Positions 1 through 63,275 of a stretch of DNA of 63,275 nt are shown here, one piece after another. A model generated the notes under the pieces. The model had not been told where the DNA came from, did not search any database, and saw only the letters and a list, made by a program, of their open reading frames with translations. The position numbers and the translations under genes are program-made. Within the stretch, counting starts at the first letter, position 1; every line of letters starts with the position of its first letter. Source of the DNA: a virus (lineage: Duplodnaviria; Caudoviricetes); IMG/VR virus record IMGVR_UViG_3300027861_000023, positions 1 to 63,275 of that record, one strand, 5' to 3'.

Positions 1-150
1 GATGTAGTTACTGAAGATGTAGTTACTGAAGATGTAGTTACTGAAGATGTAGTTACTGAAGATGTAGTTACTGAAGATGTAGTTACTGAAGATGTAGTTA
101 CTGAAGATGTAGTTGCTGAAGATGTAGTTGCTGAAGATGTAGTTGCTGAA
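1..150 (+). repeat. 15-bp coding tandem repeat GATGTAGTT(A/G)CTGAA x10 (DVVTE x7, DVVAE x3)
   Basis: Read directly from the sequence. Confidence 0.98.
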
Positions 151-1101
151 GATTTAGTATTTCCTGATGATGAAGGTTTTGACCTATATAGAAGCGACAT
201 CAACTATGATACATTAACGGATAACGAGGTTGTTCTTGATGAGAATGAAGCTGCGTATATGGAAAAACTTATTCAAAAAAGAATAGCTTTAAGTAAAATG
301 CCAGACGTTGGAAGTTCAAATGCAGATGGGCGAGTAGAAATATTAAAATCTATTGCCAATGACAGCACTCTTACGGACAAAGAAAAAAAGGCTATATATA
401 GAAGATATAGATATATAGATGACCTTCATCATGATTATTTAGGTGATTTTAATAATTCTCCATATCAGATAAAAGCTAGAGAAATTTTAAAGTCTAATAT
501 GACTATACCTGAAATGGATAAAGCATTAAAAGATGCTGTTGATACATTAGATAGAAAAGAAAAAAAAAAAATCCCGCTAACAAAACCAGTGGATGATAGT
601 ATAGCTGTTTTAGAAAATTATGAAGGCTTTATAAACGGAAGTCCTACTGCTGATATTTTTACTAAATTAATTAAAGATAAAACATATTTTCTAGGAGCTA
701 AAGGAACAGGTAATTGGACTATGAAAGATGAAAAAAATGTGCAAACAAGTGTAGATAGTATCGATTGTTCTGGAGCAATATGTACTATTAGAAATGCACA
801 AGGAGGTAAATACGATCTTAATTACACTAATGCCAAAAAGTTTGTGGAGTTAGCGAAACAAAGAAATATTCCGATAGAATCAGCTAAAGATGGTAACCTA
901 ATACTTATGAATGTTGATGGGGATGGTATTGATCATATTGGTTTTATTGTTGTTGACGAAAATGGAAAAAAATACATAGCAGAGTCTTCTAGTTCGTATG
1001 GAGGAACAACAATAACGGAATTTGATAAGAGAATTGCAGACCTTACAAAAAGAAAACCAGAATTTAGTTACGAAATTGTATCAGATACCAAACAAAAATA
1101 A
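1..1101 (+). CDS. C-terminal part (5'-partial) of a virion ejection/cargo protein ending in an NlpC/P60-like cysteine peptidase (peptidoglycan hydrolase)
   Basis: Frame 1 is open from base 1 (DVVTE repeats) to TAA at 1099-1101, so the track's Met at 259 is internal. It has DSIDCSG (catalytic Cys) and DHIGFIV (His) motifs. Same protein sequence as the end of the ORF running off the window at 63275. Confidence 0.75.
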   Translation, partial: DVVTEDVVTEDVVTEDVVTEDVVTEDVVTEDVVTEDVVAEDVVAEDVVAEDLVFPDDEGFDLYRSDINYDTLTDNEVVLDENEAAYMEKLIQKRIALSKMPDVGSSNADGRVEILKSIANDSTLTDKEKKAIYRRYRYIDDLHHDYLGDFNNSPYQIKAREILKSNMTIPEMDKALKDAVDTLDRKEKKKIPLTKPVDDSIAVLENYEGFINGSPTADIFTKLIKDKTYFLGAKGTGNWTMKDEKNVQTSVDSIDCSGAICTIRNAQGGKYDLNYTNAKKFVELAKQRNIPIESAKDGNLILMNVDGDGIDHIGFIVVDENGKKYIAESSSSYGGTTITEFDKRIADLTKRKPEFSYEIVSDTKQK

Positions 1102-4100
1102 TGGATAAAGTAGAAAAGTTATACCAGTTATATTTAAAAGAAGGAATGATTTCTGAAGCAATTTCTTTAGAAAGATTTAGAAATATTACTCCAGATCAAC
1201 AAGCTTCTATATTGGAGGTATCAAGAAAAAGAAAATTAATTTCTCCAGAAACATCTTTAGAGTCTTTTCAAAGTATCTGGGGAAATACAATGCCTCAAGA
1301 ACAGCAAGTTATTAAAGCTCCTGAAGTTGTAGAGAATAATTCATTTTCTGGTAATTCTGACATTCAAGCAAGTTCTGGTGCTTTTCCAAAAGTAGATAAA
1401 GAGGCTATGAATTCTGATTTAATTAAAGAAGAAACCTCTGAAACTGTTACAGAAGGTGTTGAGTATGATGCAAGAGAAGATGAAAGCAGTGTGTTTAGGG
1501 AGAACATTATTATTGATAAAAACGCAACTCCTTTAGAGCGATCTTTAGCTTTTGTAAATGATGATTTGTTTAAAAGAGACGAAGGGCCTGTTGTTGAATT
1601 GTTAGACTATCATTTTCCATTTGAAGAGTATGGTTTCAAATTTGAGGAAAGTGGGATTTTGGATAATGTTACAGTAACTGCTCCCGATGGAGTTACTAAA
1701 GAAACATTTGGTATTGATTCTGGAGGAAAATTATTTTCATCATTTCAAGACAACTCTGAAGAGTCTAGAAAACTTAGAGACTTTATAAGAAATAATGCTG
1801 ATCAAGAGAAAAGAGACGAAGAAATTACTAAAAAGTATTTTTCGGTAGAGGCGATGAATTTTGACATAGATTTTTTTACAAAACAAAACAAACAGCTTAC
1901 AAAAAATGCTACTGATTATTTTGAAAGAAAAAAAATAAATGAAGCTGAACTAACAAGAATGAGAAACTCTCCAGGCACATTTACTCAACAAGAGTATGAT
2001 CTGCAAATTATGGAGAAAAATTATCTTAGAAATCAAGAGAATGTATTAAAAGATCAATACGAACAGTTCCAGGAAACAGCAGGTCAGTTAGACTTAACTA
2101 CTGGTAACTATGTCTTAATGAAAGAGAAGCAAGGTGAAGTAGTCACTACTGCTATTGGTGGCGCATACAACAAGTTTTTAGAGGGTACAAGCAGTATAAT
2201 ATCTACAGGTATTGGATCAGGACTAGATATATATTACGAGGCAGCACAAGCAGCGTATGGCAATGATTATGGTTATACTGAAGAGGAGTATAGAGATGAA
2301 TTTATAAGGGTTTACGAAGGGTATAAAGGATTAGAAGTTCCAGAATCAGCAAAAGAATCTAAAGAAGGGTTTGAGAAATGGACAGCAACCTTAAAAGATA
2401 GCGATGTTGATAGGGTTAAAGCTTCAGCTACTACAGCATCTAAAAGAGATGGTGTCAGAATAAACTATGATGCAGAAGGTCAGGTTATTGGTGAGTCAAC
2501 TCACAAAATGAGAGCAGAAACCGATGGCAATGGAAATTGGTTTGCATTTCCTACATTATTTCAAAACGAAGATGGAAGTTGGGATGACACATATGAGAAG
2601 CAGATTGAAAAATCTGAAAGAAATTGGAAGGGCGCTTATGAAGAGGCTAAAAAAAGAGGTGAGCTTGTAAGTTTTGGATCGGATGAAGAGGCGGCACTTG
2701 CGTATGCAGATGGTTCTTGGAAAGAAAATTACGGTGCAAAACAAACAGCTACATTGGCCTCAGCACAACCTACAGGAGACTTAGAAGGTAATATGTTTAC
2801 TGGTCAATATAAGGTTGTAAAAAACGATCCTAGATTACAAAACCTTAATTTTGATCAATACGACATAGCAAAAGGTGTAAAAATTCCTTTTGAATCAACT
2901 AGTATGATTGGCCAACCATTACTTCAATGGAATAGTCCTGAAGTGTGGAGTAAAGAGGAAGATGATTGGGTAAAAGCTCCAGGATCTTTTGGGGAGTCTA
3001 ATGTTTTTGATCAGGTTGATGCTTTAGTTGGAGACCAGAAAATAAAGGGTAAAAAAAATGCTGTAAAAGAAATCTCAAGAAACCTTCTTGTTGAAACTAT
3101 TGGCGCAGACAACGTAAGTAATCAAAGAATTGAGGCTCAGATGAATCAAGGTGGAGCAGCAGGTATTTTTGCAACTGGATATTACGGAGCATTTGAATCT
3201 GTACCAGCTTTATTACCAATGATTTATGGTGCAGTTAAAAATAGAAAATTAGTAAAACCTAAAGGGCCAGCAGGTAAAAGTTTAAAAGCTATTAAAGGTA
3301 GATTAATTCAATCTTTAAAAAACTATGCTACTGATGGATATCGCCAGACTTCTTTATTAGCCATGGCAGCTCTTCATTCAGACAAACTAAATGAGCAAAT
3401 GGAAAATAACCCTGAGTTTGAGTGGGTTACTGAAAATGAAAAAAAAGCTCTTATTCTACCATTAGCTACCACTTCAGCTATCTTAGAAACTTTAGGGTTT
3501 AGAATGCTTTTAAAGGGTACTTCTGGTACAAAAATATTAACTGGCATTACTACTGCTGCTTTAAGGCAATTGCCAAAAGGAGCAACTCCTGCAATGTTTA
3601 GAAGAGCAGTAGTTAATATAATGGACAATCAGTTTACAAGAAGAGTTGGTAAAACTGGTGTTGCTAAATTTATTAACAGAGCAACTCCTGGTGTGTTAGC
3701 AGAGGCTGAAACAGGTTTTTTTCAAGAATACACCGATATTGAAGGGAAAAACATATATAATGCTTTTAAAGGTAAGGAACTATTTAAAAATCCTGAAAGA
3801 TGGTCTGAAGAGTACTGGACTCAAATAGGTAAAGCCGCAGGAGCAGAGGCTGTGGGTGGTTTTGTTTTGGGAGCGCCAAGTTCTATAACCGCAGCATTTA
3901 CCTCTAAACAAAAAATTACTGAGGTTAATGAAGAGATGATTACGTTGTTTGACAAAATTTTTGTAAACAAGAATAATAGTCAAGATGATGCGGCTACAGC
4001 AATAAAAGCTTATGAGGCTAGTGTTCAGCAGAAAATGGATGAAGGTCTTATAAGCAGATCTCAAGGCGCAGATATGCTTAATGACTTTAGAACTTTACAG

Positions 4101-7100
4101 GCTGCGGCTACAGATGCAAATATAGCTACAGATTTAAATGAAAAACAAAAAGCTAAAGCCATAGAGTTGTTTTTCCAAAAAAGACAGCTAGAGGTTAAAA
4201 TGTCTCAAACAAACAAAAACCTTCCAGAGTATCAAGAACAACAAGAAATGCTTGAGCAAATTGAGTACAGCATTTCTTTGCTAGGAAAAAACCAGGCAGA
4301 TCAACAGTCTCAAAGAGAGATAGAGGAGCAAGGGATTGAAACCTATGTTGAGGTTACAGAAGAAGAGGTAATGGAGGCTTTAAAACAGGATGGCATTGAA
4401 GCTCCAACTGAGCAACAAAAGATAGATAAATCAGACGAACTAAAAAAAACAAAACAAAATGGCTTACAAGAGCAAAGCACAGAGGGAGTGGTTCAGGAAG
4501 AATCTGCCGAAGGTGGCGGAGAGGTGGGACAAACTGTACCCAGTAACGAGCAATCTACCAACGAGAGTACAGAAGAAACCGAAACCAATATTGAAGAGAC
4601 AGCCGAAGAGGAAGTAAGTCCTGAAGAAAAAATAGACTACAAACAGCAAGAAGTTGAAGAAAGAAAAAACCTTTCAGCGCTTCAGCAAAAAGGTAGAGAT
4701 TTAAAAATATTAGGAAAAAAACTAAGCAAAATATACGGAAATTTAATAACTGGTAAAACACAAGGTGATTTACAGGATAAATATGAGGCTGCTTCTGTTT
4801 TAAAAGAGAATGACAAAAAAATAAGCGAAAACGAAAAAGCTATAGATAACTCTAAAAGAAATATTCAAAAAATTAAAGCTGAAGCTAAAGAAAAAGCTAA
4901 AGCAGATAAAAAAGCTAAAAGAAAAAAAATAGAGGTTAAACCTGAAAAGGGGTTATCTGTAACTAAAAAGATTGAACAAAGATTAAAGACTATTTCAAAC
5001 CTTATAGGTCAAAAGAAAATATTAAATAGATTAAAAATATTTGAAAAATCTCCTCTTCCTCAAAATTATTTTAATCTTGGAAAAACAGAGGTAGAGCTGG
5101 TAGATGGTACTACTGTGAAAGTAAAAGATATAATGGATATGTCTTTTAAAGAATTTACAAACTTTGTAGATGGTTTAAATAAATCAAAACCTAAAGTAGA
5201 AGAAAATTATGAGAAATCATTAAAAGGATTGTCTTTAAAAGCATTAAAAGGTCTTAAAAATAGTGTTATTTCTAGTATAAATAAAGGTGAAAAAGAAGTT
5301 AGAGAGTTAGGTAAGAAATTTCTACCTAATTATAAGGGTAAATTAACTAAACAAGATAATGATAATTATACTGCTGCTTCAAATAAAATATTTAATTTAA
5401 AAAATAAACTTGATTTAATTAATAAGGCTATTAGTAAAATAGAATCAGAGCCTAAAGCAGAGCCTAAAGCAGAGCCTAAAGTAGAGCCTAAAGCAGAACC
5501 TAAAGTAGAGCCTAAAGTAGAAGAAGAAGTTGCTGAAGATGAAGAGGTAGATCAGCAGACAAAAGATGACCTTGACGAGTTTTTTGAAGGGCAATCTACA
5601 GAGCAAACAAAGTCTGAGCCTTCAATTAGTTTAAACCGATCTAAGGGTGAATTAAGATTATCTAAAACAGATCCAGTTAAAATAATCAAGGCTGTAAAAA
5701 AAGCTGCCAAAGCAATGATTAAAACTTTTCCTAGTGTAAAGTTTGTTTTGCATGATTCAACAGAGCTGTTTAGTAAAGCTACAAAAGGAAGAAGAGGTAG
5801 AGGTTATTTTGATCCAACTACAAAAACCATACACATAAACATGGAGACTGCTTCTGTGATTAGTGTTGGTCACGAGGTAACTCATGCTATTGCAAACCAT
5901 CTCATATCTACAGATGCAAAGGCAGAGGTTGTTTTTGATAAAGTTTTATCTAGTTTACAAAGAATATTAAAAGGTACAAATCCTGAGTTATTAGAAAAAG
6001 TAGAGAAATTTTCGAAAAGGTATTCAGACAAAACATTAAGAAGTGAAGAGGCGGCATCTGAATTGATGGGTATCTTATCTGAAAACTGGAGTAAACTAAG
6101 TAGACCAAAAAAGAACAAGATTATTGATCTTTTAGATCGTTTCTTCAAAAAGTTACGTATACCATCTCCTTTTAAAAACAACCTAAATAAAACTGATGAG
6201 GCTGTACTTGAATTTTTCAACACTGTTTCTAAAAAAATAAGAGAGGGAGAGTCAATAGCTATTGAGGATGTCAGTATTTTATCGGAGTTAGCCACTGAAG
6301 TTGAAGCCGAAGGAACTAACCCTATAGGTAATCCTACCGAAATAAACCCACCAAGAGCAGGGAGAGAAAGTAAAATTGACTTCAAAGATTCCTATGATAT
6401 GTCTTTGGTTACTCCTAAAAATAAAATAAACTTATCATCTTTAATAGAAAATATAATTAGTAATGATCAGAAAGTTTGGTTTTGGGTAGCTGATCAATTA
6501 GGTTTAGGAGATGGCATGGATGCAGGCCCTAGCTTTGCTTTGCAGCCTGAAAACATAAAGAAAAAAGCAATATGGGCTAGTGGGTTAGATAATAAAAAAT
6601 TAGAGAGAAACATTAGTGCAGCTGATTTTATATTTATTATTAGTGGCTCTCCAGAAACTAGTAAACTATTCAACAAAAAAGTATTTGATAAGTATACTGA
6701 TATCTTGGGTGATTATAACTCGTTTAAAAAGAAAGCATTAGAAACTAATCCTGTTAAGGCTATTAGAGAAACTTTACAAGAGTTTGATAGCTGGGCCGCA
6801 ATGAGAAAAAGTCCAAAAAGAAAAACTTTTTTAATAGCGGTAAATGTGCAATCGACAAAGCCTAACACTAAATTTCATAAATTAGTAAACACATTAGGAG
6901 GTTTTGTAGACCTTCAGTCTTTAAGAGATGGTTTTTACAGAGAAAATAATTTTGTTCAAAATGATATAATGTTGGTTTTAAAACCAACAGGTATAGGTGA
7001 AAAATCTAACCACTCTACATATTCTACAGATATATTAGGAGAGGTAGTAGGTGTTCCTGATATTAAATTAAATGCAGAGGAGATAATGCCTCAAGAAATT

Positions 7101-10100
7101 AAAGATAAAATAAAAGGTAAAAATGTCGCTGAAAAAACTTCAAGTATAGCTCCTTATGGTGGAGCAGTAGGAACTGCGGTAAAGAATATAACCAAACCTT
7201 CTAGAAAAGGTAGAGAGCAACTTCCAACACTTCAAGAAGTAGAAAGTAGAATAACTAACCGAGCAAGATTCATGAAGGTAGTTGAAGACTATGGCATGAA
7301 AAAAGAAGGGTACATGAGTTATAAATCAGATCTTGGGCCACTACAAAGAGCAGTTAGAGAATATGGCTTTAGAATAGAGACCAGGTATATAACTGAAGGA
7401 AAACGAAGAGGTACGCCAACTGGATACTTTCTTACTACAGGTAGAAATGCTGAAGGATTTCCTGTAATGTATAACCCTAAATTAAGAGAGTTAAAAACAT
7501 TAGAAGATCAAAAACCTAAAAGAAAAGGTAGAGAGCAAATGCTTGACAAAGAAAGTGAAGCAATTAAAATTGTAATGCTGGGTAGAGAAGAGGGTGGATT
7601 TACTGATTCAGAAATAAAATACTACTTAAAAAAGAGAGGCTTTAATGCTAAAGATATAAAAATAGCATTAGCTATTGATCCTGAATTGTTTCCTTCATTT
7701 CCAAAAAGCTTTGGTAATGTAATTGGTGGATTTAAGAATGGAGTAAAGTTATTGGCTAAAATAAATAAATTCCATAAAAAAGTAATAGAAGACAATAACA
7801 ACAAAAAGAAATATAAGCAGGAAAGTCTTAATAAATTAGTAAACAAGACTATTGAGTATATGTATACTACACCTGAATATAAAGCTTTAGGAGTAAAAGG
7901 TAGTAGAATGACATCTAAACAACAGGCTTTAGAGGTTGATTTGTTAGATTACTTATCTCCAGGAATTAAAACTTTTAATGGAGCAAGAGTTCGCGCTTTA
8001 AATAAGCAGATTAGAAACACTAAATTTAGTGAGAAAAATTTAAAAAGAATTCAAAGATCTTTAAGGTTGTACATAAGAACTGTAATGCCTAGAAATTTAT
8101 TAGGTAAAGCTGCCTATATAAAATTAATAGACAAAATAAATGCAGTAGACGAAACTAATTATGATGCTGTTGTTGCTGAAATTACCGATATAGCTACAGA
8201 ATTGGCTAATAAAAACCTAAATAAATCTATACTAGATATTTTAAATGAAACCTTTACAGAAATTCAATCAGGCAGGCTTAAAGGTGTTAAGGTAAGTCAA
8301 GAGGTTAAAGATAGAATATATAAAATAGCTCAAAACACTATAGGTTATGTTCCAGGGAAGAAGGGAAGTCAAGGAAAAATTCCAAATAAAGACACTGCTA
8401 AAAACTGGGACATTACTAATGAAGATATGGTTGCGCACTCAGAAATGTTAAGGCAAAAAATTAGAAGTCTTGAAACTGAAACCGTAATAATAAATGGAGA
8501 AAAGGTACTTGTCAACAAAAATTTTACAACTAAAGAGGCACGAGAAATTTCAGATTTAGCTGTAGCGCTTCAGTACAGCGAAGCTTTAGTTAGCTTTGCA
8601 AATAACGATCCTTTACAGACAAATGCACTTGAGCAGGTTTTATTTAACTTACAACAACTGCAAGAGTTTGGTATTTCTGGATTACAACTACAACTTTTAA
8701 GAAACGCAACAGCGTACATGAACAACGCCATAAATATATTGCAAGATATGGGCGTTATTATTAATCCTTTAAAAGAACTTGAAGCTGAAGGAAAAGAGAA
8801 TATTACTCAAGACGATGTTCTTAAAAAGTTTAAAGAGTTAAAAGAAAAAATACGAATTGATGCTGAAAGAGGAAGGGTTAAAAAGGTTGGTGTAAGGAAA
8901 AGATTAAGCTTACAGGTTAGTCAAATTGCTAAGTATGTTAATACAAAACTAGGTACAGCAGAAGATTTAACTGGTCTAATGGATAGAATTTCATTGTCTA
9001 CTGGAGATTTATTTGGTGGTATAACACAAGAGATTGTTACTAAAGAAGTTAGAAAAGCAAGCAGAATTTTTAAGGGAAGGATGCTTAAACATGAGTTAGA
9101 ATTTGGTATAAAAATGACTGAATTGTTTGGTAAAAAGTGGCTGAAAAAGAACAGACAAAACAACAGGCAGACAGATCAAATTATTATAAGTGAAGCAAAG
9201 CAAATTGTATTAGAAAATGAAAGAGACAGAATCTTAAAAGATAAAAAAATGTCTTCTGGAGAACAGCAAGTTTTGATTCAAGCAATTGATAAGGAGATCA
9301 ATAGTAATGTAAAAATGATATCTCAAAACGAGTTGCTGTATTTTAGAAATCAGGGGTTAGATCCATCTTTAAATGCTTCTTTTGAAGCTACTTTCAAGCC
9401 TACACCATTAACTGGTGACCTGGCTTATTTAAATAAAGAGTTTGACAACAAAAATGAATACACATCTAGGATACAAGAAGAAATAACCAAAAAAATAGAT
9501 CCTAAATTAATTGAGTTAGGAGACTGGATGGTAAGAGATTTTTATCCAAAACAATACGAGCATTATAATAACACTTATAAGGAAATATATAGAACTGATA
9601 TGCCTTGGAATCAAAATTATGCTGGTAGACTATATAGAGCATCAGAAACCGACATTGTAGGTTTAGATTTACTAGATATGCAAGGTAATCAAACCTGGAT
9701 TTCAAATGCTAATGCAGCGAGTACAAAATCTAGACAAGAGAGTAATAGTGCTATTATGCAGACAAATGCTGTAGATGCATTGTTAAATTATACTCGTGAC
9801 ATGGAATATTTTGCTGCCTACGCTATTCCAGTTAGAAATATTAATAAAATGTTTTCAGACAAAGCGGTAAAATCTGTTATTTCTGAAAAATTTGGAAAAG
9901 ATATAAATAGGTACATAAACGATCAAATTACAAAAATTGCAAACAAGGGTGCAAAACATCAAAAGGATGCTGGTTTAATTAATTTCTTCAATAATACTTT
10001 TTTATTATCTCGACTAGGTTTAAACCCAACATTAGTATTAAAGCAAATGACATCTTTCGTTACTTATGGTAATGATATTGGATACAATAACTGGTTAGCT

Positions 10101-11336
10101 CAAGCTGGAAAAACTGGATGGAGTGGAATATCAAGTGATATGAGAGAAATAATGGATAACTCTGTTGTTTTACAAGACAGATATGGCGCTCCTATTACTA
10201 GGGTTTTAGAAACTTATCAAGATGAAGGCTTTAAAAAGTTAGATGGACAGAACGATGCGATTAACAAGTATTTTAATAAGGAAAATCAAAACACTTTAGT
10301 AAAAGCTTTAATGGCATTCACTATGGCTGGTGATAAGGGTGCTATTATGCTGGGTGGTATGCCTAACTACAGATACTACAAAGAGCAGTTTAAAAAACAA
10401 AACCCTAATGCCACTAATCAAGAGGCTATTGACTATGCTATTGTAAAATTTGAGGCTGACACATTAAGAACTCAGCAGTCCTACGACCTACAAGACAAAG
10501 ATTACTGGCAAACGAGTAATGCTTTTGCTAGAGCATTTAATATGTTCTTAACCACACCAAAACAGTATTTAAGAAGAGAGATTATAGCTGCTAGAAATTT
10601 TAGCAGGATTGTTCGTAGTGGTGGTAAACAAGGTAAGGGTACTGTTTGGCAAAACGCAAGAACTTTATTTGTGTATCACTCAATAATGCCAATGTTTTTT
10701 CAGTATGTAAGTATGGGACTTCCAGGATTATTTAGAGACAGAAGGGATGAAGACCTTCAGGAGTTGGGTATTGCAGCTTTGTTAGGAAACATAAATGCTC
10801 TGTTTATTATAGGAGATTTAGTTGAGATGTCTGTAGATCAAGCTACTGGTAAACCATGGGGTTCACAAGCTCCAAGTATACCTGTTTTTGAACAAGCTGC
10901 AAGGCTTAATGTTTTAAAAGACAGAGCTGACAAGACTAAAAATCCAATTAAAAAAGCTGAGTATGAAATGAAATACTACTTAGAACTTAGCACTATGGTA
11001 GGAATTCCAGCGCCACAGTTAGTGAGAATGGGGAAAAATTTTACAGAATTGGCTACAGGCGATGTAGATGGATTTGGAGATGCGTTAATGAAAGCATTTA
11101 ACTTCTCAGAATTTGCTCAAGAAGGAAGGAAGGTTAGAGAGGCTAAACCTAAACCAGCAACAATGACTATGGCAGAAATGAAAAAATATCTTCCTGAAGA
11201 GTATGCAGAAATTATGCGAGAGAAAGAAGAGTATGAGTATGAGAACGCAGACGAGATTGAAGAACTGGAATTAGAAAAAGATGAGGCACGAAGAGAGTAT
11301 GATGAGGCAATGCGAGAAATGTACTTAGATAATTAG
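1101..11336 (+). CDS. Giant (3411 aa) virion cargo/ejection protein, large polyvalent-protein type with a zincin-like metallopeptidase domain
   Basis: Last gene of the structural arm. GYFDPTTKTIHIN...GHEVTH (HExxH at 5871-5885) is followed by EEAASE. It has acidic/Lys-rich linkers and a helical C-terminal region typical of podovirus internal proteins. Confidence 0.75.
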   Translation: MDKVEKLYQLYLKEGMISEAISLERFRNITPDQQASILEVSRKRKLISPETSLESFQSIWGNTMPQEQQVIKAPEVVENNSFSGNSDIQASSGAFPKVDKEAMNSDLIKEETSETVTEGVEYDAREDESSVFRENIIIDKNATPLERSLAFVNDDLFKRDEGPVVELLDYHFPFEEYGFKFEESGILDNVTVTAPDGVTKETFGIDSGGKLFSSFQDNSEESRKLRDFIRNNADQEKRDEEITKKYFSVEAMNFDIDFFTKQNKQLTKNATDYFERKKINEAELTRMRNSPGTFTQQEYDLQIMEKNYLRNQENVLKDQYEQFQETAGQLDLTTGNYVLMKEKQGEVVTTAIGGAYNKFLEGTSSIISTGIGSGLDIYYEAAQAAYGNDYGYTEEEYRDEFIRVYEGYKGLEVPESAKESKEGFEKWTATLKDSDVDRVKASATTASKRDGVRINYDAEGQVIGESTHKMRAETDGNGNWFAFPTLFQNEDGSWDDTYEKQIEKSERNWKGAYEEAKKRGELVSFGSDEEAALAYADGSWKENYGAKQTATLASAQPTGDLEGNMFTGQYKVVKNDPRLQNLNFDQYDIAKGVKIPFESTSMIGQPLLQWNSPEVWSKEEDDWVKAPGSFGESNVFDQVDALVGDQKIKGKKNAVKEISRNLLVETIGADNVSNQRIEAQMNQGGAAGIFATGYYGAFESVPALLPMIYGAVKNRKLVKPKGPAGKSLKAIKGRLIQSLKNYATDGYRQTSLLAMAALHSDKLNEQMENNPEFEWVTENEKKALILPLATTSAILETLGFRMLLKGTSGTKILTGITTAALRQLPKGATPAMFRRAVVNIMDNQFTRRVGKTGVAKFINRATPGVLAEAETGFFQEYTDIEGKNIYNAFKGKELFKNPERWSEEYWTQIGKAAGAEAVGGFVLGAPSSITAAFTSKQKITEVNEEMITLFDKIFVNKNNSQDDAATAIKAYEASVQQKMDEGLISRSQGADMLNDFRTLQAAATDANIATDLNEKQKAKAIELFFQKRQLEVKMSQTNKNLPEYQEQQEMLEQIEYSISLLGKNQADQQSQREIEEQGIETYVEVTEEEVMEALKQDGIEAPTEQQKIDKSDELKKTKQNGLQEQSTEGVVQEESAEGGGEVGQTVPSNEQSTNESTEETETNIEETAEEEVSPEEKIDYKQQEVEERKNLSALQQKGRDLKILGKKLSKIYGNLITGKTQGDLQDKYEAASVLKENDKKISENEKAIDNSKRNIQKIKAEAKEKAKADKKAKRKKIEVKPEKGLSVTKKIEQRLKTISNLIGQKKILNRLKIFEKSPLPQNYFNLGKTEVELVDGTTVKVKDIMDMSFKEFTNFVDGLNKSKPKVEENYEKSLKGLSLKALKGLKNSVISSINKGEKEVRELGKKFLPNYKGKLTKQDNDNYTAASNKIFNLKNKLDLINKAISKIESEPKAEPKAEPKVEPKAEPKVEPKVEEEVAEDEEVDQQTKDDLDEFFEGQSTEQTKSEPSISLNRSKGELRLSKTDPVKIIKAVKKAAKAMIKTFPSVKFVLHDSTELFSKATKGRRGRGYFDPTTKTIHINMETASVISVGHEVTHAIANHLISTDAKAEVVFDKVLSSLQRILKGTNPELLEKVEKFSKRYSDKTLRSEEAASELMGILSENWSKLSRPKKNKIIDLLDRFFKKLRIPSPFKNNLNKTDEAVLEFFNTVSKKIREGESIAIEDVSILSELATEVEAEGTNPIGNPTEINPPRAGRESKIDFKDSYDMSLVTPKNKINLSSLIENIISNDQKVWFWVADQLGLGDGMDAGPSFALQPENIKKKAIWASGLDNKKLERNISAADFIFIISGSPETSKLFNKKVFDKYTDILGDYNSFKKKALETNPVKAIRETLQEFDSWAAMRKSPKRKTFLIAVNVQSTKPNTKFHKLVNTLGGFVDLQSLRDGFYRENNFVQNDIMLVLKPTGIGEKSNHSTYSTDILGEVVGVPDIKLNAEEIMPQEIKDKIKGKNVAEKTSSIAPYGGAVGTAVKNITKPSRKGREQLPTLQEVESRITNRARFMKVVEDYGMKKEGYMSYKSDLGPLQRAVREYGFRIETRYITEGKRRGTPTGYFLTTGRNAEGFPVMYNPKLRELKTLEDQKPKRKGREQMLDKESEAIKIVMLGREEGGFTDSEIKYYLKKRGFNAKDIKIALAIDPELFPSFPKSFGNVIGGFKNGVKLLAKINKFHKKVIEDNNNKKKYKQESLNKLVNKTIEYMYTTPEYKALGVKGSRMTSKQQALEVDLLDYLSPGIKTFNGARVRALNKQIRNTKFSEKNLKRIQRSLRLYIRTVMPRNLLGKAAYIKLIDKINAVDETNYDAVVAEITDIATELANKNLNKSILDILNETFTEIQSGRLKGVKVSQEVKDRIYKIAQNTIGYVPGKKGSQGKIPNKDTAKNWDITNEDMVAHSEMLRQKIRSLETETVIINGEKVLVNKNFTTKEAREISDLAVALQYSEALVSFANNDPLQTNALEQVLFNLQQLQEFGISGLQLQLLRNATAYMNNAINILQDMGVIINPLKELEAEGKENITQDDVLKKFKELKEKIRIDAERGRVKKVGVRKRLSLQVSQIAKYVNTKLGTAEDLTGLMDRISLSTGDLFGGITQEIVTKEVRKASRIFKGRMLKHELEFGIKMTELFGKKWLKKNRQNNRQTDQIIISEAKQIVLENERDRILKDKKMSSGEQQVLIQAIDKEINSNVKMISQNELLYFRNQGLDPSLNASFEATFKPTPLTGDLAYLNKEFDNKNEYTSRIQEEITKKIDPKLIELGDWMVRDFYPKQYEHYNNTYKEIYRTDMPWNQNYAGRLYRASETDIVGLDLLDMQGNQTWISNANAASTKSRQESNSAIMQTNAVDALLNYTRDMEYFAAYAIPVRNINKMFSDKAVKSVISEKFGKDINRYINDQITKIANKGAKHQKDAGLINFFNNTFLLSRLGLNPTLVLKQMTSFVTYGNDIGYNNWLAQAGKTGWSGISSDMREIMDNSVVLQDRYGAPITRVLETYQDEGFKKLDGQNDAINKYFNKENQNTLVKALMAFTMAGDKGAIMLGGMPNYRYYKEQFKKQNPNATNQEAIDYAIVKFEADTLRTQQSYDLQDKDYWQTSNAFARAFNMFLTTPKQYLRREIIAARNFSRIVRSGGKQGKGTVWQNARTLFVYHSIMPMFFQYVSMGLPGLFRDRRDEDLQELGIAALLGNINALFIIGDLVEMSVDQATGKPWGSQAPSIPVFEQAARLNVLKDRADKTKNPIKKAEYEMKYYLELSTMVGIPAPQLVRMGKNFTELATGDVDGFGDALMKAFNFSEFAQEGRKVREAKPKPATMTMAEMKKYLPEEYAEIMREKEEYEYENADEIEELELEKDEARREYDEAMREMYLDN
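4459..4617 (+). CDS. Nested 52-aa basic protein in the +1 frame of the giant gene (MAYKSKAQREWFRKNLPKVAERWDKLYPVTSNLPTRVQKKPKPILKRQPKRK)
   Basis: ATG 4459 follows the A-rich leader AAAAAAACAAAACAAA; TAA at 4615-4617. Resembles, from memory, small phage proteins of pattern MPFKSKAQRRW..N.P..A.RW. Local GC and codon usage shift in the host frame. Confidence 0.65.
   Translation: MAYKSKAQREWFRKNLPKVAERWDKLYPVTSNLPTRVQKKPKPILKRQPKRK
5448..5522 (+). repeat. 12-bp coding tandem repeat (EPKA/EPKV x6), linker in the giant protein
   Basis: GAGCCTAAAG(C/T)A units read directly. Confidence 0.95.
7203..7538 (+). repeat. 18-bp direct repeat AGAAAAGGTAGAGAGCAA (RKGREQ) at 7203-7220 and 7521-7538
   Basis: Identical in-frame copies 318 bp apart. 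A degenerate third copy (RAGRES) lies near 6354. Confidence 0.9.
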
Positions 11337-11381
11337 ATTATAATAATTGTTGTAGCTTTTTAATTTTAAGAATAACAGAAG

Positions 11382-11419
11382 AATACTGAGGAGTTTTTTT
11401 TAACCTCAGTATTTCTTTT
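11382..11419. terminator. Probable bidirectional intrinsic terminator between the convergent arms
   Basis: AATACTGAGG...CCTCAGTATT stem followed by TCTTTT. Confidence 0.7.
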
Positions 11420-11440
11420 ATTATATCTTTTGGGGATTTT

Positions 11441-11635
11441 TTAGATTTCATCAGACATAGATTTTATTAAATCATGCATCACTGAGCTTATCTTTTTTGC
11501 AGTCACTTTAGCATTTTCATGATCCCGATCCATTAAATCTTCGTAGAGATCATCTGTCAGGTTGTGAATTTCATTTGTAATATGGTTTATGTGGCTTATA
11601 GCGACCACATCTTCATTTGAAATCGGATTAGGCAT
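11441..11635 (-). CDS. Hypothetical helical protein
   Basis: ORF; the start MPNPIS at 11635 is more likely than the track's start. Confidence 0.6.
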   Translation of the reverse strand: MPNPISNEDVVAISHINHITNEIHNLTDDLYEDLMDRDHENAKVTAKKISSVMHDLIKSMSDEI

Positions 11636-11676
11636 TTTAAAATTTATAATAACATCTGTAATATACAAATAAAAAA

Positions 11677-11982
11677 TTATTCAGATATATTTTCTTTCCT
11701 TTTTAATTTAGCTTTCAATAAAATCATGTCGTATTTTAGTTTTTTAGTTAAGTTTTTTTCAAATTCTAATTGTTTTTCTAGCTCTCTAACTACTGAGTTA
11801 ATGTATTTAATTGTTTTTTTTGTTTTGCTTTTGTCATTAAATTGATTAATAAGTCCAATAGAGCTTAAAAACATATGTTTCATTCTTGTTATTTCTTTTA
11901 CCTCTTTTTCTGGAGGATTTGAATCTAGAACTTGATCAATTCCATTAAGGTATTCTTTTAGTATTTTTTGTGGTGTATTCAT
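11677..11982 (-). CDS. Hypothetical protein
   Basis: ORF coupled to the upstream gene (4-bp overlap). Confidence 0.6.
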   Translation of the reverse strand: MNTPQKILKEYLNGIDQVLDSNPPEKEVKEITRMKHMFLSSIGLINQFNDKSKTKKTIKYINSVVRELEKQLEFEKNLTKKLKYDMILLKAKLKRKENISE

Positions 11983-12218
11983 CCTTTATATATTTCTGTT
12001 TTTAAGCCATGTTTTTCTAGCTCTTTGATTCTGTATTTCTGAAGCTCTGATACTATACCAGTGGGTTTTTTTATTTCTGAGAATAAAACATTACATCCAT
12101 GAGGTATAGCGATGAGGTCAGGGATTCCGTTTTTGTTTGTTTTAATCAACTTAATAACATAGTAACCTTCAGCTTCTAACTGATCTATTCGTTTTTTCTG
12201 AATTTGTTGTTCGGTCAT
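11979..12218 (-). CDS. VRR-NUC family PD-(D/E)XK nuclease / junction resolvase
   Basis: GIPDL...FSEIKKP.G..SELQ motif; near the SF2 helicase, as is typical for phage VRR-NUC genes. Confidence 0.85.
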   Translation of the reverse strand: MTEQQIQKKRIDQLEAEGYYVIKLIKTNKNGIPDLIAIPHGCNVLFSEIKKPTGIVSELQKYRIKELEKHGLKTEIYKG

Positions 12219-12331
12219 TAATGTTCTGATTCAGGCTTTCCACAATTTATACACCATCTTGCCTCACCAACGTGATTGTCATAAGTATAAAACATTTCGC
12301 ACTTAACAGTTTCTTTTTCTTGATCTTTCAT
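12218..12331 (-). CDS. 37-aa protein with a putative zinc knuckle (MKDQEKETVKCEMFYTYDNHVGEARWCINCGKPESEH)
   Basis: Translated by hand. Fills the helicase/VRR-NUC gap with a TAATG overlap and has a C..CxxC..H pattern. Confidence 0.6.
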   Translation of the reverse strand: MKDQEKETVKCEMFYTYDNHVGEARWCINCGKPESEH

Positions 12332-12336
12332 TATTT

Positions 12337-13569
12337 TTAATTTAAAGTTAATAAATCTCTTTTAAAATGTCGCAGTGTATAATCTTTTTTCTTTGTAACT
12401 GCTTTGTATATGTCAGCTTCAATTCCTCCACGAGAAAAAACCCAGTACACATCGTTTTTTAGTCTTTCTTTAGTTGTCATCCTATCTCGTGATTGCCAGT
12501 AACTTGTGGCACTAAAATCTATGTTGTAATACACTAAAATTTCAGCCTCTTTTAAACTTATACCTTCCCTTCCACTTACAATCTGAAGAGCAATACTTTT
12601 ATCTGTATTTTTAAAAGTTTCTAAATCCGTACACAAATCATCGCCATAAATTTTCTTTAAAGCATTAAGCTCTTCTTTGAATTTGTAGAAAATACCAATC
12701 TTTATATCTATAAAATTATCATGTATAAATTGCGCCTTGCTGTAGTCAATAACCATAGAATTACCAGACTCAAATTTTATAGTTCCAGAGTATAGCTGAT
12801 GAAGTTTCATCATTAATTTAACTGGAGTATCTGCTAAAACAACATCTTCTTTGCCTTCAATGACTAAATCTTTCTTTAATTTCGATGCTAACTTGTATGT
12901 AATGGGTAACATATCTACTTCAATAACGTGTTCAGTGGTCTGTACCTTAAATCCAGCTTCTTTTTGTGTATAAGCCAACGTATGGGGATTCATTTCCGAA
13001 ATAATAGTGTCTAATCCACGACTATAGTCATTTATCATGAAACTATTTATCTTTCGTTGTTTAATGTCTACATATTTTTTAGCAAACTTATAGAATGTTT
13101 TAAACTCATCGAATGGATGTTTACGCATTACAGAAACCTGATGATACATTTGAGAGTAAGATTCTGGTGTTGGTGTTCCAGACAAAAATATAACGTATGG
13201 ATTGTTTTCTAGGATCAAAGAACGCACTTGTTTAGATCTCTTGTTTCTTTTTGGAAAAGCTCCCATCCCATGAGCCTCGTCACAGACTACCATGTCCCAA
13301 CCAGTTTGTGGAATTTTATGTAATGACTCGTAGTTTATTACGGTAATATTATAAGAAGGGTTTAAAAGATTATAGTCATTTTCTATACTACTAATAGCTT
13401 TTTTCTTTGTAATAAACAAAAGGTTAGAGACTGGTAAAAGCGCACTTACACCCAAGCTCGTGAGAGTTTTACCAGTTCTTACCTCCATGGCAAGATAAAC
13501 AAATTTATCTTTTTCTAAAAGAGGTTTTGCTTTATTGATAATCTCTAATTGATAATCTCTAAACTCCAT
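12337..13569 (-). CDS. SF2 (SNF2-like, DEAH) helicase
   Basis: MEVRTGKT (Walker A), CDEAH, LSGTP, SGREGISL and QSRDR motifs. Confidence 0.9.
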   Translation of the reverse strand: MEFRDYQLEIINKAKPLLEKDKFVYLAMEVRTGKTLTSLGVSALLPVSNLLFITKKKAISSIENDYNLLNPSYNITVINYESLHKIPQTGWDMVVCDEAHGMGAFPKRNKRSKQVRSLILENNPYVIFLSGTPTPESYSQMYHQVSVMRKHPFDEFKTFYKFAKKYVDIKQRKINSFMINDYSRGLDTIISEMNPHTLAYTQKEAGFKVQTTEHVIEVDMLPITYKLASKLKKDLVIEGKEDVVLADTPVKLMMKLHQLYSGTIKFESGNSMVIDYSKAQFIHDNFIDIKIGIFYKFKEELNALKKIYGDDLCTDLETFKNTDKSIALQIVSGREGISLKEAEILVYYNIDFSATSYWQSRDRMTTKERLKNDVYWVFSRGGIEADIYKAVTKKKDYTLRHFKRDLLTLN

Positions 13570-13619
13570 ATTTATTTATTTTTCGCTTTTAGGGAATCCC
13601 TAACTATTCCCTAAATAAG

Positions 13620-13684
13620 TTACGTTAATTACGTTAGTTACGTTAATTACGTTAGTTACGTTAGGAATAACCTTATTAACGTAA
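13620..13684. repeat. Non-coding 9-bp tandem array TTACGTTA(A/G) x5 plus one inverted copy (13676-13684)
   Basis: Read directly; lies between the primase-helicase and SF2 helicase genes. Confidence 0.95.
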
Positions 13685-13696
13685 GTTGGTAATTTT

Positions 13697-16117
13697 TTAA
13701 AAATCCATGTCTAGTTCTCCATTAGTCTCAAGTTCGTGCTTACTTCTAAAACGAATCCATTGTCCTGGAGCATCTCTATCTATTTCGGGTTTACACTCAT
13801 ACTTGTATTTAGAGTATGCTTTTAAAAATTTACCAAACCTAATTAGTGATACTGATTTTTTCCCATAGCCAAGCGTTTCTCCGTTTGCCTCTAGAAAATC
13901 TATATATAAATTATTTATATAAAGTTTTCTTCCCTTGACCAGTAGTGTATTCACAATCTTGTCTCCAGTAATTCCACACCAGTAAGTAAAATCGGTGTTT
14001 GTGCTTACTATTAATGCTTTTAACTTCTTGTTCTTGAAGTCAGCCTTGACCAATCCATCTTTCATATACATCTGTAAACACTCAATCATATAATTATCAA
14101 AAGCGCACCACTCATCATCATCCCACTCTCCAAACATTAATCTTTTAAAATCTTTTAAAGGAGTCATTCCGTTTGTGTAATGTTGTGATAATTCTAATTC
14201 CCATTTTCTTCTCTCAAAAGAAGAACCTTCTCCGATAATAGCATAGTTTGTAGTGATTGCTACTTTGGGAGATTTGCCAAATGGAATTTTTATAGCATCC
14301 TTGTTTTTTTTCTCTAAAGTTAAACCTTCAGTAACTAAAGAGAATAACCTCTCAAAATCAAAGTATTTTTTCACATCATCAAAGCATAATATTTGAGTAT
14401 CTGCTGAAACTAACTGGTAAGCAAAACTTTTTTCAAAATTAAAAGACTTACCATCAATCACAACTAATTTTTTCATATGAGACAATGCATTCATAAATAA
14501 TCCCTTACCTGTACCACCTTCAGGGTTATCTGATATAACCTCATCGTTTAGTATTATAGCTGGAGAGTATGAAAGATTTTTCCATGCGTGAAGTAAATAA
14601 CCAATTGTACTGCGAAACGATGTTACTATTAATTCATCTTTGTTACTGATATTAAAAATGAATTTTTGGTAATCACAAGTAGCGCTATCACATAACTGAA
14701 AATTCCTATCAATAACATGGTCTTTCCATACATACCCACCAAGATCTAAATAATCTATTATTTTTAAGTCTCCATGCTTAACTTGCACTGCTCCGTTTTT
14801 ATAGTACAAATAAGCATTGTCCTTGTCATCTTCTATAAAATGAACATCAATAGATGATAGAAGAGTTAGGAATTCCTCTCTGAAAAATCTTGTACTTTCT
14901 GCAAAGTAATTGTAAATGCTATAATCATCAAGATCAATTAAGTATCTCAATACGAAATCTTTTATTTCTTTATCCGATGTGTGGTCAATTAAGTTGTCTG
15001 TAACTTTTACGAAGACAAAGTTTTTACTGCCAGTAGGATTAAACTTGTAGAATCCATTATCCTCAAGATACTCTTTAAAAAATATTGGTATGATTTTAAT
15101 CACACCTTTGTCATTCTTTGTCCAAAACTGATAGGTTTTGTTTTCCTCATCAAGCCTTGTTATTACTTTTTCAATAGTAGCGCCATCAACATCATCATCT
15201 TCCATTTCAATCCTAATGTCTTTTTTATGGACACCACGTTTTAATTTCATCTTAATATTGTTGACCTTATCTTCGTCTTCGTAATACTTTGTAGCAAAGT
15301 TTTCTGTTTTTGCGTAAGCGCTTTTTATTGTTTTTCTGATTTCATTTTCAGTGAAATTTGAACTCTGATAATTAGTTAAAAATATATGCTCTGCAAGTGA
15401 GCGATTAATACCATAGTCATTAAAAGCCGCGGCTAATATATAGGTATGATTGTTCCTATTACCTTCTACCCAAGGATATTTTTTAGACCACCACTTTATT
15501 AGTATCTCTGTTACTTTTGTCTCGTCTGTTACTGGAATGGTAGCTAAGTCTGTATTTCTTACAACCTCAACGTAAACTTGCTCTTCTATTTTATCCCATA
15601 AACTAGACAAAGGATTTATATGTATCAAAGGATCATAAGACTCGTAGCATACACGAGATACATTTTTGCATGATTTGTCAAAGTTTTCGCTATTAAAATG
15701 ATTTTGAAGACTCAAAAAATAGCTTTTGTGGTTTTCTACAATAGAAGGTATTTTAATTAATACTTTTAATCCATTACCACTGGGAGAAACAAATACAGAG
15801 AAAACGTATTTGTCCTTACATAACCTTTGCTTTTCTTCTAGCATAAGTTTGTTTGATTTGTATTCGTCAAAATCTAAACAAATAATACCACTATGTTTTA
15901 TAATTGCATTATCTGACCTTCTACTAAATGTTCCACTGAAACAAACTGCTGGTAGTTTTGACTTTAGTATTTTTCTTTCGTCTTTATTTTTTTCAGACCT
16001 AATCTTTTTTACTAAATCTTTTGATGCTCCATCTTTTATTCTATTTAATATTAGATTTACATCTCTGTAGAAAGGTTGATTAGTCTGCTTTATGTCTTTA
16101 AATATTGTTATGTCCAT
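13697..16117 (-). CDS. Primase-helicase (BT4734/VirE-N-like N-terminus, PriCT-like middle, SF3-type helicase C-terminus)
   Basis: LPAVCFSG, ICLDFD, SPSGNGLK, GNRNN, GGTGKG (Walker A), LCFDD (Walker B) and ITTN motifs. Confidence 0.85.
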   Translation of the reverse strand: MDITIFKDIKQTNQPFYRDVNLILNRIKDGASKDLVKKIRSEKNKDERKILKSKLPAVCFSGTFSRRSDNAIIKHSGIICLDFDEYKSNKLMLEEKQRLCKDKYVFSVFVSPSGNGLKVLIKIPSIVENHKSYFLSLQNHFNSENFDKSCKNVSRVCYESYDPLIHINPLSSLWDKIEEQVYVEVVRNTDLATIPVTDETKVTEILIKWWSKKYPWVEGNRNNHTYILAAAFNDYGINRSLAEHIFLTNYQSSNFTENEIRKTIKSAYAKTENFATKYYEDEDKVNNIKMKLKRGVHKKDIRIEMEDDDVDGATIEKVITRLDEENKTYQFWTKNDKGVIKIIPIFFKEYLEDNGFYKFNPTGSKNFVFVKVTDNLIDHTSDKEIKDFVLRYLIDLDDYSIYNYFAESTRFFREEFLTLLSSIDVHFIEDDKDNAYLYYKNGAVQVKHGDLKIIDYLDLGGYVWKDHVIDRNFQLCDSATCDYQKFIFNISNKDELIVTSFRSTIGYLLHAWKNLSYSPAIILNDEVISDNPEGGTGKGLFMNALSHMKKLVVIDGKSFNFEKSFAYQLVSADTQILCFDDVKKYFDFERLFSLVTEGLTLEKKNKDAIKIPFGKSPKVAITTNYAIIGEGSSFERRKWELELSQHYTNGMTPLKDFKRLMFGEWDDDEWCAFDNYMIECLQMYMKDGLVKADFKNKKLKALIVSTNTDFTYWCGITGDKIVNTLLVKGRKLYINNLYIDFLEANGETLGYGKKSVSLIRFGKFLKAYSKYKYECKPEIDRDAPGQWIRFRSKHELETNGELDMDF

Positions 16118-16173
16118 TCTATTAAAATATGTGTTTATTTTGTGCTTGTTTTATTTTCCTTAAACATCTATAG

Positions 16174-16300
16174 AATAACTACTTAACTTTGTTAATGTTT
16201 ATAATGCTCATTTTAAGTCAGAATATTGTAGTTGATAAATAGTTTATTTCCCTTTTGTATACATTTCTAAAAGTGCTGAAATTCTAAGCATTTTCAACAC
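16174..16300. other. Origin-like intergenic element A (paired ATGYT motifs, AT-rich spacer, paired ARCA motifs)
   Basis: Shares ordered motifs with 26287-26423 and lies directly upstream of the primase-helicase. Function is inferred. Confidence 0.45.
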
Positions 16301-16311
16301 AGTCAATAGGT

Positions 16312-16342
16312 AAAAAAAGGAGGAATTTTACATCCTCCTCTC
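16312..16342 (-). terminator. Intrinsic terminator after the SSB gene
   Basis: Minus strand AGGAGGA-TGTAAAAT-TCCTCCT followed by a T run. Confidence 0.75.
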
Positions 16343-16364
16343 TTAAACCTATAATAATTAGGTG

Positions 16365-16664
16365 TTAAAAATCTTCTTTCTCTACCGATTCAATAACATC
16401 TACCTTCCATCCTTGAATACTATTAAAGTATTTAACGACACCTTCTGGACTTACCCACTCTCTACCTCTTAAATTAATAGATACCTTCACTAAATCCCCT
16501 ACAGATAGTTTTGCTAAAAAATCTGTATTGTCTCCAGTAAACTCTATGTTTATTGGTTGTGGATACTCACCCTCTGTTTCAACTATAAGTTCTGCTTTTA
16601 CAAAACCTTTTGTTCCAAATGATTGATTTTTTCCAATCAACTTTACTTTTCCTTGTACTTCCAT
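16365..16664 (-). CDS. DUF3127-family single-stranded DNA-binding (OB-fold) protein
   Basis: YPQPINIEF, GDLVKVSINLRGREW and YFNSIQGWK motifs with an acidic ...EDF tail; family typical of Bacteroidota and their phages. Confidence 0.85.
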   Translation of the reverse strand: MEVQGKVKLIGKNQSFGTKGFVKAELIVETEGEYPQPINIEFTGDNTDFLAKLSVGDLVKVSINLRGREWVSPEGVVKYFNSIQGWKVDVIESVEKEDF

Positions 16665-16688
16665 CTTTGTTATTTATTTATTAATTAA

Positions 16689-17426
16689 TTATAAAGTTTG
16701 TCTGTGTATGTAATTTGATATGTCTTCGGTAGCTTGGTCACTAAAAAACTTATGGAATATTTCCATAGCTTCTTCTACCTTTCGCTGACCAGACTCTATA
16801 AAATCAGCAGAACACTCAAAAATCCCTAGCTTACCATTGCTTTTGTCTATTACGAAAAAAACCATTTGCTTACCAAAAAGTCTTTGGTATATATAAGCCT
16901 GGCTATCGTAGTTGTAAGTTTTAGCACTGTACATAAATTTGTCCATGTCTGAACTTGTCTTTATGTCTATTATAACATCACTCTCGTGGTTTATGATGTC
17001 TGCCTTTCCCTTCCAGTCTAATCCCATTATCTGCCCCACTGCTGGTACTTCAAACTCATTACCAGTTGCATATATATAATCGCACATTTCCATATTAGAT
17101 GTCATTATACTGCATAAATAATCTAGGTTTTCCTTCTCTTTAGTTAGGAGCATAATCTCTCCACTTGGACAAGCATCTTTATAAATTTTAGTACCTCTTG
17201 ATGATGCATCTATAATTTTAAAAGATTCTATTTTTTGTGGTTCTAACATTTTTGTATGGAAGTAGCTACCCTCAAGCATGGCTTTTGTTTTCTCTTGAGG
17301 AACTCTAAACTGAGTAGGATTTTTTAGTAGGTTATAAATATCAGAATTTGACATGAATTTCCTTCCAAATTGTCCGTAGTAATCATCGTCATTTTTAAGC
17401 CTTTCCAGGATCTCTTTATTTGCCAT
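16689..17426 (-). CDS. RecE/exonuclease VIII-like PD-(D/E)XK exonuclease
   Basis: SNSDI, GSYFH..MLEP, KGKADII, IIDIKT and YDSQAYIY motifs; adjacent to ERF. Confidence 0.85.
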   Translation of the reverse strand: MANKEILERLKNDDDYYGQFGRKFMSNSDIYNLLKNPTQFRVPQEKTKAMLEGSYFHTKMLEPQKIESFKIIDASSRGTKIYKDACPSGEIMLLTKEKENLDYLCSIMTSNMEMCDYIYATGNEFEVPAVGQIMGLDWKGKADIINHESDVIIDIKTSSDMDKFMYSAKTYNYDSQAYIYQRLFGKQMVFFVIDKSNGKLGIFECSADFIESGQRKVEEAMEIFHKFFSDQATEDISNYIHRQTL

Positions 17427-18048
17427 TTGAAACCTCTTTAGCTATTACTTTTTTGACGTTGGCTTTCATCTTGTACTTTGTGGTTAAAGTCTTAACGATA
17501 CTCTCCAATCCTTTTTCTTTATTTCTTCCTATGTAGCTTAAAACTTTGTCCCAGTTAGCATCTCCAATATCTAAATCAATATGGGTTGCTACATTCTTTG
17601 AACTTACAGATTTTGCTTTTGAAACATCTTCTGCTTTTTTGTTGATTTTAGATTCAGCTTTTACTTCATCGTTTTTATAAATATTCGCATCAACATCCTT
17701 ATCAGATAATAAGCCTAACATTGAAGACAAAGCATATCTTCTGTAGTAAGTAATACCAGCGCCAAATGATTGGTACTTATTCATTCCTTTCATGTCTATG
17801 TCTGGAATTTCAGCATTTCCTTGTATGCTTTCCCCAGTTTCTGTGTGAAATATGATAGTCGTAAGACCTCTGCCTTCAACTATTTGACTAAACCCAAGAT
17901 TACATTTTTTTAATAATGGTTTAATCTGTGCAACGATATGGTCAAAAGTAACATACTTGTAACCATATCCATCAGTATCTTTTAGTAATACTGGTGCTTC
18001 TTGCTGAAAGTCAGCAATAGCTTTGAGTAACTTAATTTTGTCTTTCAT
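17416..18048 (-). CDS. erf: ERF-family single-strand annealing protein
   Basis: YGYKY, IFHTETGE and QSFGAGITYYRRYALSSMLGL..DKDVD signature. Confidence 0.9.
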   Translation of the reverse strand: MKDKIKLLKAIADFQQEAPVLLKDTDGYGYKYVTFDHIVAQIKPLLKKCNLGFSQIVEGRGLTTIIFHTETGESIQGNAEIPDIDMKGMNKYQSFGAGITYYRRYALSSMLGLLSDKDVDANIYKNDEVKAESKINKKAEDVSKAKSVSSKNVATHIDLDIGDANWDKVLSYIGRNKEKGLESIVKTLTTKYKMKANVKKVIAKEVSNGK

Positions 18049-18091
18049 GTGATTTAATTTAATTTAATTTTAAGTGATTATTTATTTATAT

Positions 18092-18352
18092 TTATAGGTG
18101 TTTTACTGCTAATAATAGCAATGTAGGTAAGAAAGTAAATACTGCATCCATTACGTTTGGTGTGCTAAATCTCATCTTTGCATCTACTATTTCTTTTAGT
18201 ATTGATACGAATATCATAAAACCAATAGCTTCCATTGTTGTACCCCATATTACTAATGGAGTTGCAATTATACTTCCGTAGAAGAAATGTAGTAATTTGT
18301 CATTTGGTATTAATGCCATTTCTAATAATATTCTTTTAATTATTTTTTTCAT
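18092..18352 (-). CDS. Small membrane protein (DKLLHF motif, VanZ-like)
   Basis: Three hydrophobic segments; DKLLHF...KE..D pattern. Confidence 0.6.
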   Translation of the reverse strand: MKKIIKRILLEMALIPNDKLLHFFYGSIIATPLVIWGTTMEAIGFMIFVSILKEIVDAKMRFSTPNVMDAVFTFLPTLLLLAVKHL

Positions 18353-18355
18353 AAT

Positions 18356-18754
18356 TTACAGTTTAGTGTTTGCTTCTAATTTGTAGGATGCATACTTTAA
18401 AAGTATTGCGCTCCTTTTATTTTTAAGTCTCTTTATATGCTTGTCGTTTTTTCTACTATTTACTTCAGACTTGATCCTTGCCTCAATAAGATTTAATTTA
18501 TGTAAGCAATTATCTATATTTACACGAAGACATCCAGTTTTCCATCCAAAATCAGTAAAGAGTTTATACTCTTTTTCATCGCATTCCTTGTAATAAGCGC
18601 CACCTTTACTCATGTTTAAGATTTCAATCTTGTCATTAAACTTTTGTATTTTAATGCCTTTTCTTATGAAACTTTTTCCTTGACGAGTATTTGTTACCAC
18701 TGGAGGGTAAGATGTGTTTAATGCTTCTGCAAATATTTGGTCTAAAGTATACAT
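18356..18754 (-). CDS. Hypothetical protein
   Basis: ORF in a tightly packed operon. Confidence 0.65.
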   Translation of the reverse strand: MYTLDQIFAEALNTSYPPVVTNTRQGKSFIRKGIKIQKFNDKIEILNMSKGGAYYKECDEKEYKLFTDFGWKTGCLRVNIDNCLHKLNLIEARIKSEVNSRKNDKHIKRLKNKRSAILLKYASYKLEANTKL

Positions 18755-19063
18755 TTAGTTAGCTATAACATTTTCTTCCAAATGCTCTGTAGTTAATTGC
18801 TTGTAATCATAATCTGTAGCAACTAATTGACTAGCTTTTTTATACCCATAAGTGATAGTCGAGGCAGATGCCTTATATCCTTGTTCAGCTAAGCATTTCT
18901 TGATATATGAAACACTTATATTTCTCTCTACGCACAAGTAGTACAACATCCATCGTGATTGAACCACATCATGCTCTTTGTTTGTAGCAAACATTTCTTC
19001 TAATGTTAACCCAAACTTTTTAGCCATTGAAATGGCAAACTTTTTAAATAGTATTTTTTTCAT
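18755..19063 (-). CDS. DnaA domain IV-like HTH DNA-binding protein
   Basis: FGLTLEEMF...VVQSRWMLYYLC...STITYGYKK matches the DnaA C-terminal HTH pattern. Confidence 0.6.
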   Translation of the reverse strand: MKKILFKKFAISMAKKFGLTLEEMFATNKEHDVVQSRWMLYYLCVERNISVSYIKKCLAEQGYKASASTITYGYKKASQLVATDYDYKQLTTEHLEENVIAN

Positions 19064-19200
19064 TTTTATCTTGATTTAATTTACCATCATAATCTGATGA
19101 ACTAGTTTGATTCCACTTTATTTTAATTGCAGTAGAATCTGTTGTCCATTTTACCTTGCAATTTTGATTTGATTTATACATTACGTTAATATTTTTGCCA

Positions 19201-19228
19201 CAAAAACCCCCATCGTTAAATGGAGGCT
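19201..19228 (-). terminator. Intrinsic terminator/attenuator
   Basis: Minus strand GCCTCCAT-TTAACG-ATGGGGGT-TTTTG. Confidence 0.65.
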
Positions 19229-19324
19229 AATGCTTGAATCAACTACAATTCACCTTAAACTATTTTACTATACCTATATTATAACTATACTGTAAATATA
19301 ACACAATTAGACTAATAATCAACA

Positions 19325-19957
19325 TTATTCTTGGTTTCTTTTATTATATAATTCATTCACTTCTTTTAAGAAAATAACAACTTCTTTTAAATCTTTTTCC
19401 TTTGCGTAACTATGGTTTTCTTTTAATTCCTCCAGGATCTCATCGTAATTATCTTCTCCCTCATAATTGTAGCCTATGTTCTCAATCCAATTACCAACAT
19501 CACCTATATATCTATATTCATGAGCAGTCATTTCATCGTGAGATTTAGTTTCACTTCCATCTATCATAATAATTCCAGCAAAATCACAACCACCTTCTTC
19601 ATACTCCATTTCAGCAGTTAGACCATATAATTCGCATATCCTTTCAATTAAAGTGATTGGGGGAGACCATGCTGAATCTCCATTGATTGTAAAATTGCAC
19701 TGCCCAGACTTGGCATCAATATTTTTATTGTCAATATCAAATTCAAACCATTTTGTACCATACACATAGTAGGGATTATGTTTATGTCGCTTACTAAATA
19801 TTTCTGGAGTATCCCCAATCTCTCCTATGTTTAAAACATAGTCTCCCCATTCCGTAAAATATTTGGTCTGTTTGTAATTGTTTAACTTTTTTTCTAATAA
19901 TTCCATTTTTTCGGTTTCTCCAGTAAGAGAAATCCAATTCCAACAATGATTTGCCAT
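19325..19957 (-). CDS. DUF1281/YubB ferredoxin-like domain protein
   Basis: MANHCWN, YGTKW, SAWSPP and YEEGGCDFAG motifs. Confidence 0.7.
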   Translation of the reverse strand: MANHCWNWISLTGETEKMELLEKKLNNYKQTKYFTEWGDYVLNIGEIGDTPEIFSKRHKHNPYYVYGTKWFEFDIDNKNIDAKSGQCNFTINGDSAWSPPITLIERICELYGLTAEMEYEEGGCDFAGIIMIDGSETKSHDEMTAHEYRYIGDVGNWIENIGYNYEGEDNYDEILEELKENHSYAKEKDLKEVVIFLKEVNELYNKRNQE

Positions 19958-19986
19958 TTGATTTTATTTTAGTTATTTGACTTATG

Positions 19987-20030
19987 TCGTGAATAGGGGA
20001 GAATCGAACTCCCCAAGCACCATGCTATTC
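19987..20030 (-). ncRNA. tRNA-like minihelix (acceptor-like stem plus T-arm; no D or anticodon arm)
   Basis: Minus strand GAATAG-CATGGTGCTTG-GGGAG-TTCGATT-CTCCC-CTATTC-ACGA, with a canonical T-loop. Confidence 0.55.
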
Positions 20031-20651
20031 TTTAATCTTTAATTTATACTCATTAAGCGCTATGTAATCTATCGCCTCGTATACGGCTTCGCATACGTTA
20101 TCTGATTCAAGAGATTCGTTTAGTATCTTTAAAGCAATATCATCTTCACATTCAATTCCTTGTTGTATGTCATCAATATGCCACAAGCTACCCACTGCAT
20201 AACCATTGTCGTTAAGGTACTTTAAAGCTTCTTCCTTCCTTTTATTCTTGGTTTGTACTTGGATAAATTCTACTACTGCTTTGTAGGTGGTATCAATTTT
20301 ACTGCCTATTGTTTCTATATGAAATAACTCTTTTATAGAATGGTCAGTATTGTGCTTTACGTAACATCTACTTTCAGCGATTATAAATTCATATCCAAAG
20401 TTTTCTATCTTCTCCACTACAGGCATCAGCCAATCCCAGGATGTGTGGTACTTTAAATCTACAACATAATTTATTCTTGATTCATTGTTTGATATAGGAA
20501 AAGTTACTCTGTATCCATCTTCAGATAATTTACCCATAAATTCTGCTATTAATTTATTAGCATCAACGTGATGCATTCTTCCATTTTCCTTTGCCCATAA
20601 CTTTCTGTTGATGGCTTGTTGCTCTAATATTACTTTTTTTGTTTTTGTCAT
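20025..20651 (-). CDS. Phage ABA-sandwich-like domain protein
   Basis: LIAEFMG...YHTSWDWLMPVVEKIE motif; likely start MTKTKK at 20651. Confidence 0.6.
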   Translation of the reverse strand: MTKTKKVILEQQAINRKLWAKENGRMHHVDANKLIAEFMGKLSEDGYRVTFPISNNESRINYVVDLKYHTSWDWLMPVVEKIENFGYEFIIAESRCYVKHNTDHSIKELFHIETIGSKIDTTYKAVVEFIQVQTKNKRKEEALKYLNDNGYAVGSLWHIDDIQQGIECEDDIALKILNESLESDNVCEAVYEAIDYIALNEYKLKIKE

Positions 20652-20674
20652 TATAATTTGGTTTTTTATATTGA

Positions 20675-20911
20675 TTAATAATCTTCTTGTGGATAAATAT
20701 CCTCCCAACCATCTACTGAATTGGGATGGGCATATACTCTGCTCTCCTTTGGTTTTTGTTGCTCATACTCCATAACCCAAAAGTCTTGACCATCTTGTCC
20801 CCAACGCTCTATGCACTCATCGGCTTCTTTCTGTGCTTCTGCAAAGGTTTTAAATCCATCCTCTTGGTCTATTGAATGACCGAATCTGTCTACTGTTACT
20901 ACTTTGTACAT
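20675..20911 (-). CDS. Hypothetical early protein
   Basis: Acidic ORF with an A-rich leader. Confidence 0.6.
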   Translation of the reverse strand: MYKVVTVDRFGHSIDQEDGFKTFAEAQKEADECIERWGQDGQDFWVMEYEQQKPKESRVYAHPNSVDGWEDIYPQEDY

Positions 20912-21027
20912 ATTTTAAATATTAAAGATTAAACTTGTTAATTTGTTCGAAGTGATATCTTCGTTTAATTGATATAGTAATTTCTCAGTTACCTTTGTTT
21001 TTTCTATTATTAATTTACTGTTGAATT

Positions 21028-21180
21028 TCATAATATATCCAAGTTTTCTCTTATTAATAAAATTGCCTCTTCATCAGTTAACTCTCCATCTAATATTTCC
21101 TCTATAGTATAATAATTATTATTATAATATATATTATGAAGTGACTTGTATGTGTCTGAGTATTGTATGTATCTATTCAT
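21028..21180 (-). CDS. Hypothetical 50-aa early protein
   Basis: Translated by hand (MNRYIQYSDTYKSLHNIYY...); overlaps its neighbours. Confidence 0.45.
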   Translation of the reverse strand: MNRYIQYSDTYKSLHNIYYNNNYYTIEEILDGELTDEEAILLIRENLDIL

Positions 21181-21397
21181 GTTTTCTGCATATATTAATT
21201 ATTTCACTTATTGTATATTCTTCAGCTTGGTATTCTATCTCTTTATTGTCAAGTTGTAAATTCATGCCATTTTCAAACTCTATAAATAAACCTTGACCAA
21301 AAACGCCTTCATTATCGCCAACAAATACTCTTTTTATTTTGCCCATTTCAGACCTAAAGGATTCTATCCTTTTTTCTGCATATATTAATTTACTCAT
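21173..21397 (-). CDS. Hypothetical early protein
   Basis: ORF in the packed operon. Confidence 0.6.
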   Translation of the reverse strand: MSKLIYAEKRIESFRSEMGKIKRVFVGDNEGVFGQGLFIEFENGMNLQLDNKEIEYQAEEYTISEIINICRKHE

Positions 21398-21555
21398 AAT
21401 CTTAATCTTATATTATAATCATTAGCTACTTTCTTTAATAGTATCTCTACATAATACTTCTTGTCTGTTGTCATTTCTTCAACGAATCCGTTGACATGGA
21501 GATAGTCTATTGCCTCCATGCATTCTTTCTTTGTTACTCTGTTTAAGTTTTGCAT
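21394..21555 (-). CDS. Hypothetical 53-aa early protein
   Basis: Translated by hand (MQNLNRVTKKECMEAIDYL...); ATGA overlap with the next gene. Confidence 0.55.
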   Translation of the reverse strand: MQNLNRVTKKECMEAIDYLHVNGFVEEMTTDKKYYVEILLKKVANDYNIRLRL

Positions 21556-21557
21556 TG

Positions 21558-21944
21558 TTAATCTTCGTGTTTGGTTAATATTTCTGATTCTATAAAATCC
21601 ATCAATGACTGATTGTATTCAAGCAAATTGAAAAGATTGGTAGTGGTAGTCTTGTTACCTTCTGAAAGGTATATTGATTGTATTTCAACTTCGGGAGCAT
21701 CTCCAATATAGTCATTTGTTCTTGGCACACCTTCGTGATAATTGTAGTGTATTATCAGCTTTGAATTTTCATACTCCAATTCAATTTCATGAATAGGTGT
21801 GACATCTACTTTTTTGTTTTGGAAAATAAAGTTTTGTAGCAAATCTTCAAGCATTTGCGTTTGGTATGGAGTAATATCCCCATGTTTTAAGTTGTGGTCA
21901 TCACATATTGCTGACCAGTCAATGTAATCTAAAAGTTTTGACAT
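21558..21944 (-). CDS. Hypothetical early protein
   Basis: ORF. Confidence 0.6.
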   Translation of the reverse strand: MSKLLDYIDWSAICDDHNLKHGDITPYQTQMLEDLLQNFIFQNKKVDVTPIHEIELEYENSKLIIHYNYHEGVPRTNDYIGDAPEVEIQSIYLSEGNKTTTTNLFNLLEYNQSLMDFIESEILTKHED

Positions 21945-21984
21945 TGTAGTTAATTTAAGTTATGGCAGTATTGCCTTGTACCAC

Positions 21985-22016
21985 AAAATCCTCGCACATT
22001 TCTGTGCAAGGTTTTT
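21985..22016 (-). terminator. GAAA-capped hairpin; terminator or processing site
   Basis: Minus strand AAAAACCTTGCACA-GAAA-TGTGCGAGGATTTT. Confidence 0.65.
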
Positions 22017-22044
22017 ATGTAAAACAAGAGATCTCTTTATGTCT

Positions 22045-22479
22045 CTAAATCAGCTTTCCGTTTTCATCGAATTCCCACTGGTTAATAACGCAATGCTCGT
22101 ACAATCCTTCATCAGAATATATGTAACTGGTCTCTTCGTGCAAATCTTTAAGTATCTGTGATGGATTATTCTTTTGCACTGCCCTAGTTACAATGTAATC
22201 TGACCATACGCCAGTTAAATCCATGTCTTGCTCATGAATCTCTTGTAAAGCCAGTTTATCATAGTCATTAAAAGTAATATACTCTCCTCTACATGGCACT
22301 TGGCTTATACTAAAACTGTTTGTTCCTCCAATCGCACTGGTTAATGCTTTAATGCTATTAATGATGTCATCTACAGAATCTTGATTTAAATCGTGCATAT
22401 TGTCTCTAATCCAGTCATAACATAAAACTGGATTAGGATGTTCTTCTATCGTATAAATTTTGGTTTCTACTACTCTCAT
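22045..22479 (-). CDS. Hypothetical early protein
   Basis: ORF; C-terminal WEFDENG motif of a kind common in phage early proteins. Confidence 0.65.
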   Translation of the reverse strand: MRVVETKIYTIEEHPNPVLCYDWIRDNMHDLNQDSVDDIINSIKALTSAIGGTNSFSISQVPCRGEYITFNDYDKLALQEIHEQDMDLTGVWSDYIVTRAVQKNNPSQILKDLHEETSYIYSDEGLYEHCVINQWEFDENGKLI

Positions 22480-22685
22480 GATTTACTGGTTTTAAATGAT
22501 TCAAAATAAAGGATTAAATAATTTCTAGCTTGTGAAGATTTCATGTCGAATTCCTCCTGGATGTATGGCACTGCGCCAAGCATATTTGTCTTTCCTGATA
22601 ATCGTAATTCCTCACAGAAAGCCATCACATCAGCTATCTCTTTTGTCAATTCTTCATAATATTTTAATTTTTCGCTATTTTTCAT
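22476..22685 (-). CDS. Hypothetical early protein
   Basis: LRLSGKTNMLGAVPYIQEEF resembles a small phage helical family; coupled ORF. Confidence 0.6.
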   Translation of the reverse strand: MKNSEKLKYYEELTKEIADVMAFCEELRLSGKTNMLGAVPYIQEEFDMKSSQARNYLILYFESFKTSKS

Positions 22686-22909
22686 AATTCTGCTATTTTG
22701 TTTTTTGTTATTAATACCATTCCGTTTTTACCTTTCCATTTGTCCATGATTATTTCGTTTGCTCCAGTGTTTATAAATTCTAGTTTTAAAAACATTGCAA
22801 TACCTAATGCTCTGTTCATAGCAAAATCATAAACGCTAGTAGTGTTTAATAATGCTCCGTTTACAAATATTCTGTATATATCTGTACCTTCTTGTGGATG
22901 TTTTGTCAT
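22682..22909 (-). CDS. Hypothetical early protein
   Basis: ORF; likely start MTKHPQ at 22909. Confidence 0.55.
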   Translation of the reverse strand: MTKHPQEGTDIYRIFVNGALLNTTSVYDFAMNRALGIAMFLKLEFINTGANEIIMDKWKGKNGMVLITKNKIAEL

Positions 22910-22920
22910 TTTTAGTTGTT

Positions 22921-23109
22921 TTAAGAGATTATAAATTCTTTTTGGTAGTATTTCCATGCATCTAACATTGTATGCATTCTGTTGCGATATAACGCATCTT
23001 GTGATGACCAGTAACTGGAATCATCTGTTTCAATTTTAATAACATTATCAGACATCATCCAGTTTAGGAATTGTTGATGTTGTAACTGCAATAAATTTAA
23101 TTTTGACAT
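22921..23109 (-). CDS. Hypothetical early protein
   Basis: ORF; likely start MSKLNL at 23109, because the track's start lies in a hairpin. Confidence 0.55.
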   Translation of the reverse strand: MSKLNLLQLQHQQFLNWMMSDNVIKIETDDSSYWSSQDALYRNRMHTMLDAWKYYQKEFIIS

Positions 23110-23142
23110 AAGTATTTGATTTAAATTAGTAATTGATTTTAC

Positions 23143-23177
23143 CCAAAAATCCCACATATCTCTATGTAGGTTTTTGG
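23143..23177 (-). terminator. GAGA-capped hairpin; terminator or processing site
   Basis: Minus strand CCAAAAACCTACATA-GAGA-TATGTGGGATTTTTGG. Confidence 0.65.
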
Positions 23178-23197
23178 TCAAAATTCACTTTCAAAGA

Positions 23198-23623
23198 TCA
23201 GCTACATCTGTAGCTATAATTCTTAGAAATCCAATCACATAAAACATCTTTATTTCTATCATCTAAATCCATGAAGAAGGTTAAAAAGTTAGCAGTTCCA
23301 CCATGTCCATTTCTTGAGCATAGGTTTCGCCATTTGTCGGATAAATGCTTGTGCATATTGGTATCTTTATCCCATACAGATTTCATCCAGTCATGATGAA
23401 AATTGTTTGCGAAATACATGAAATTTACGATATCAAAATTTCTGTTTTCAGATGGAATTAATTTCATGTCATGTACTACAATTTCATTTGTGTTATACTC
23501 ATTCATTAATTGCTCTGCCTGGAACATACTATCTACATTATCGTAAGTTGTAATTAATCCTCCATTACCAGCATACATTTTTAATGTACCATCGTTTTCT
23601 AATTTGTAATCTGTTGCTTTCAT
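23198..23623 (-). CDS. Hypothetical early protein
   Basis: ORF. Confidence 0.65.
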   Translation of the reverse strand: MKATDYKLENDGTLKMYAGNGGLITTYDNVDSMFQAEQLMNEYNTNEIVVHDMKLIPSENRNFDIVNFMYFANNFHHDWMKSVWDKDTNMHKHLSDKWRNLCSRNGHGGTANFLTFFMDLDDRNKDVLCDWISKNYSYRCS

Positions 23624-23796
23624 CTTTTTTCTGTTTTTAAATTAAACTTTTTTAATACTGATTTAAACCAAGTATTTTGCTCATGCGCATTATACTCTTC
23701 TTCTGTTAATACTTCTACTCTAACTGCATCTGAATTTGCTACTGGTAGTAAAAGTATATGCAATCCATTTAGATACTTATACGTTATATTTCTCAT
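23620..23796 (-). CDS. Hypothetical 58-aa early protein directly downstream of the hammerhead
   Basis: Translated by hand (MRNITYKYLNGLHILLLPV...); ATGA overlap with the next gene. Confidence 0.6.
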   Translation of the reverse strand: MRNITYKYLNGLHILLLPVANSDAVRVEVLTEEEYNAHEQNTWFKSVLKKFNLKTEKR

Positions 23797-23835
23797 TATA
23801 AATTGTAGTTTATGTAACTGGTTAATCCAGTTACT

Positions 23836-23898
23836 GGTTAATATCCCTATATCATCTCGACATTAGGATTTCATGCATAAAGCAATCATCAGTTAACC
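23836..23898 (-). ncRNA. Type I hammerhead ribozyme candidate (variant core)
   Basis: Minus strand GGTTAA-CTGATGA-TTGC-TTTAT-GCAT-GAAA-TCCTA-ATGTCGAGATGATA-TAGGG-ATA-TTAACC. It has a 6-bp stem I, CUGAUGA and GAAA cores, stems II and III, and an AUA cleavage triplet. Confidence 0.7.
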
Positions 23899-24236
23899 TA
23901 TTTTGATTTGAGTATTCTAGATACAATCAAATCGTTTATGTTTACTAGCTTACCAAATCCATTACCAGCACGATAGTCAAAGCATAAATTACCTTCAGAT
24001 ATGTTTGGATATATTTCACGAATCCTCTCGTAATAATCATGAGGAAATGCCGTATCAATTTTACGTCTATCTTCATCGCTTACATTGGCTAATATTAATA
24101 AATCTTCCTTATTGCAGTATCTACTCATGGTAGCTATTGCATATAGCAAATCGATTCTTTCATCAGATACATATCCTAAGTATTTTTGGATTTCATCTCT
24201 TTTACTTTCTGTGGTTTTACTCGTAGTTGTTTTCAT
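23898..24236 (-). CDS. Hypothetical early protein
   Basis: ORF; its TAG stop abuts the hammerhead. Confidence 0.65.
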   Translation of the reverse strand: MKTTTSKTTESKRDEIQKYLGYVSDERIDLLYAIATMSRYCNKEDLLILANVSDEDRRKIDTAFPHDYYERIREIYPNISEGNLCFDYRAGNGFGKLVNINDLIVSRILKSK

Positions 24237-24321
24237 AATTTTAATCTAAAAGGTTAATTGTTATTTGTAAATAATTCATGTGCCAGGATGCATATACATC
24301 CAATTGCTACTATATATAATA

Positions 24322-24582
24322 CTATATCCATGTTTCGTACTTCATGTAAAAATCAAATACTTCCTCGTCAAGCACTTCAAAAACTAAATCACTGGTATCT
24401 TCATTACCATCGTAATTGTATAATAATTGTACTATTTCTTGTCCTTCTGAATCTATTAATACAATACATTCATCTTCTGTATATCTGTATATTTCAAAAT
24501 GTCCATAGCTAATACTTTCACTATGCTCTAATTCATGCAAATCCTTACATCTAATGCTATCTAAAACTTTATCTAATGTCAT
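24322..24582 (-). CDS. Very acidic hypothetical early protein
   Basis: ORF, rich in Asp and Glu. Confidence 0.6.
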   Translation of the reverse strand: MTLDKVLDSIRCKDLHELEHSESISYGHFEIYRYTEDECIVLIDSEGQEIVQLLYNYDGNEDTSDLVFEVLDEEVFDFYMKYETWI

Positions 24583-24586
24583 ATCG

Positions 24587-24811
24587 TTATGCGTTTAATG
24601 GTTTTATAAATGTTTCTAATAATTCTACTACTGCTCTATTACTTACTAAAGGATTTGCTCCTGGACTGACTGGAGCATTATTTATTGATTTAATCCTTCC
24701 ATTAATCATCTCAGTCAATTCTATTACTAAAATAGTAGATGCAATGTTCCCTAATTCACGCACATTTTTATGCGCTTTCTTTAATCTTTGGTCATTGTTT
24801 AAGTATGCCAT
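24587..24811 (-). CDS. Hypothetical early protein
   Basis: ORF in the packed operon. Confidence 0.6.
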   Translation of the reverse strand: MAYLNNDQRLKKAHKNVRELGNIASTILVIELTEMINGRIKSINNAPVSPGANPLVSNRAVVELLETFIKPLNA

Positions 24812-24813
24812 TT

Positions 24814-25023
24814 CTATTGGTTTTTGTTGGTTAATAATTCATCTCTTAAATGTACCAGCGCTAACTGATATCCAAAATTCTTCGCTAGTTGCATAAGCAA
24901 TAAATCATTTGCTCCATGATTTGCATCAGCAAATCGCTCCAGGTATTCTTCTGTTGGAGTAGCGACAATCATTCTGTCTAGCTTTTTTAATTCTCTTTCA
25001 ATGTAATCTAATGTGTTTTCCAT
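24814..25023 (-). CDS. Hypothetical early protein
   Basis: ORF in the packed operon. Confidence 0.6.
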   Translation of the reverse strand: MENTLDYIERELKKLDRMIVATPTEEYLERFADANHGANDLLLMQLAKNFGYQLALVHLRDELLTNKNQ

Positions 25024-25044
25024 AATTGTAGTTGTATTAAATGA

Positions 25045-25302
25045 TTAGTAAATTTCTGATTTCTCTATTTGGTTAACTTCTCTCTGTGGTAATTCGCTGA
25101 TGTAATCAGTATACTTGTCCCATGTTTTTTCGCATAACCTATCGTACTTCCTCCAGGTTTTACATTCATCATCGAATTCTTTCTCATTACTATCAGATGC
25201 TAAATCTCTTTGGTCATTGGCAGTATTATACTTCTGTAACCAAGAAATTGCCTTGTTAACTACTGACTGGTGTTTGCTATTTAAAGCGATAATTTTACTC
25301 AT
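25045..25302 (-). CDS. Hypothetical protein, first gene of the early arm
   Basis: ORF with an A-rich leader. Confidence 0.65.
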   Translation of the reverse strand: MSKIIALNSKHQSVVNKAISWLQKYNTANDQRDLASDSNEKEFDDECKTWRKYDRLCEKTWDKYTDYISELPQREVNQIEKSEIY

Positions 25303-25970
25303 AATTCTAATTTTAATGATTCATAATAAATGCAATGTACTAATAATTCATAGTATTTACACTATATATGTACTACAAAATAACTACAATTATACTATCG
25401 CAGTGCTACCAGTATATCACAAAGGTTTACTCCAGCATTAAATATTGTCCAGTATAATATATTCCAGGAAGATAATTCATACAACTACTGCTGGAACAGA
25501 ATCTCCTGGTATAATGCTCTGCTATAAGTTATATATGATTCGTTTAAGAGATAATGTAATCGTGCTGGTATTAAGGGAAGGTTATCCCCATAAGAGGATT
25601 ATAACAAACATCGATGTTGAGCAATAACAAATGATCCTTATTATAATTGAATTTAGTTTTTAAACTTCCTGGTGTTTGAGATCACTATACCTTCACTTCA
25701 AGTCCCAGTCAAGGATTTGTCCAGCTGGATGCACAATAGTAAGTAGAGAATTTACGTGAAACCTAGCGCTGTTACTGGTGTTAACGTGTTTCACAGCTGT
25801 GATTTGATAGGGTGATGCTTCCATCATAGAAAGTTGAAAAAAACGAAGAAAAAAATCTCAAAAGTTTGAAAAAGTTTAAAAAAAAACGACTTTCCCTTTT
25901 GAGGCCATCACGCTCTAAAACCACCATAACCCTAAATCCATAGATGTGTAAACTGAAAAAAAATTTTTAG
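25303..25970. other. Non-coding divergence region; candidate genome terminus / packaging site
   Basis: Strand-switch point with dense CCAG/CTGG motifs, palindromes, and phased A-tracts at 25837-25886. Confidence 0.5.
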
Positions 25971-25978
25971 TATATTTG
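25971..25978 (+). promoter_or_regulatory. Bacteroidota-type -7 promoter element TAnnTTTG; further copies at 26446, 30039, 30633, 38823, 46780, 50367, 50747 and 59381
   Basis: All copies are intergenic and shortly upstream of plus-strand genes. Matches the established Bacteroides/Flavobacterium primary-sigma consensus. Confidence 0.8.
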
Positions 25979-26002
25979 TAGTATAACTTTAAAAAAAACA
26001 TC

Positions 26003-26176
26003 ATGGATGGATTGTATGTAAAAAATGGTAGATTAATTAACGACAGGCAACCTTCTGAAAGTGGAATTGCTAAAGCTTGTTCTATAAAAAAATCCGTTGA
26101 CAGGGAGCGAAAAGTAAACCAAATAGCAGATGGAATTGAAAGAGCAGAAATGAGAAAGTCTTTTAAGTTTTTATAA
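26003..26176 (+). CDS. Hypothetical 57-aa protein (MDGLYVKNGRLINDRQPSESG...)
   Basis: Translated by hand; has its own promoter (25971) and terminator (26196). Confidence 0.7.
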   Translation: MDGLYVKNGRLINDRQPSESGIAKACSIKKSVDRERKVNQIADGIERAEMRKSFKFL

Positions 26177-26195
26177 TTTACAAATCGAAATAACT

Positions 26196-26226
26196 AGAGG
26201 ATCCTACTTGGGTTCTCTTTTTTTTT
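26196..26226 (+). terminator. Intrinsic terminator
   Basis: AGAGGATCC-TACTT-GGGTTCTCT followed by a T run. Confidence 0.8.
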
Positions 26227-26286
26227 GCATAAAGAGCATTTCACTATATTTCAAGCATAAAGCAAGCATAACATAACTAACTAAAT

Positions 26287-26423
26287 ATCAACAACTTAAA
26301 TGCTTTATTATATAATTATGCTCAAAATGCTTACTTTTAAGGATAAATAAAATATATTTAATTTGTATAAAGCAATTATTTATACTGTTATAAATTATCG
26401 AAATTTTACAACATTTTCAACAT
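26287..26423. other. Origin-like intergenic element B
   Basis: Same ordered motifs as 16174-16300. Confidence 0.45.
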
Positions 26424-26473
26424 TAGAGCATATTAAAAAAAACTGTATATTTGCATAAATTAAATCTAATTAA

Positions 26474-28060
26474 ATGAGCAATTATATTCCAAAGAACCTT
26501 GAGTTCGATCAAGAAGGTCGTAATAAATTAATCAAGGGTATCACAACAATTTCAAAAGCGGTAAAGAGTACACTTGGCCCTCGTGGCAAAACCTCTATAA
26601 TAGAGTCAACCGATCATGTTGGTGGTATGACTATTACAAAGGATGGTGTAACAGTTGCTAACTCTATATTCCTGGAGGATCCAGTAGAGAACCTTGCGGT
26701 TCAGATGTTAAAAGATGCTGCTCGAAGAACAGCTAATTCTGCTGGGGATGGAACGACAACTGCAATTGTATTGACTGAGGCTATTATAAAAGCAGGCGAA
26801 GAGTTTTTAACTCCTAAACATAATATAACTGAGGTTGTAAAAGATATAAATCGTTTAAGTATTCAGATTGTTGACAGTCTTTTACATAAGTCTAAAGAGG
26901 TAACACCATCCAGGCTTCTGGATGTTGCTACTATTTCGGCTAATAACGATCATGACCTGGGGAAGATTATAGCAGATGCTTACGATCAGGTTGGTAAGAA
27001 TGGTATTGTAACAGTTGAGAGGTCACAAAACCATATGACTTTTGCTACTGTAACAAATGGTATAAAGATAGATCGTGGATACACATCAAACCTGTTTATC
27101 ACAAACCAAAAAAATGATGAGGCCGTACTAGAAGATGTTCTTGTATTGGTATGTGACCAGGAGATAAGTAACATCCTTCAGATAGAGAATGTGCTGAGGC
27201 CAGTTATTCAACAAAACAAAAAACTATTGATTATTGGGCCAGTATCAACCAATGTTGTTCAAACATTAGCGTTAAATGTTGTGCAAAATGGATTGAAATT
27301 GTGTAATATTATGCCACCACAGTTTGGATACAAGCAACATGAGCTGATGCAAGACATTGCAATGTCGGTTGGTGCTAAATACTTTTCGGAAAAAACAGGA
27401 GACGATCTTAGTTTGATCACATTTAATGATTTAGGTCATGCGGATAAGGTTATATCTGGTAAAAGTCAGACAGTTATTATCAAAGATAGCCAGATGACAG
27501 AAGATATCGAGAAGAGAATAGAGGATCTAAAAGAACAACAAAGCAACACCGAGATAGTGTCAGACAGGGAGTTTATAGATGAGCGAATCGCTAGTTTATC
27601 TGGATCTATTGGAGCTATTTATGTTGGAGGTAACTCTGATGTGGAGCAAAAAGAGAAGTATGATAGGATTGAAGATGCGGTATGTGCAGTTAGATCAGCA
27701 CTTGAAGAAGGTATTGTCGCTGGAGGTGGAACAACACTATATAAAGTTGCAACTTACATAGAAGATAAGAACAATGGGGTTGCTGGAAAAATACTCGCGA
27801 GTGCGCTTCGCGCACCTTTGTTGCAAATTTATGCAAATGCTGGGTTAGATCTATCAAAATCAAAAAAGGAAAAGCTTATGTATGATTCTGGTTATGAGGG
27901 ATTAAATATAAAAACTGAAGAGTGGGGAGATATGTATAAAATGGGTGTTATTGATCCTTTAAAAGTTACTAAGTCCGCTTTTTTAAATGCAGTAAGTGTT
28001 GCAACAACAATACTTACAACTAATGTAATAATTACTCACGCAAGAGCTAAAGAAGCCTGA
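26474..28060 (+). CDS. groEL: Chaperonin GroEL (phage-encoded, no GGM tail)
   Basis: TLGPRG, ITKDGVTVA, AGDGTTTA, GIVAGGG and GVIDP motifs. Confidence 0.97.
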   Translation: MSNYIPKNLEFDQEGRNKLIKGITTISKAVKSTLGPRGKTSIIESTDHVGGMTITKDGVTVANSIFLEDPVENLAVQMLKDAARRTANSAGDGTTTAIVLTEAIIKAGEEFLTPKHNITEVVKDINRLSIQIVDSLLHKSKEVTPSRLLDVATISANNDHDLGKIIADAYDQVGKNGIVTVERSQNHMTFATVTNGIKIDRGYTSNLFITNQKNDEAVLEDVLVLVCDQEISNILQIENVLRPVIQQNKKLLIIGPVSTNVVQTLALNVVQNGLKLCNIMPPQFGYKQHELMQDIAMSVGAKYFSEKTGDDLSLITFNDLGHADKVISGKSQTVIIKDSQMTEDIEKRIEDLKEQQSNTEIVSDREFIDERIASLSGSIGAIYVGGNSDVEQKEKYDRIEDAVCAVRSALEEGIVAGGGTTLYKVATYIEDKNNGVAGKILASALRAPLLQIYANAGLDLSKSKKEKLMYDSGYEGLNIKTEEWGDMYKMGVIDPLKVTKSAFLNAVSVATTILTTNVIITHARAKEA

Positions 28061-28128
28061 TAATGAGTATGATGAATACAACAAAAGATTGGAAGAAATT
28101 AGTATCCATGAAACCAAAAGAAAAAACT

Positions 28129-28386
28129 ATGAAGCCAGTAGGTAAATATATTGTAATAAAAACAATAGAAGAAGAAATAAAAACCTCATCAGGAATATTA
28201 TTATCAGCTAGTGATGTTGATGGGTTTAGATATAAAAAAGGAAAGGTAATAAAACCTGGCACAGATGTTAACGTAATTAAAGAAGATGATCTTATTTATT
28301 ACGATAAAAATTCAGGAGTAACTTTAATTATAGAGGAAACACCACTTACTATTATTCAAGAAAGAGATGTAGTTATAGTTATATAA
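28129..28386 (+). CDS. groES: Co-chaperonin GroES
   Basis: MKPVGKYIVIK...KTSSGILL...GKVIKPG...IIQERDV; likely start 28129. Confidence 0.9.
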   Translation: MKPVGKYIVIKTIEEEIKTSSGILLSASDVDGFRYKKGKVIKPGTDVNVIKEDDLIYYDKNSGVTLIIEETPLTIIQERDVVIVI

Positions 28387-28404
28387 GTTGGGCGCGCCCA
28401 ACTT
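28385..28404. terminator. Perfect 20-bp palindrome AAGTTGGGCGCGCCCAACTT between convergent stop codons
   Basis: Read directly; fills the gap between groES and the phosphoesterase gene. Confidence 0.7.
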
Positions 28405-29421
28405 TTAAAATATATGAGTTAATCTAGCAATTTGCCCATGTTCTTTTGAGTGAATAAACCCTTCAACTGCTTTTATTCCTCCAACACCATATCCATTTCT
28501 ATGATGCCAAGAGTCTGATCCACTAGGAGACCTTAGTGATTCAACAGTTATTCCATGATAGTCTTTAGAAGTTTTGTGGTGAATATGATGCGTATAAACG
28601 TACCTGTGTTCTGTTTCTGACCACCATTTAGAAAATTCATTGGCCATAATAAGTGGTAAATCAGCTTGTTTTGCGCCATCACCATGTGTAGTTCCAATAA
28701 GATTTTTGCCATATTTGTATCCTTTTCTGTGTGCAATACTACAATCAAAGGTTATATTATCGCATTTTCTAAACCATGATTTTATTGAGTCTGATAACAT
28801 AAATCCAGATACATAGTCATGATTGCTAGGATTGTAAACAAAACGAACATCAGCTATATCCAATAATATTTCTAGTATGTCTACATATAGTTTTTTTGCA
28901 GTTAGAAAATTATCATACCACATACCATCTGTATCTTGAGGTGTTCCTGATGTAGTTTTTCTAGAAGGAACGTCAATATGTAGTATATCATTACCTCCTA
29001 TGAATAAAATTTGATCAATATTAAACCCCTGTGCTTTATTTAGTATTCCTTCAACCCCATCTTTTACTCTTTTAACAGCTATCTGTGAGTTGTATTCTTC
29101 TCCAGTTTCAAATGATGTAGCTAGTTTTCCTATATGTATATCAGCAGGATCAATAACTAATAAATGAGAGTCATTACTTCTTTTTCTTTTTATTTTTGGA
29201 TATGAAGGAGAGTGTTTATTCATCTCCTTTATTACTTTGTTTCTTAACTTATTTATAGATATTCCTTCTTTTTTAGCGTGAATAGAAAAATGTTTTCCTT
29301 TATGCCAATAATGATTTATATCCTCTATAGGTATTCCTATTTCTTCACATTCTTTTTTTAATGCTCTGTGATCTGTTATTAGATTGTATTCTTCTTCATC
29401 TAATCTAGGTCTGTATTCCAT
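28405..29421 (-). CDS. Calcineurin-like metallophosphoesterase
   Basis: DIHIG, GNDILH.D, SNHD, THGD and HHIHH metal-binding motifs. Confidence 0.88.
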   Translation of the reverse strand: MEYRPRLDEEEYNLITDHRALKKECEEIGIPIEDINHYWHKGKHFSIHAKKEGISINKLRNKVIKEMNKHSPSYPKIKRKRSNDSHLLVIDPADIHIGKLATSFETGEEYNSQIAVKRVKDGVEGILNKAQGFNIDQILFIGGNDILHIDVPSRKTTSGTPQDTDGMWYDNFLTAKKLYVDILEILLDIADVRFVYNPSNHDYVSGFMLSDSIKSWFRKCDNITFDCSIAHRKGYKYGKNLIGTTHGDGAKQADLPLIMANEFSKWWSETEHRYVYTHHIHHKTSKDYHGITVESLRSPSGSDSWHHRNGYGVGGIKAVEGFIHSKEHGQIARLTHIF

Positions 29422-29545
29422 TGTATTAATTTATTTTTCATAACAATAAAAATACAACATTTTTTTTTGTATATTTGATTTGATTAATTTTTCATGGATT
29501 AGTTATTTTATTTTAAGATTTATTTAGTAAAAAAATGCAACCTTG

Positions 29546-30025
29546 TTATCCAACAATATTGGTTGCATTTTTTGTTTCTATATTTATTTTTTTAATCATG
29601 TTTCGATTAATTTTTTCCACATAAGATGGATCAGAATGAAATAAAGGATTTGAAAATTCTAATTCGGAAATTTCTTCTCCGTTTAGTTTTTTATATATAT
29701 TGTTAATTGCTCTCTTTCCTTTATAGCTTAGTTCGTATAAGGTAGTTTGATTTCCTTCTCGTTTTCTCCAGACTTGAATCCATTTATTTTTTAGTAATCT
29801 ACTAAATCTAACACGATCCCACGACATTAATTCTTCGTACTCTTTAAATTGACTTTTGTTAAAAATCTGTTCACTGTATAAAAAGAACATCATTTCTAAA
29901 TCTGGATAGCTTAAATCGTATTTTTTTTGCGCCCAAAATCTTATTACTCTCCAGTATTTTAAAAAGTCATGATCTGGTTGAGTTCTTCTTGTGTTTTTTC
30001 TTTGAGTTACTCCTTGAATCTTCAT
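29546..30025 (-). CDS. Winged-helix (MarR-like) DNA-binding protein
   Basis: LSYPDLEMMFFL...RLLKNKWIQV..R.....LYELSYKG pattern. Confidence 0.6.
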   Translation of the reverse strand: MKIQGVTQRKNTRRTQPDHDFLKYWRVIRFWAQKKYDLSYPDLEMMFFLYSEQIFNKSQFKEYEELMSWDRVRFSRLLKNKWIQVWRKREGNQTTLYELSYKGKRAINNIYKKLNGEEISELEFSNPLFHSDPSYVEKINRNMIKKINIETKNATNIVG

Positions 30026-30092
30026 TAAATTAAATTATTATATTTGTATGTCTAAATTAAATAAAAAATTTCTTTAAAAAACAATATTTATT

Positions 30093-30230
30093 ATGAAAAA
30101 ATCAAATAGAAAACTTGTTCCTTATTTTACAGCAGCAAATGTAAGTATGGGTGGAAGGCCTGAAAAAGTAGGATTATTATCTAACAAGCAAATTTCAAAT
30201 AGTGTTTATGCTAAATGCGGTAAAAAATAA
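30093..30230 (+). CDS. 45-aa basic protein
   Basis: Translated by hand (MKKSNRKLVPYFTAA...); follows the promoter at 30039. Confidence 0.6.
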   Translation: MKKSNRKLVPYFTAANVSMGGRPEKVGLLSNKQISNSVYAKCGKK

Positions 30231-30349
30231 TGGCTTACAAACAAAAATGTTGGAAAGGTTATGTTGCTAAAGGAACTAAAAAATCTCCCAGTGGAAAAAC
30301 AACAAAAAGTGGTCAAGTCAAACGAGTTAACAACTGTGTAAAAAAATAA
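30230..30349 (+). CDS. 39-aa basic protein with a CWKGY...VNNCVK motif
   Basis: Translated by hand; TAATG coupling; the motif recalls small phage CWKGY..VPNCV proteins. Confidence 0.65.
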   Translation: MAYKQKCWKGYVAKGTKKSPSGKTTKSGQVKRVNNCVKK

Positions 30350-30352
30350 TTT

Positions 30353-30607
30353 ATGCCAAAACCAAGAGCAGGAAAAGCAAAAGTTAAAGTAACAGCTTCT
30401 GGAAAAAGAGTAAGTTATGGACAGGCAGGTAGTGCTAGAGGCGGTGGCCCAAGAGTAAGACCAGGAACGTCTAAAGGTGATGCGTATTGCGCTAGGAGTT
30501 ATGGCATAAAAATGGATTTACCAATTGGTAAAAGAAATGATCCTAATACTCCAAATAATTTATCTCGTAAAAGATGGAAATGTTCTGGTAAAAAGTCAAG
30601 AAGATAA
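30353..30607 (+). CDS. Small basic phage protein (YCARS...DPN....SRKRWKC motif)
   Basis: ORF with a motif I recall as recurrent in marine phages. Confidence 0.75.
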   Translation: MPKPRAGKAKVKVTASGKRVSYGQAGSARGGGPRVRPGTSKGDAYCARSYGIKMDLPIGKRNDPNTPNNLSRKRWKCSGKKSRR

Positions 30608-30675
30608 AAAAAATAATAATTATTATTATTTGTATCTTTGATTTTTGAAGTATTAATTAATTAAAACTTTTTATT

Positions 30676-30870
30676 ATGAAACAAGGTTATAACGACAGAC
30701 TAGATGAGTCTTTAGGTTCTAGAAATGGGAAAAAATCTCAATCAATGAAAGATCGTAGAGATGAGAGTAAGTCAATGTCTAAAAAAATGTATGGTCATTC
30801 TTATGGTGCTGACAAGTCAATGTCTTACAGACATACTCAAAAAATTGTTAGACACGATCATTTAAGATAA
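30676..30870 (+). CDS. Small basic protein
   Basis: ORF after the promoter at 30633. Confidence 0.7.
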   Translation: MKQGYNDRLDESLGSRNGKKSQSMKDRRDESKSMSKKMYGHSYGADKSMSYRHTQKIVRHDHLR

Positions 30871-30874
30871 TATT

Positions 30875-31018
30875 TTGGCGAATAATTGGATAAAAAAAGC
30901 AACCAAAGGGATGCGTAAAGACAAACCTTGTACTGGTTCTAAGTTTGGAAGTTCATCTTGTCCTAAAGGATCAAGAAGATACAACCTGGCTAAAACATTT
31001 AAAAAAATGAACAGATGA
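30875..31018 (+). CDS. 47-aa basic Cys-containing protein (TTG start)
   Basis: Translated by hand: (M)ANNWIKKATKGMRKDKPCTGSKFGSSSCPKGSRRYNLAKTFKKMNR. Confidence 0.6.
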   Translation: MANNWIKKATKGMRKDKPCTGSKFGSSSCPKGSRRYNLAKTFKKMNR

Positions 31019-31170
31019 AAAAAGAAATAAATTTAAATAAACCAAATATTTTTAAAAGATTTTTTCGTTTTTTGAAAAAAAAATGGAACTCTTTACTGTA
31101 TTGGTTAATGTTTAAAAATTACACTTGTACTACTTGTTTTGGAAAGTCTGAAGACTGTAATTGTAAATAA
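31015..31170 (+). CDS. 51-aa basic protein with a C-terminal CxxC..CxC
   Basis: Translated by hand; ATGA and TAATG overlaps. Confidence 0.55.
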   Translation: MKKEINLNKPNIFKRFFRFLKKKWNSLLYWLMFKNYTCTTCFGKSEDCNCK

Positions 31171-31346
31171 TGAAAACAACAGTAACGAGATTAAAACCTA
31201 AAGGATTAGGAGATACAGTAAAAAAAGTAGCAGATGCTATCGGTGCTAATCATATTGCAGATGCATATGAAAAGGTTACAGGGAAACCATGTAACTGCGA
31301 TAAGCGACAGGATACTCTTAATAGAGTGTTCCCATATAGTAAATAA
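31170..31346 (+). CDS. 58-aa protein with a GLGDTV...CxC..R...LN..FPY motif
   Basis: Translated by hand; motif I recall as recurrent in flavobacterial-type phages. Confidence 0.7.
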   Translation: MKTTVTRLKPKGLGDTVKKVADAIGANHIADAYEKVTGKPCNCDKRQDTLNRVFPYSK

Positions 31347-31376
31347 GAGAATTTTTAACCCTCTAAATTAAAAAAA

Positions 31377-31910
31377 ATGGCATATCCCAAAATTACGGTA
31401 AACACAGGTTTAGCGTTAGAAGTCATATCTAGTGACACATTACCAATTCCAGATCCTGATGTACCAGTAATATCTGGAACAACTACAGCTGCTACAACAG
31501 ATAAATTAGTTGACGTTGGAGCAGACTTCAGTGAAGTTGAAGTCGGAGATATAGTTTATAACACAACAGATAATACTTCAGCAACAGTAGTAGCAATAGA
31601 TAGTTCTACTATATTAGAAGTAAGTGCTGATATATTTACATCTCCAGAAGCATATACTATATTTTTAGGTGGCCCTAATGGTTCATCAAGAATAAATTCT
31701 TCTGACGGATGTCTTCTTTATGTAGGAAGTAGTGAAGCGTCTCAAACAGTAGCAAATTCATACGTTAACGTTAAAGTTCAAACTGTTTCTGGTAATGACA
31801 TTACATTCACTGGTTTTCCAGTAGGTAATTACTTACCGATACAGATTATGAAACTTTATACCACAGGAACAACGGCAGCAACTGCAAATAATTGTATTGC
31901 TATTTGGTAA
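31377..31910 (+). CDS. Putative structural protein
   Basis: Thr/Ser/Val-rich beta-type ORF. Confidence 0.6.
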   Translation: MAYPKITVNTGLALEVISSDTLPIPDPDVPVISGTTTAATTDKLVDVGADFSEVEVGDIVYNTTDNTSATVVAIDSSTILEVSADIFTSPEAYTIFLGGPNGSSRINSSDGCLLYVGSSEASQTVANSYVNVKVQTVSGNDITFTGFPVGNYLPIQIMKLYTTGTTAATANNCIAIW

Positions 31911-31920
31911 AACAAAAATT

Positions 31921-32085
31921 ATGACACATCTAACAATGACAGATTTAAAAATATACGCAATTAATGCACTTGCAATGGGGATAACTACATTTACTAACTT
32001 AGAAATTTGGTTAAAAATTATTTTACTTTTAGTGACAATTGGTTACACAGTTACTAAGTGGATAAAATTAAGAAGCAAAAAATAA
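31921..32085 (+). CDS. Small membrane protein (holin/antiholin-like)
   Basis: Two hydrophobic segments and a basic tail; directly before the lysin. Confidence 0.6.
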   Translation: MTHLTMTDLKIYAINALAMGITTFTNLEIWLKIILLLVTIGYTVTKWIKLRSKK

Positions 32086-32520
32086 ATGAGTAAAAGCGTA
32101 ATTTTACAAAGAGTGTGGATGGACTCAAATCAGTCTACAGGTTCTTTAATTGTTTTAAATAAATTACGTCAGCCTATTTATATTAGTCCTTGTATTGAAA
32201 GAGGGGATAGAAACAATGAACAAAATGTATCTAACATTCCAACAGGAACTTACCCTTTAGTATGGGAGCTTAGTCCTAAATTTGGAATGGTTTGGGAATT
32301 AAAAGATGTTCCTAATAGATCCGAGTGTAAGATTCATGCTGCTAATATGTGGAATCAAATAAATGGTTGTATTGCTCCAGGAACTTATTTAGGAGATCTT
32401 AATGATGATGGTTATTACGATACGTTAGCGAGTGGAGATGCTCTTGAAAGATTTAATAATTCTTTAAAAGATATGGAGGATATTGGTACAACTATAACAA
32501 TATTTAATTCTTATCTTTAA
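32086..32520 (+). CDS. DUF5675-family (L,D-transpeptidase-like) putative endolysin
   Basis: IPTGTY, SPKFG, VPNRS.CKIH.AN...GCIAPG motifs; flanked by membrane proteins. Confidence 0.8.
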   Translation: MSKSVILQRVWMDSNQSTGSLIVLNKLRQPIYISPCIERGDRNNEQNVSNIPTGTYPLVWELSPKFGMVWELKDVPNRSECKIHAANMWNQINGCIAPGTYLGDLNDDGYYDTLASGDALERFNNSLKDMEDIGTTITIFNSYL

Positions 32521-32531
32521 AAAAACATAAA

Positions 32532-32930
32532 ATGAAAAAAATATTAGAATTTTTTGGTTCAAATGTAATAGGGGATATCGGTAAGGTAATTGATAACTTG
32601 TTTACTTCTGAAGAAGAAAGAATAAATGCAAGAAATAAAATAATACAGGTTTTAAAAGAAAAAGAATTAGAGCTTCAGAAAATGCAAACTGAAATAATTA
32701 TTGCAGAAGCTAAAGGTAATTGGCTTCAAAGAAGCTGGAGACCAATTCTAATGTTATCTTTTGGATTTATTGTTATATATAATAAATTTGCTGCTCCATT
32801 ATTTGGTTGGCCAATACCGATATTAGAAGGAGAGTTTTGGACTTTACTTCAAATTGGTATAGGTGGATATGTTGTGGGAAGAAGTGCTGAAAAAATAGCA
32901 GATAAAATAACGATTACAAAAAATAAGTAA
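32532..32930 (+). CDS. Holin (GTA 3TM type)
   Basis: WLQRSWRP...GGYVVGRSAEK signature. Confidence 0.85.
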   Translation: MKKILEFFGSNVIGDIGKVIDNLFTSEEERINARNKIIQVLKEKELELQKMQTEIIIAEAKGNWLQRSWRPILMLSFGFIVIYNKFAAPLFGWPIPILEGEFWTLLQIGIGGYVVGRSAEKIADKITITKNK

Positions 32931-33637
32931 TGGCTAGAATTAGTTCATATAAAAATGCAAGTCCTGTAGTTGGAACAGATAAATGGATTGGTACAGATTC
33001 ACAAAATCATGATCAAACTAAAAACTTTACTGCTGATTCTGTAGCTCAATATATTCGTGTAAATGGAAAAGTTGCAGTAGCTGGTCAGCTTATTTACAAA
33101 TATGTTCTTGATCCTAATACTTCTATGGGTAGTTTTTCTTTACCTACTGGAGCATTAGACATTCAACCTTTTAATACTATAACTGAATTAGTCATATCAG
33201 AACAAGATAATACACCACAAAATGTAGTAGCTTTTTTAGATTATTTAATTAATTCAAATATACTTATTGGAGAACAAAATGACATATCTAATTTTGGGCA
33301 TTACAAGGTTACAAATTATACTATTAATCCAAACAATAATAGTTTTTACAATATTAGTCTCACTTATTTAGGTGGAAATGGCTTTTTAGAAAAGGATAAA
33401 TATTATGATATTGTCAACTTTACATTAGCTGGAAGTGAAGGAGATAAAAGTTATATCTTTACACAATCAAATCCTAATACAGTATGGACTATAAATCATA
33501 ATTTAAATAAGTACCCATCAGTATCTGTTGTAGACACATCAAATACTATGGTTGAAGGATTAACTGAATATACAGATAAAAACACATTAACAGTAACTTT
33601 TACGGCAGGATTTGCTGGGAAAGCATATTTAAACTAG
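32930..33637 (+). CDS. Tail-associated protein
   Basis: MARISSY anchor-like N-terminus; C-terminal WTINHNLNKYPSVSVVD domain. Confidence 0.65.
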   Translation: MARISSYKNASPVVGTDKWIGTDSQNHDQTKNFTADSVAQYIRVNGKVAVAGQLIYKYVLDPNTSMGSFSLPTGALDIQPFNTITELVISEQDNTPQNVVAFLDYLINSNILIGEQNDISNFGHYKVTNYTINPNNNSFYNISLTYLGGNGFLEKDKYYDIVNFTLAGSEGDKSYIFTQSNPNTVWTINHNLNKYPSVSVVDTSNTMVEGLTEYTDKNTLTVTFTAGFAGKAYLN

Positions 33638-33663
33638 TAATAATAATTAAAAATTAAAAAAAA

Positions 33664-36210
33664 ATGGCAATTAAATTCTTAAATGGTGTAGATCTAAATC
33701 AAAACCAGCTGATAGCAGCAAGGGTTGAAAATTTAGCAACGGCCCCTGCAACACCAGTTGAGGGCCAAATTTATTATGACAGTACTCCTGGAGATCAGAT
33801 ATTATATTTCTGGAATGGTACTTCTTGGGTTTCAACCGCTGGATCTGGAGGAACTGTAACAGTTGTAGGAGCAACTCACGCGGGTAATGCTTTTACAGCT
33901 AGTATAGGTAATAATGCAAATATTAATCCATCTGTTGATATTACTGTTGTTGGTAACTCTAATCAATATATAAATGGTGCTGGTAATTTAACAACATTTC
34001 CTACTATTCCTCAAGGAGATATTACAGCTATTGTAGCTGGATCTGGTATGACAGGCACATCTTTAAGTGGGCCTATTCCAACATTAAATGTTATTGGTGG
34101 TACAGGTATTACAGCAAATGCTGATGATATTCAAATAGATTATACTGGTACGGACAACGCTATTTTAAGTGCTGCTTCTAGAAGTGTAGCTCTTACAGAT
34201 AGTATTTGGTTTAGCGATGATACTGATAATGTTATAGGTTTTGATACTGTAGCTGATTTATTAGCTTTAGCTCCTCAAGGTGATATCACTGGTGTTTCTG
34301 GAGGTACTTATATAACTGTAACAAATGGTAGTGGCCCTGTTCCTGTTGTTAGTCATAATAGTACGACTAGAGGTGATAGTACTTCTGCCGATTCTCCTCC
34401 TTTTGGTGGTAATTTTGAAGCTGTTACAAGTGTAACAACAAATTCAACTGGTCACGTTACTGGTATTGATGTTTCAACTGTTACTTTACCTGCGGCTAGT
34501 TTTACAAGTTTAACTCTTGCAGGATCTTCAGGAACAAATAGTACTATAACAAATGGAAATACAATTAGCATCCTAGCTGGATCTAACATTTCTACTACAG
34601 GTAACGGAACTGATGGGGTTACAATTGCATATACTGGTGGAACTGGTACAATGTCTAGTTGGACTTTATCTGGAGATTCTGGCCCTAGTCAAACTATTAG
34701 TAATGGAAATACAGTTGACATTGCTGGAGGTACATATGCTACGACAGTAGCTAGTGCTACAGATAGAGTGACTGTAAATGTAGATGGAACAACAGCTGCT
34801 ACGGCATCTAAGCTTATTGCAAGAGATGGTAGTGGTTACGGTTATGTTATTACGCCATCATCTGGAGATAGCTCTACAAAAATAGCTACAACAGCTTTTG
34901 TCCAGGCTTCTTTAACAGGTTTATTAGAATTTAAAAGTGGATTCAACGCGAGTACTGGTATAATAGCTGATGGTAGTGGAGATGATTTATATACAGATAG
35001 AGCAATTTCTGTAGGTGATTATTACGTGGTAACTGTTGCTGGTAATTTCTTTGGAAATACAGCTACACCATTAACACCTGGTGATTCAGTTATAGTTCAA
35101 GACGATGCTGCCGCTGGAGCCGCTGTTGAAGCAGACTTTATAGTTGTACAATCTGATACAGATTTAGCAACTGGAACAACTGTAGGTTTAGGTAATGTAG
35201 CTGCTGGAAGTGGTATAGGGGTTGTTTATAGCGCAGGAACTGCAACAGTGTCTAACACATCTCCAAATATAGTACAAAATTTATGGAGTAGAATTGATGC
35301 TGATTCAGGAACAACAACAGCTAACAGTCCAACAGATATATTAGACATTGTTGGTGGTACAGGTATAACTACTTCAATTACTGGGGATGTACTTACTATT
35401 ACTGGTTCTTCTACTTATCTTTTACCTCAAATGACAGCTACTACTCGTGGTGGTGCTGAATTATTTTCTAATACTGTTCAAGCTACTGCGGCTAACTCTG
35501 TAACGGCTACATCGAATAGAACTTATGGACTTCAATTAAACTCAGCAAATCAATTAGTAGTTAATGTTCCATGGGTAGATAATAACACTCAGCTTGTATC
35601 TAGTGTTGATGAGACAACTCCAGGCACTTCAACTGGAACACCGATTGTTGTTAATCCAACTACTGGTAATGTTCTTGTGCAGTCAATGGCTTATGATGGT
35701 AATACTAAGGTAGGTCACGTTCCTGCTGGAGGTACTACAACTACATTCCTTAGAGGTGATGGTAATTGGGTAGTTCCAGATAACGATCAAGGTGTAACAA
35801 ATATTATTGCTTCAACAGCGAATAGTAGAGTAGGTCTTACACCAACTACTAGTTCTACTGGATCTGTTACAATAGGTCTTAATCTAACAGGGTTAACTGC
35901 TGTAACAACTCCAGTAACAACAGATACTTTACCTATCTATAATGCTTCAACTAACAAGAAGATTACAGTAGCTAATTTAGCTAATGCTATTACTGATGCT
36001 ACTAGTTATGCTGAAACAATAACAGATACAGATTTAACAATTGATCATAATTTAGGGACAGAAGATGTGATAGTTCAATTGTATGATGTAACAACATCTG
36101 CAAATGTCTTTGCTGATATAACTAGAATTAGTACTAATAGAATTGGAGTTACGTTTGGATCAACTCCAACAAACTCAATTAGAGTATTAGTTCAGAAAGT
36201 TATAGCATAA
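33664..36210 (+). CDS. Long tail fibre protein
   Basis: Gly/Thr/Ser-rich repeats, KIATTAFV motif, C-terminal IDHNLGTEDVIVQLYD. Confidence 0.8.
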   Translation: MAIKFLNGVDLNQNQLIAARVENLATAPATPVEGQIYYDSTPGDQILYFWNGTSWVSTAGSGGTVTVVGATHAGNAFTASIGNNANINPSVDITVVGNSNQYINGAGNLTTFPTIPQGDITAIVAGSGMTGTSLSGPIPTLNVIGGTGITANADDIQIDYTGTDNAILSAASRSVALTDSIWFSDDTDNVIGFDTVADLLALAPQGDITGVSGGTYITVTNGSGPVPVVSHNSTTRGDSTSADSPPFGGNFEAVTSVTTNSTGHVTGIDVSTVTLPAASFTSLTLAGSSGTNSTITNGNTISILAGSNISTTGNGTDGVTIAYTGGTGTMSSWTLSGDSGPSQTISNGNTVDIAGGTYATTVASATDRVTVNVDGTTAATASKLIARDGSGYGYVITPSSGDSSTKIATTAFVQASLTGLLEFKSGFNASTGIIADGSGDDLYTDRAISVGDYYVVTVAGNFFGNTATPLTPGDSVIVQDDAAAGAAVEADFIVVQSDTDLATGTTVGLGNVAAGSGIGVVYSAGTATVSNTSPNIVQNLWSRIDADSGTTTANSPTDILDIVGGTGITTSITGDVLTITGSSTYLLPQMTATTRGGAELFSNTVQATAANSVTATSNRTYGLQLNSANQLVVNVPWVDNNTQLVSSVDETTPGTSTGTPIVVNPTTGNVLVQSMAYDGNTKVGHVPAGGTTTTFLRGDGNWVVPDNDQGVTNIIASTANSRVGLTPTTSSTGSVTIGLNLTGLTAVTTPVTTDTLPIYNASTNKKITVANLANAITDATSYAETITDTDLTIDHNLGTEDVIVQLYDVTTSANVFADITRISTNRIGVTFGSTPTNSIRVLVQKVIA

Positions 36211-36219
36211 TAATAATTA

Positions 36220-36248
36220 AAAAAGCCTTCTTTAATTAGAAGGCTTTT
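36220..36248 (+). terminator. Intrinsic terminator
   Basis: AAAAGCCTTCT-TTAATT-AGAAGGCTTTT. Confidence 0.75.
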
Positions 36249-36266
36249 AATTTACTTTAGAAGTGT

Positions 36267-37241
36267 ATGAAGTTTTTAACTAACGTAGAAGTAGAGGAAG
36301 GTTTAAAAGATTCCAGCGGTGATTTAGGTTCTCCTGGTCAAATATTAAGTTCTACTGGTACTTTGACTAACTGGATAACACCTACAACTGGTGATATTAC
36401 AGGTGTAACCGCAGGAACAGGTATGACAGGTGGTGGTACTTCGGGTACTGTTACATTAAATGTTATTGGAGGAACAGGGATTGATGCAAATCTTGGTGAT
36501 ATTTCGATTGATTCAACGGTATTAACAACTACAGGAAGTCAAACTATAACAGGAGCTAAAAGATTTAATGGTAGTATTCTCGATGCAGGTGGTTCATCAG
36601 GTTCGGCAGGACAAGTTCTTGCTAGTACAGGGGCAGGTCAGGTTGATTGGGTAGCTGCTGGTGGTGGTGGTGGAGGAACTATTAACGGTTCTACAGTTGC
36701 AACTAGAATAGCTTTTGGTGCTGCTAGTTCAACTACTGAAATAACTAGTGATCCTGGTTTAACTTATACTTCTCAAAATGGTTTAAGTGTTGGAGATACA
36801 ACAGGAAGCGGAAATTCCATTATAAATATGGATAAAGGTTCAGCAGGACAATCTCGTATTGTTATGAGTGAATCAGGTACTGAAAAGTTGTCAATAAAAC
36901 TTGACCTTTCTGAAGAAAGTTATATAACAGCAGCCAATAAACTTACGATAGCTACTAATGGCACAGCTAGAGATATACTAATAGATTCCACAGGAAATGT
37001 AGGTATAGGTGACTCAACCCCTTCGTCAACTTTAAGTGTAGATGGAGGAGTTCAGATTGGTAACGATACTGCTACGTCTGCGGTAGACCTATATAATAAA
37101 GTAGGTACTTTTAGATATAGAGCTACAACAGGAATTAAAAACTTTAGTTATGTAGATATGGTTATGCAGACAGGAGGAACGGTTGGTGCATCAACAGGAA
37201 CTTATGAGTGGGTTAATATAGTACAAAACTCTTGGACATAA
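36267..37241 (+). CDS. Tail fibre/spike protein
   Basis: GQILSSTG and GNVGIG..P...L.V.G motifs. Confidence 0.75.
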   Translation: MKFLTNVEVEEGLKDSSGDLGSPGQILSSTGTLTNWITPTTGDITGVTAGTGMTGGGTSGTVTLNVIGGTGIDANLGDISIDSTVLTTTGSQTITGAKRFNGSILDAGGSSGSAGQVLASTGAGQVDWVAAGGGGGGTINGSTVATRIAFGAASSTTEITSDPGLTYTSQNGLSVGDTTGSGNSIINMDKGSAGQSRIVMSESGTEKLSIKLDLSEESYITAANKLTIATNGTARDILIDSTGNVGIGDSTPSSTLSVDGGVQIGNDTATSAVDLYNKVGTFRYRATTGIKNFSYVDMVMQTGGTVGASTGTYEWVNIVQNSWT

Positions 37242-37242
37242 T

Positions 37243-37827
37243 ATGGCAGAAAAAAAATATATGACAGACTCTATTACTGTAACAAGTAATATCGTAGATA
37301 GTTTAGGTGCTACAGGAACTAATGGTCAAGTTTTGAGTTCAACAGGAACTGCAACAGAATGGGTTGATAGTTCAGGTGGTACAGATGCAGATTATTTTAG
37401 AGCGCCTTTGCTTTCGCTTACCACAATAAACAGCAGTTTAACTATGTCTGAGTATGCAGTAATAGGCTCACCTACAAATAATAATGGAGGATGGACTTCA
37501 ACATCTACCTTAATTACACCTGCAAGTGTAGGTATATACGAAGTTAGTGTTATGTGTTATTACACAGGTTCTGTTACGAGGGCTAATGTTGGAATGACTG
37601 TTGCTATTGATGGTGTTTTTGACCAACCTATTGCGGCTATGGGTTACCTTAGAAATTCAAGTGGTCATAATGAATCTAGTCTTACTTTTACTTCTCTTGT
37701 TGAAATAGAAATAAATTCAAAAGGAGATATGGAAACAATTAGCATAGGATTTCAAAGACTTGCAGCAGCAGGTACTATAACTGTTGATGGTGCTAAAAGT
37801 GGTATAAGTGTTATACAGATAGCTTAA
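37243..37827 (+). CDS. Short fibre / receptor-binding protein (paralog 1)
   Basis: GTNGQVLSSTG N-terminus; beta-sandwich-like C-terminus. Confidence 0.65.
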   Translation: MAEKKYMTDSITVTSNIVDSLGATGTNGQVLSSTGTATEWVDSSGGTDADYFRAPLLSLTTINSSLTMSEYAVIGSPTNNNGGWTSTSTLITPASVGIYEVSVMCYYTGSVTRANVGMTVAIDGVFDQPIAAMGYLRNSSGHNESSLTFTSLVEIEINSKGDMETISIGFQRLAAAGTITVDGAKSGISVIQIA

Positions 37828-38435
37828 TGGGAAAAGAGTATATAACAGATGAGTTGGAGGTTTCAGGAAGTTTTTGTATGCCTGATTCCGACACTCCAGG
37901 AACTAATGGTCAAGTTGTTACCAAAGGTAATGGAGGTATATTGCAATGGGCAACACCTTCAAGTGGTGGTGTAAGTAATTCATTTACTCCTGTTTATTTG
38001 AAAACAAATTTTGTAAATGAAACAGTTAGATTTACTAGTAGTATGTCGAAAAGAGATGTTTTTAACACCACTCCTGTTTTTTCTAGTGCTGGTATATCTG
38101 TTACAAATGTTCAAGATATAACAGTAACATCTCCAGGTATGTATAAAATTACACTAATGGCTTATATGACATCCAATAGTAATAGAACAAATTTAAGTTT
38201 TCAACTTGCTTTTGATAGTGTTTTTTCAGGGCCTGTTGCAGCTATGGGGTATATTAAAACCTCAGATGGTCATAATGAAAGTAGTGTTACTTATAGTTAT
38301 ACAGCTTTTATTTCTTCAAACGAAGAGATATCTGTAGGAGCGCAACAACTAACAAATTTCTTTAATACGGTTAATATAGTAGGAGGAACTTCTAGTTCAA
38401 TTTCTATACATAAAATTGGAAAACAAATAGTATAA
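37827..38435 (+). CDS. Short fibre / receptor-binding protein (paralog 2)
   Basis: Shares GTNGQV and AAMGY.....GHNESS with the previous ORF. Confidence 0.65.
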   Translation: MGKEYITDELEVSGSFCMPDSDTPGTNGQVVTKGNGGILQWATPSSGGVSNSFTPVYLKTNFVNETVRFTSSMSKRDVFNTTPVFSSAGISVTNVQDITVTSPGMYKITLMAYMTSNSNRTNLSFQLAFDSVFSGPVAAMGYIKTSDGHNESSVTYSYTAFISSNEEISVGAQQLTNFFNTVNIVGGTSSSISIHKIGKQIV

Positions 38436-38450
38436 ATTAAAAAAAAAGAT

Positions 38451-38801
38451 ATGATAACTTATTATTGGGATTGCACAAGGGTAGACGCTTACCCTGAATA
38501 TGAGACAGGAGGAGATACTTATCCTGATGTTGTTTTTTATATAAATTGGAAGGTTATTGCAACCTCAGACGTATTAGATCCTGAAGGGATTCCTTACACT
38601 ACGTATAACGAAAATTCTATAGAAATAGACGTAAGCAATATAACGGACTTTATTCCTTTTTCAGAATTGACAAATGAAATTTCTGTAGAGTGGACTAAAT
38701 CAACAATGGGAGTTGATGGTGTTGCTTTGGTAGAAGAAGGTTTGGCTTATGGAATTGATCAGCTAATAAATCCTAGTGCTGTAGCTTTAGTAATATCTTA
38801 A
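38451..38801 (+). CDS. Tail-fibre-associated acidic protein
   Basis: Y.W...DVV..I.W...FIPFSELT....W pattern, a type found next to fibre genes. Confidence 0.6.
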   Translation: MITYYWDCTRVDAYPEYETGGDTYPDVVFYINWKVIATSDVLDPEGIPYTTYNENSIEIDVSNITDFIPFSELTNEISVEWTKSTMGVDGVALVEEGLAYGIDQLINPSAVALVIS

Positions 38802-38860
38802 TAGTAGTAGAATTATTTTGCTTATATTTGTCTAAATATTAATAATTTAAATTAAATCAA

Positions 38861-39124
38861 ATGTCAAAAAAATTAACCGAAGAACAATTAGCAACCTTAC
38901 AAGGTTTACAAGAAGAATTTAATAAGGCAAAAACAGAAATTGCTGATTGCGAAATTAAAAAAGCTTCTTTAATAGTGAGTCTTTCAGAGATCCAAAAAAG
39001 ATTTGGTGAAGAAGAAAAGGTTTTAATGGAGGAGTTTGGAGAAAATGTAATAATTAATCTGCAAACTGGAGAAATTAAAGAGCCTAAAAAAGAAGAAGAA
39101 AAACCTTTAGAAGCAGTAAAATAA
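38861..39124 (+). CDS. Small coiled-coil protein
   Basis: Heptad pattern ending in FG.NV.INLQTGEI. Confidence 0.65.
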   Translation: MSKKLTEEQLATLQGLQEEFNKAKTEIADCEIKKASLIVSLSEIQKRFGEEEKVLMEEFGENVIINLQTGEIKEPKKEEEKPLEAVK

Positions 39125-39130
39125 ATTACA

Positions 39131-40318
39131 ATGGCAAAAATTAGCAACACATCGGCATATCCTAATATTTCAAACCTTGATGCAGCGGATTATTTAATTC
39201 TAACTGATGCTGAAAATAGTTTGTTAACTAAGTCTTGTACGATAGGTACGTTGCAAAGTTTTATTGCTAGTGGAGGTATTTCTCTTACAACAACTGGTTC
39301 TTCTGGATCTTCTACTCTTATTGATGGTGTATTAAATATACCTGAATATACAGCAGGAGATGTTAACTCTATAAACACTTTAACAGGATCAGTTGTTATT
39401 ACCGCTTCTGGAGGATTAACAATTACAGAAACTGGAGCTAGTACAATGAATATTAGTGGTACAGGTGCTGGAAATTTTGTTAGTTTATCAGTTAACGGAA
39501 ATTCTTCGGCTGCTACATTAATCTCAGGAGTTTTAAATATTCCTCAATATCAACGTGCTATTGCTGTTTCAACAGGAGGTTCGGGTGCAGCGAGTTTAAT
39601 AGGAGCTAATTTAAATATTCCTTATGATCCAGTAACTTTAAGTACAAATGGAAATAGTGGATTAGCAACTCTTACAGGAACATCTTTAAATATTCCTCAA
39701 TATCAACGTGCTATTACTGTTTCAACAAATAATTTTGGTGCAGCAACTCTTACAGGAGCTAATTTAAATATCCCTTACAATCCAGTAACTTTAAGTACAA
39801 ATGGGACTACAGGAGGTGCTACGTTATCTGCTTCTAACAATTTAAATATTCCTGTTTACCAGTCTAATCTTACTCTTGCAACTAGTACAACTTCTGGTGC
39901 AGCTAGTATTTCTGGGGGTACATTAACTATTCCAAACTATGGAAATAATGCTGGAGGGCCTGTTCTTGCAGTGTTTAGATTGTCAATATCAGGTACTACT
40001 TTAAGTGGTAGTGCTTTTGTGAATAATTTTTCAGGATCATGGGTTTTTACTAGATCTAGTGCTGGGAATTATGTAGCTACAAATTCTAGTGCATCAATGA
40101 CAGAAGGGTATATAATGTGTTTGGTAAATAATCCAAATGTTACAGCCTCTCCAAATGGTGCTGGTGGTGGAACTTATCCAGAACAAACAATTGCTGAAAG
40201 AAAAACCTCTACTGAAATAAAAATAATAAATTTTGATCTTTCTACTGCTGGAATTGGAGTAAAAAAAGACTTTGGAGCTTCTGATGTATGGGTTGAAGTT
40301 AGAAGTTACCCTCTATAA
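39131..40318 (+). CDS. Tail fibre with ~25-aa LNIPxY repeats
   Basis: About 7 repeats; a ~153-bp near-duplication around 39530-39805. Confidence 0.75.
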   Translation: MAKISNTSAYPNISNLDAADYLILTDAENSLLTKSCTIGTLQSFIASGGISLTTTGSSGSSTLIDGVLNIPEYTAGDVNSINTLTGSVVITASGGLTITETGASTMNISGTGAGNFVSLSVNGNSSAATLISGVLNIPQYQRAIAVSTGGSGAASLIGANLNIPYDPVTLSTNGNSGLATLTGTSLNIPQYQRAITVSTNNFGAATLTGANLNIPYNPVTLSTNGTTGGATLSASNNLNIPVYQSNLTLATSTTSGAASISGGTLTIPNYGNNAGGPVLAVFRLSISGTTLSGSAFVNNFSGSWVFTRSSAGNYVATNSSASMTEGYIMCLVNNPNVTASPNGAGGGTYPEQTIAERKTSTEIKIINFDLSTAGIGVKKDFGASDVWVEVRSYPL

Positions 40319-40319
40319 A

Positions 40320-40538
40320 ATGGATATAAGAAAAATCTCTATAGGATCTGATTATAAATCTAATGCAATGCATTATATTGTTGGTCAAAATGTTCTTGGA
40401 GGATCTTATCATATATTACATATTCTTTACGATTTTGATTCTTATAAAATATGGATAATAAAAGGAGATGAGGTTGTTCTTTGGAAAGAATTTAAAAATA
40501 CATTACCTATATCTTTAGAGTATAATATTAATTTTTAA
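40320..40538 (+). CDS. Phage hypothetical protein (MDIRKISIG.DYK..AMHY)
   Basis: ORF; start corrected to ATG 40320. Confidence 0.7.
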   Translation: MDIRKISIGSDYKSNAMHYIVGQNVLGGSYHILHILYDFDSYKIWIIKGDEVVLWKEFKNTLPISLEYNINF

Positions 40539-40539
40539 T

Positions 40540-40665
40540 ATGAAAAATATAATTCAAAAAGATTGGAAAGATATACTTTGGGAAAAAATGTCAAAAGAAG
40601 AAAAAGAATCACCAAGTGTATTTAATAAAAAACCAATTGAAAAGGCTAAAAAGAAATTAGTGTAA
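40540..40665 (+). CDS. Hypothetical 41-aa protein
   Basis: Translated by hand; fills the operon gap. Confidence 0.45.
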   Translation: MKNIIQKDWKDILWEKMSKEEKESPSVFNKKPIEKAKKKLV

Positions 40666-40680
40666 ATTAAATAAAATTAA

Positions 40681-41244
40681 ATGAAATCTCCTTATAGTTT
40701 TATTGTCAGTCCAAAAAAGGGCAGGCGATATGATAACATAAAAAAATACGGAAATAAAAATTTTATTACAAGCTCTTCTGAAGAAGATCATAGCTCTTCC
40801 AATCGTTTTGCAGTAGTTGTTTCTACTCCTATTAATTATAATGGCCCAATAAAAAAAGGTGACACTCTTTTAGTTCATCATAATGTTTTTAAGTTTTATA
40901 ATGATATGTATGGTAATAGAAAAAGCGGTAAAAGTTTTTTTAAAGACAATTTGTTTCTCGTAGATCCAGATCAATTTTATATGTATAAAAATAAAAGCGA
41001 ATGGATAGGTCATGACAAGTATTGTTTTATTAAGCCTTTAGAGTCAAAAGATGGCTATCTTAAAAAAAGTTCTAAATACGAACCATTAACTGGAACAGTA
41101 AAATATATAAATCAAGATCTTTTAGACAAAGGTGTAAAAGTTGGTGATGTGGTTTTGTATCAGCCTGATTCTGAATATGAATTTCTTGTTGATGACGAAT
41201 TGCTTTATAGAATGTTTACTGATAATATCACTGTTGTGTTATGA
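40681..41244 (+). CDS. Tandem GroES-like fold protein
   Basis: Two repeats of FI.P...VV/GTV...(I/V)KxGD.(L/V): IKKGDTLLV and VKVGDVVLY. Confidence 0.55.
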   Translation: MKSPYSFIVSPKKGRRYDNIKKYGNKNFITSSSEEDHSSSNRFAVVVSTPINYNGPIKKGDTLLVHHNVFKFYNDMYGNRKSGKSFFKDNLFLVDPDQFYMYKNKSEWIGHDKYCFIKPLESKDGYLKKSSKYEPLTGTVKYINQDLLDKGVKVGDVVLYQPDSEYEFLVDDELLYRMFTDNITVVL

Positions 41245-41813
41245 TATATCACAGAGATGGTTTTTTGGATTCAGAGTATTTTAATGAGATTAATAATTCT
41301 ATAAACAGTCAAGAATTTATTCCAGTAGACGTAGGTAATGCTTTTTTTTATGTTCAGCCTTCAAACAAAAAGTTTGATGATTATGTTATTAAAAAGTTAG
41401 AAAAAATAGAAGGTAAAAAATTATCAAACATAACATCTTTTTTTAGAGTAGCTACAGATCAGCTTGATGCTTCTTGGAGAATACATTCTGATTTAATTGT
41501 TAATGGTGAAAAACCAGATAGAGCGTTAGTTTTTTATCTTTCTCCTAAAAGAAGAACTGATTTGCATGGTACTGCTTTTTGGAATCATCATATTCATGGA
41601 GAAAAACTTTTTGATAATTGCACAAATGAAGAGTATGACACTATGATTAAATTAGATTCAAATGATTTAACTAAGTGGAAACTAAGACAAGTTGTTGATT
41701 ATAAGCCTAATAGATTAGTATCATACCCAGCAAATTATTTTCATAGTAAATACCCTAATGAGGGTTGGAAAGAAGGAAGAAAAGTTTTTGTAATGTTTTA
41801 TAAATTTAAATGA
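41241..41813 (+). CDS. 2OG-Fe(II) oxygenase
   Basis: IHSD (HxD), GTAFW, NRLVSY...FHS and distal R.V.V motifs. Confidence 0.82.
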   Translation: MIYHRDGFLDSEYFNEINNSINSQEFIPVDVGNAFFYVQPSNKKFDDYVIKKLEKIEGKKLSNITSFFRVATDQLDASWRIHSDLIVNGEKPDRALVFYLSPKRRTDLHGTAFWNHHIHGEKLFDNCTNEEYDTMIKLDSNDLTKWKLRQVVDYKPNRLVSYPANYFHSKYPNEGWKEGRKVFVMFYKFK

Positions 41814-41814
41814 A

Positions 41815-42090
41815 ATGGATGTAAAAAAAATTAAACTTCAAATTATAAAAGCTGGAGAAAAAGCTGTTCAACAATTAATAAAAGTTGCTGAAGAGCAAAT
41901 TATAAAGTATGGAGAAGATGATGAATTAGCAGCTGATAAATTAAAGAATGCTGCGGCAACTAAAAAATTAGCTATATTTGATGCTTTTGAAATACTAAAA
42001 AGAATTCAAGAAGAAAAAGACGAAATAGAAGGAGTGGATAATAAAACAAATAACGCGCCAAAAGGATTTGCTGAATCAAGATCAACATAA
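41815..42090 (+). CDS. Putative terminase small subunit
   Basis: Small helical ORF overlapping terL. Confidence 0.55.
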   Translation: MDVKKIKLQIIKAGEKAVQQLIKVAEEQIIKYGEDDELAADKLKNAAATKKLAIFDAFEILKRIQEEKDEIEGVDNKTNNAPKGFAESRST

Positions 42091-44314
42091 ATTATATATA
42101 AAAATTGTAGACTTAATTCCTAATAATGTTTTAGCTACTAAAAATAAAGCTAAATCTTGGAAATATGGGTTTAATGAAAAATACGATATTGTTGTTATTT
42201 CTAAGTCTGGAAAAATAGGAGATATTATTTCTATTCAAGGATTAAGAATAGCTCTACCTCTTTTAGAAAAAGATATTTATATAAAAAGTAAAGTTTCTTC
42301 TGAACAATACTGGAAGGCTCAAGAAATACCAAAAGCTTTAACTAAAATAAAATCTATATTTCAATGGCATAATACGTCTTCTAGCTTTAAAAATCAATGG
42401 GTTGATTATATAGAAAAACAGTTTGATTACAGGGAAAAAGGTTACTGGTTTAAAAACAATGGCGTTCCAACTTATATAACTGGTTCTCATTGGATGTATA
42501 TTCAGCACACAAAAATAGATGTAGGCCTTCCTGATTTTAGGGAAGCAAATAGAATATTTTTTATTCACTGGGAAGCTTGTAAAGCAGATAAAAGATCTTT
42601 CGGTAATGATTATTTAAAAATTAGAAGATCTGGTTTTTCTTATATGGGAAGTGAAGAATGCGCTAATATTGGAACAATAACTAAAGATGCTAGAATAGGT
42701 ATTCTTTCTAAAACTGGAGCTGATGCTAAAAAAATGTTTACCGATAAGGTAGTTCCTATATCTAATAATTATCCTTTTTTCTTTAAGCCTATACAAGATG
42801 GTATGGATAAGCCTAAAACAGAATTAGCATACAGAGTACCTGCTTCTAAGATTACTAAAAAAAATATGTATGAGGATGAGGTTGATGAGGTTGAGGGTTT
42901 AGATACAACGATTGACTGGAAAAACACAGGAGACAATAGTTATGATGGGGAAAAATTAAAATTGTTAATTCATGATGAAAGTGGAAAGTGGGAAAAACCT
43001 AATAGTATAATAAAAAACTGGGGGATTACTAAAACTTGTTTGCGTTTAGGTAGTAAAATTATTGGCAAATGCATGATGGGATCAACATCAAATGCTTTAG
43101 ATAAAGGAGGTGAAAACTTTAAAAAGCTTTACTATGATTCTGATGTTACTAAGCGTAATTCAAACGGTCAAACAAAAAGCGGATTATATAGTTTGTTTAT
43201 TCCTATGGAATTTAACATGGAGGGGTTTATTGATAGATATGGAATGCCTGTTTTTTACACTCCTGAAAAACCTATAATTGGAATAGATGGGGAAATGATT
43301 ACTCAAGGAGCTATTGATTATTGGCAAAACGAAGTAGATTCTTTGTCTAGTGATCCAGATGCGTTAAATGAATTCTACAGACAATTTCCTAGAACAGAAT
43401 CTCATGCTTTTAGAGATGAAAGTAAACAGTCTTTGTTTAATCTTACTAAAATATATCAGCAAATTGATTATAATGATTCTTTAATGATAAAGCAGCATAT
43501 GACTCAAGGTTCTTTTTCTTGGCATAATGGTGTTAAAGATACAAGGGTTATTTGGACTCCTGATAAAAGAGGAAGATTTTTTGTAACTTGGATACCTGAG
43601 AAATCATTAAGAAATCATGTTGTTATAAAAAACGGAAAAAAATATCCTGGGAACGAACACATTGGATCTTTTGGTTGTGATTCATATGATATTTCAGGTG
43701 TTGTTGTTGGTAAGGGATCTAACGGTTCTTTGCATGGTATGACTAAATTTAATATGGATACAGCTCCAAGCAATGAGTTTTTTTTAGAGTATATTGCTAG
43801 ACCGCAAACAGCAGAGATTTTTTTTGAAGAAGTTTTGATGGCTTGTATATTTTATGGTATGCCTATTTTATGTGAAAACAATAAACCAAGATTATTGTAT
43901 CATTTTAAAAATAGAGGTTATAGATCTTTTAGTATAAACAGACCAGACAAAACATTTAATAAGCTTTCTAAGACAGAAAGAGAGTTGGGTGGAATACCTA
44001 ATTCTAGTGAGGATGTAAAGCAGTCTCATGCTTCTGCTATAGAGTCTTATATAGAAAAACATATTGGTTTAGATTTAGTTGGAAATTATAGAGATCCTGA
44101 TGATATGGGAATAATGTATTTTCAAAAAACATTAGAGGATTGGGCAAAGTTTGATATAAATAATAGAACAAAATTTGATGCCTCTATTAGTTCAGGTTTA
44201 GCTATAATGGCTAATCAAAAACACCTATACACACCAGCTAAAGAAAAATCAAAAATAAGCATTAACTTTGCTAGATATAACAATAAAAATTCTATTAGTC
44301 AATTACTTAAATAA
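42068..44314 (+). CDS. terL: Terminase large subunit
   Basis: KIRRSGFS (variant Walker A), LIHDESGK (Walker B), GSTSN, GCDSYD (RNase H-like), CENNK and FD...SSG motifs. Confidence 0.9.
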   Translation: MLNQDQHKLYIKIVDLIPNNVLATKNKAKSWKYGFNEKYDIVVISKSGKIGDIISIQGLRIALPLLEKDIYIKSKVSSEQYWKAQEIPKALTKIKSIFQWHNTSSSFKNQWVDYIEKQFDYREKGYWFKNNGVPTYITGSHWMYIQHTKIDVGLPDFREANRIFFIHWEACKADKRSFGNDYLKIRRSGFSYMGSEECANIGTITKDARIGILSKTGADAKKMFTDKVVPISNNYPFFFKPIQDGMDKPKTELAYRVPASKITKKNMYEDEVDEVEGLDTTIDWKNTGDNSYDGEKLKLLIHDESGKWEKPNSIIKNWGITKTCLRLGSKIIGKCMMGSTSNALDKGGENFKKLYYDSDVTKRNSNGQTKSGLYSLFIPMEFNMEGFIDRYGMPVFYTPEKPIIGIDGEMITQGAIDYWQNEVDSLSSDPDALNEFYRQFPRTESHAFRDESKQSLFNLTKIYQQIDYNDSLMIKQHMTQGSFSWHNGVKDTRVIWTPDKRGRFFVTWIPEKSLRNHVVIKNGKKYPGNEHIGSFGCDSYDISGVVVGKGSNGSLHGMTKFNMDTAPSNEFFLEYIARPQTAEIFFEEVLMACIFYGMPILCENNKPRLLYHFKNRGYRSFSINRPDKTFNKLSKTERELGGIPNSSEDVKQSHASAIESYIEKHIGLDLVGNYRDPDDMGIMYFQKTLEDWAKFDINNRTKFDASISSGLAIMANQKHLYTPAKEKSKISINFARYNNKNSISQLLK

Positions 44315-46750
44315 ATGAAAGACGTAAAAATACAAGTTAACTCAGCTGCGTTTCCAGATCAATTTGCTTCTGATTCGGTAAAAGACACTATGGAGTATGG
44401 GTTGCAAATAGGACAGGCAATACAGTATGAATGGTTTAGAAGAGATGGAGGATCTTGTAGGTTTTATTCTCAATGGGCAGAGTTTAATAAATTGAGATTG
44501 TATGCTCGTGGAGAGCAGTCTATTGCAAAATACAAAAACGAAATTTCTGTTGATGGAGATTTATCTTATTTAAATTTAGATTGGACACCTGTTCCTATTA
44601 TTCCTAAATTTGTAGATATTGTTGTAAACGGTATGAATGATAGGCTTTTTAAAATAAAAGCTACTGCTCAAGATGCTATGTCTGCCGAAAAGAGAAATCA
44701 GTTTCAAGAAATGATTCAAAGCGATATGATTGCAAAACCTTTGTTGCAACAGATAAATACTGACTTTGGAGTTGATGCTTTTCAAACAAGCGAAGATGAG
44801 TTGCCTGAAAATGATCAGGAGTTAGAGCTTTTTATGCAAATGAATTACAAGCCAGCTATTGAGATAGCTGAAGAAACTGCTATTGATACGATATTTTCTG
44901 CTAATCACTATAACGAAAGTAGAAAAAGAATTGATCTTGATATTACTACTTTAGGGATTGGTATTGGTAAACATATGTTTCTTCCTGGAGATGGTGTGAG
45001 GGTTGAGTATTGTGATCCAGCAAATATCGTTTACAGTTATACTGAAGATCCTTATTTTAAGGACACTTTTTATTGGGGTGAAATAAAAACAGTTCCAATT
45101 ACAGAACTTATAAAAATTGATCCTACACTTACTAATGATGATTTAAGTGAGATTTCTAAATATAGCCAATCATGGTATGACTATTATGATGGCGCGGCAG
45201 CATACAACAACAGTATGTTTTCTAGAGATACCGCTACTTTGCTTTATTTTAATTACAAAACTACTCATTCTTTTGTTTACAAGAAAAAGAAAATGTCTGA
45301 TGGAACATTTAAAGTAGTTCAAAAAGACGATCAATTTAATCCACCACAGGAAATGATGGATGAAGGAGATTTTGAGAAAGTGACTAAAAAAATTGATGTT
45401 TGGTATGATGGTGTGATGGTTATGGGTACTAATATTATGCTTCAGTGGAAGCTAGGAGAAAATATGGTAAGACCAAAATCTTCTAGTCAATATGCATACT
45501 CTAACTATGTAGCTTGTGCGCCTAAAATGTACAAAGGATCTCTAGAGTCTTTAGTTAGAAGGATGATTCCATTTGCAGATTTAATCCAAATGACTCATTT
45601 AAAAATACAACAAGTTGTTTCTCGTGTTGTACCTGATGGTGTTTTTATAGATGCAGATGGATTAAATGAGGTTGATCTTGGAACAGGTAACGCCTATAAT
45701 CCTGAAGATGCTTTAAGGCTATACTTTCAAACAGGTAGTGTTATTGGTAGAAGTTATACTGGAGATGGAGAGTATAATAACGCAAGAGTTCCTATTCAGC
45801 AATTAACATCAAATAGTGGCGCTAGTAAGATGCAAATGCTTATTACTAACTACAATCATTATTTAGATATGATAAGGTCTGTAACAGGCTTAAATGAAGC
45901 GAGAGATGGATCTAGTCCTGATCCTAATTCTTTAGTAGGTGTTCAAAAATTAGCAGCTTTAAATTCTAATGTAGCTACTAGGCATATTTTAAATGCAAGT
46001 TTATACATAACAAAAACTTTAGCTGAATGTTTGTCGATTAGAACAGCAGATGTTTTAGAGTACGCAGACTTTAAAGATGAATTTGCTATGCAGATTGGTA
46101 AGTATAACTTAGGAATACTTGAAGATATTAAAAATCTATACTTGCATGACTTTGGTATTTTTATAGAAATGGCTCCAGATGAAGAAGAGAAAGCTATGTT
46201 AGAGCAAAATATTCAAATGGCATTATCTAAAATGGATATAAATCTTGAAGATGCTATTGATATTAGAGAACTTGCTAATATAAAAATGGCAAATCAATTG
46301 CTAAAAGTTAAGCGTAAGGCTAAACAAGAAATGGAGCAACAGCAAAAAGCTCAAGAACAGCAAATGGCTTCTCAGATGCAAATGCAGGCGCAGAAAGCCG
46401 CTGCTCAATTAGCGCAACAAACAGCTCAAGCTGAAATGCAATCTAAAATTGCTGTTAAAGAAGCTGAAACATCTTTTGATATTCAAAAACTCCAAACAGA
46501 GGCTGAATTAAAAAAACAATTAATGCAGGTTGAATTTGATATGCAAATGCAATTAAAAGGTGTTGAACAAGAAAATATATTATCTAGAGAGGATAACAGA
46601 GAGAAAGCTAAAAAAGAAAGGATTAATCAGCAATCAACAAATACTTCTAAAATAGCAGAGCAAAAGAAAAGAAATTTAACTTCAATAAACTTTGAATCTA
46701 ATGAAGATAGTTTAGATGGATTTGATTTTGCAGAATTTAATCCAAGATAA
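44315..46750 (+). CDS. Portal protein
   Basis: Follows terL; 811 aa; IIPKFVD and VTGLNEAR.G motifs; Gln-rich coiled-coil barrel. Confidence 0.85.
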   Translation: MKDVKIQVNSAAFPDQFASDSVKDTMEYGLQIGQAIQYEWFRRDGGSCRFYSQWAEFNKLRLYARGEQSIAKYKNEISVDGDLSYLNLDWTPVPIIPKFVDIVVNGMNDRLFKIKATAQDAMSAEKRNQFQEMIQSDMIAKPLLQQINTDFGVDAFQTSEDELPENDQELELFMQMNYKPAIEIAEETAIDTIFSANHYNESRKRIDLDITTLGIGIGKHMFLPGDGVRVEYCDPANIVYSYTEDPYFKDTFYWGEIKTVPITELIKIDPTLTNDDLSEISKYSQSWYDYYDGAAAYNNSMFSRDTATLLYFNYKTTHSFVYKKKKMSDGTFKVVQKDDQFNPPQEMMDEGDFEKVTKKIDVWYDGVMVMGTNIMLQWKLGENMVRPKSSSQYAYSNYVACAPKMYKGSLESLVRRMIPFADLIQMTHLKIQQVVSRVVPDGVFIDADGLNEVDLGTGNAYNPEDALRLYFQTGSVIGRSYTGDGEYNNARVPIQQLTSNSGASKMQMLITNYNHYLDMIRSVTGLNEARDGSSPDPNSLVGVQKLAALNSNVATRHILNASLYITKTLAECLSIRTADVLEYADFKDEFAMQIGKYNLGILEDIKNLYLHDFGIFIEMAPDEEEKAMLEQNIQMALSKMDINLEDAIDIRELANIKMANQLLKVKRKAKQEMEQQQKAQEQQMASQMQMQAQKAAAQLAQQTAQAEMQSKIAVKEAETSFDIQKLQTEAELKKQLMQVEFDMQMQLKGVEQENILSREDNREKAKKERINQQSTNTSKIAEQKKRNLTSINFESNEDSLDGFDFAEFNPR

Positions 46751-46803
46751 TTAGCTTAAATATATAATTAAATTAATACTAACTTTGTAAAAAATTAAAT
46801 CAA

Positions 46804-47949
46804 ATGAGTTTTGAAGTAAAATCAGTTGACGTAAATGTCGAAGAAAAATCAAGAGCGCAAGTTGAAGAGACTCTTTTAAAAAAACACGAAGAGCAATTTG
46901 AAAATACAGCAGATAAACCTGTTGATGATGGAATTGATCGTGTAAATTTTAGTAGTCAGGAAACCCAAAAAATAAAAGTAGAAGATACCCCTGTTGAAGA
47001 AACAGAGGTAAAATTAGAAGAAAATGACGTTCTTTTATATATTAAGAATAGATATGACAAGGATATAAATTCTGTTGATGAATTATTTGCGGAAAAAGAG
47101 GCAAATAAAGATTTACCAGAAGACGTATCTAAGTATTTAAAGTATAAGCAGGATACTGGTCGTGGCATTAATGACTTCATAAAGTTACAAGAAGACATTG
47201 ATGAAATGGAGGATAATGCTATACTTACTAGCTATTATGAATCTACCGAAGAAGGGTTGGATCATCAAGATATCCAGGACATTATCGATGATAAATTTTT
47301 ATATGATGAAGATTTAGATGATGAAAAAGATATTAGAAAAGCAAAATTAGCTAAAAAACGAGAGCTTGTAAAAGCTAAATCTTTTTTGAATGAGCAAAAA
47401 GATAAGTATAAAGTTCCTCTTGAGTCAAGTGGGGATGGATTATCTAAAGATCAACAAGAAAGTTATAATGCTTACAAGAAATCAGTCGAGGACTCTAAAA
47501 GTGTTGCGGAGCAAAACAAAAAGAAGTATGAATATTTTTTAAATAAAACCGAGTCGGTTTTTAACAATGATTTCAAAGGTTTTGAATTTTCAGTTGGTGA
47601 TAAAAATATTTCTTTTAAACCAGGAGATGCACAAGAATTAAAAAATCGTCAAGCAGATGTCAATAATTTTATTGGCCAATTTATGGGAGATGATGGTTTA
47701 ATATCCGATGCTGAGGGATATCATAAAGCACTAGCGGTGGCTATGAATCCTGATAAGTTTGCTAAACATTTTTACGAACAAGGTGTGGCTGCAACTATAG
47801 ATAATGTTTCTAGAAAATCTAAGAACATAAATATGGATGTAAGACAGCAATCACAATCAGTTTCTAAAAATGGAATAACAATTAGACCTGTTAGCAGAAG
47901 TAACGATAATGGAAAGGGACTCAAAATTAGAAGTATTAAAAAACAATAA
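46804..47949 (+). CDS. Capsid scaffolding protein (putative)
   Basis: Acidic helical ORF between portal and major capsid protein. Confidence 0.7.
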   Translation: MSFEVKSVDVNVEEKSRAQVEETLLKKHEEQFENTADKPVDDGIDRVNFSSQETQKIKVEDTPVEETEVKLEENDVLLYIKNRYDKDINSVDELFAEKEANKDLPEDVSKYLKYKQDTGRGINDFIKLQEDIDEMEDNAILTSYYESTEEGLDHQDIQDIIDDKFLYDEDLDDEKDIRKAKLAKKRELVKAKSFLNEQKDKYKVPLESSGDGLSKDQQESYNAYKKSVEDSKSVAEQNKKKYEYFLNKTESVFNNDFKGFEFSVGDKNISFKPGDAQELKNRQADVNNFIGQFMGDDGLISDAEGYHKALAVAMNPDKFAKHFYEQGVAATIDNVSRKSKNINMDVRQQSQSVSKNGITIRPVSRSNDNGKGLKIRSIKKQ

Positions 47950-47960
47950 ATTTTTAAATT

Positions 47961-49421
47961 ATGGCAGTAAATGCAACACCAGGATTTGACTTGCAGCCAA
48001 GTGCGCAACAAACTCCTTTATCAACAAATTATATAAATAACTTTGATTTCTTGAATCAATATCTTCCAGATGTTTATGAGAAAGAATTCGAACGTTATGG
48101 AAACCGATCAGTAGCATCATTCTTGAGAATGGTAGGCGCTGAAATGCCTTCTAACTCTGACCTTATTAAATGGGCAGAACAAGGAAGACTACACACAAAG
48201 TACCAGGCAGTAACTTCAGCAGGAGCCGCTGGAGTTGACAATGCTGTTTGGACTATTCCTAACAACATCCAAAACTTTAACCCAGCATTAGGCGGAACAT
48301 CTAACCAGGCAGCTTTTAGAGCAGGTCAAACAGTTATGATTTCTGACAATACAGTTGGTTCTGCTTTACAGAATAAAGGGATTATTACAGTAGCTCCTAC
48401 GGCTGCTAATCCAAATCAAGTAACAATTGCATATTACGAAGCAGGTGGTCAGACTATGGCTGCTGGTGTTTCTTGTGATATCTTTATCTACGGTTCTGAA
48501 TTTGCTAAAGGTGTAGAAGGAATGCAAGGTTCTTTAGAATCTGACGATTACTTTTTTCAAAACAAGCCAATTATAATCAAAGACAAATATGCTGTTTCTG
48601 GTTCTGATATGGCTCAAATTGGATGGGTAGAAGTTACATCTGAAAATGGCGCAAGCGGATACTTATGGTATATGAAATCTGAGCATGATACAAGACTTCG
48701 TTTTGAAGATTATTTAGAGACAGCAATGATTGAAGCAGTACCAGCAGCAGCAGGTTCTGGAGCAGGAGATTATCTTCAAGGTGTAGGTGCAGGATTAAGT
48801 GCAGCTGATTCTTCTGGATCAGAAGGTATTTTCTATGTAGTTGGAAACAGAGGTAATGTTTTTGGCGGTGGAAATCCAACAACTCTAGCTCAATTTGATA
48901 ACATCATTCAAAGACTTGATAAGCAAGGATCTATTGAAGAAAACGTTATTTTTGTAGACAGACAATTTTCATTTGACATTGACGATATGTTAGCAGCACA
49001 AAACTCTTACGGAGCTGGTGGTACTTCATATGGTTTATTTGACAATGACAAGGACATGGCTCTAAATTTAGGTTTCACAGGATTCCGTAGAGGTTACGAT
49101 TTTTACAAGTCTGACTGGAAATACTTAAACGATCCTACTATGAGAGGTGGTATAAACGCAGGTGCAGTAAACGGACTTTTAGTTCCAGCTGGATCTACAA
49201 CTGTTTATGATCAAATCTTAGGTAAAAACGCTAAGAGACCATTCTTACACGTTAGATATAGAGCTTCAGAAACTGAAGACAGACGTTATAAGTCTTGGAT
49301 CACTGGTTCTGCTGGTGGAGCAAAAACTTCTGACTTGGATGCAATGGAGGTAAACTTCTTGTCTGAAAGAGCTGTATGTACTTTAGGTGCAAACAACTTC
49401 TTCTTATTCCAAAAAGCGTAA
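47961..49421 (+). CDS. Major capsid protein
   Basis: 486 aa; biased codons; follows the scaffold gene; IKWAEQGRLH motif; strong terminator downstream. Confidence 0.85.
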   Translation: MAVNATPGFDLQPSAQQTPLSTNYINNFDFLNQYLPDVYEKEFERYGNRSVASFLRMVGAEMPSNSDLIKWAEQGRLHTKYQAVTSAGAAGVDNAVWTIPNNIQNFNPALGGTSNQAAFRAGQTVMISDNTVGSALQNKGIITVAPTAANPNQVTIAYYEAGGQTMAAGVSCDIFIYGSEFAKGVEGMQGSLESDDYFFQNKPIIIKDKYAVSGSDMAQIGWVEVTSENGASGYLWYMKSEHDTRLRFEDYLETAMIEAVPAAAGSGAGDYLQGVGAGLSAADSSGSEGIFYVVGNRGNVFGGGNPTTLAQFDNIIQRLDKQGSIEENVIFVDRQFSFDIDDMLAAQNSYGAGGTSYGLFDNDKDMALNLGFTGFRRGYDFYKSDWKYLNDPTMRGGINAGAVNGLLVPAGSTTVYDQILGKNAKRPFLHVRYRASETEDRRYKSWITGSAGGAKTSDLDAMEVNFLSERAVCTLGANNFFLFQKA

Positions 49422-49434
49422 GTAGTTATTATTA

Positions 49435-49489
49435 AAAGAGGGTGAACGGTATGCAGGCAAATGTTCCCTTAGTAACCCTCTTTTTTTTT
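49435..49489 (+). terminator. Terminator with an extended internal structure after the capsid gene
   Basis: AAAAGAGGGT...ACCCTCTTTTTTTTT with inner GAAC/GTTC pairing. Confidence 0.7.
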
Positions 49490-49516
49490 ATATAAATCAA
49501 ATCAAATTATATTATT

Positions 49517-50272
49517 ATGAATAAAAAGAAACCAGAATTTAAGGCGAAAGCCTATCGTCTAACAGGAAACAAAGCGCCTTTGTCTTATATGTTATCCTCT
49601 AGACATTCAACAAGATCTCCTTTATTATATTTTGACGAAAAAGAAGGTACTAACAGACCTTTACGTTATTCAAGAAATCAAAAATCTCCTTTTGAAGATG
49701 AGCAAGATGGTAATGCTATTTTAGAACCTATTGTTTTTGAAGATGGAATGTTAACGGTTCCTAAAGAAAATCAAGTGTTACAAAAATTTCTTCATTTACA
49801 TCCTAGTAATGGTAATGTGTTTCAAGAAATAAATAAAGAGCGAGATGCTAGTGCGGAACTAGAAGTTGTTGAAATGGAAATTGAAGCTCAAATAGAAGCT
49901 AAAAAAATTACAGCAGACATTAAAAAACTAACTCAAGTTTGTCGTGTATTAATGGGTAATGGAGTTGAAAACATGACATCTCCTGAACTTAAAAGAGATT
50001 TACTTGTGTATGCTAAACATAACCCAGAAGATTTCTTAGACACAATTAATGATCCTATGCTAGAACTTATGGATGATGTTCATCAGTTCTTTAATGCTAC
50101 ACTTTTAACTTTTAGAAATAACGGTAAAGATGTTTACTATAATCTTCCTAATAATAAAAAGAAAATGATGACTGTTCCCTTTGGAGAGGATCCTCATTTT
50201 ATTGTAGGATCTTTTATGCAAAGTGATGAGGGATTAGAAGTTTATAAGCTTCTTAAAAATAAAATAAAATAA
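49517..50272 (+). CDS. Hypothetical (head-associated) protein
   Basis: ORF directly after the capsid gene. Confidence 0.7.
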   Translation: MNKKKPEFKAKAYRLTGNKAPLSYMLSSRHSTRSPLLYFDEKEGTNRPLRYSRNQKSPFEDEQDGNAILEPIVFEDGMLTVPKENQVLQKFLHLHPSNGNVFQEINKERDASAELEVVEMEIEAQIEAKKITADIKKLTQVCRVLMGNGVENMTSPELKRDLLVYAKHNPEDFLDTINDPMLELMDDVHQFFNATLLTFRNNGKDVYYNLPNNKKKMMTVPFGEDPHFIVGSFMQSDEGLEVYKLLKNKIK

Positions 50273-50336
50273 AACTTTAAGTAAACAATATTGTTTACTT
50301 TTTTAAGTACAATTTTATGTAATAGAATTGAAAATT

Positions 50337-50364
50337 AGCCGCCTTAAAAGGGTGGCTTTTTTTT
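50337..50364 (+). terminator. Intrinsic terminator
   Basis: AGCCGCCTT-AA-AAGGGTGGCT followed by a T run. Confidence 0.75.
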
Positions 50365-50407
50365 ATTATCTTTGTTTTTTATTAACCCATTAAAAACTTT
50401 TTATAAA

Positions 50408-50686
50408 ATGGTAAAATTTCTTAAAATTACGAATGCTCCTATTACTGGTCAATTGATTAGTCTTGATGGAGTAAAAGCAGTTGCTACAGCAACAGCAACA
50501 GCAGTGGCAGTTACAATCGATTATGTTGATGGAACTACTACAACGGTAACAACAGATGCTCAAGTAGCTCACGATGTTTACGACTCTATATTAAACAATA
50601 TGGAAGTAGCTTTAGCTACATCTTGGCAGAAGCCTTATTTTGAAGTGTCACTTCCAAAAGCAGTAACAAGTATAGTTAATGCATAA
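50408..50686 (+). CDS. Small structural / capsid decoration candidate
   Basis: Ala/Thr/Val-rich, with its own promoter (50367) and terminator (50708); start ATG 50408. Confidence 0.6.
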   Translation: MVKFLKITNAPITGQLISLDGVKAVATATATAVAVTIDYVDGTTTTVTTDAQVAHDVYDSILNNMEVALATSWQKPYFEVSLPKAVTSIVNA

Positions 50687-50707
50687 CGCATTTAGTTAAA
50701 CTATTAA

Positions 50708-50744
50708 AGAGAGGTTCTAAAAAAATAGAGCCTCTTTTTTTTTT
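50708..50744 (+). terminator. Intrinsic terminator
   Basis: AGAGGTTCTA-AAAAAA-TAGAGCCTCT followed by a T run. Confidence 0.8.
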
Positions 50745-50769
50745 GCTATCTTTGTGAAAAGAATTAATT

Positions 50770-51759
50770 ATGCCAATAAATGATGTAAGAAATACGGTAT
50801 TAGCGATAGCTAATAAAAACAACTATGGATATATTTCTCCGCAAGATTTTAATTTGTATGCACAACAATCTCAAATGGATATATTTGAAGATTACTTTTA
50901 TCAATACAACGCTCAGCTTACTAAAGAGAATCAGCGTATGTCAGGTACTGGATATGCAGATATTACAAAAGGATTAATTGAGGTAATTGATTATTTTTCT
51001 GTAACAAGACCTTTGTCTTTAAGTACAACTCCTCCAACTTTAAGTAATGTCTATTATTTGCCTTCACAAGCAACTACTGGTAGTGATTATTATTTAATGA
51101 ATAAAGTTTTAGTTTACACTACATTATTAGCTTCAGGGAAAACTACAGGTACTTCAGGTGGTAATAATGCGATAATAGATGCTAACGCTACGTTTATAAC
51201 AAGCGGTGTAAAAGTAGGTAGTACAGTATCTTTAGTAAAAAACGGCATAACTCAATACGTTACTGTTACACAAGTTCAAAGTGAAAACAAATTAGTTACA
51301 ACTGACAGCATCAACAGCACTGTTGTATGGGATGCACTTCTTATTTCTTATAATATTTATAATTCAAGTGGAATTCAAGAAGCAGAAAAGGTTACTCATA
51401 GTAAAATAACTATGTTAAATAATTCTACACTTACAGCTCCATCAATAGGTTACCCTGCTTATTTAGAAGAAGGTTTAATATTGACCGCTTTTCCAGATAG
51501 CATAAATAATATGGGTAGAGTTTTTTCTCAGTATATTAGATACCCTTATACTCCAAAATGGACTTATGTTTCAATAACTTTAGGAGAGCCTATGTTTGAT
51601 GCCAGTCAAGCTGATTACCAAGATTTTGAACTACCATTATCAGACGAACCTGCTTTAATAGCTAAAATATGTAAATATGTAGGTTTAGAAATTAGAGAAG
51701 CCGATGTATATGCATTTGGAACAGAGGCATTAGCAAACGAACAACAAACACAAGCATAG
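50770..51759 (+). CDS. Tail ring / head-tail adaptor protein
   Basis: GYISPQDFNL.A..Q N-terminus and YIRYP..PKW...ELP C-terminus, as in crAss-like ring proteins. Confidence 0.65.
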   Translation: MPINDVRNTVLAIANKNNYGYISPQDFNLYAQQSQMDIFEDYFYQYNAQLTKENQRMSGTGYADITKGLIEVIDYFSVTRPLSLSTTPPTLSNVYYLPSQATTGSDYYLMNKVLVYTTLLASGKTTGTSGGNNAIIDANATFITSGVKVGSTVSLVKNGITQYVTVTQVQSENKLVTTDSINSTVVWDALLISYNIYNSSGIQEAEKVTHSKITMLNNSTLTAPSIGYPAYLEEGLILTAFPDSINNMGRVFSQYIRYPYTPKWTYVSITLGEPMFDASQADYQDFELPLSDEPALIAKICKYVGLEIREADVYAFGTEALANEQQTQA

Positions 51760-52683
51760 ATGGGATATATAAATGATTACGCATATTATCAAAATTCAGG
51801 AAATAATCCTAGCGATGAAAACTGGGGATCATATCAGTACGTTTCTCTGTTTGATATAGTTAATAATTTTATGTTAATGTATCAAGGAAACCATGCTTTA
51901 ATAAACAATATTGAAAGATATCAAATTTTATTTCATGCCAAAAGAGGGATTCAAGAATTAAATTATGATGCAATGAAGGAAATAAAAATCCTTCAATTAG
52001 ATGTTACATTGGATTTAAGGTTTATACTTCCTCAAGACTATGTTAATTGGGTGAGAGTTTCTGTTCACAAAAACGGAGTATTAATGCCATTGACAGAAAA
52101 TATTCAAACTAATTGGTCTGGAGCTTATCTTCAAGATCATGATTCTAATATTTTATTTGATCAAGATGGAAATGTATTACGACCTCAACAATCAGAAGTT
52201 GATTTAGAGCGAATGATGCGTGGAGGAAAAAGTATTTACCTAAATGAAGGAAACGCTTATAACGGTGCTGAAGGCTATTGCTATGATGGTAGGTGGTATT
52301 TTGATTATGCTGTTGGTAGTCGTTTTGGTTTAAATACAGAAACAGCTAACTCAAATCCTACATTTACAATTGATAAACAATCAGGAGTAATTAATTTTAG
52401 TAATATTTCTAACGCAGCTTCTGTTGTTTTAGAGTATGTATCTGATGGTATGGAAAACGGAGTAGATGGAAATGTTCAAGTTAATAAATTGTTTGAAGAG
52501 TATATTTATGCTTACATTAAATATTCTATATTAAACGGAAGGCTTGGTGTACAAGAATACGTTGTGTCTAGAGCAAGAAAAGATAAGTCATCTTTATTGA
52601 GAAATGCTAAAATTAGATTAAGTAATATTCACCCTGGAAGACTCTTAATGAATATGAGAGGTAAGGACAAATGGTTAAAATAA
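51760..52683 (+). CDS. Tail ring / tubular protein
   Basis: LPQDYVNWVRV and LEYVSDG motifs; lies before the muzzle gene. Confidence 0.65.
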   Translation: MGYINDYAYYQNSGNNPSDENWGSYQYVSLFDIVNNFMLMYQGNHALINNIERYQILFHAKRGIQELNYDAMKEIKILQLDVTLDLRFILPQDYVNWVRVSVHKNGVLMPLTENIQTNWSGAYLQDHDSNILFDQDGNVLRPQQSEVDLERMMRGGKSIYLNEGNAYNGAEGYCYDGRWYFDYAVGSRFGLNTETANSNPTFTIDKQSGVINFSNISNAASVVLEYVSDGMENGVDGNVQVNKLFEEYIYAYIKYSILNGRLGVQEYVVSRARKDKSSLLRNAKIRLSNIHPGRLLMNMRGKDKWLK

Positions 52684-52684
52684 T

Positions 52685-55600
52685 ATGCCAATAACTACAA
52701 CAAACTTTATATTAGGCAAAATGAACAAGTCTGTGGATGAAAGAATTCTTCCAAAAGGACAATACATTGATGCTTTAAATATTAGATTAGGATCTACAGA
52801 AGCTACTGAAATAGGTGCTGTTGAAAATTCAAAAGGGAATGAACTTCTTGCTTCTATTGAATATGGTGGTCAAGCTTTATCTGTAGGCGCAAAATGTATA
52901 GGTGCTTATGAAGATGGCATGAGAGAAACTATTTATTGGTTTATTCATGACAAGACTAATCAAGTTGCTCCTGAAGGAAAGGTTAGTTTAATAGTTTCTT
53001 ATAATACTAGCCAACAGACTCTTCAATATCATGTAATTTCAACATCTGTTTTAAATTTTAATGAATTATATTTAATTACAGGAATAGATTTAGTAGATGG
53101 AGAGTTGTTGTTTTTTACAGATGATTATAATCCGCCACGAGTAATAAATGTTAAAAGAAATTATCCTGATCCTATAGCAAATGTAGATCAGTTTACTGAA
53201 GAATTTATAAGTGTTGTTGTAAAACCTCCAGGGTTTGAAGATAGTGTTGGAAATCACATTCCTTTATCAGTTCCACAGGTTCAATTAGTAACCCTTCCAG
53301 GTAATGAGAATTATATGGAAGAAAGATTTATTTGTTTTGCTTATAGATACAGGTATATAGACAATCAGTACAGCGCTACATCTTTATTTACAAAACCTGC
53401 ATTTAACACTAATGATTTTCAATTTGACACTAGAAATTACAACAATGTTGGAATGACAAATCGCTATAACGGTGCGGTTATAACATTTAGTACTGGTAAT
53501 GAGTTAGTTAAAGAAATAGATTTATTATATAAAGATACTTCTTCTAATATTATTTATGTAATTGAAAGATTTAAAAAAGAAGATTTTGGTTGGGCAGACA
53601 ACACGAATAAAACATATTCATTTACAAATAGTAAAATATATACTACTTTAGGATCTGATGAATTATTAAGACAATATGATAACGTACCTCGTTTTGCAAA
53701 AGCGCAAACAATAATGGGTAATCGTTTATTTTATGGAAATTTTATAGATGGGTATGACTTTAAAAGAAATAGTAATTTAGGAACTAATATTTCTTTAAAT
53801 TATTCTACTTCTTATCTTAGAGAAGATCTTTCTTTTTTAAGTTTAGAACAAGGTATTCCTGAAAATGGAGTTAATTATACTATTAACCCTTCTCAGTCAA
53901 CAGCAGTAGAAAATTCTAAAATAAATGTTGATATTTCTGAGATAGCTGACAAACTAAAAACAGGATCAATAATAAATTTTTCTTTTAATTTTACTCACGA
54001 CAGTCTTAACGGAACTTCAAGTACAGATTGTTTTAGTGATAATGTTGAATTTAAAAATGCAGATTTTAATTTAGATATAAGTATTACATTAGAACAAGAT
54101 TATTCTAGTCCTTATGATTTATTTGTTTCTAGTCAATTTCAAGATGCATTTGGAACAGGAACTTTAGCTGATGGAAGATTTTTACCTATACTTGATGCTC
54201 AAAATGGAAACTCTTTAACTGATTTATTTAATAACGCTTTATTATCTCCTGCTGTTTCTTGTGTTTTTACAAAAACCAATAGTAGTATAAATGATTCCAC
54301 AACACAACAAGGAGTTACTATTACAGCAGTACCAGGGGACAATAGTTTCGATTTGCAAATTATTGCAATGAACTTTCAAAATATAGATGCTACAGATCCA
54401 CTGAACCCAATAACAACAAATATTTATGAGTATTTTAGATTTGTAAGTTCTGAAACAAGTTATACTGTTGATGCAGACACAAGTAGTTTGCATAGTAATA
54501 GAGATTACGAAACAGGTATTGTTTATATGGATGATTATGCTAGAGCTTCTACTGTTTTAGTTTCAGAATATAATACCATATATATAGAGCCTGCTGATTC
54601 TGTTAATAAAAACACTATACAAGTTCAAATAAATAGTGTAGCTCCTTACTGGGCAACAAAATATAAATTTGTAGTAAAGCCAAGTTTAGCAGATTACGAA
54701 ACTATATTCTCTAATTTCTTTTATATTAGACCTTCTGACAACATGATCTTTTTTAAATTAGAAGGAGATAACGCAAGTAAAGTTTCAAAAGGTCAAACTT
54801 TAATTGTAAAAAGAGATGTTTCAGGAGCATTAACAAGATTAGAAAAGTGTGAAGTTTTAGATGTAACACCAGAATCTTCAAACTTTTTACAACTTGCTGG
54901 TGAAACTGCTGAGGAAGAAAGTCAATTATCTGGACTTTATATGCAAATTAAAAATCAAAATTTTAATGTTGTTTTAACTGATGATGCAGTTGTTGAACTT
55001 GGTAATCAATTTGCTTCATCATCAACACAAGGTTGTTCTGATACACAGAGGAACATAGGGTATCCTTGTTTTATAACAGATCCAGACACTGGAACGACAC
55101 TAAATTATACTATCCCAGGAGGTTCTGTTATTAAATTAAAATTTAGAGCTAACAGAAGTGAAACTGGAGCGCCAGGTGGAGCGCCTCATTATCAATGGGT
55201 GTGGGAGCAAGAATTTGTAGCAACTAAAGAATATTCTGATTTAAAGAAATGGTATGATGGTGATAATATAAATGTTGCATTAGCTCAGCCTGGAAATGTA
55301 AATGGATTTCCTTCAGATGATATAGTTGCAAGTTATGATTCAACTTATTATACGCCTTCTGTTCCAACAATTTTTAATGAATTTGCATACGCTAATAATG
55401 TTCCTTGTGAAAGATTTAAAGTTAAACTTGCTTTTTGCCAAGCTATTCCAGGAAATGAAACATCTCCATTATATTTTGGAGTGAATAGTGGTATACCTGG
55501 AGCTAACAGAGCTTTTGCTTCTGATAGACAATCATCTATTGAAGCTGATATTATTGTGTTTAGAGCTAACACTTTATTGATTTTTGAATCTGAACCATTA

Positions 55601-57499
55601 GATGCAGATCCAAATTTTTATTATGACGCTAGTGAAATGTTTGATATTGACTCAAACGGATTCCACTTATCTGGAGGGTTAATTGAACAAGGTGATCAAA
55701 ATCAAACAAGCAGTCAAGATGCTATTGTTAATTTAAATTTTGCCGATGTTTATACTTTTGGTAATGGTTTAGAAAGTTTTAAAATAAAAGACCAATTAGC
55801 TGGAAAATCTTTTCAGTTAGGACAAAGAGTCTTAGCAGTTTCTAATCAAGATTATAAAGAAGCTGACAGGTTTGAGGGGTTAACATACAGTGGGATTTAC
55901 AGTAGTAATTCTGGATCAAACAACTTAAATGAATTTAATTTAGGTTTAGTTAATTTTAAAGATTTAGAAACTTCTTATGGGCCTATTCAATTATTGCATT
56001 CAAGAAAAACAGATATACTTGTTTTACAAGAAGATAGAATATCATATGTTTTAACAAGTAAAAATTTACTATCTGATTCAACAGGTGGAGGTGTAATAAC
56101 ATCTGTTCCAGAAGTTTTAGGCACACAAATATCTCGTTTAGAAGAGTATGGAATTAGTTTTAATCCAGAAAGTTTTATTGCTTATGGGCCAAGCGTATTT
56201 TTTACAGATTCTAAAAGAGGTGCAGTATTAAATTTATTAGGCGAATCTAACGGTGGAGGTGCAGATTCTCTTAGAGTTATTTCTGAATTAGGAATGAGGT
56301 CTTGGTTTAGAGAAGAGTTTTATTTAAACTTAACTACTCAAAAACTAGGAGCTTTTGATCCTTATATGAATGAATATGTTTTATCATTAAATCAAACTCC
56401 TATCCCAATACCTCCAGAAGTGTTACCATGTGGTACTCAAGTAACTAGAAATGGTTTACCTGCTGGAGAAGAAATATCTACAGTTATAAATTATGGAAAT
56501 TTAATAGGAACAGCTCCTATAAATTATAATGTAACATCTGGAGATATAGTTATAACTGTTCTTTGGAACGGAGTTTCTGTTACAAGTGGAAATTTATCTG
56601 GTTCAGGTGTTTATAATTGGGATAAAACTTTAAACACTCCTAATGATGCTACAATTACCATTCAAGCGATAGGAAGTCCAGCAGATTTTGTTATAAATTA
56701 TAATTGTGTTGTAGGTGTTCCAATCACTGTTGTTAAAGTTGTTCTTAATTCATCTGTAGATTCTAATAAATTTATTCATGCAGAATATTTTTGGGAAAAT
56801 TCAACAAATATAAGTCCTGTTGATAGTGATTTATGTGAGTTTGGAAATTCTTCGTTAGTAGCTTCTACTTTTGACGTTCAACAAGGTGTTAGAGGTTTAG
56901 GTGTTTTCCCTCTTGATGGAGTAGATTTAACTATAAGATCTAATAAAATAAATTTTGATAACTATGATTGGGGATTCCCAAATGATAATTTTAAATATTT
57001 ATCAAGTAACACTTTATATTCTAATACCGTAAGTGGAATTAGTTCATTATTATTAGGCGCAACTACAATACCAAATTCTAGTGTCACAAATCCTTCAAGC
57101 GGTTTGTATCAATCAGAAGTTGCAAGTTTATCTATACCATTATCAAATCAGTATTTATATTTAATATATGATTACAGAACAACATCGTGTCAACAATTTT
57201 GTTATGATGCTACAGATTTTACAGAGGCTTGTTGTGAATGTTCTATTCCATGCAAAGCGTTTCCTTGTAGTAGTATTCAGCAAGATGCATCTATAATATG
57301 TAATCAACCATTGTCAAATATCTATTATCATACTGGTGCTGGCGGAACACCTGTTGTTGGAGATTTTGTTTATTCATCAGCAATTTGCAGCAGTAGTTCA
57401 GCTGTTCCTCTTTTAGCTGGATATTATAAAACACAAGGTAATAAATATATACGAGTAACAAGTAACGGAATAGTAACAGAAGTAGTAAATTGCAGTTAA
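52685..57499 (+). CDS. Muzzle / tail stabilization protein (P22 gp10/crAss-like) with a Cys-rich C-terminal extension
   Basis: MNKSVDERILPKGQYIDALN, LFFTD.YNPPR.IN, YGISFNPES and FFTD.KRG.V motifs. Confidence 0.8.
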   Translation: MPITTTNFILGKMNKSVDERILPKGQYIDALNIRLGSTEATEIGAVENSKGNELLASIEYGGQALSVGAKCIGAYEDGMRETIYWFIHDKTNQVAPEGKVSLIVSYNTSQQTLQYHVISTSVLNFNELYLITGIDLVDGELLFFTDDYNPPRVINVKRNYPDPIANVDQFTEEFISVVVKPPGFEDSVGNHIPLSVPQVQLVTLPGNENYMEERFICFAYRYRYIDNQYSATSLFTKPAFNTNDFQFDTRNYNNVGMTNRYNGAVITFSTGNELVKEIDLLYKDTSSNIIYVIERFKKEDFGWADNTNKTYSFTNSKIYTTLGSDELLRQYDNVPRFAKAQTIMGNRLFYGNFIDGYDFKRNSNLGTNISLNYSTSYLREDLSFLSLEQGIPENGVNYTINPSQSTAVENSKINVDISEIADKLKTGSIINFSFNFTHDSLNGTSSTDCFSDNVEFKNADFNLDISITLEQDYSSPYDLFVSSQFQDAFGTGTLADGRFLPILDAQNGNSLTDLFNNALLSPAVSCVFTKTNSSINDSTTQQGVTITAVPGDNSFDLQIIAMNFQNIDATDPLNPITTNIYEYFRFVSSETSYTVDADTSSLHSNRDYETGIVYMDDYARASTVLVSEYNTIYIEPADSVNKNTIQVQINSVAPYWATKYKFVVKPSLADYETIFSNFFYIRPSDNMIFFKLEGDNASKVSKGQTLIVKRDVSGALTRLEKCEVLDVTPESSNFLQLAGETAEEESQLSGLYMQIKNQNFNVVLTDDAVVELGNQFASSSTQGCSDTQRNIGYPCFITDPDTGTTLNYTIPGGSVIKLKFRANRSETGAPGGAPHYQWVWEQEFVATKEYSDLKKWYDGDNINVALAQPGNVNGFPSDDIVASYDSTYYTPSVPTIFNEFAYANNVPCERFKVKLAFCQAIPGNETSPLYFGVNSGIPGANRAFASDRQSSIEADIIVFRANTLLIFESEPLDADPNFYYDASEMFDIDSNGFHLSGGLIEQGDQNQTSSQDAIVNLNFADVYTFGNGLESFKIKDQLAGKSFQLGQRVLAVSNQDYKEADRFEGLTYSGIYSSNSGSNNLNEFNLGLVNFKDLETSYGPIQLLHSRKTDILVLQEDRISYVLTSKNLLSDSTGGGVITSVPEVLGTQISRLEEYGISFNPESFIAYGPSVFFTDSKRGAVLNLLGESNGGGADSLRVISELGMRSWFREEFYLNLTTQKLGAFDPYMNEYVLSLNQTPIPIPPEVLPCGTQVTRNGLPAGEEISTVINYGNLIGTAPINYNVTSGDIVITVLWNGVSVTSGNLSGSGVYNWDKTLNTPNDATITIQAIGSPADFVINYNCVVGVPITVVKVVLNSSVDSNKFIHAEYFWENSTNISPVDSDLCEFGNSSLVASTFDVQQGVRGLGVFPLDGVDLTIRSNKINFDNYDWGFPNDNFKYLSSNTLYSNTVSGISSLLLGATTIPNSSVTNPSSGLYQSEVASLSIPLSNQYLYLIYDYRTTSCQQFCYDATDFTEACCECSIPCKAFPCSSIQQDASIICNQPLSNIYYHTGAGGTPVVGDFVYSSAICSSSSAVPLLAGYYKTQGNKYIRVTSNGIVTEVVNCS

Positions 57500-57509
57500 A
57501 TATAATATT

Positions 57510-58526
57510 ATGGCAACAATAGGAACATATTGTTTTGATGGCGTAAATTTTGCGCAAGCAACATCTTTATACACAGATTCAGCGCTAACTAATTTAGCTC
57601 CTGATGGTTATTATGCTCAAGGCGCAATATCAAGAAGACAATTAAATGGTGTTTTATTAAATGCAGTTTCGTGTAGCTCTTGTGTCGATCCTTGTGGTGT
57701 AGGGGTAAATGCTTCAGTTAGTAATAATGGTCTCTTTTTCTCTCAATTTGGTTTAGGAGCCGATATTGGCGCTATTGTTGTTTATATATATGCGTATTCT
57801 ACGATACCTGATGGAATATTAGCTACTTATAATTCTAATACATACAACAGACTAACTTGTTTAAACAATAATGGTAGTACAATTACCGAAAATGGAGGTT
57901 CAAATATTCCATATGCAGGGTTTAATAATCAAGGAACTGAACTTCCGACATATATAGGAAAGAATAACACAAACTTAGTGAATAATTCTCCTTATAACGT
58001 AGTGCCTGGTACTAATTGTGTGACTAGTCAACAACTTAGAGATTTTACTTTAATTAATGGAACTTATGTTGATCAAGGAACAAGTCAAATTAAAACAGTA
58101 GTTCCTACTCAAGTAGGTACTGCTGCTGTATCATATGTTTATACTATGGTTATACCTAAAACATCAGCATCACCATCTGTTTTAGATTTACAAATATTTG
58201 CTCCCATTTGTGGCACTGCTTTTAGTTATAATTTAGATTGTCCTGTGCTTTTAGATAGTTTTCAAGGATCTGCAAGTCAAGCAAATACAACTTGTGCTGC
58301 AAATGTAGCAACATATTATTTTGTTCAAAATGCTCAATGGGTGGGTGGAAACACAATAAGTCCTAAAACAAATTCAACTCCAGAAGTTGGAAATTGGGTT
58401 TTTACAACTAATACAGGATCAGCTTATTTAAATGACACTAATACAGATTTATATTACATTATAGATAATACCACTTATATTAAGGTAAAATATGGTGTTG
58501 TAATAGAAACAGGAAATTGTACTTAA
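57510..58526 (+). CDS. Cys-containing structural protein
   Basis: ORF; its end (YIKV..GVV.E..NC) resembles the end of the muzzle ORF. Confidence 0.65.
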   Translation: MATIGTYCFDGVNFAQATSLYTDSALTNLAPDGYYAQGAISRRQLNGVLLNAVSCSSCVDPCGVGVNASVSNNGLFFSQFGLGADIGAIVVYIYAYSTIPDGILATYNSNTYNRLTCLNNNGSTITENGGSNIPYAGFNNQGTELPTYIGKNNTNLVNNSPYNVVPGTNCVTSQQLRDFTLINGTYVDQGTSQIKTVVPTQVGTAAVSYVYTMVIPKTSASPSVLDLQIFAPICGTAFSYNLDCPVLLDSFQGSASQANTTCAANVATYYFVQNAQWVGGNTISPKTNSTPEVGNWVFTTNTGSAYLNDTNTDLYYIIDNTTYIKVKYGVVIETGNCT

Positions 58527-58538
58527 AGAATAAACAAT

Positions 58539-59372
58539 ATGGCAACACCAATATCAAGTTATACATTATCTTATAATCCAGATGCGGCAGGAGTACTTTC
58601 TCAAGAAGGTGGGTGGCCATCTTTCTATTCTTTTATTCCAGACTATATGATAGGAATGAATAATTATTTTTATAGTTTTAAAAGAGGTAATTTATGGAGA
58701 CATAACACAAATGAAACTAGAAATAATTACTATGGAGTTCAATATAAATCCACTATAACTAGCGTTTTCAATGTAGAGCCTACTTTAAGTATAAAGCTTT
58801 TTAAAACAATGTCATATGAGTCTACAACTACTGTGGCTGATACCAGTCAGGCAGCTTGGAGATGTGTTGAGTTAAATACTGATTTAACAGATGGTAGTCC
58901 AGGATCAATGTTTTCAACATATTTTGTTCAGAAAGAAGGAGAGTGGTTTAGTTTTTTAAGAAACAATGCTGGAACTTTAAATTACAAATCTCGTTCCGTT
59001 AACGGAATTGGAGTAGCTGATAGTATTTCAACTCCAGCGGTTGGGTTTACAACAATTAATTTTAACAATGCGGTTGGTTCAATTATTAGTATTGGAGATT
59101 CTGTTTATGCTGTTACCACAGCAGGAGGTGTAGCTACAGCTGATCCAGCTATAATAGGAGAAGTAACAGGCGTAACAACTAACAGTATTACAATTGAAGA
59201 TTCAAATGTGTTGCCAGTTATTGTTGGACAGTTTATACTTTACAGTAAAAATTCAGTTGCAGAGTCTCATGGAGCAAGAGGTTATTTTATGCAATTTAAA
59301 TTAGAAAATGATTCAACAGATCCTGTAGAACTGTTTTCTGTAGGCTCTAGTGTGATGCAAAGTAATCCTTAG
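58539..59372 (+). CDS. Separate protein resembling the C-terminal part of a muzzle
   Basis: TLSY...GWPSFYSFIP...FYSFK.GNLWRHN...KEGEWF...RG.FM motifs. Confidence 0.65.
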   Translation: MATPISSYTLSYNPDAAGVLSQEGGWPSFYSFIPDYMIGMNNYFYSFKRGNLWRHNTNETRNNYYGVQYKSTITSVFNVEPTLSIKLFKTMSYESTTTVADTSQAAWRCVELNTDLTDGSPGSMFSTYFVQKEGEWFSFLRNNAGTLNYKSRSVNGIGVADSISTPAVGFTTINFNNAVGSIISIGDSVYAVTTAGGVATADPAIIGEVTGVTTNSITIEDSNVLPVIVGQFILYSKNSVAESHGARGYFMQFKLENDSTDPVELFSVGSSVMQSNP

Positions 59373-59392
59373 AATTTATCTATATTTGTTAT

Positions 59393-59803
59393 ATGAAATT
59401 ATCTGTACGAAAGTTAGAAGAAAAAGATTGGGAAGTTTTACCAACATGGTGGAATGAGTGGCCTAAGTGGGTGCAACCAGCAAGAGATGCATTACCTGAC
59501 AATGGTTTAGGTGGTTTAATGATTGAAAAAGGTGGTATTCCTGTTTTTGCAGGATTTATATATGAAACTAATTCTAAAGGAGTTTGGTTAGAATGGATTA
59601 TATCAGATCCCGAATATAGGTTATCTGATAGACAAGAAGCTTTAGAGCTTTTAATTAGTAGTGCGGAAAAAATAGCAATAGAAAAAGGATTTAAATATGT
59701 TTTATTTATAGGTAAACATAATAATCTAATTGACACTTTTGAAAAATTAGGATGGCATGTTGACCGCACACCATCATACGAATTAATGAAAAAAATACAA
59801 TAA
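59393..59803 (+). CDS. GNAT-fold protein (position analogous to P22 gp14)
   Basis: Ends with A..KGFK.V......N.LI..FEKLGW; sits before the ejection genes. Confidence 0.6.
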   Translation: MKLSVRKLEEKDWEVLPTWWNEWPKWVQPARDALPDNGLGGLMIEKGGIPVFAGFIYETNSKGVWLEWIISDPEYRLSDRQEALELLISSAEKIAIEKGFKYVLFIGKHNNLIDTFEKLGWHVDRTPSYELMKKIQ

Positions 59804-59804
59804 C

Positions 59805-60443
59805 ATGGCAGTAGTAACATCAGCAGTAGTAGGAGTAGCCAGTGCAGGTTTCTCAATATACCAATCTTTTGAACAAAAAGCTAAAGCTGAAAGGAAAGCT
59901 AAAGAAGGAATGGAAGCATCGGACAAATTAATAGGTGAGGCTGAGATACTTGCTGAGAAAGAAATGTTAGCAGGAGTTCAGGTTCCTTTAGATGCGTTTG
60001 AATCAGAAGCAGAGCAAACCTTACAAAATTCAAAACAAATTATAGATACGCTTCAAGATGGAGATGCTAGATCTTTAGCTGCTGGAGCAGGATCTGTAGC
60101 TGGTCAAAATAACTTAATAGCTCAAGAAGCTCGTGAAGATAAAGCATCACTTATATATGAAAATGAATTAATGAAAGCTGAAGAAAAACAAGATATAAAT
60201 TCAGATTTAAAAGATTTTAAAGTAGCTCAAGCAGTTGATCAAAACCTGATGGCTAGAGATGCAGAAGAAGCTGCTGCACAGGCAACTAACAATATAGTAG
60301 CAGCTACAGGACAGATAATAACATCAGGTGCTTCTTTGGCTCCTTTGTTTCCAGGAGGAAATAAAACACAAGAGCAAAAACTTTTTGATAGACAAGAAAG
60401 ATTAGATGCTAGAATGGAAAGAAGAAGAACAAGAAATTCGTAA
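59805..60443 (+). CDS. Ejection protein 1 (P22 gp7-like position)
   Basis: Small-residue N-terminus MAVVTSAVVGVASAG followed by coiled coil. Confidence 0.7.
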   Translation: MAVVTSAVVGVASAGFSIYQSFEQKAKAERKAKEGMEASDKLIGEAEILAEKEMLAGVQVPLDAFESEAEQTLQNSKQIIDTLQDGDARSLAAGAGSVAGQNNLIAQEAREDKASLIYENELMKAEEKQDINSDLKDFKVAQAVDQNLMARDAEEAAAQATNNIVAATGQIITSGASLAPLFPGGNKTQEQKLFDRQERLDARMERRRTRNS

Positions 60444-60475
60444 GAGTGTTTAAGTAAAAGATTAAAAAAACAAAA

Positions 60476-63275
60476 ATGGCAGAAGATAATTCAGTACCAC
60501 AAGGAGCAAATAAATATTCTGTTTATGCTCAAAGAGACGTAGATAGCACACAATTTAACTGGGCAAACGCAGCAGCAGATATTACTAAATCCTTTACTGA
60601 TGTTCGAGATGATAGAAAAAAAAGAAAAGAAGATTTAGAAGATGGGTTTGATAAATCAATGTCTTTACTTCAAGAGGTAGAGGCAATGCAAACTAAAACT
60701 GCTGGAGAAAAAATAACAGCAGCTTCTCAGGCTTCTGTTGATGCGTTAGTTAAACAAAACGAACTGATGAAAAGTGGAAAGATTTCTGTCAGAGATTATC
60801 AAAGATTTGAAGCTAGGTTGAAAGCTGGTTATGCAAATGTAAACAAAGTTGTAAAAGGATGGGATAAATGGCAGGGTGAGACTAACACAAGAATGACAGA
60901 AGGAACAAGTGGTTATTTAGAAATTGGAAACGCTCAAGATGTTCAGCCTTTAGGTGATTTTTCAGACTATGAATTAGTAACGAATCCATTTACTGGAAAC
61001 TTATCTTATGCAAAGTTAGAAGCGGATCCAAACGATCCTAATAAAAAGATATTACCAAAAGATGCAAGTGCGTATAAACCACCATCAGAGGTTTTTGCAA
61101 GTATGAATTATCGTCAAAATAAATACGATGCTCGTAAAGCTGTTACAGGAATTACAGATAATGTAGCTACTGTTATAACAGCGTTTCAAGAATCATACGA
61201 AAAAGATGGTTCTGGAGGAAGTGTTAAAAGTCTTGAAGATTTTAGACAAATTGGAAAAGTTGGAACTTCTGGTTTAGGTTATAATGAATGGTTGGAATCT
61301 TCTGTTAACTCTGTGGTTAATAATACAACTGCTGGTCAAATTTTATATGATAATGGTTATGGCGCAGCTAAAACCCTGGGGGATTTTCAAAAACGTTTTC
61401 CAGGTTTAACACTAGATAAATGGATAAAATATAAAAATGATAATGGTGTTTTAACTCCTGATTATCAACCTGGTCAAATAAAGAAAGCAAAAGAAATAGT
61501 TAGAGATATGATTGAGTCTCAGATAGATAGTAAATTTACTCAGACTTCAGGAACAGGGCCTCAATCCGAATCAGCCACACAGGCTGCATTAAGATTAAAA
61601 AACGAAGCAGTTATAGTAGACTTAGATGTAGCCGCTAAAATTGCGGCTGGTAACTTTGATGATTTTATTTCGGCTGGATCTCAAGGGATTGTTGGGGTTA
61701 ACCAAAGGCTAACGGATGCTGGAATTAGATCAAAGGATGGTTTTATTGATTCTATTACAAGACAAGGAGATGAGATTATAATAGAATATCAAAGTACCAG
61801 AAAAGCTACTCCAATTAAAAGAAAAAACTCAGATGGTAGTTTTAGAACTACGGAAGAGATAGCAAAGGAAGTATACCAATTAATTTCTCCTAATGGACAA
61901 TCTTTTGTTAATGATTTAGCAACTGCTAAAAAAGGTGGATTTACGTTTGATTCAAATGTAAGGGATAAAACACCAGCAGAGGTTGAGTCTATGTTAGAGA
62001 TAGAAAAAGCAACAGAATATTTAATAGACAGCGGAGTTGCTAATCCAACACCAGCACAAATAACAGATGCTATTGAAAGTGGAGAAATTGAAGTTACACA
62101 AGAAGAGTTAAAAGAAGTAATGGAAAGCGGTGATATACCACAGGTATACGTTGGCGAAGATGCGGTACAATACGCTTCAGTAGAACCTTTAAAGGTTAAA
62201 AATGTAGGTGATAACATTCAAAGAAGTGTAGGAGCTAGTATGAATGACACAACAGGTGCAGATTATATAAAACAAAAATATAATTCTGTTATGGATAAAG
62301 ATGATGATAATTTAACTACAAACACAATTTATGGCCCAAGTTTTAGTGGCAAATCGGATAGAGCAAAAGCTCTACAAGGCCCTATGCAGGCAACACTAAA
62401 CGGTTATCTTCCTGTAAAATTAAAGGGAAAGGTAGACATGACTCTTAAAGATGATGGTACGATAGAGGTGAAATATGATAAAGAAACTTTAGATATACCT
62501 GGTGTTACTAACATAACTTTAGGTCAAGAAGAAACATTTGTAAAACTTGATGCTATAACAAACCAGATAGCTCAAGATGTTACAGCAAGGTATAATACAG
62601 TTAGGAGTTCTAGAAAAGGTGGATCGCCTACGCCAGCAGAAGTGGCGGATGCTACACCTACAACTCTAGTTATTGATGATATTATTGTTCAACCAATAAA
62701 TGCTCTTGAAGGTGATGATTTAGCAGTTATAGAAGGATCAGGCCCTATTACTGAAGATGTAGTTACTGAAGATGTAGTTACTGAAGATGTAGTTACTGAA
62801 GATGTAGTTACTGAAGATGTAGTTGCTGAAGATGTAGTTGCTGAAGATGTAGTTGCTGAAGATGTAGTTGCTGAAGATGTAGTTGCTGATGATTTAGTAT
62901 TTCCTGATGATGAAGGTTTTGACCTATATAGAAGCAACCTCAACAGGGATAAATCAACGGATAACGAGGTTGTTCTTGATGAGAATGAAGCTGCGTATAT
63001 GGAAAAACTTATTCAAAAAAGAATAGCTTTAAGTAAAATGCCAGGCGTTGGAAGTTCAAATGCAGATGGGCGAGAAGAAATATTAAGATCTATTGCCAAT
63101 GACAGCACTCTTACGGACAAAGAAAAAAAGGCTATATATAGAAGATATAGATATATAGATGACCTTCATCATGATTATTTAGATGCTTTTAATAATTCTC
63201 CATATCAGATAAAAGCTAGAGAAATTTTAAAGTCTAATATGACTATACCTGAAATGGATAAAGCATTAAAAGATG
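60476..63275 (+). CDS. Ejection/cargo protein 2 (3'-partial, >930 aa); continues into the 1..1101 segment
   Basis: ATG 60476 (MAEDNSVPQG) is in frame with the DVVTE repeats at 62756. It is absent from the track, consistent with no stop before the window end. Confidence 0.8.
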   Translation, partial: MAEDNSVPQGANKYSVYAQRDVDSTQFNWANAAADITKSFTDVRDDRKKRKEDLEDGFDKSMSLLQEVEAMQTKTAGEKITAASQASVDALVKQNELMKSGKISVRDYQRFEARLKAGYANVNKVVKGWDKWQGETNTRMTEGTSGYLEIGNAQDVQPLGDFSDYELVTNPFTGNLSYAKLEADPNDPNKKILPKDASAYKPPSEVFASMNYRQNKYDARKAVTGITDNVATVITAFQESYEKDGSGGSVKSLEDFRQIGKVGTSGLGYNEWLESSVNSVVNNTTAGQILYDNGYGAAKTLGDFQKRFPGLTLDKWIKYKNDNGVLTPDYQPGQIKKAKEIVRDMIESQIDSKFTQTSGTGPQSESATQAALRLKNEAVIVDLDVAAKIAAGNFDDFISAGSQGIVGVNQRLTDAGIRSKDGFIDSITRQGDEIIIEYQSTRKATPIKRKNSDGSFRTTEEIAKEVYQLISPNGQSFVNDLATAKKGGFTFDSNVRDKTPAEVESMLEIEKATEYLIDSGVANPTPAQITDAIESGEIEVTQEELKEVMESGDIPQVYVGEDAVQYASVEPLKVKNVGDNIQRSVGASMNDTTGADYIKQKYNSVMDKDDDNLTTNTIYGPSFSGKSDRAKALQGPMQATLNGYLPVKLKGKVDMTLKDDGTIEVKYDKETLDIPGVTNITLGQEETFVKLDAITNQIAQDVTARYNTVRSSRKGGSPTPAEVADATPTTLVIDDIIVQPINALEGDDLAVIEGSGPITEDVVTEDVVTEDVVTEDVVTEDVVAEDVVAEDVVAEDVVAEDVVADDLVFPDDEGFDLYRSNLNRDKSTDNEVVLDENEAAYMEKLIQKRIALSKMPGVGSSNADGREEILRSIANDSTLTDKEKKAIYRRYRYIDDLHHDYLDAFNNSPYQIKAREILKSNMTIPEMDKALKD
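62756..63275 (+). repeat. Imperfect direct repeat of bases ~16-535, including the 15-bp unit x9
   Basis: Offset 62740; 13 substitutions in 150-446; the last ~88 bp are identical. Confidence 0.95.

What the first reader, a model, noticed from the sequence alone, without database searches (positions are those of the whole stretch)
4459..4617. Hidden basic gene nested in the +1 frame of the 3411-aa virion cargo gene
Seen: inside the acidic linker of the giant ORF (NGLQEQSTEGVVQEESAEGG...), the +1 frame reads MAYKSKAQREWFRKNLPKVAERWDKLYPVTSNLPTRVQKKPKPILKRQPKRK*. It follows an A-rich leader like those of real genes here. The host frame switches to codons otherwise rare in this gene (GCC, GGC, GTG, CCC, ACC), as expected under dual coding. 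Recalled, not searched: stand-alone small phage proteins with the pattern MPFKS..QR.W...N.P..A.RW exist. The linker motif N/DAIQEQST that I recall in giant phage proteins is exactly the shifted reading of MPFKSKAQ. Inference: a conserved, unannotated overlapping pair in which a very basic peptide is encoded within the acidic segment. The peptide could be a partner or chaperone of that segment, or a DNA-condensing virion peptide.
Basis: partly seen in the sequence, partly recalled or inferred. Interest (0 to 1): 0.8.

Follow-up and report, generated by a model that had tools for sequence, protein, structure and literature searches.

The report
Conserved small gene nested in giant gene
A 52-residue basic protein gene really is hidden in a shifted reading frame inside a giant phage virion gene, and the same small gene recurs, nested or free-standing, in many uncultured phages.

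Summary
ORF 4459-4617 (+1 frame of the 3411-aa ORF 1101-11336) is not remarkable by length (resampling P=0.53). Comparative data show it is a real gene.

- **Family:** it belongs to a large unnamed family with an MPFKSKAQ-type N-terminal module. I found 2168 small and 878 longer protein clusters, all "hypothetical".
- **Unbiased sample:** giant-gene homologs were collected without reference to the peptide. Of 60 with a complete 5' end, 36 carry the gene nested, always in the +1 frame and with ATG at family position 1. In 10 it starts 1-10 nt after the giant gene's stop. 14 lack it.
- **Selection:** variation peaks at the peptide's third codon position.
- **Initiation signals:** nested ATGs carry host-appropriate signals. 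These are A at -3/-6/-12/-13 in low-GC phages and Shine-Dalgarno motifs in higher-GC ones.
- **Host frame:** the host-frame reading is kept acidic against codon-usage expectation in 24 of 24 lineages.
- **Other hosts:** the gene also overlaps two other genes, a scaffold-position gene and a ~130-aa protein.

Function is untested. I infer a small nucleic-acid-binding, head-assembly or virion-associated protein.

The parts
4459..4617 (+). Nested gene: 52-aa basic protein (net charge about +14). It has a conserved N-terminal ~40-aa module followed by a K/R-rich tail, and its stop codon is included in the range.
   Evidence: for the ORF. Family membership. AlphaFold2 model with pLDDT 82.8 and helices at 6-15 and 17-26. 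Purifying selection in this frame in relatives.
4434..4458 (+). A-rich translation-initiation leader of the nested gene, lying inside the host coding sequence. It has A at -3, -6, -12 and -13.
   Evidence: 72% A, the most A-rich of 213 ATG contexts in the giant gene; all four A positions present in 17 of 24 nested lineages against 1.7% of 4829 other internal ATGs. These positions are positive determinants in Flavobacterium johnsoniae (PMC6847099, passages read).
1101..11336 (+). Host gene: 3411-aa giant protein, the last gene of the + strand late/structural block. Role inferred as virion or ejected protein.
   Evidence: Homologs in 77 viral contigs. Distant hit to a 'structural protein' of Tenacibaculum phage Gundel_1. 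No Pfam family.
4458..4619 (+). Dual-coded host segment: host codons 1120-1173, an acidic, variable linker (NGLQEQSTEG...EEEVS). It lies upstream of the conserved domain that carries an HExxH motif.
   Evidence: sequence and codon usage; the segment is absent from the 54%-identical homolog L003; the site lies between conserved blocks of P0002 at about 1150 and 1460-1540; acidity is selected.

Best explanation
**What it is (shown by comparison).** ORF 4459-4617 is a genuine protein-coding gene lying wholly inside the giant gene, one base out of frame.
- It belongs to a large, unnamed phage family.
- The family is defined by an N-terminal module of about 40 residues: M-P-[FY]-K-S-x-x-Q, then N/x-P-x-x-A-x-x-W, then L-P-x-x-V.
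- The module is predicted to be a two-helix hairpin.
- In the short forms a lysine/arginine-rich tail follows it.

**How it is made (inferred from sequence signals).**
- Ribosomes start at its own ATG on the late mRNA of the giant gene.
- In this low-GC, Bacteroidota-type phage they use an A-rich leader without a Shine-Dalgarno motif.
- The giant protein is read straight through the same DNA.

**Both readings are under selection.** The peptide keeps its amino-acid sequence. Its synonymous sites are used to avoid host-frame stops and to make the host linker acidic rather than basic.

**The gene is positionally fluid.** In relatives it sits in the linker of the giant gene, directly after the giant gene's stop, inside the N-terminal acidic region of the gene between portal and capsid, over the acidic tail of a ~130-aa protein, or free next to portal or terminase genes.

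**What it does (least certain, about 0.35).** I infer a small nucleic-acid-binding protein of head assembly or the virion. Its N-terminal module would be a shared 'handle' that ties a variable C-terminal payload to a phage assembly component. The payload is a basic tail here. In long relatives it is a pyrophosphatase, NUDIX, lysozyme or ligase-phosphoesterase domain.

The confidence given below is for the gene being real and independently translated.
For: **Relatives found by sequence alone**
- Four small proteins at E 3e-12 to 9e-4 among 1.84 billion representatives.
- 2168 small and 878 longer clusters with the family profile.

**Unbiased sample**
- 77 loci were collected with the giant protein's C-terminal region only. 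Of these, 41 are nested, 11 are directly downstream and 25 have no copy. Of the 25, 11 are 5'-truncated.
- All 41 nested copies are in the +1 frame, 637-1056 codons into the complete giant ORFs (the 5 copies in 5'-truncated ORFs cannot be placed).
- ATG stands at family position 1 in 40 of 40 nested copies (the 41st, L111, is cut by its locus start) and in 11 of 11 downstream copies. ORF lengths are 43-61 aa.

**Codon phase (24 nested lineages under 90% nt identity)**
- Diversity at peptide codon positions 1/2/3 is 0.306/0.240/0.440.
- A host-only control region gives 0.193/0.076/0.430 in the host phase.
- So the host's third position is the least variable inside the overlap.
- Pairwise amino-acid identity is 0.596 in the peptide frame against 0.420 in the host frame.

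**Open frame**
- The chance that +1 stays open, given each host protein, has a geometric mean of 0.114 per lineage.

**Start signals**
- A at -3, -6, -12 and -13 in 17 of 24 nested lineages, against 1.7% of 4829 other internal ATGs.
- A Shine-Dalgarno-like motif before 9 of 10 nested ATGs in the higher-GC host group, against 5.9% background.

**Host frame is truly read**
- The -1 frame is open in 17 of 17 nested copies and 0 of 16 free-standing copies (GC 0.40 or less).
- Mean virtual charge is -7.6 against +6.1.
- Observed host charge is below expectation in 24 of 24 lineages (mean -10.3 against +7.6).

**Hints to function**
- Neighbours of free copies are portal, large terminase and scaffold or head-assembly genes.
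- The module is at the extreme N-terminus in 109 of the 120 best long relatives.
- In the long relatives scanned, the fused domains include InPase, NUDIX, LigD_N, two lysozyme families, DUF5661 and DUF6321.
- InPase of this type is predicted to be virion-packaged (PMC5512222, section 23 read).
- The Streptomyces phage FlowerPower homolog has an alanine/lysine-rich tail.
Against: **No direct evidence of translation**
- No ribosome profiling, mass spectrometry or transcript mapping was available.

**The ORF in this window alone is unremarkable**
- Its length is as expected by chance (P=0.53).

**The gene is dispensable in some lineages**
- 14 of 60 giant genes with a complete 5' end have no copy in or next to them.
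- Two genomes rated 100% complete have none at E 0.01 or better.
- The 54%-identical homolog L003 lacks the segment.

**The statistics over lineages are not independent**
- The loci share ancestry, so the P values and the product are overstated.
- Loci of the first set were ascertained by the peptide itself.

**Against a purely structural role**
- 5 of 80 loci place the gene between a primase-like gene and ribonucleotide reductase.
- In the Streptomyces phages it lies between a small 'peptidase' and the holin.

**No annotation support for function**
- No known family, solved structure or annotated fold match supports any function.
Confidence: 0.85

Rival explanations
1. Chance open frame. An acidic, T-poor stretch cannot contain stop codons in any frame, and its +1 reading is automatically lysine/arginine-rich. 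On this view the ORF is a by-product and is not translated.
For: - The ORF sits at the most T-poor 159 nt of the gene.
- The longest +1 ORF expected by synonymous resampling is 53 +/- 13 aa against 52 observed. This stretch is open in 18% of resamples.
Against: - The same protein family exists as free-standing genes and as N-terminal domains.
- The ATG, the frame and the sequence are kept in lineages whose giant proteins are only about 30-45% identical.
- Substitutions follow the peptide's codon phase.
- Initiation signals are specific to the nested ATG.
Confidence: 0.03
2. Real coding frame, but reached by programmed +1 frameshifting from the giant ORF rather than by its own start. The product would be the N-terminal ~1120 residues of the giant protein ending in the basic tail.
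For: - The overlap lies in the same +1 relation in all 41 nested copies.
- Internal initiation inside a heavily translated ORF is expected to be inefficient (established knowledge, not tested here).
Against: - Family position 1 is ATG in 40 of 40 nested copies.
- That position coincides with the true N-terminus of the free-standing proteins and of 109 of the 120 best long relatives.
- Host-appropriate ribosome-binding signals precede it.
- I did not look for a conserved slippery site, and none was noticed in the leaders printed.
Confidence: 0.04
3. The overlap itself is the point. On this view the acidic host segment and the basic peptide are a co-encoded interacting pair. The peptide would be a charge-matched partner, chaperone or neutraliser of the acidic linker. 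That would explain why the gene recurs inside acidic segments.
For: - The host reading is kept acidic against codon-usage expectation in 24 of 24 lineages.
- Nested copies use G/C rather than A at the deciding sites.
- The gene overlaps acidic regions of three or four unrelated host genes.
Against: - Many family members are free-standing with no overlapped partner.
- 10 of 60 complete giant genes have the small gene after their stop, with no trace of the module in any frame of the giant ORF.
- Acidity may simply be what these disordered linkers need; the flanks are acidic too.
- No binding test is informative here.
Confidence: 0.12
4. Not a virion or assembly protein. The small protein would be an intracellular regulator or anti-host factor made late, for example a nucleic-acid-binding regulator. 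Its position near structural genes would only reflect timing.
For: - Five loci place it between a primase-like gene and ribonucleotide reductase.
- In the Streptomyces phages it lies next to the holin.
- Fused partners such as NUDIX, InPase and ligase phosphoesterase act on nucleotides.
Against: - Most identified neighbours are portal, terminase, scaffold or the giant late gene.
- The fused InPase type is predicted to be packaged (PMC5512222, section 23).
Confidence: 0.25

Closest known systems
Rz1 embedded in Rz (lambda-type spanin genes). Recalled from general knowledge, not looked up here.
   Same: A small gene lies entirely inside a larger phage gene in the +1 frame. It has its own start, and both products are functional.
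   Different: - Rz1 is a secreted lipoprotein and works with its host-gene product in lysis. This peptide has no cysteine or signal sequence.
- This peptide belongs to a family that is mostly free-standing.
- Its host is a 3411-aa late protein.
- The same gene overlaps several unrelated hosts.
Overprinted genes of small viruses, such as phiX174 E in D and B in A. General literature on overprinting was seen as search listings only (PMC8227390, PMC6195259).
   Same: There is out-of-frame dual coding, compositional skew in the overlapped reading, and disorder in one of the two products.
   Different: In classical overprinting the embedded frame is the newcomer. Here the embedded gene is the older, widely distributed one. 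The host's overlapped linker is the variable, lineage-specific part.
Small basic internal head proteins, such as T7 gp6.7, T4 internal proteins with an N-terminal capsid-targeting sequence, and adenovirus core peptides. Recalled; not tested here.
   Same: They are small and basic, are encoded among head genes, and are thought to travel with the DNA. The idea of an N-terminal targeting element attached to a variable payload is shared.
   Different: No sequence or fold similarity was found. Packaging of this peptide is not shown.
Polyvalent proteins and their associated domains (Iyer et al. 2017, PMC5512222; abstract, passages and sections 29, 32 read; section 23 seen only as search passages).
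   Same: - Long relatives of the module carry InPase, a domain that the paper assigns to phage proteins predicted to be packaged and injected.
- The giant host is a large multi-region late protein.
   Different: - The module matches no Pfam family, so none of the LPD families held there.
- The giant host has no recognisable Pfam domain.
- The word 'overlapping' does not occur in that paper.

Membership tests
Unnamed MPFKSKAQ-type small phage protein family (profile built here, alignment A2) | N-terminal M-P-[FY]-K-S-x-x-Q, then P17, A20, W23 and L33-P34 in register | tested here: met
   - in 73 sequences M1, S5, Q8 and P17 are invariant; P2, K4, A20, W23, L33 and P34 are 90% or more conserved.
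- The window copy has all of these except P2, which is A here and P in the 98%-identical L002 copy.
Unnamed MPFKSKAQ-type small phage protein family | The module stands at the very N-terminus of the protein, and in short members a basic tail follows | tested here: met
   - the tail is ...RVQKKPKPILKRQPKRK.
- the module is N-terminal in 109 of the 120 best long relatives.
- ATG at profile position 1 in 51 of 51 copies.
Out-of-frame embedded phage genes (Rz1-in-Rz type arrangement) | Lies wholly within another coding sequence in a different frame, with its own start codon and ribosome-binding signal | tested here: met
Out-of-frame embedded phage genes | Both frames are under selection | tested here: met
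   - Peptide frame.
- Host frame: (open in 17 of 17 nested copies against 0 of 16 free copies; kept acidic in 24 of 24 lineages).
Out-of-frame embedded phage genes | Both products are made | not testable with these tools
   No expression or proteome data were examined.
Rz1-type spanin (o-spanin) | Signal sequence with a lipobox cysteine | tested here: not met
   The 52-aa sequence has no cysteine and no hydrophobic N-terminal stretch.
DUF3008 (PF11450) | Match to the Pfam model | tested here: not met
   - No Pfam hit at E up to 1 for the window peptide or the five other members scanned.
- The only link is a weak language-model lead: score 0.84, with the family on 15% of one cluster.
Polyvalent proteins (for the giant host gene) | Several recognisable domains of disparate activity in one polypeptide | tested here: inconclusive
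   - No Pfam or PHROG family at meaningful E.
- There is only an HExxH motif in a conserved block, and a DUF6782 putative metallopeptidase hit at E 0.25.

The most novel reading that the evidence does not exclude
A portable 'hitch-hiker' gene with reverse overprinting.
- An old, free-standing small gene repeatedly comes to lie out of frame inside acidic disordered segments of unrelated late genes. These are the giant virion protein, the scaffold-position protein and a ~130-aa protein.
- The host's acidic segment is then the shifted reading of the small gene, tuned through the small gene's synonymous sites.
- The charge-opposite pair (peptide about +14, host segment about -16) is functional. 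The peptide's basic tail and the linker it is written in would bind or neutralise each other during assembly or packaging.
Probability: 0.15. Interest if true: 0.9.

Novelty: new variant of a known kind. Interest (0 to 1): 0.72.

Why it matters
**For annotation.** Gene callers normally forbid a gene inside a gene, so small nested genes in phages are systematically missed. Here one is backed by unusually clean comparative evidence across dozens of uncultured phage lineages.

**For how overlaps arise.** It reverses the usual story of overprinting. The embedded gene is the ancient one, and the host linker is the lineage-specific reading. Both frames show measurable selection, including selection on the net charge of the host reading through the other gene's silent sites.

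**For translation.** The nested start sites switch between A-rich leaders and Shine-Dalgarno motifs according to the likely host. This gives a natural set of internal initiation sites for studying translation in Bacteroidota-type systems.

**For phage protein function.** The work defines a large unnamed protein module (thousands of clusters) that heads many phage proteins with effector-like domains. That makes its role directly testable.

Tried and rejected
**Searches that found no function or annotation**
- Pfam and PHROGs on the peptide, family members and long forms gave nothing usable. The only hits were weak ones to phrog_30849 (E 0.12) and phrog_1375 (best E 5e-5), both of unknown function.
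- A PDB sequence search with the family profile found nothing (best E 0.47).
- Foldseek against viral models returned only uncharacterised phage proteins (best E 8e-3).
- The ESM Atlas returned only viral 'hypothetical protein' clusters.

**Searches of cultured and published phages**
- tblastn of the window peptide against GenBank phages found only a non-significant Microvirus hit (E 4).
- Two other family members found only Streptomyces Beephvirinae phages and the marine phage 023Pt_psg01. All of these copies are free-standing and annotated hypothetical.
- I therefore found no cultured phage with the nested arrangement.
- blastn of the region matched only a low-complexity repeat.

**Complex prediction**
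- Portal (811 aa) with the peptide gave no verdict (score 0.00). This counts neither for nor against binding.

**Remnants**
- I looked for decayed remnants of the module in the three forward frames of 25 giant ORFs that lack a nested copy. None were found.

**Rows dropped**
- Three long repetitive proteins among the seven HMMER hits (P0005, P0007, P0009) were left out of the alignments. I judged them repeat or low-complexity matches.

**Literature**
- The search 'MPFKSKAQ' found 0 papers.
- A six-term search on overlapping or embedded phage genes listed nothing on this family.
- In the polyvalent-protein paper 'overlapping' occurs 0 times.
- These searches do not prove the finding is absent from print.

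**Tools and runs**
- A first charge simulation timed out and a second sampler failed. They were replaced by the exact sampler.
- Sequencing-run tools were not used.
Full report
**1. The observation**

The window is a 63,275-base IMG/VR virus record that CheckV rates 100% complete. It lies in the +1 frame of the 3411-aa ORF 1101..11336. The phage has a large terminase (42068), a portal (44315), a capsid-like protein (47961) and a GroEL-like gene (26474). The giant gene closes the + strand late block.

Taken alone, the ORF is not significant.
- It sits on the most T-poor 159 nt of the gene: T is 12.6% against 26.8% for the gene, and the minimum is at 4432.
- The open +1 stretch of 57 codons is followed closely by stretches of 52, 45 and 44 codons.
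- I resampled the giant gene's synonymous codons. The longest +1 ATG-ORF then averages 53 +/- 13 aa, against 52 observed (P=0.53). This particular stretch stays open in 18% of resamples, or 11% with the ATG.

- Host codon usage over these 54 codons is at the 0.09th percentile of the gene, and GC3 is 0.39 against 0.22.
- The 25-nt leader is 72% A, more than before any of the other 212 ATGs of the giant gene. Real genes average 52%.

**2. Relatives of the peptide**

*Direct searches.*
- A word-indexed search found one protein: 51 aa, 94% identical, seen on 4 contigs.
- An exhaustive HMMER scan of 1.84 billion representatives found 7 proteins at E 1e-3 or better.
- Four of them are small proteins of 50-61 aa and 45-71% identity.
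- They share M-P-[FY]-K-S-x-A-Q ... N-x-P-x-x-A-x-x-W ... L-P-x-x-V and a basic tail.
- The other three are long repeat proteins, which I set aside.

*Family size.*
- With the family profile (A2, 73 sequences) the large collection holds 2168 clusters of 18-172 aa and 878 of 173-2000 aa at E 1e-5 or better.
- Every name a source gives among the 240 listed rows is 'hypothetical protein', apart from one lysozyme name and bare source identifiers. None of the 120 listed small proteins carries a Pfam family.
- Pfam, PHROGs, PDB sequences, Foldseek against viral models and the ESM Atlas give no annotated match.

*Structure.* AlphaFold2 on A2 predicts helices at 6-15 and 17-26, then an extended tail, with pLDDT 82.8.

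**3. Where the family is encoded (first set)**

This set was found with the peptide itself.

| Arrangement | Loci of 80 |
|---|---|
| Inside an open frame of 1155-3187 codons, with the peptide in +1 of the host as in the window | 28 |
| Inside the first quarter of a 416-aa gene between portal and capsid genes | 4 |
| First 27-40 codons overlap the acidic C-terminal tail of a 121-144-aa ORF, between a primase-like gene and ribonucleotide reductase, same frame relation | 5 |
| N-terminus of a protein of 198-495 aa | 8 |
| 1-10 nt after the stop of a giant ORF | 5 |
| Free-standing or ambiguous | 30 |

- The 416-aa host of the second row is 39% identical (E 1e-65) to the window's ORF 46804-47949.
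- Where neighbours of free-standing copies could be named, they are portal, large terminase or head-assembly/scaffold genes.
- In GenBank the family is free-standing and annotated hypothetical. It is gene 48 of Streptomyces phage FlowerPower and six relatives, between a small 'peptidase' and the holin. It is also a 39-aa gene of marine phage 023Pt_psg01.

**4. An unbiased sample**

The first set was selected on the peptide. I therefore collected homologs of the giant protein using only its conserved C-terminal 1400 residues. This gave 77 loci, some from the same contigs as the first set. I then asked where the family profile hits in six frames.

| Copy of the small gene | All 77 loci | The 60 loci with a complete giant 5' end |
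|---|---|---|
| Nested in the giant ORF | 41 | 36 |
| Starts 1-10 nt after its stop | 11 | 10 |
| None | 25 (11 are 5'-truncated) | 14 |

- All 41 nested copies are in the +1 frame, 637-1056 codons from the start of the open frame in the complete giant ORFs.
- Family position 1 is ATG in 40 of 40 nested copies (one more is cut by the locus start) and in 11 of 11 downstream copies. ORFs are 43-61 aa.
- Two genomes rated 100% complete, with terminal repeats, have no copy anywhere at E 0.01 or better.
- The giant ORFs without a nested copy show no decayed remnant in any forward frame (25 tested).
- The homolog L003, 54% identical in its best aligned segment of the linker region, simply lacks the segment.

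On a FastTree of the giant C-terminus (69 rows), nested, downstream and absent states are interleaved. At least 9 changes are needed. Either the small gene has moved or been lost repeatedly, or the halves of the giant gene recombine.

By BLASTP the giant hosts fall into two groups with no link at E 1e-6. One has 26 members including the window. The other has 10 members with GC 0.38-0.66.

**5. Selection in both frames**

*Peptide frame.*
- I used 24 nested lineages under 90% nucleotide identity.
- Diversity at peptide codon positions 1/2/3 is 0.306/0.240/0.440.
- The peptide's position 2 is the host's position 3, so the host's 'silent' position is the least variable.
- In a host-only control block the usual pattern holds in the host phase: 0.193/0.076/0.430.
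- The first set gives the same result, with pairwise identity 0.596 in the peptide frame against 0.420 in the host frame.
- Given each host protein and its codon usage, the +1 frame would stay open with geometric-mean probability 0.114 per lineage.

*Host frame.*
- The host frame is equally not an accident.
- In free-standing copies (GC 0.40 or less) the corresponding frame carries on average 7.8 stops and is open in 0 of 16. In nested copies it is open in 17 of 17.
- I held each peptide sequence fixed and sampled its synonymous codons by host usage, forbidding host-frame stops.
- The host segment should then be basic (mean +7.6). It is acidic in fact (mean -10.3), below expectation in 24 of 24 lineages, each with P 0.003 or less.
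- At the deciding sites nested copies use G 49%, C 30%, A 21%, T 0%. Free copies use G 19%, C 8%, A 40%, T 33%.

So the acidity is not a by-product of the code. All these lineages share ancestry, so the P values are upper bounds on significance.

**6. Start signals**

*Higher-GC host group.*
- 9 of 10 nested ATGs have a Shine-Dalgarno-like motif 5-17 nt upstream, inside the host coding sequence.
- The background is 5.9% of other internal ATGs (sequences).

*Low-GC group.*
- 17 of 24 lineages have A at -3, -6, -12 and -13 together, against 1.7% of 4829 other internal ATGs.
- The window has all four.
- These four positions are the positive determinants of initiation reported for Flavobacterium johnsoniae, whose phylum does not use Shine-Dalgarno pairing (PMC6847099, passages read).

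The signal changes with the likely host, while the ATG stays at family position 1. This argues for independent initiation rather than frameshifting.

**7. What it may do**

- The module stands at the extreme N-terminus in 109 of the 120 best long relatives. Most of the other 11 still show a methionine at its start.
- Ten long relatives were scanned against Pfam. All ten matched a family; in eight the score reached Pfam's own cutoff.
- The families are InPase, DUF5661, DUF6321, NUDIX, LigD_N, Phage_lysozyme and Phage_lysozyme2.
- The InPase type was described in phage 'polyvalent' proteins predicted to be packaged and injected (PMC5512222: abstract, found passages including those on the InPase domain, and sections 29 and 32 read).
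- Short members end in lysine/arginine-rich tails. The Streptomyces member has an alanine/lysine-rich tail.

With the portal, terminase, scaffold and giant-gene neighbourhoods, the best-supported guess is a small nucleic-acid-binding protein of head assembly or the virion. Its N-terminal hairpin would be a common attachment element.

This part is inference only. The ribonucleotide-reductase and holin contexts and the lineages that lack the gene caution against it.

**8. Comparison and novelty**

- The arrangement is of the Rz1-in-Rz kind: a small gene wholly inside another, +1 frame, own start (recalled).
- It differs in that the embedded gene is the old, widespread one, and the host linker is the variable reading.
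- The same gene overlaps three or four unrelated hosts.
- Selection on the host's net charge acts through the embedded gene's silent sites.
- Three literature probes found no description of it.

I rate it a new variant of a known kind.

**9. Verdict**

The gene is real with confidence about 0.85. Its function is open.

Noticed in passing
window 46804-47949 (+); L047 3359-4609 with nested ORF 3525-3668: The window's gene between portal and capsid-like genes has a 39%-identical homolog (E 1e-65) in contigs L047, L048, L063 and L079. That homolog carries the same small gene nested in the +1 frame of its acidic N-terminal region. The window's copy of this gene has no nested ORF.
   Followed up: partly
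window about 5447-5545 (giant gene): A PKAEPK-type tandem peptide repeat lies in the giant protein. It gave the only blastn matches to GenBank phages, which I took to be low-complexity similarity (Bacillus, Staphylococcus, Cellulophaga phages).
   Followed up: no
window about 5727-6311 (giant protein residues ~1543-1737): This is the most widely conserved internal block of the giant protein and contains an HExxH motif (..GHEVTHA..). Its only family match is a weak one to a putative metallopeptidase family (DUF6782, E 0.25). The nested gene always lies upstream of this block.
   Followed up: partly
window 26474-28060 (+): A phage-encoded GroEL-like chaperonin (phrog_5725, E 5e-132).
   Followed up: no
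window 60476-63274 (+, runs off the end) and 1-1101 (+, runs in from the start): Open frames touch both ends of the record, which suggests a circularly permuted or cut genome. The two frames do not join in phase by simple circularisation.
   Followed up: no
L021, L028, L029, L031, L040 (for example L031 5724-6125): A conserved ~125-145-aa protein lies between a primase-like gene and ribonucleotide reductase. Its acidic C-terminal tail is the shifted reading of the first 27-40 codons of the small gene. This is a third, partial-overlap host.
   Followed up: partly
L030, L055, L060, L078: Long forms of 352-495 aa carry the module at the N-terminus, followed by glycine/glutamine/asparagine-rich low-complexity sequence. 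Each starts at or within 2 nt of the end of a ~720-740-aa 'virion structural protein' gene (phrog_3287 matched in the two tested, L030 and L060). The position suggests a scaffold-like protein.
   Followed up: partly

Follow-up and report, generated by a model that had tools for sequence, protein, structure and literature searches.

The DNA analysed here, which we refer to as the window, is the whole of an IMG/VR virus record (63,275 nt, G+C content approximately 32%). The replication proteins of this phage resemble those of Flavobacterium, Nonlabens, Polaribacter and Cellulophaga phages, and the element described below comes from a marine flavobacterial-type phage. The element lies in a block of minus-strand ORFs that runs from approximately 26 kb down to 12.3 kb, in which small ORFs of unknown function come first and are followed by genes for Erf, an exonuclease, a primase/helicase and a helicase; the small-ORF part can reasonably be taken, from the gene layout, to be an 'early' operon. 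The element occupies the gap between two ORFs of this block and is on the same strand as both (Table 1). The proteins flanking it gave no Pfam or PHROG family, and the upstream 112-aa ORF, which had no match in either collection, has 15 homologues at 67-93% identity among marine metagenome proteins.

Table 1. Features of the locus between the 112-aa and 58-aa ORFs, with positions numbered on the window.
Feature	Position	Strand	Details
Upstream ORF, 112 aa	23898-24236	minus	TAG stop at 23900-23898; G23898 common to the stop codon and stem I
Stem I, 5' strand	23898-23893	minus	GGUUAA; pairs with 23841-23836
Core C3-A9	23892-23886	minus	CUGAUGA
Stem II	23885-23873	minus	U10.1 (23885), UGC, loop UUUAU, GCA, U11.1 (23873)
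GAAA	23872-23869	minus	G12 A13 A14 = 23872-23870
Stem III hairpin	23869-23843	minus	A15.1-U16.1 and 4 further pairs (inner part); A·A mispair; 5 pairs (outer part); loop GAGAU
Predicted cleavage site	A17 (23842) / U1.1 (23841)	minus	Position from the hammerhead consensus
Stem I, 3' strand	23841-23836	minus	UUAACC
3' hairpin	23834-23814	minus	8 bp; GUAACUGG / loop AUUAA / CCAGUUAC
A/U-rich leader	23797-23813	minus	From the 3' hairpin to the next start codon
Downstream ORF, 58 aa	23620-23796	minus	ATG at 23796

The hammerhead motif and its fold

A first-pass annotation of this DNA had described a variant hammerhead ribozyme fused to a stop codon, and the minus-strand features that it claimed were all found where it had placed them, forming a type I hammerhead at 23836-23898. 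The hammerhead does start inside the stop codon of the upstream ORF, the G of the TAG being the first base of stem I. The consensus core bases are all present and in type I order, and the triplet AUA occupies 23844-23842 of the minus strand. Stem II has only three Watson-Crick pairs, with U23885·U23873 in the place of G10.1-C11.1, the consensus pair of type I hammerheads, which is typical of them and not obligatory.

Both the minimum-energy and the centroid fold calculated by RNAfold for 23811-23900 are exactly the three-way junction plus the 3' hairpin, with stem I open, stems II and III closed by loops, and a single junction. The fold has an energy of -26 kcal/mol and a z-score of -4.25, and was equalled by none of 200 shuffled sequences. 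We also searched with a descriptor consisting of CUGANGA, a stem II of four positions with at most one mispair, GAAA, a stem III of at least 4 bp starting from A-U, H17 and a stem I of at least 5 bp. This descriptor has exactly one site in the whole window, and in dinucleotide-shuffled windows its relaxed form was found in 1 of 150 and its form at the observed stem lengths in 0 of 150. A covariance model of the whole 118-nt cassette detected no second copy in the window or in its relatives, the next matches having E values of 0.43-3.3, and this genome has a single copy of the family.

Conservation in relatives of the same lineage

Relatives were collected by one metagenome scan with an alignment of homologues of the 112-aa ORF, which gave 10 loci, eight of which include the end of the ORF. 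The element stands directly after the same TAG in six of these eight (L009, L011, L012, L014, L015 and L018) and is absent from the other two (L013 and L016, approximately 70% protein identity), where the next gene abuts the ORF and no model match is found. The first 35 nt of the hammerhead are identical (35/35) in five loci, while the DNA of the adjacent ORF is only 74-77% identical in four. No match to phage records was obtained with megablast (23000-25000) or with tblastn (112-aa ORF), and viral contigs searched with the 112-aa ORF, a 141-aa ORF and alignment A1 contained no relatives.

The core is constant throughout these loci, and variation in the element is confined to outer stem III, the fifth inner pair of stem III, the 3' hairpin, one base of loop II and the leader. 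Between the window and the L009 type, outer stem III changes from U-A to C-G, from C-G to A-U and from G·U to G-C, and one outer pair is broken (U-A to C·A); the fifth inner pair is U·G in the window and U-A in relatives. The 3' hairpin has U-A replaced by A-U and G-C by C-G, with one A-U to G·U change in L018, which also has the changed loop II base, and the A/U-rich leader before the start codon varies among the relatives. Both main variants fold to the same architecture. Conservation in relatives, which the first-pass annotation had proposed as a check, is thus found in six of eight loci, with a constant core and compensatory changes in outer stem III and in the hairpin. The element has only two main variants, one of which, the L009-type cassette, is the same in five loci despite their divergent flanks, and recent cassette exchange could therefore explain part of this invariance.

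Between the cassette and their homologue of the 58-aa ORF, the element-bearing relatives contain one more gene, of approximately 117 aa. The window is without this gene, and the N-terminus of its 58-aa ORF is different, which places the cassette at a deletion or mosaic junction.

A wider phage family with covariation in three stems

To go beyond this lineage we used a narrow pattern (CUGAUGA, UUGC-N5-GCAU and GAAA, with stems I and III unspecified), which had six matches in viral contigs; five of them have a stem III starting from A-U, A17, and then a stem I complement of 6-7 nt. The same pattern had 11 matches in cellular genomes, all of them G+C-rich and apparently coding, of which 10 lack a hammerhead; the eleventh, in GC-rich coding DNA, is a dubious case whose loop measures approximately 100 nt. 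A wider pattern, with 10.2/11.2 left free, had 29 matches in 28 stretches of viral contigs, and 23 of these are complete hammerheads.

A covariance model built from the window-lineage hammerhead alone gave 31 sites at E <= 0.01, none of them in cellular loci, which represent 26 distinct sequences. These were aligned structurally by cmsearch, which replaced MAFFT because the latter misaligned the variable stems of the wider family. Every one of the 364 stem cells in the 26 distinct sequences is paired, and double changes are seen in 12 of the 14 pairs, figures that are somewhat flattered by an alignment fitted to the model and by a stem II that is partly fixed by the pattern. None of 500 shuffles reached any of the five measures used, and slid controls paired in only 28-47% of cases. 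Changes on both sides affect five of six pairs in stem I, three of three in stem II and four of five in inner stem III; the two inner pairs of stem II were set by the search patterns, and their variation comes only from the extra covariance-model matches. Covariation in related phages, also suggested at first annotation, is accordingly present in all three stems, and the type I topology in a phage intergenic gap that had been claimed there is strongly backed by these comparisons.

Eleven positions are invariant in 26 of 26 sequences (C3, U4, G5, A6, G8, A9, G12, A13, A14, A15.1 and U16.1). Positions 10.1/11.1 are U/U in 22 of 26 and G/C in the other four, and N17 is A in 22 and C in four. After the 6-bp stem I, A faces A in 23 of 26 sequences; loop II is 5 nt long and begins with U in every one (26/26), and in 23 of 26 its last base is U as well. 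The A·A juxtaposition and the uniform loop II hint at a candidate docking site; a tertiary contact between loop II and stem I, whether loop-loop or a pseudoknot, found no clear support in the family sequences.

Several contigs contain two or three family members within 1-1.7 kb (L025 8274-9210, L027 1769-2771, L036 1667-2669, L033 1653-2686 and L019 1979-3663), compared with the single copy in this genome. U·U and G-C copies are mixed in the L025, L027, L036 and L033 clusters, and the copies in L025 have the same stem I. One further sequence, common to L029, L031, L035 and L042, accounts for four of the six wider-pattern matches that are not complete hammerheads and has the core and a U·U stem II with mispaired stems I and III; it was rejected by the descriptor and may be an imperfect or bulged hammerhead.

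Comparison with Rfam models

The Rfam hammerhead scan proposed in the first-pass annotation came out negative: the window element was not reported by any of the Rfam hammerhead models at its gathering score, or at E <= 10 on either 301 nt or 78 nt, and the other U·U copies of the family likewise had no Rfam hammerhead report. As a control we scanned L025 8260-9225, where three family members occur that have an identical stem I. Of these, the two copies with G10.1-C11.1 were detected by Hammerhead_HH9 (RF02275) at 23.5 and 18.6 bits (E values of 0.0033 and 0.13) and by RAGATH-1-hammerhead (RF03152) at 22.7 and 22.1 bits, with E values of 0.0033-0.5 over both models and scores below their gathering scores of 52 and 56.3 bits, respectively. 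The U·U copy that lies between these two was not reported. Since the G-C copies are recognised and the U·U copy is not, the negative Rfam result reflects a limit of the models and is not evidence against a hammerhead: the U·U pair pushes family copies below Rfam reporting.

All four G10.1-C11.1 copies lie in contigs that also have U·U copies, three of the four have C17, and one covariance model built from the window element finds both kinds. The U·U copies are therefore kin to the G-C hammerheads of the same contigs, which the two Rfam models recognise at 18.6-23.5 bits. The RAGATH-1 model also joins an extra hairpin to a type I hammerhead, with the difference that its hairpin is 5' of stem I whereas here it is 3'; the window element had no match to RAGATH-1, membership of which calls for the 5' hairpin and a score above 56.3 bits.

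The only Rfam matches on the element itself were to C/D-box snoRNAs (11-14 bits), and these are spurious, being triggered by UGAUGA and a terminal stem. Matches to Spy490380c, caiA and others at E values of 0.7-6 were rejected.

The 3' hairpin

A single conserved A (23835) separates stem I from the 3' hairpin, whose pairs have probabilities of at least 0.99. The hairpin is limited to the window lineage, and the other family members are without it. The sequence TTAACCAGT occurs at 23833-23841 and again at 23817-23825, an exact duplication 16 nt apart from start to start, and from this duplication the first-pass annotation had proposed both a downstream hairpin and a competing fold that sequesters stem I. 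The hairpin part of this proposal stands, as its pairing is kept in relatives by way of two double changes and one G·U change. The competing fold does not: at -19.6 kcal/mol against -26.0 it is 6.4 kcal/mol worse and has an equilibrium probability of approximately zero. The duplication is moreover missing from five of the six element-bearing relatives (L009, L011, L012, L014 and L015), where the hairpin sequence differs.

We rejected the hairpin as a terminator, because no run of U follows it and a terminator scan listed none there. Pairing of loop II with the hairpin loop is possible over four of five bp in the window, five of five in L018 and three in the L009 type, and loop II could also pair with the AUAAA after the hairpin, although loops made only of A and U match this well readily by chance. 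We would guess at a protective role for the hairpin, either for the 3' product or for stem I, which it may shield from sequence further downstream. As for the coupling to ribosome termination that was suggested earlier, it could hold only trivially, through a ribosome that sits on the stop codon and so covers stem I.

Sequencing-run data

All sampled words of 23780-23960 were present in 19 runs from 18 studies, 17 of these 19 being possible sources of this DNA and not independent support. The element was unchanged in runs X9 and X10, and no raw DNA reads of run X21 could be placed on it. One RNA library (X20) contained 40% of the sampled words of the same interval and gave a single contig, 23856-24151, at a depth of 4.2. 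This contig ends 14 nt short of the predicted cut, on its upstream side. As RNA ends are not visible in contigs and such a library may also contain DNA, it speaks neither for nor against cleavage or transcription.

Published phage hammerheads

In the parts of their paper that bear on this element, Perreault et al. 2011 (PMC3088659) describe hundreds of bacterial hammerheads, many in prophages. In operons of phages and prophages these lie beside one gene or a short run of genes, whose identity varies, and the authors propose that long phage transcripts are processed to gene-length messages. They also describe natural U10.1-U11.1 hammerheads, in which the mismatch can open stem II, and they report U·U as the best-tolerated mispair, shown earlier to support more activity than any other and having active natural examples, while some phage variants are slow. 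The first-pass annotation had called the U·U at 10.1-11.1 unusual, a description that does not hold, given the natural examples in that paper (PMC3088659) and the 22 of 26 distinct family members that have U·U. According to the same source, a routine filter rejected mispairs adjoining the core, and this may explain the thin representation of U·U copies in databases.

The window element has in common with the phage type I hammerheads described there (PMC3088659) the core, the three stems, the open stem I, the position in a co-directional operon gap, the inconstant adjacent genes and the U·U that opens stem II; relative to that type, the window lineage adds the 8-bp hairpin 3' of stem I. A further comparison is HHphage of haloviruses HF1/HF2, for which the paper gives a mapped 5' end near the cleavage site (PMC3088659). 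HHphage differs in being another structural variant, suited to high salt, from an archaeal virus.

Alternative explanations

The idea that a short consensus was matched by chance in AT-rich DNA has in its favour only that the core is short and that very many windows were scanned, and the rarity of the motif in shuffles, its conservation in relatives and the covarying family refute it for practical purposes, so that we give it a negligible probability. A closer rival is a conserved, folded RNA that descends from a hammerhead, has lost useful cutting activity and acts as a structured 3' end or as a spacer between genes. Such a descendant would fit the replacement of the most conserved stem pair by U·U, the three Watson-Crick pairs of stem II, the lack of an Rfam match for the window element and the slowness of some phage variants (PMC3088659). 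Decay would not, however, preserve the core, and 13 core positions are intact in all 26 family sequences; U·U is moreover the mispair reported as best tolerated and is found in active natural examples (PMC3088659). We regard an inactive descendant as unlikely.

The remaining two rivals assign another role to parts of the same sequence. According to one, 23868-23897 is a DNA-level signal, an internal promoter or operator in common with the divergent control region at 26.2-26.4 kb, and the fold is incidental. This stretch and 26248-26277 are on the same strand and are 25/30 identical, with an exact core of 17/18 nt, and the second copy is conserved in relatives and located where promoters are expected. 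A DNA signal predicts neither the compensatory changes in stems I-III over 26 sequences nor the fixed A15.1-U16.1/H17 geometry, however; the copy at 26248-26277 is not found by the covariance models and has lost the stem II pairing in relatives, and a sigma-70-type scan, which excludes Bacteroidota-type promoters, lists no site in 23811-23900. This makes a purely DNA-level signal very unlikely. The other is a switch, in which the duplicated TTAACCAGT offers stem I two partners, so that the downstream hairpin, or else the terminating ribosome, controls cleavage. The exactness of the duplication agrees with this, as does the start of stem I in the stop codon, where a terminating ribosome would presumably cover it. 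Against these points, the alternative fold is energetically far off, the same five relatives are without the duplication, and the proper 3' strand of stem I is transcribed before the second UUAACC, all of which leaves a switch highly improbable.

Proposed mechanism and significance

We conclude that the element is very probably a genuine self-cutting hammerhead between two small genes. More specifically, the minus-strand transcript of 23836-23898 is likely to be a type I hammerhead of a U10.1·U11.1 phage subfamily, usually with A17, and is predicted from sequence and from the modelled fold to cut itself. By the same comparisons the element is selected, with its pairing and its core under selection.

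By analogy with hammerhead chemistry, and with the phage hammerheads as described by Perreault et al. (PMC3088659), self-cleavage would leave defined ends and would split the polycistron into pieces of separate stability. The co-directional small-gene block would be transcribed through the hammerhead, and the RNA would cut itself between A23842 and U23841. The 5' product would be the message of the 112-aa ORF, keeping its stop codon and a structured tail of 56 nt (stems II and III) and ending in a 2',3'-cyclic phosphate. The 3' product would have its 5'-OH on U23841, with the 8-bp hairpin starting 7 nt further on, and would have a leader of 45 nt (23841-23797) before the next start codon. In eight of eight cases examined the upstream stop lies at -6 to +20 nt from the start of the hammerhead and the next ATG 13-40 nt past its end; filling of the stop-to-ATG gap in each case fits the splitting of messages with short leaders.

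A bolder reading, which we consider doubtful, is that U10.1·U11.1/A17 hammerheads form a distinct, phage-specific working class, that two grades of hammerhead set the survival of message segments, and that the hairpin of this lineage caps the 5'-OH product. The traits that would count for such a class are the 6-bp stem I closed by A·A, the 5-nt loop II that starts with U and also ends with U in 23 of 26, the G-C paralogues in the same operons, three of the four with C17, and the failure of present Rfam models to register the class. If the two-grade reading is true, the grades would differ in cutting rate or in ion needs.

What is new here is modest: the lineage-limited 3' hairpin, a U·U/A17 group of this size and uniformity, and the failure of Rfam to see this group. 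Phage intergenic hammerheads and U·U variants are already known from the work of Perreault et al. (PMC3088659), and among those described there the element is an ordinary example. For annotation, it gives an abundant lineage of marine phages a well-documented hammerhead, and for databases it points to a sizeable group of U·U 10.1/11.1 phage hammerheads that escapes Rfam and is missed by standard annotation. For biology, it offers a compact case for the idea of 2011 that phage polycistrons are cut into gene-sized pieces, with natural controls available in relatives that have no ribozyme (L013 and L016) and in relatives that have a different hairpin.

The 26.2-kb copy and other features of the window

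The minus-strand stretch 26248-26277, for all its identity to the 5' half of the hammerhead, has no CUGAUGA core, no stem III and no partner for stem I. It lies in a mostly non-coding region of approximately 1.2 kb between the divergent gene blocks, with weaker copies near 26364-26379 and 26215-26243, and is kept in L009, L011 and L015, where the would-be stem II pair is lost through a C-to-T change. It may represent either a promoter-type signal or a ribozyme copy that has decayed, and since a sequence this similar does not form a hammerhead, the 5' half of the hammerhead may also carry a second meaning at the level of DNA. A scan with the 18-nt motif in common with 26248-26265 gave five unrelated, apparently coding matches, which were set aside.

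Elsewhere in the window, a plus-strand ORF of 3411 aa (1101-11336) had no PHROG or Pfam match. Inspection by eye showed a G+C-rich inverted repeat with nine T behind it at approximately 26199-26230 on the plus strand, just past the small ORF 26003-26176, and it looks like an intrinsic terminator. The phage also encodes a GroEL-type chaperonin (26474-28060, plus strand; PHROG 5725, E value 5e-132), whose gene is divergent from the small-gene block, and the same layout is present in GenBank MW202828.1.
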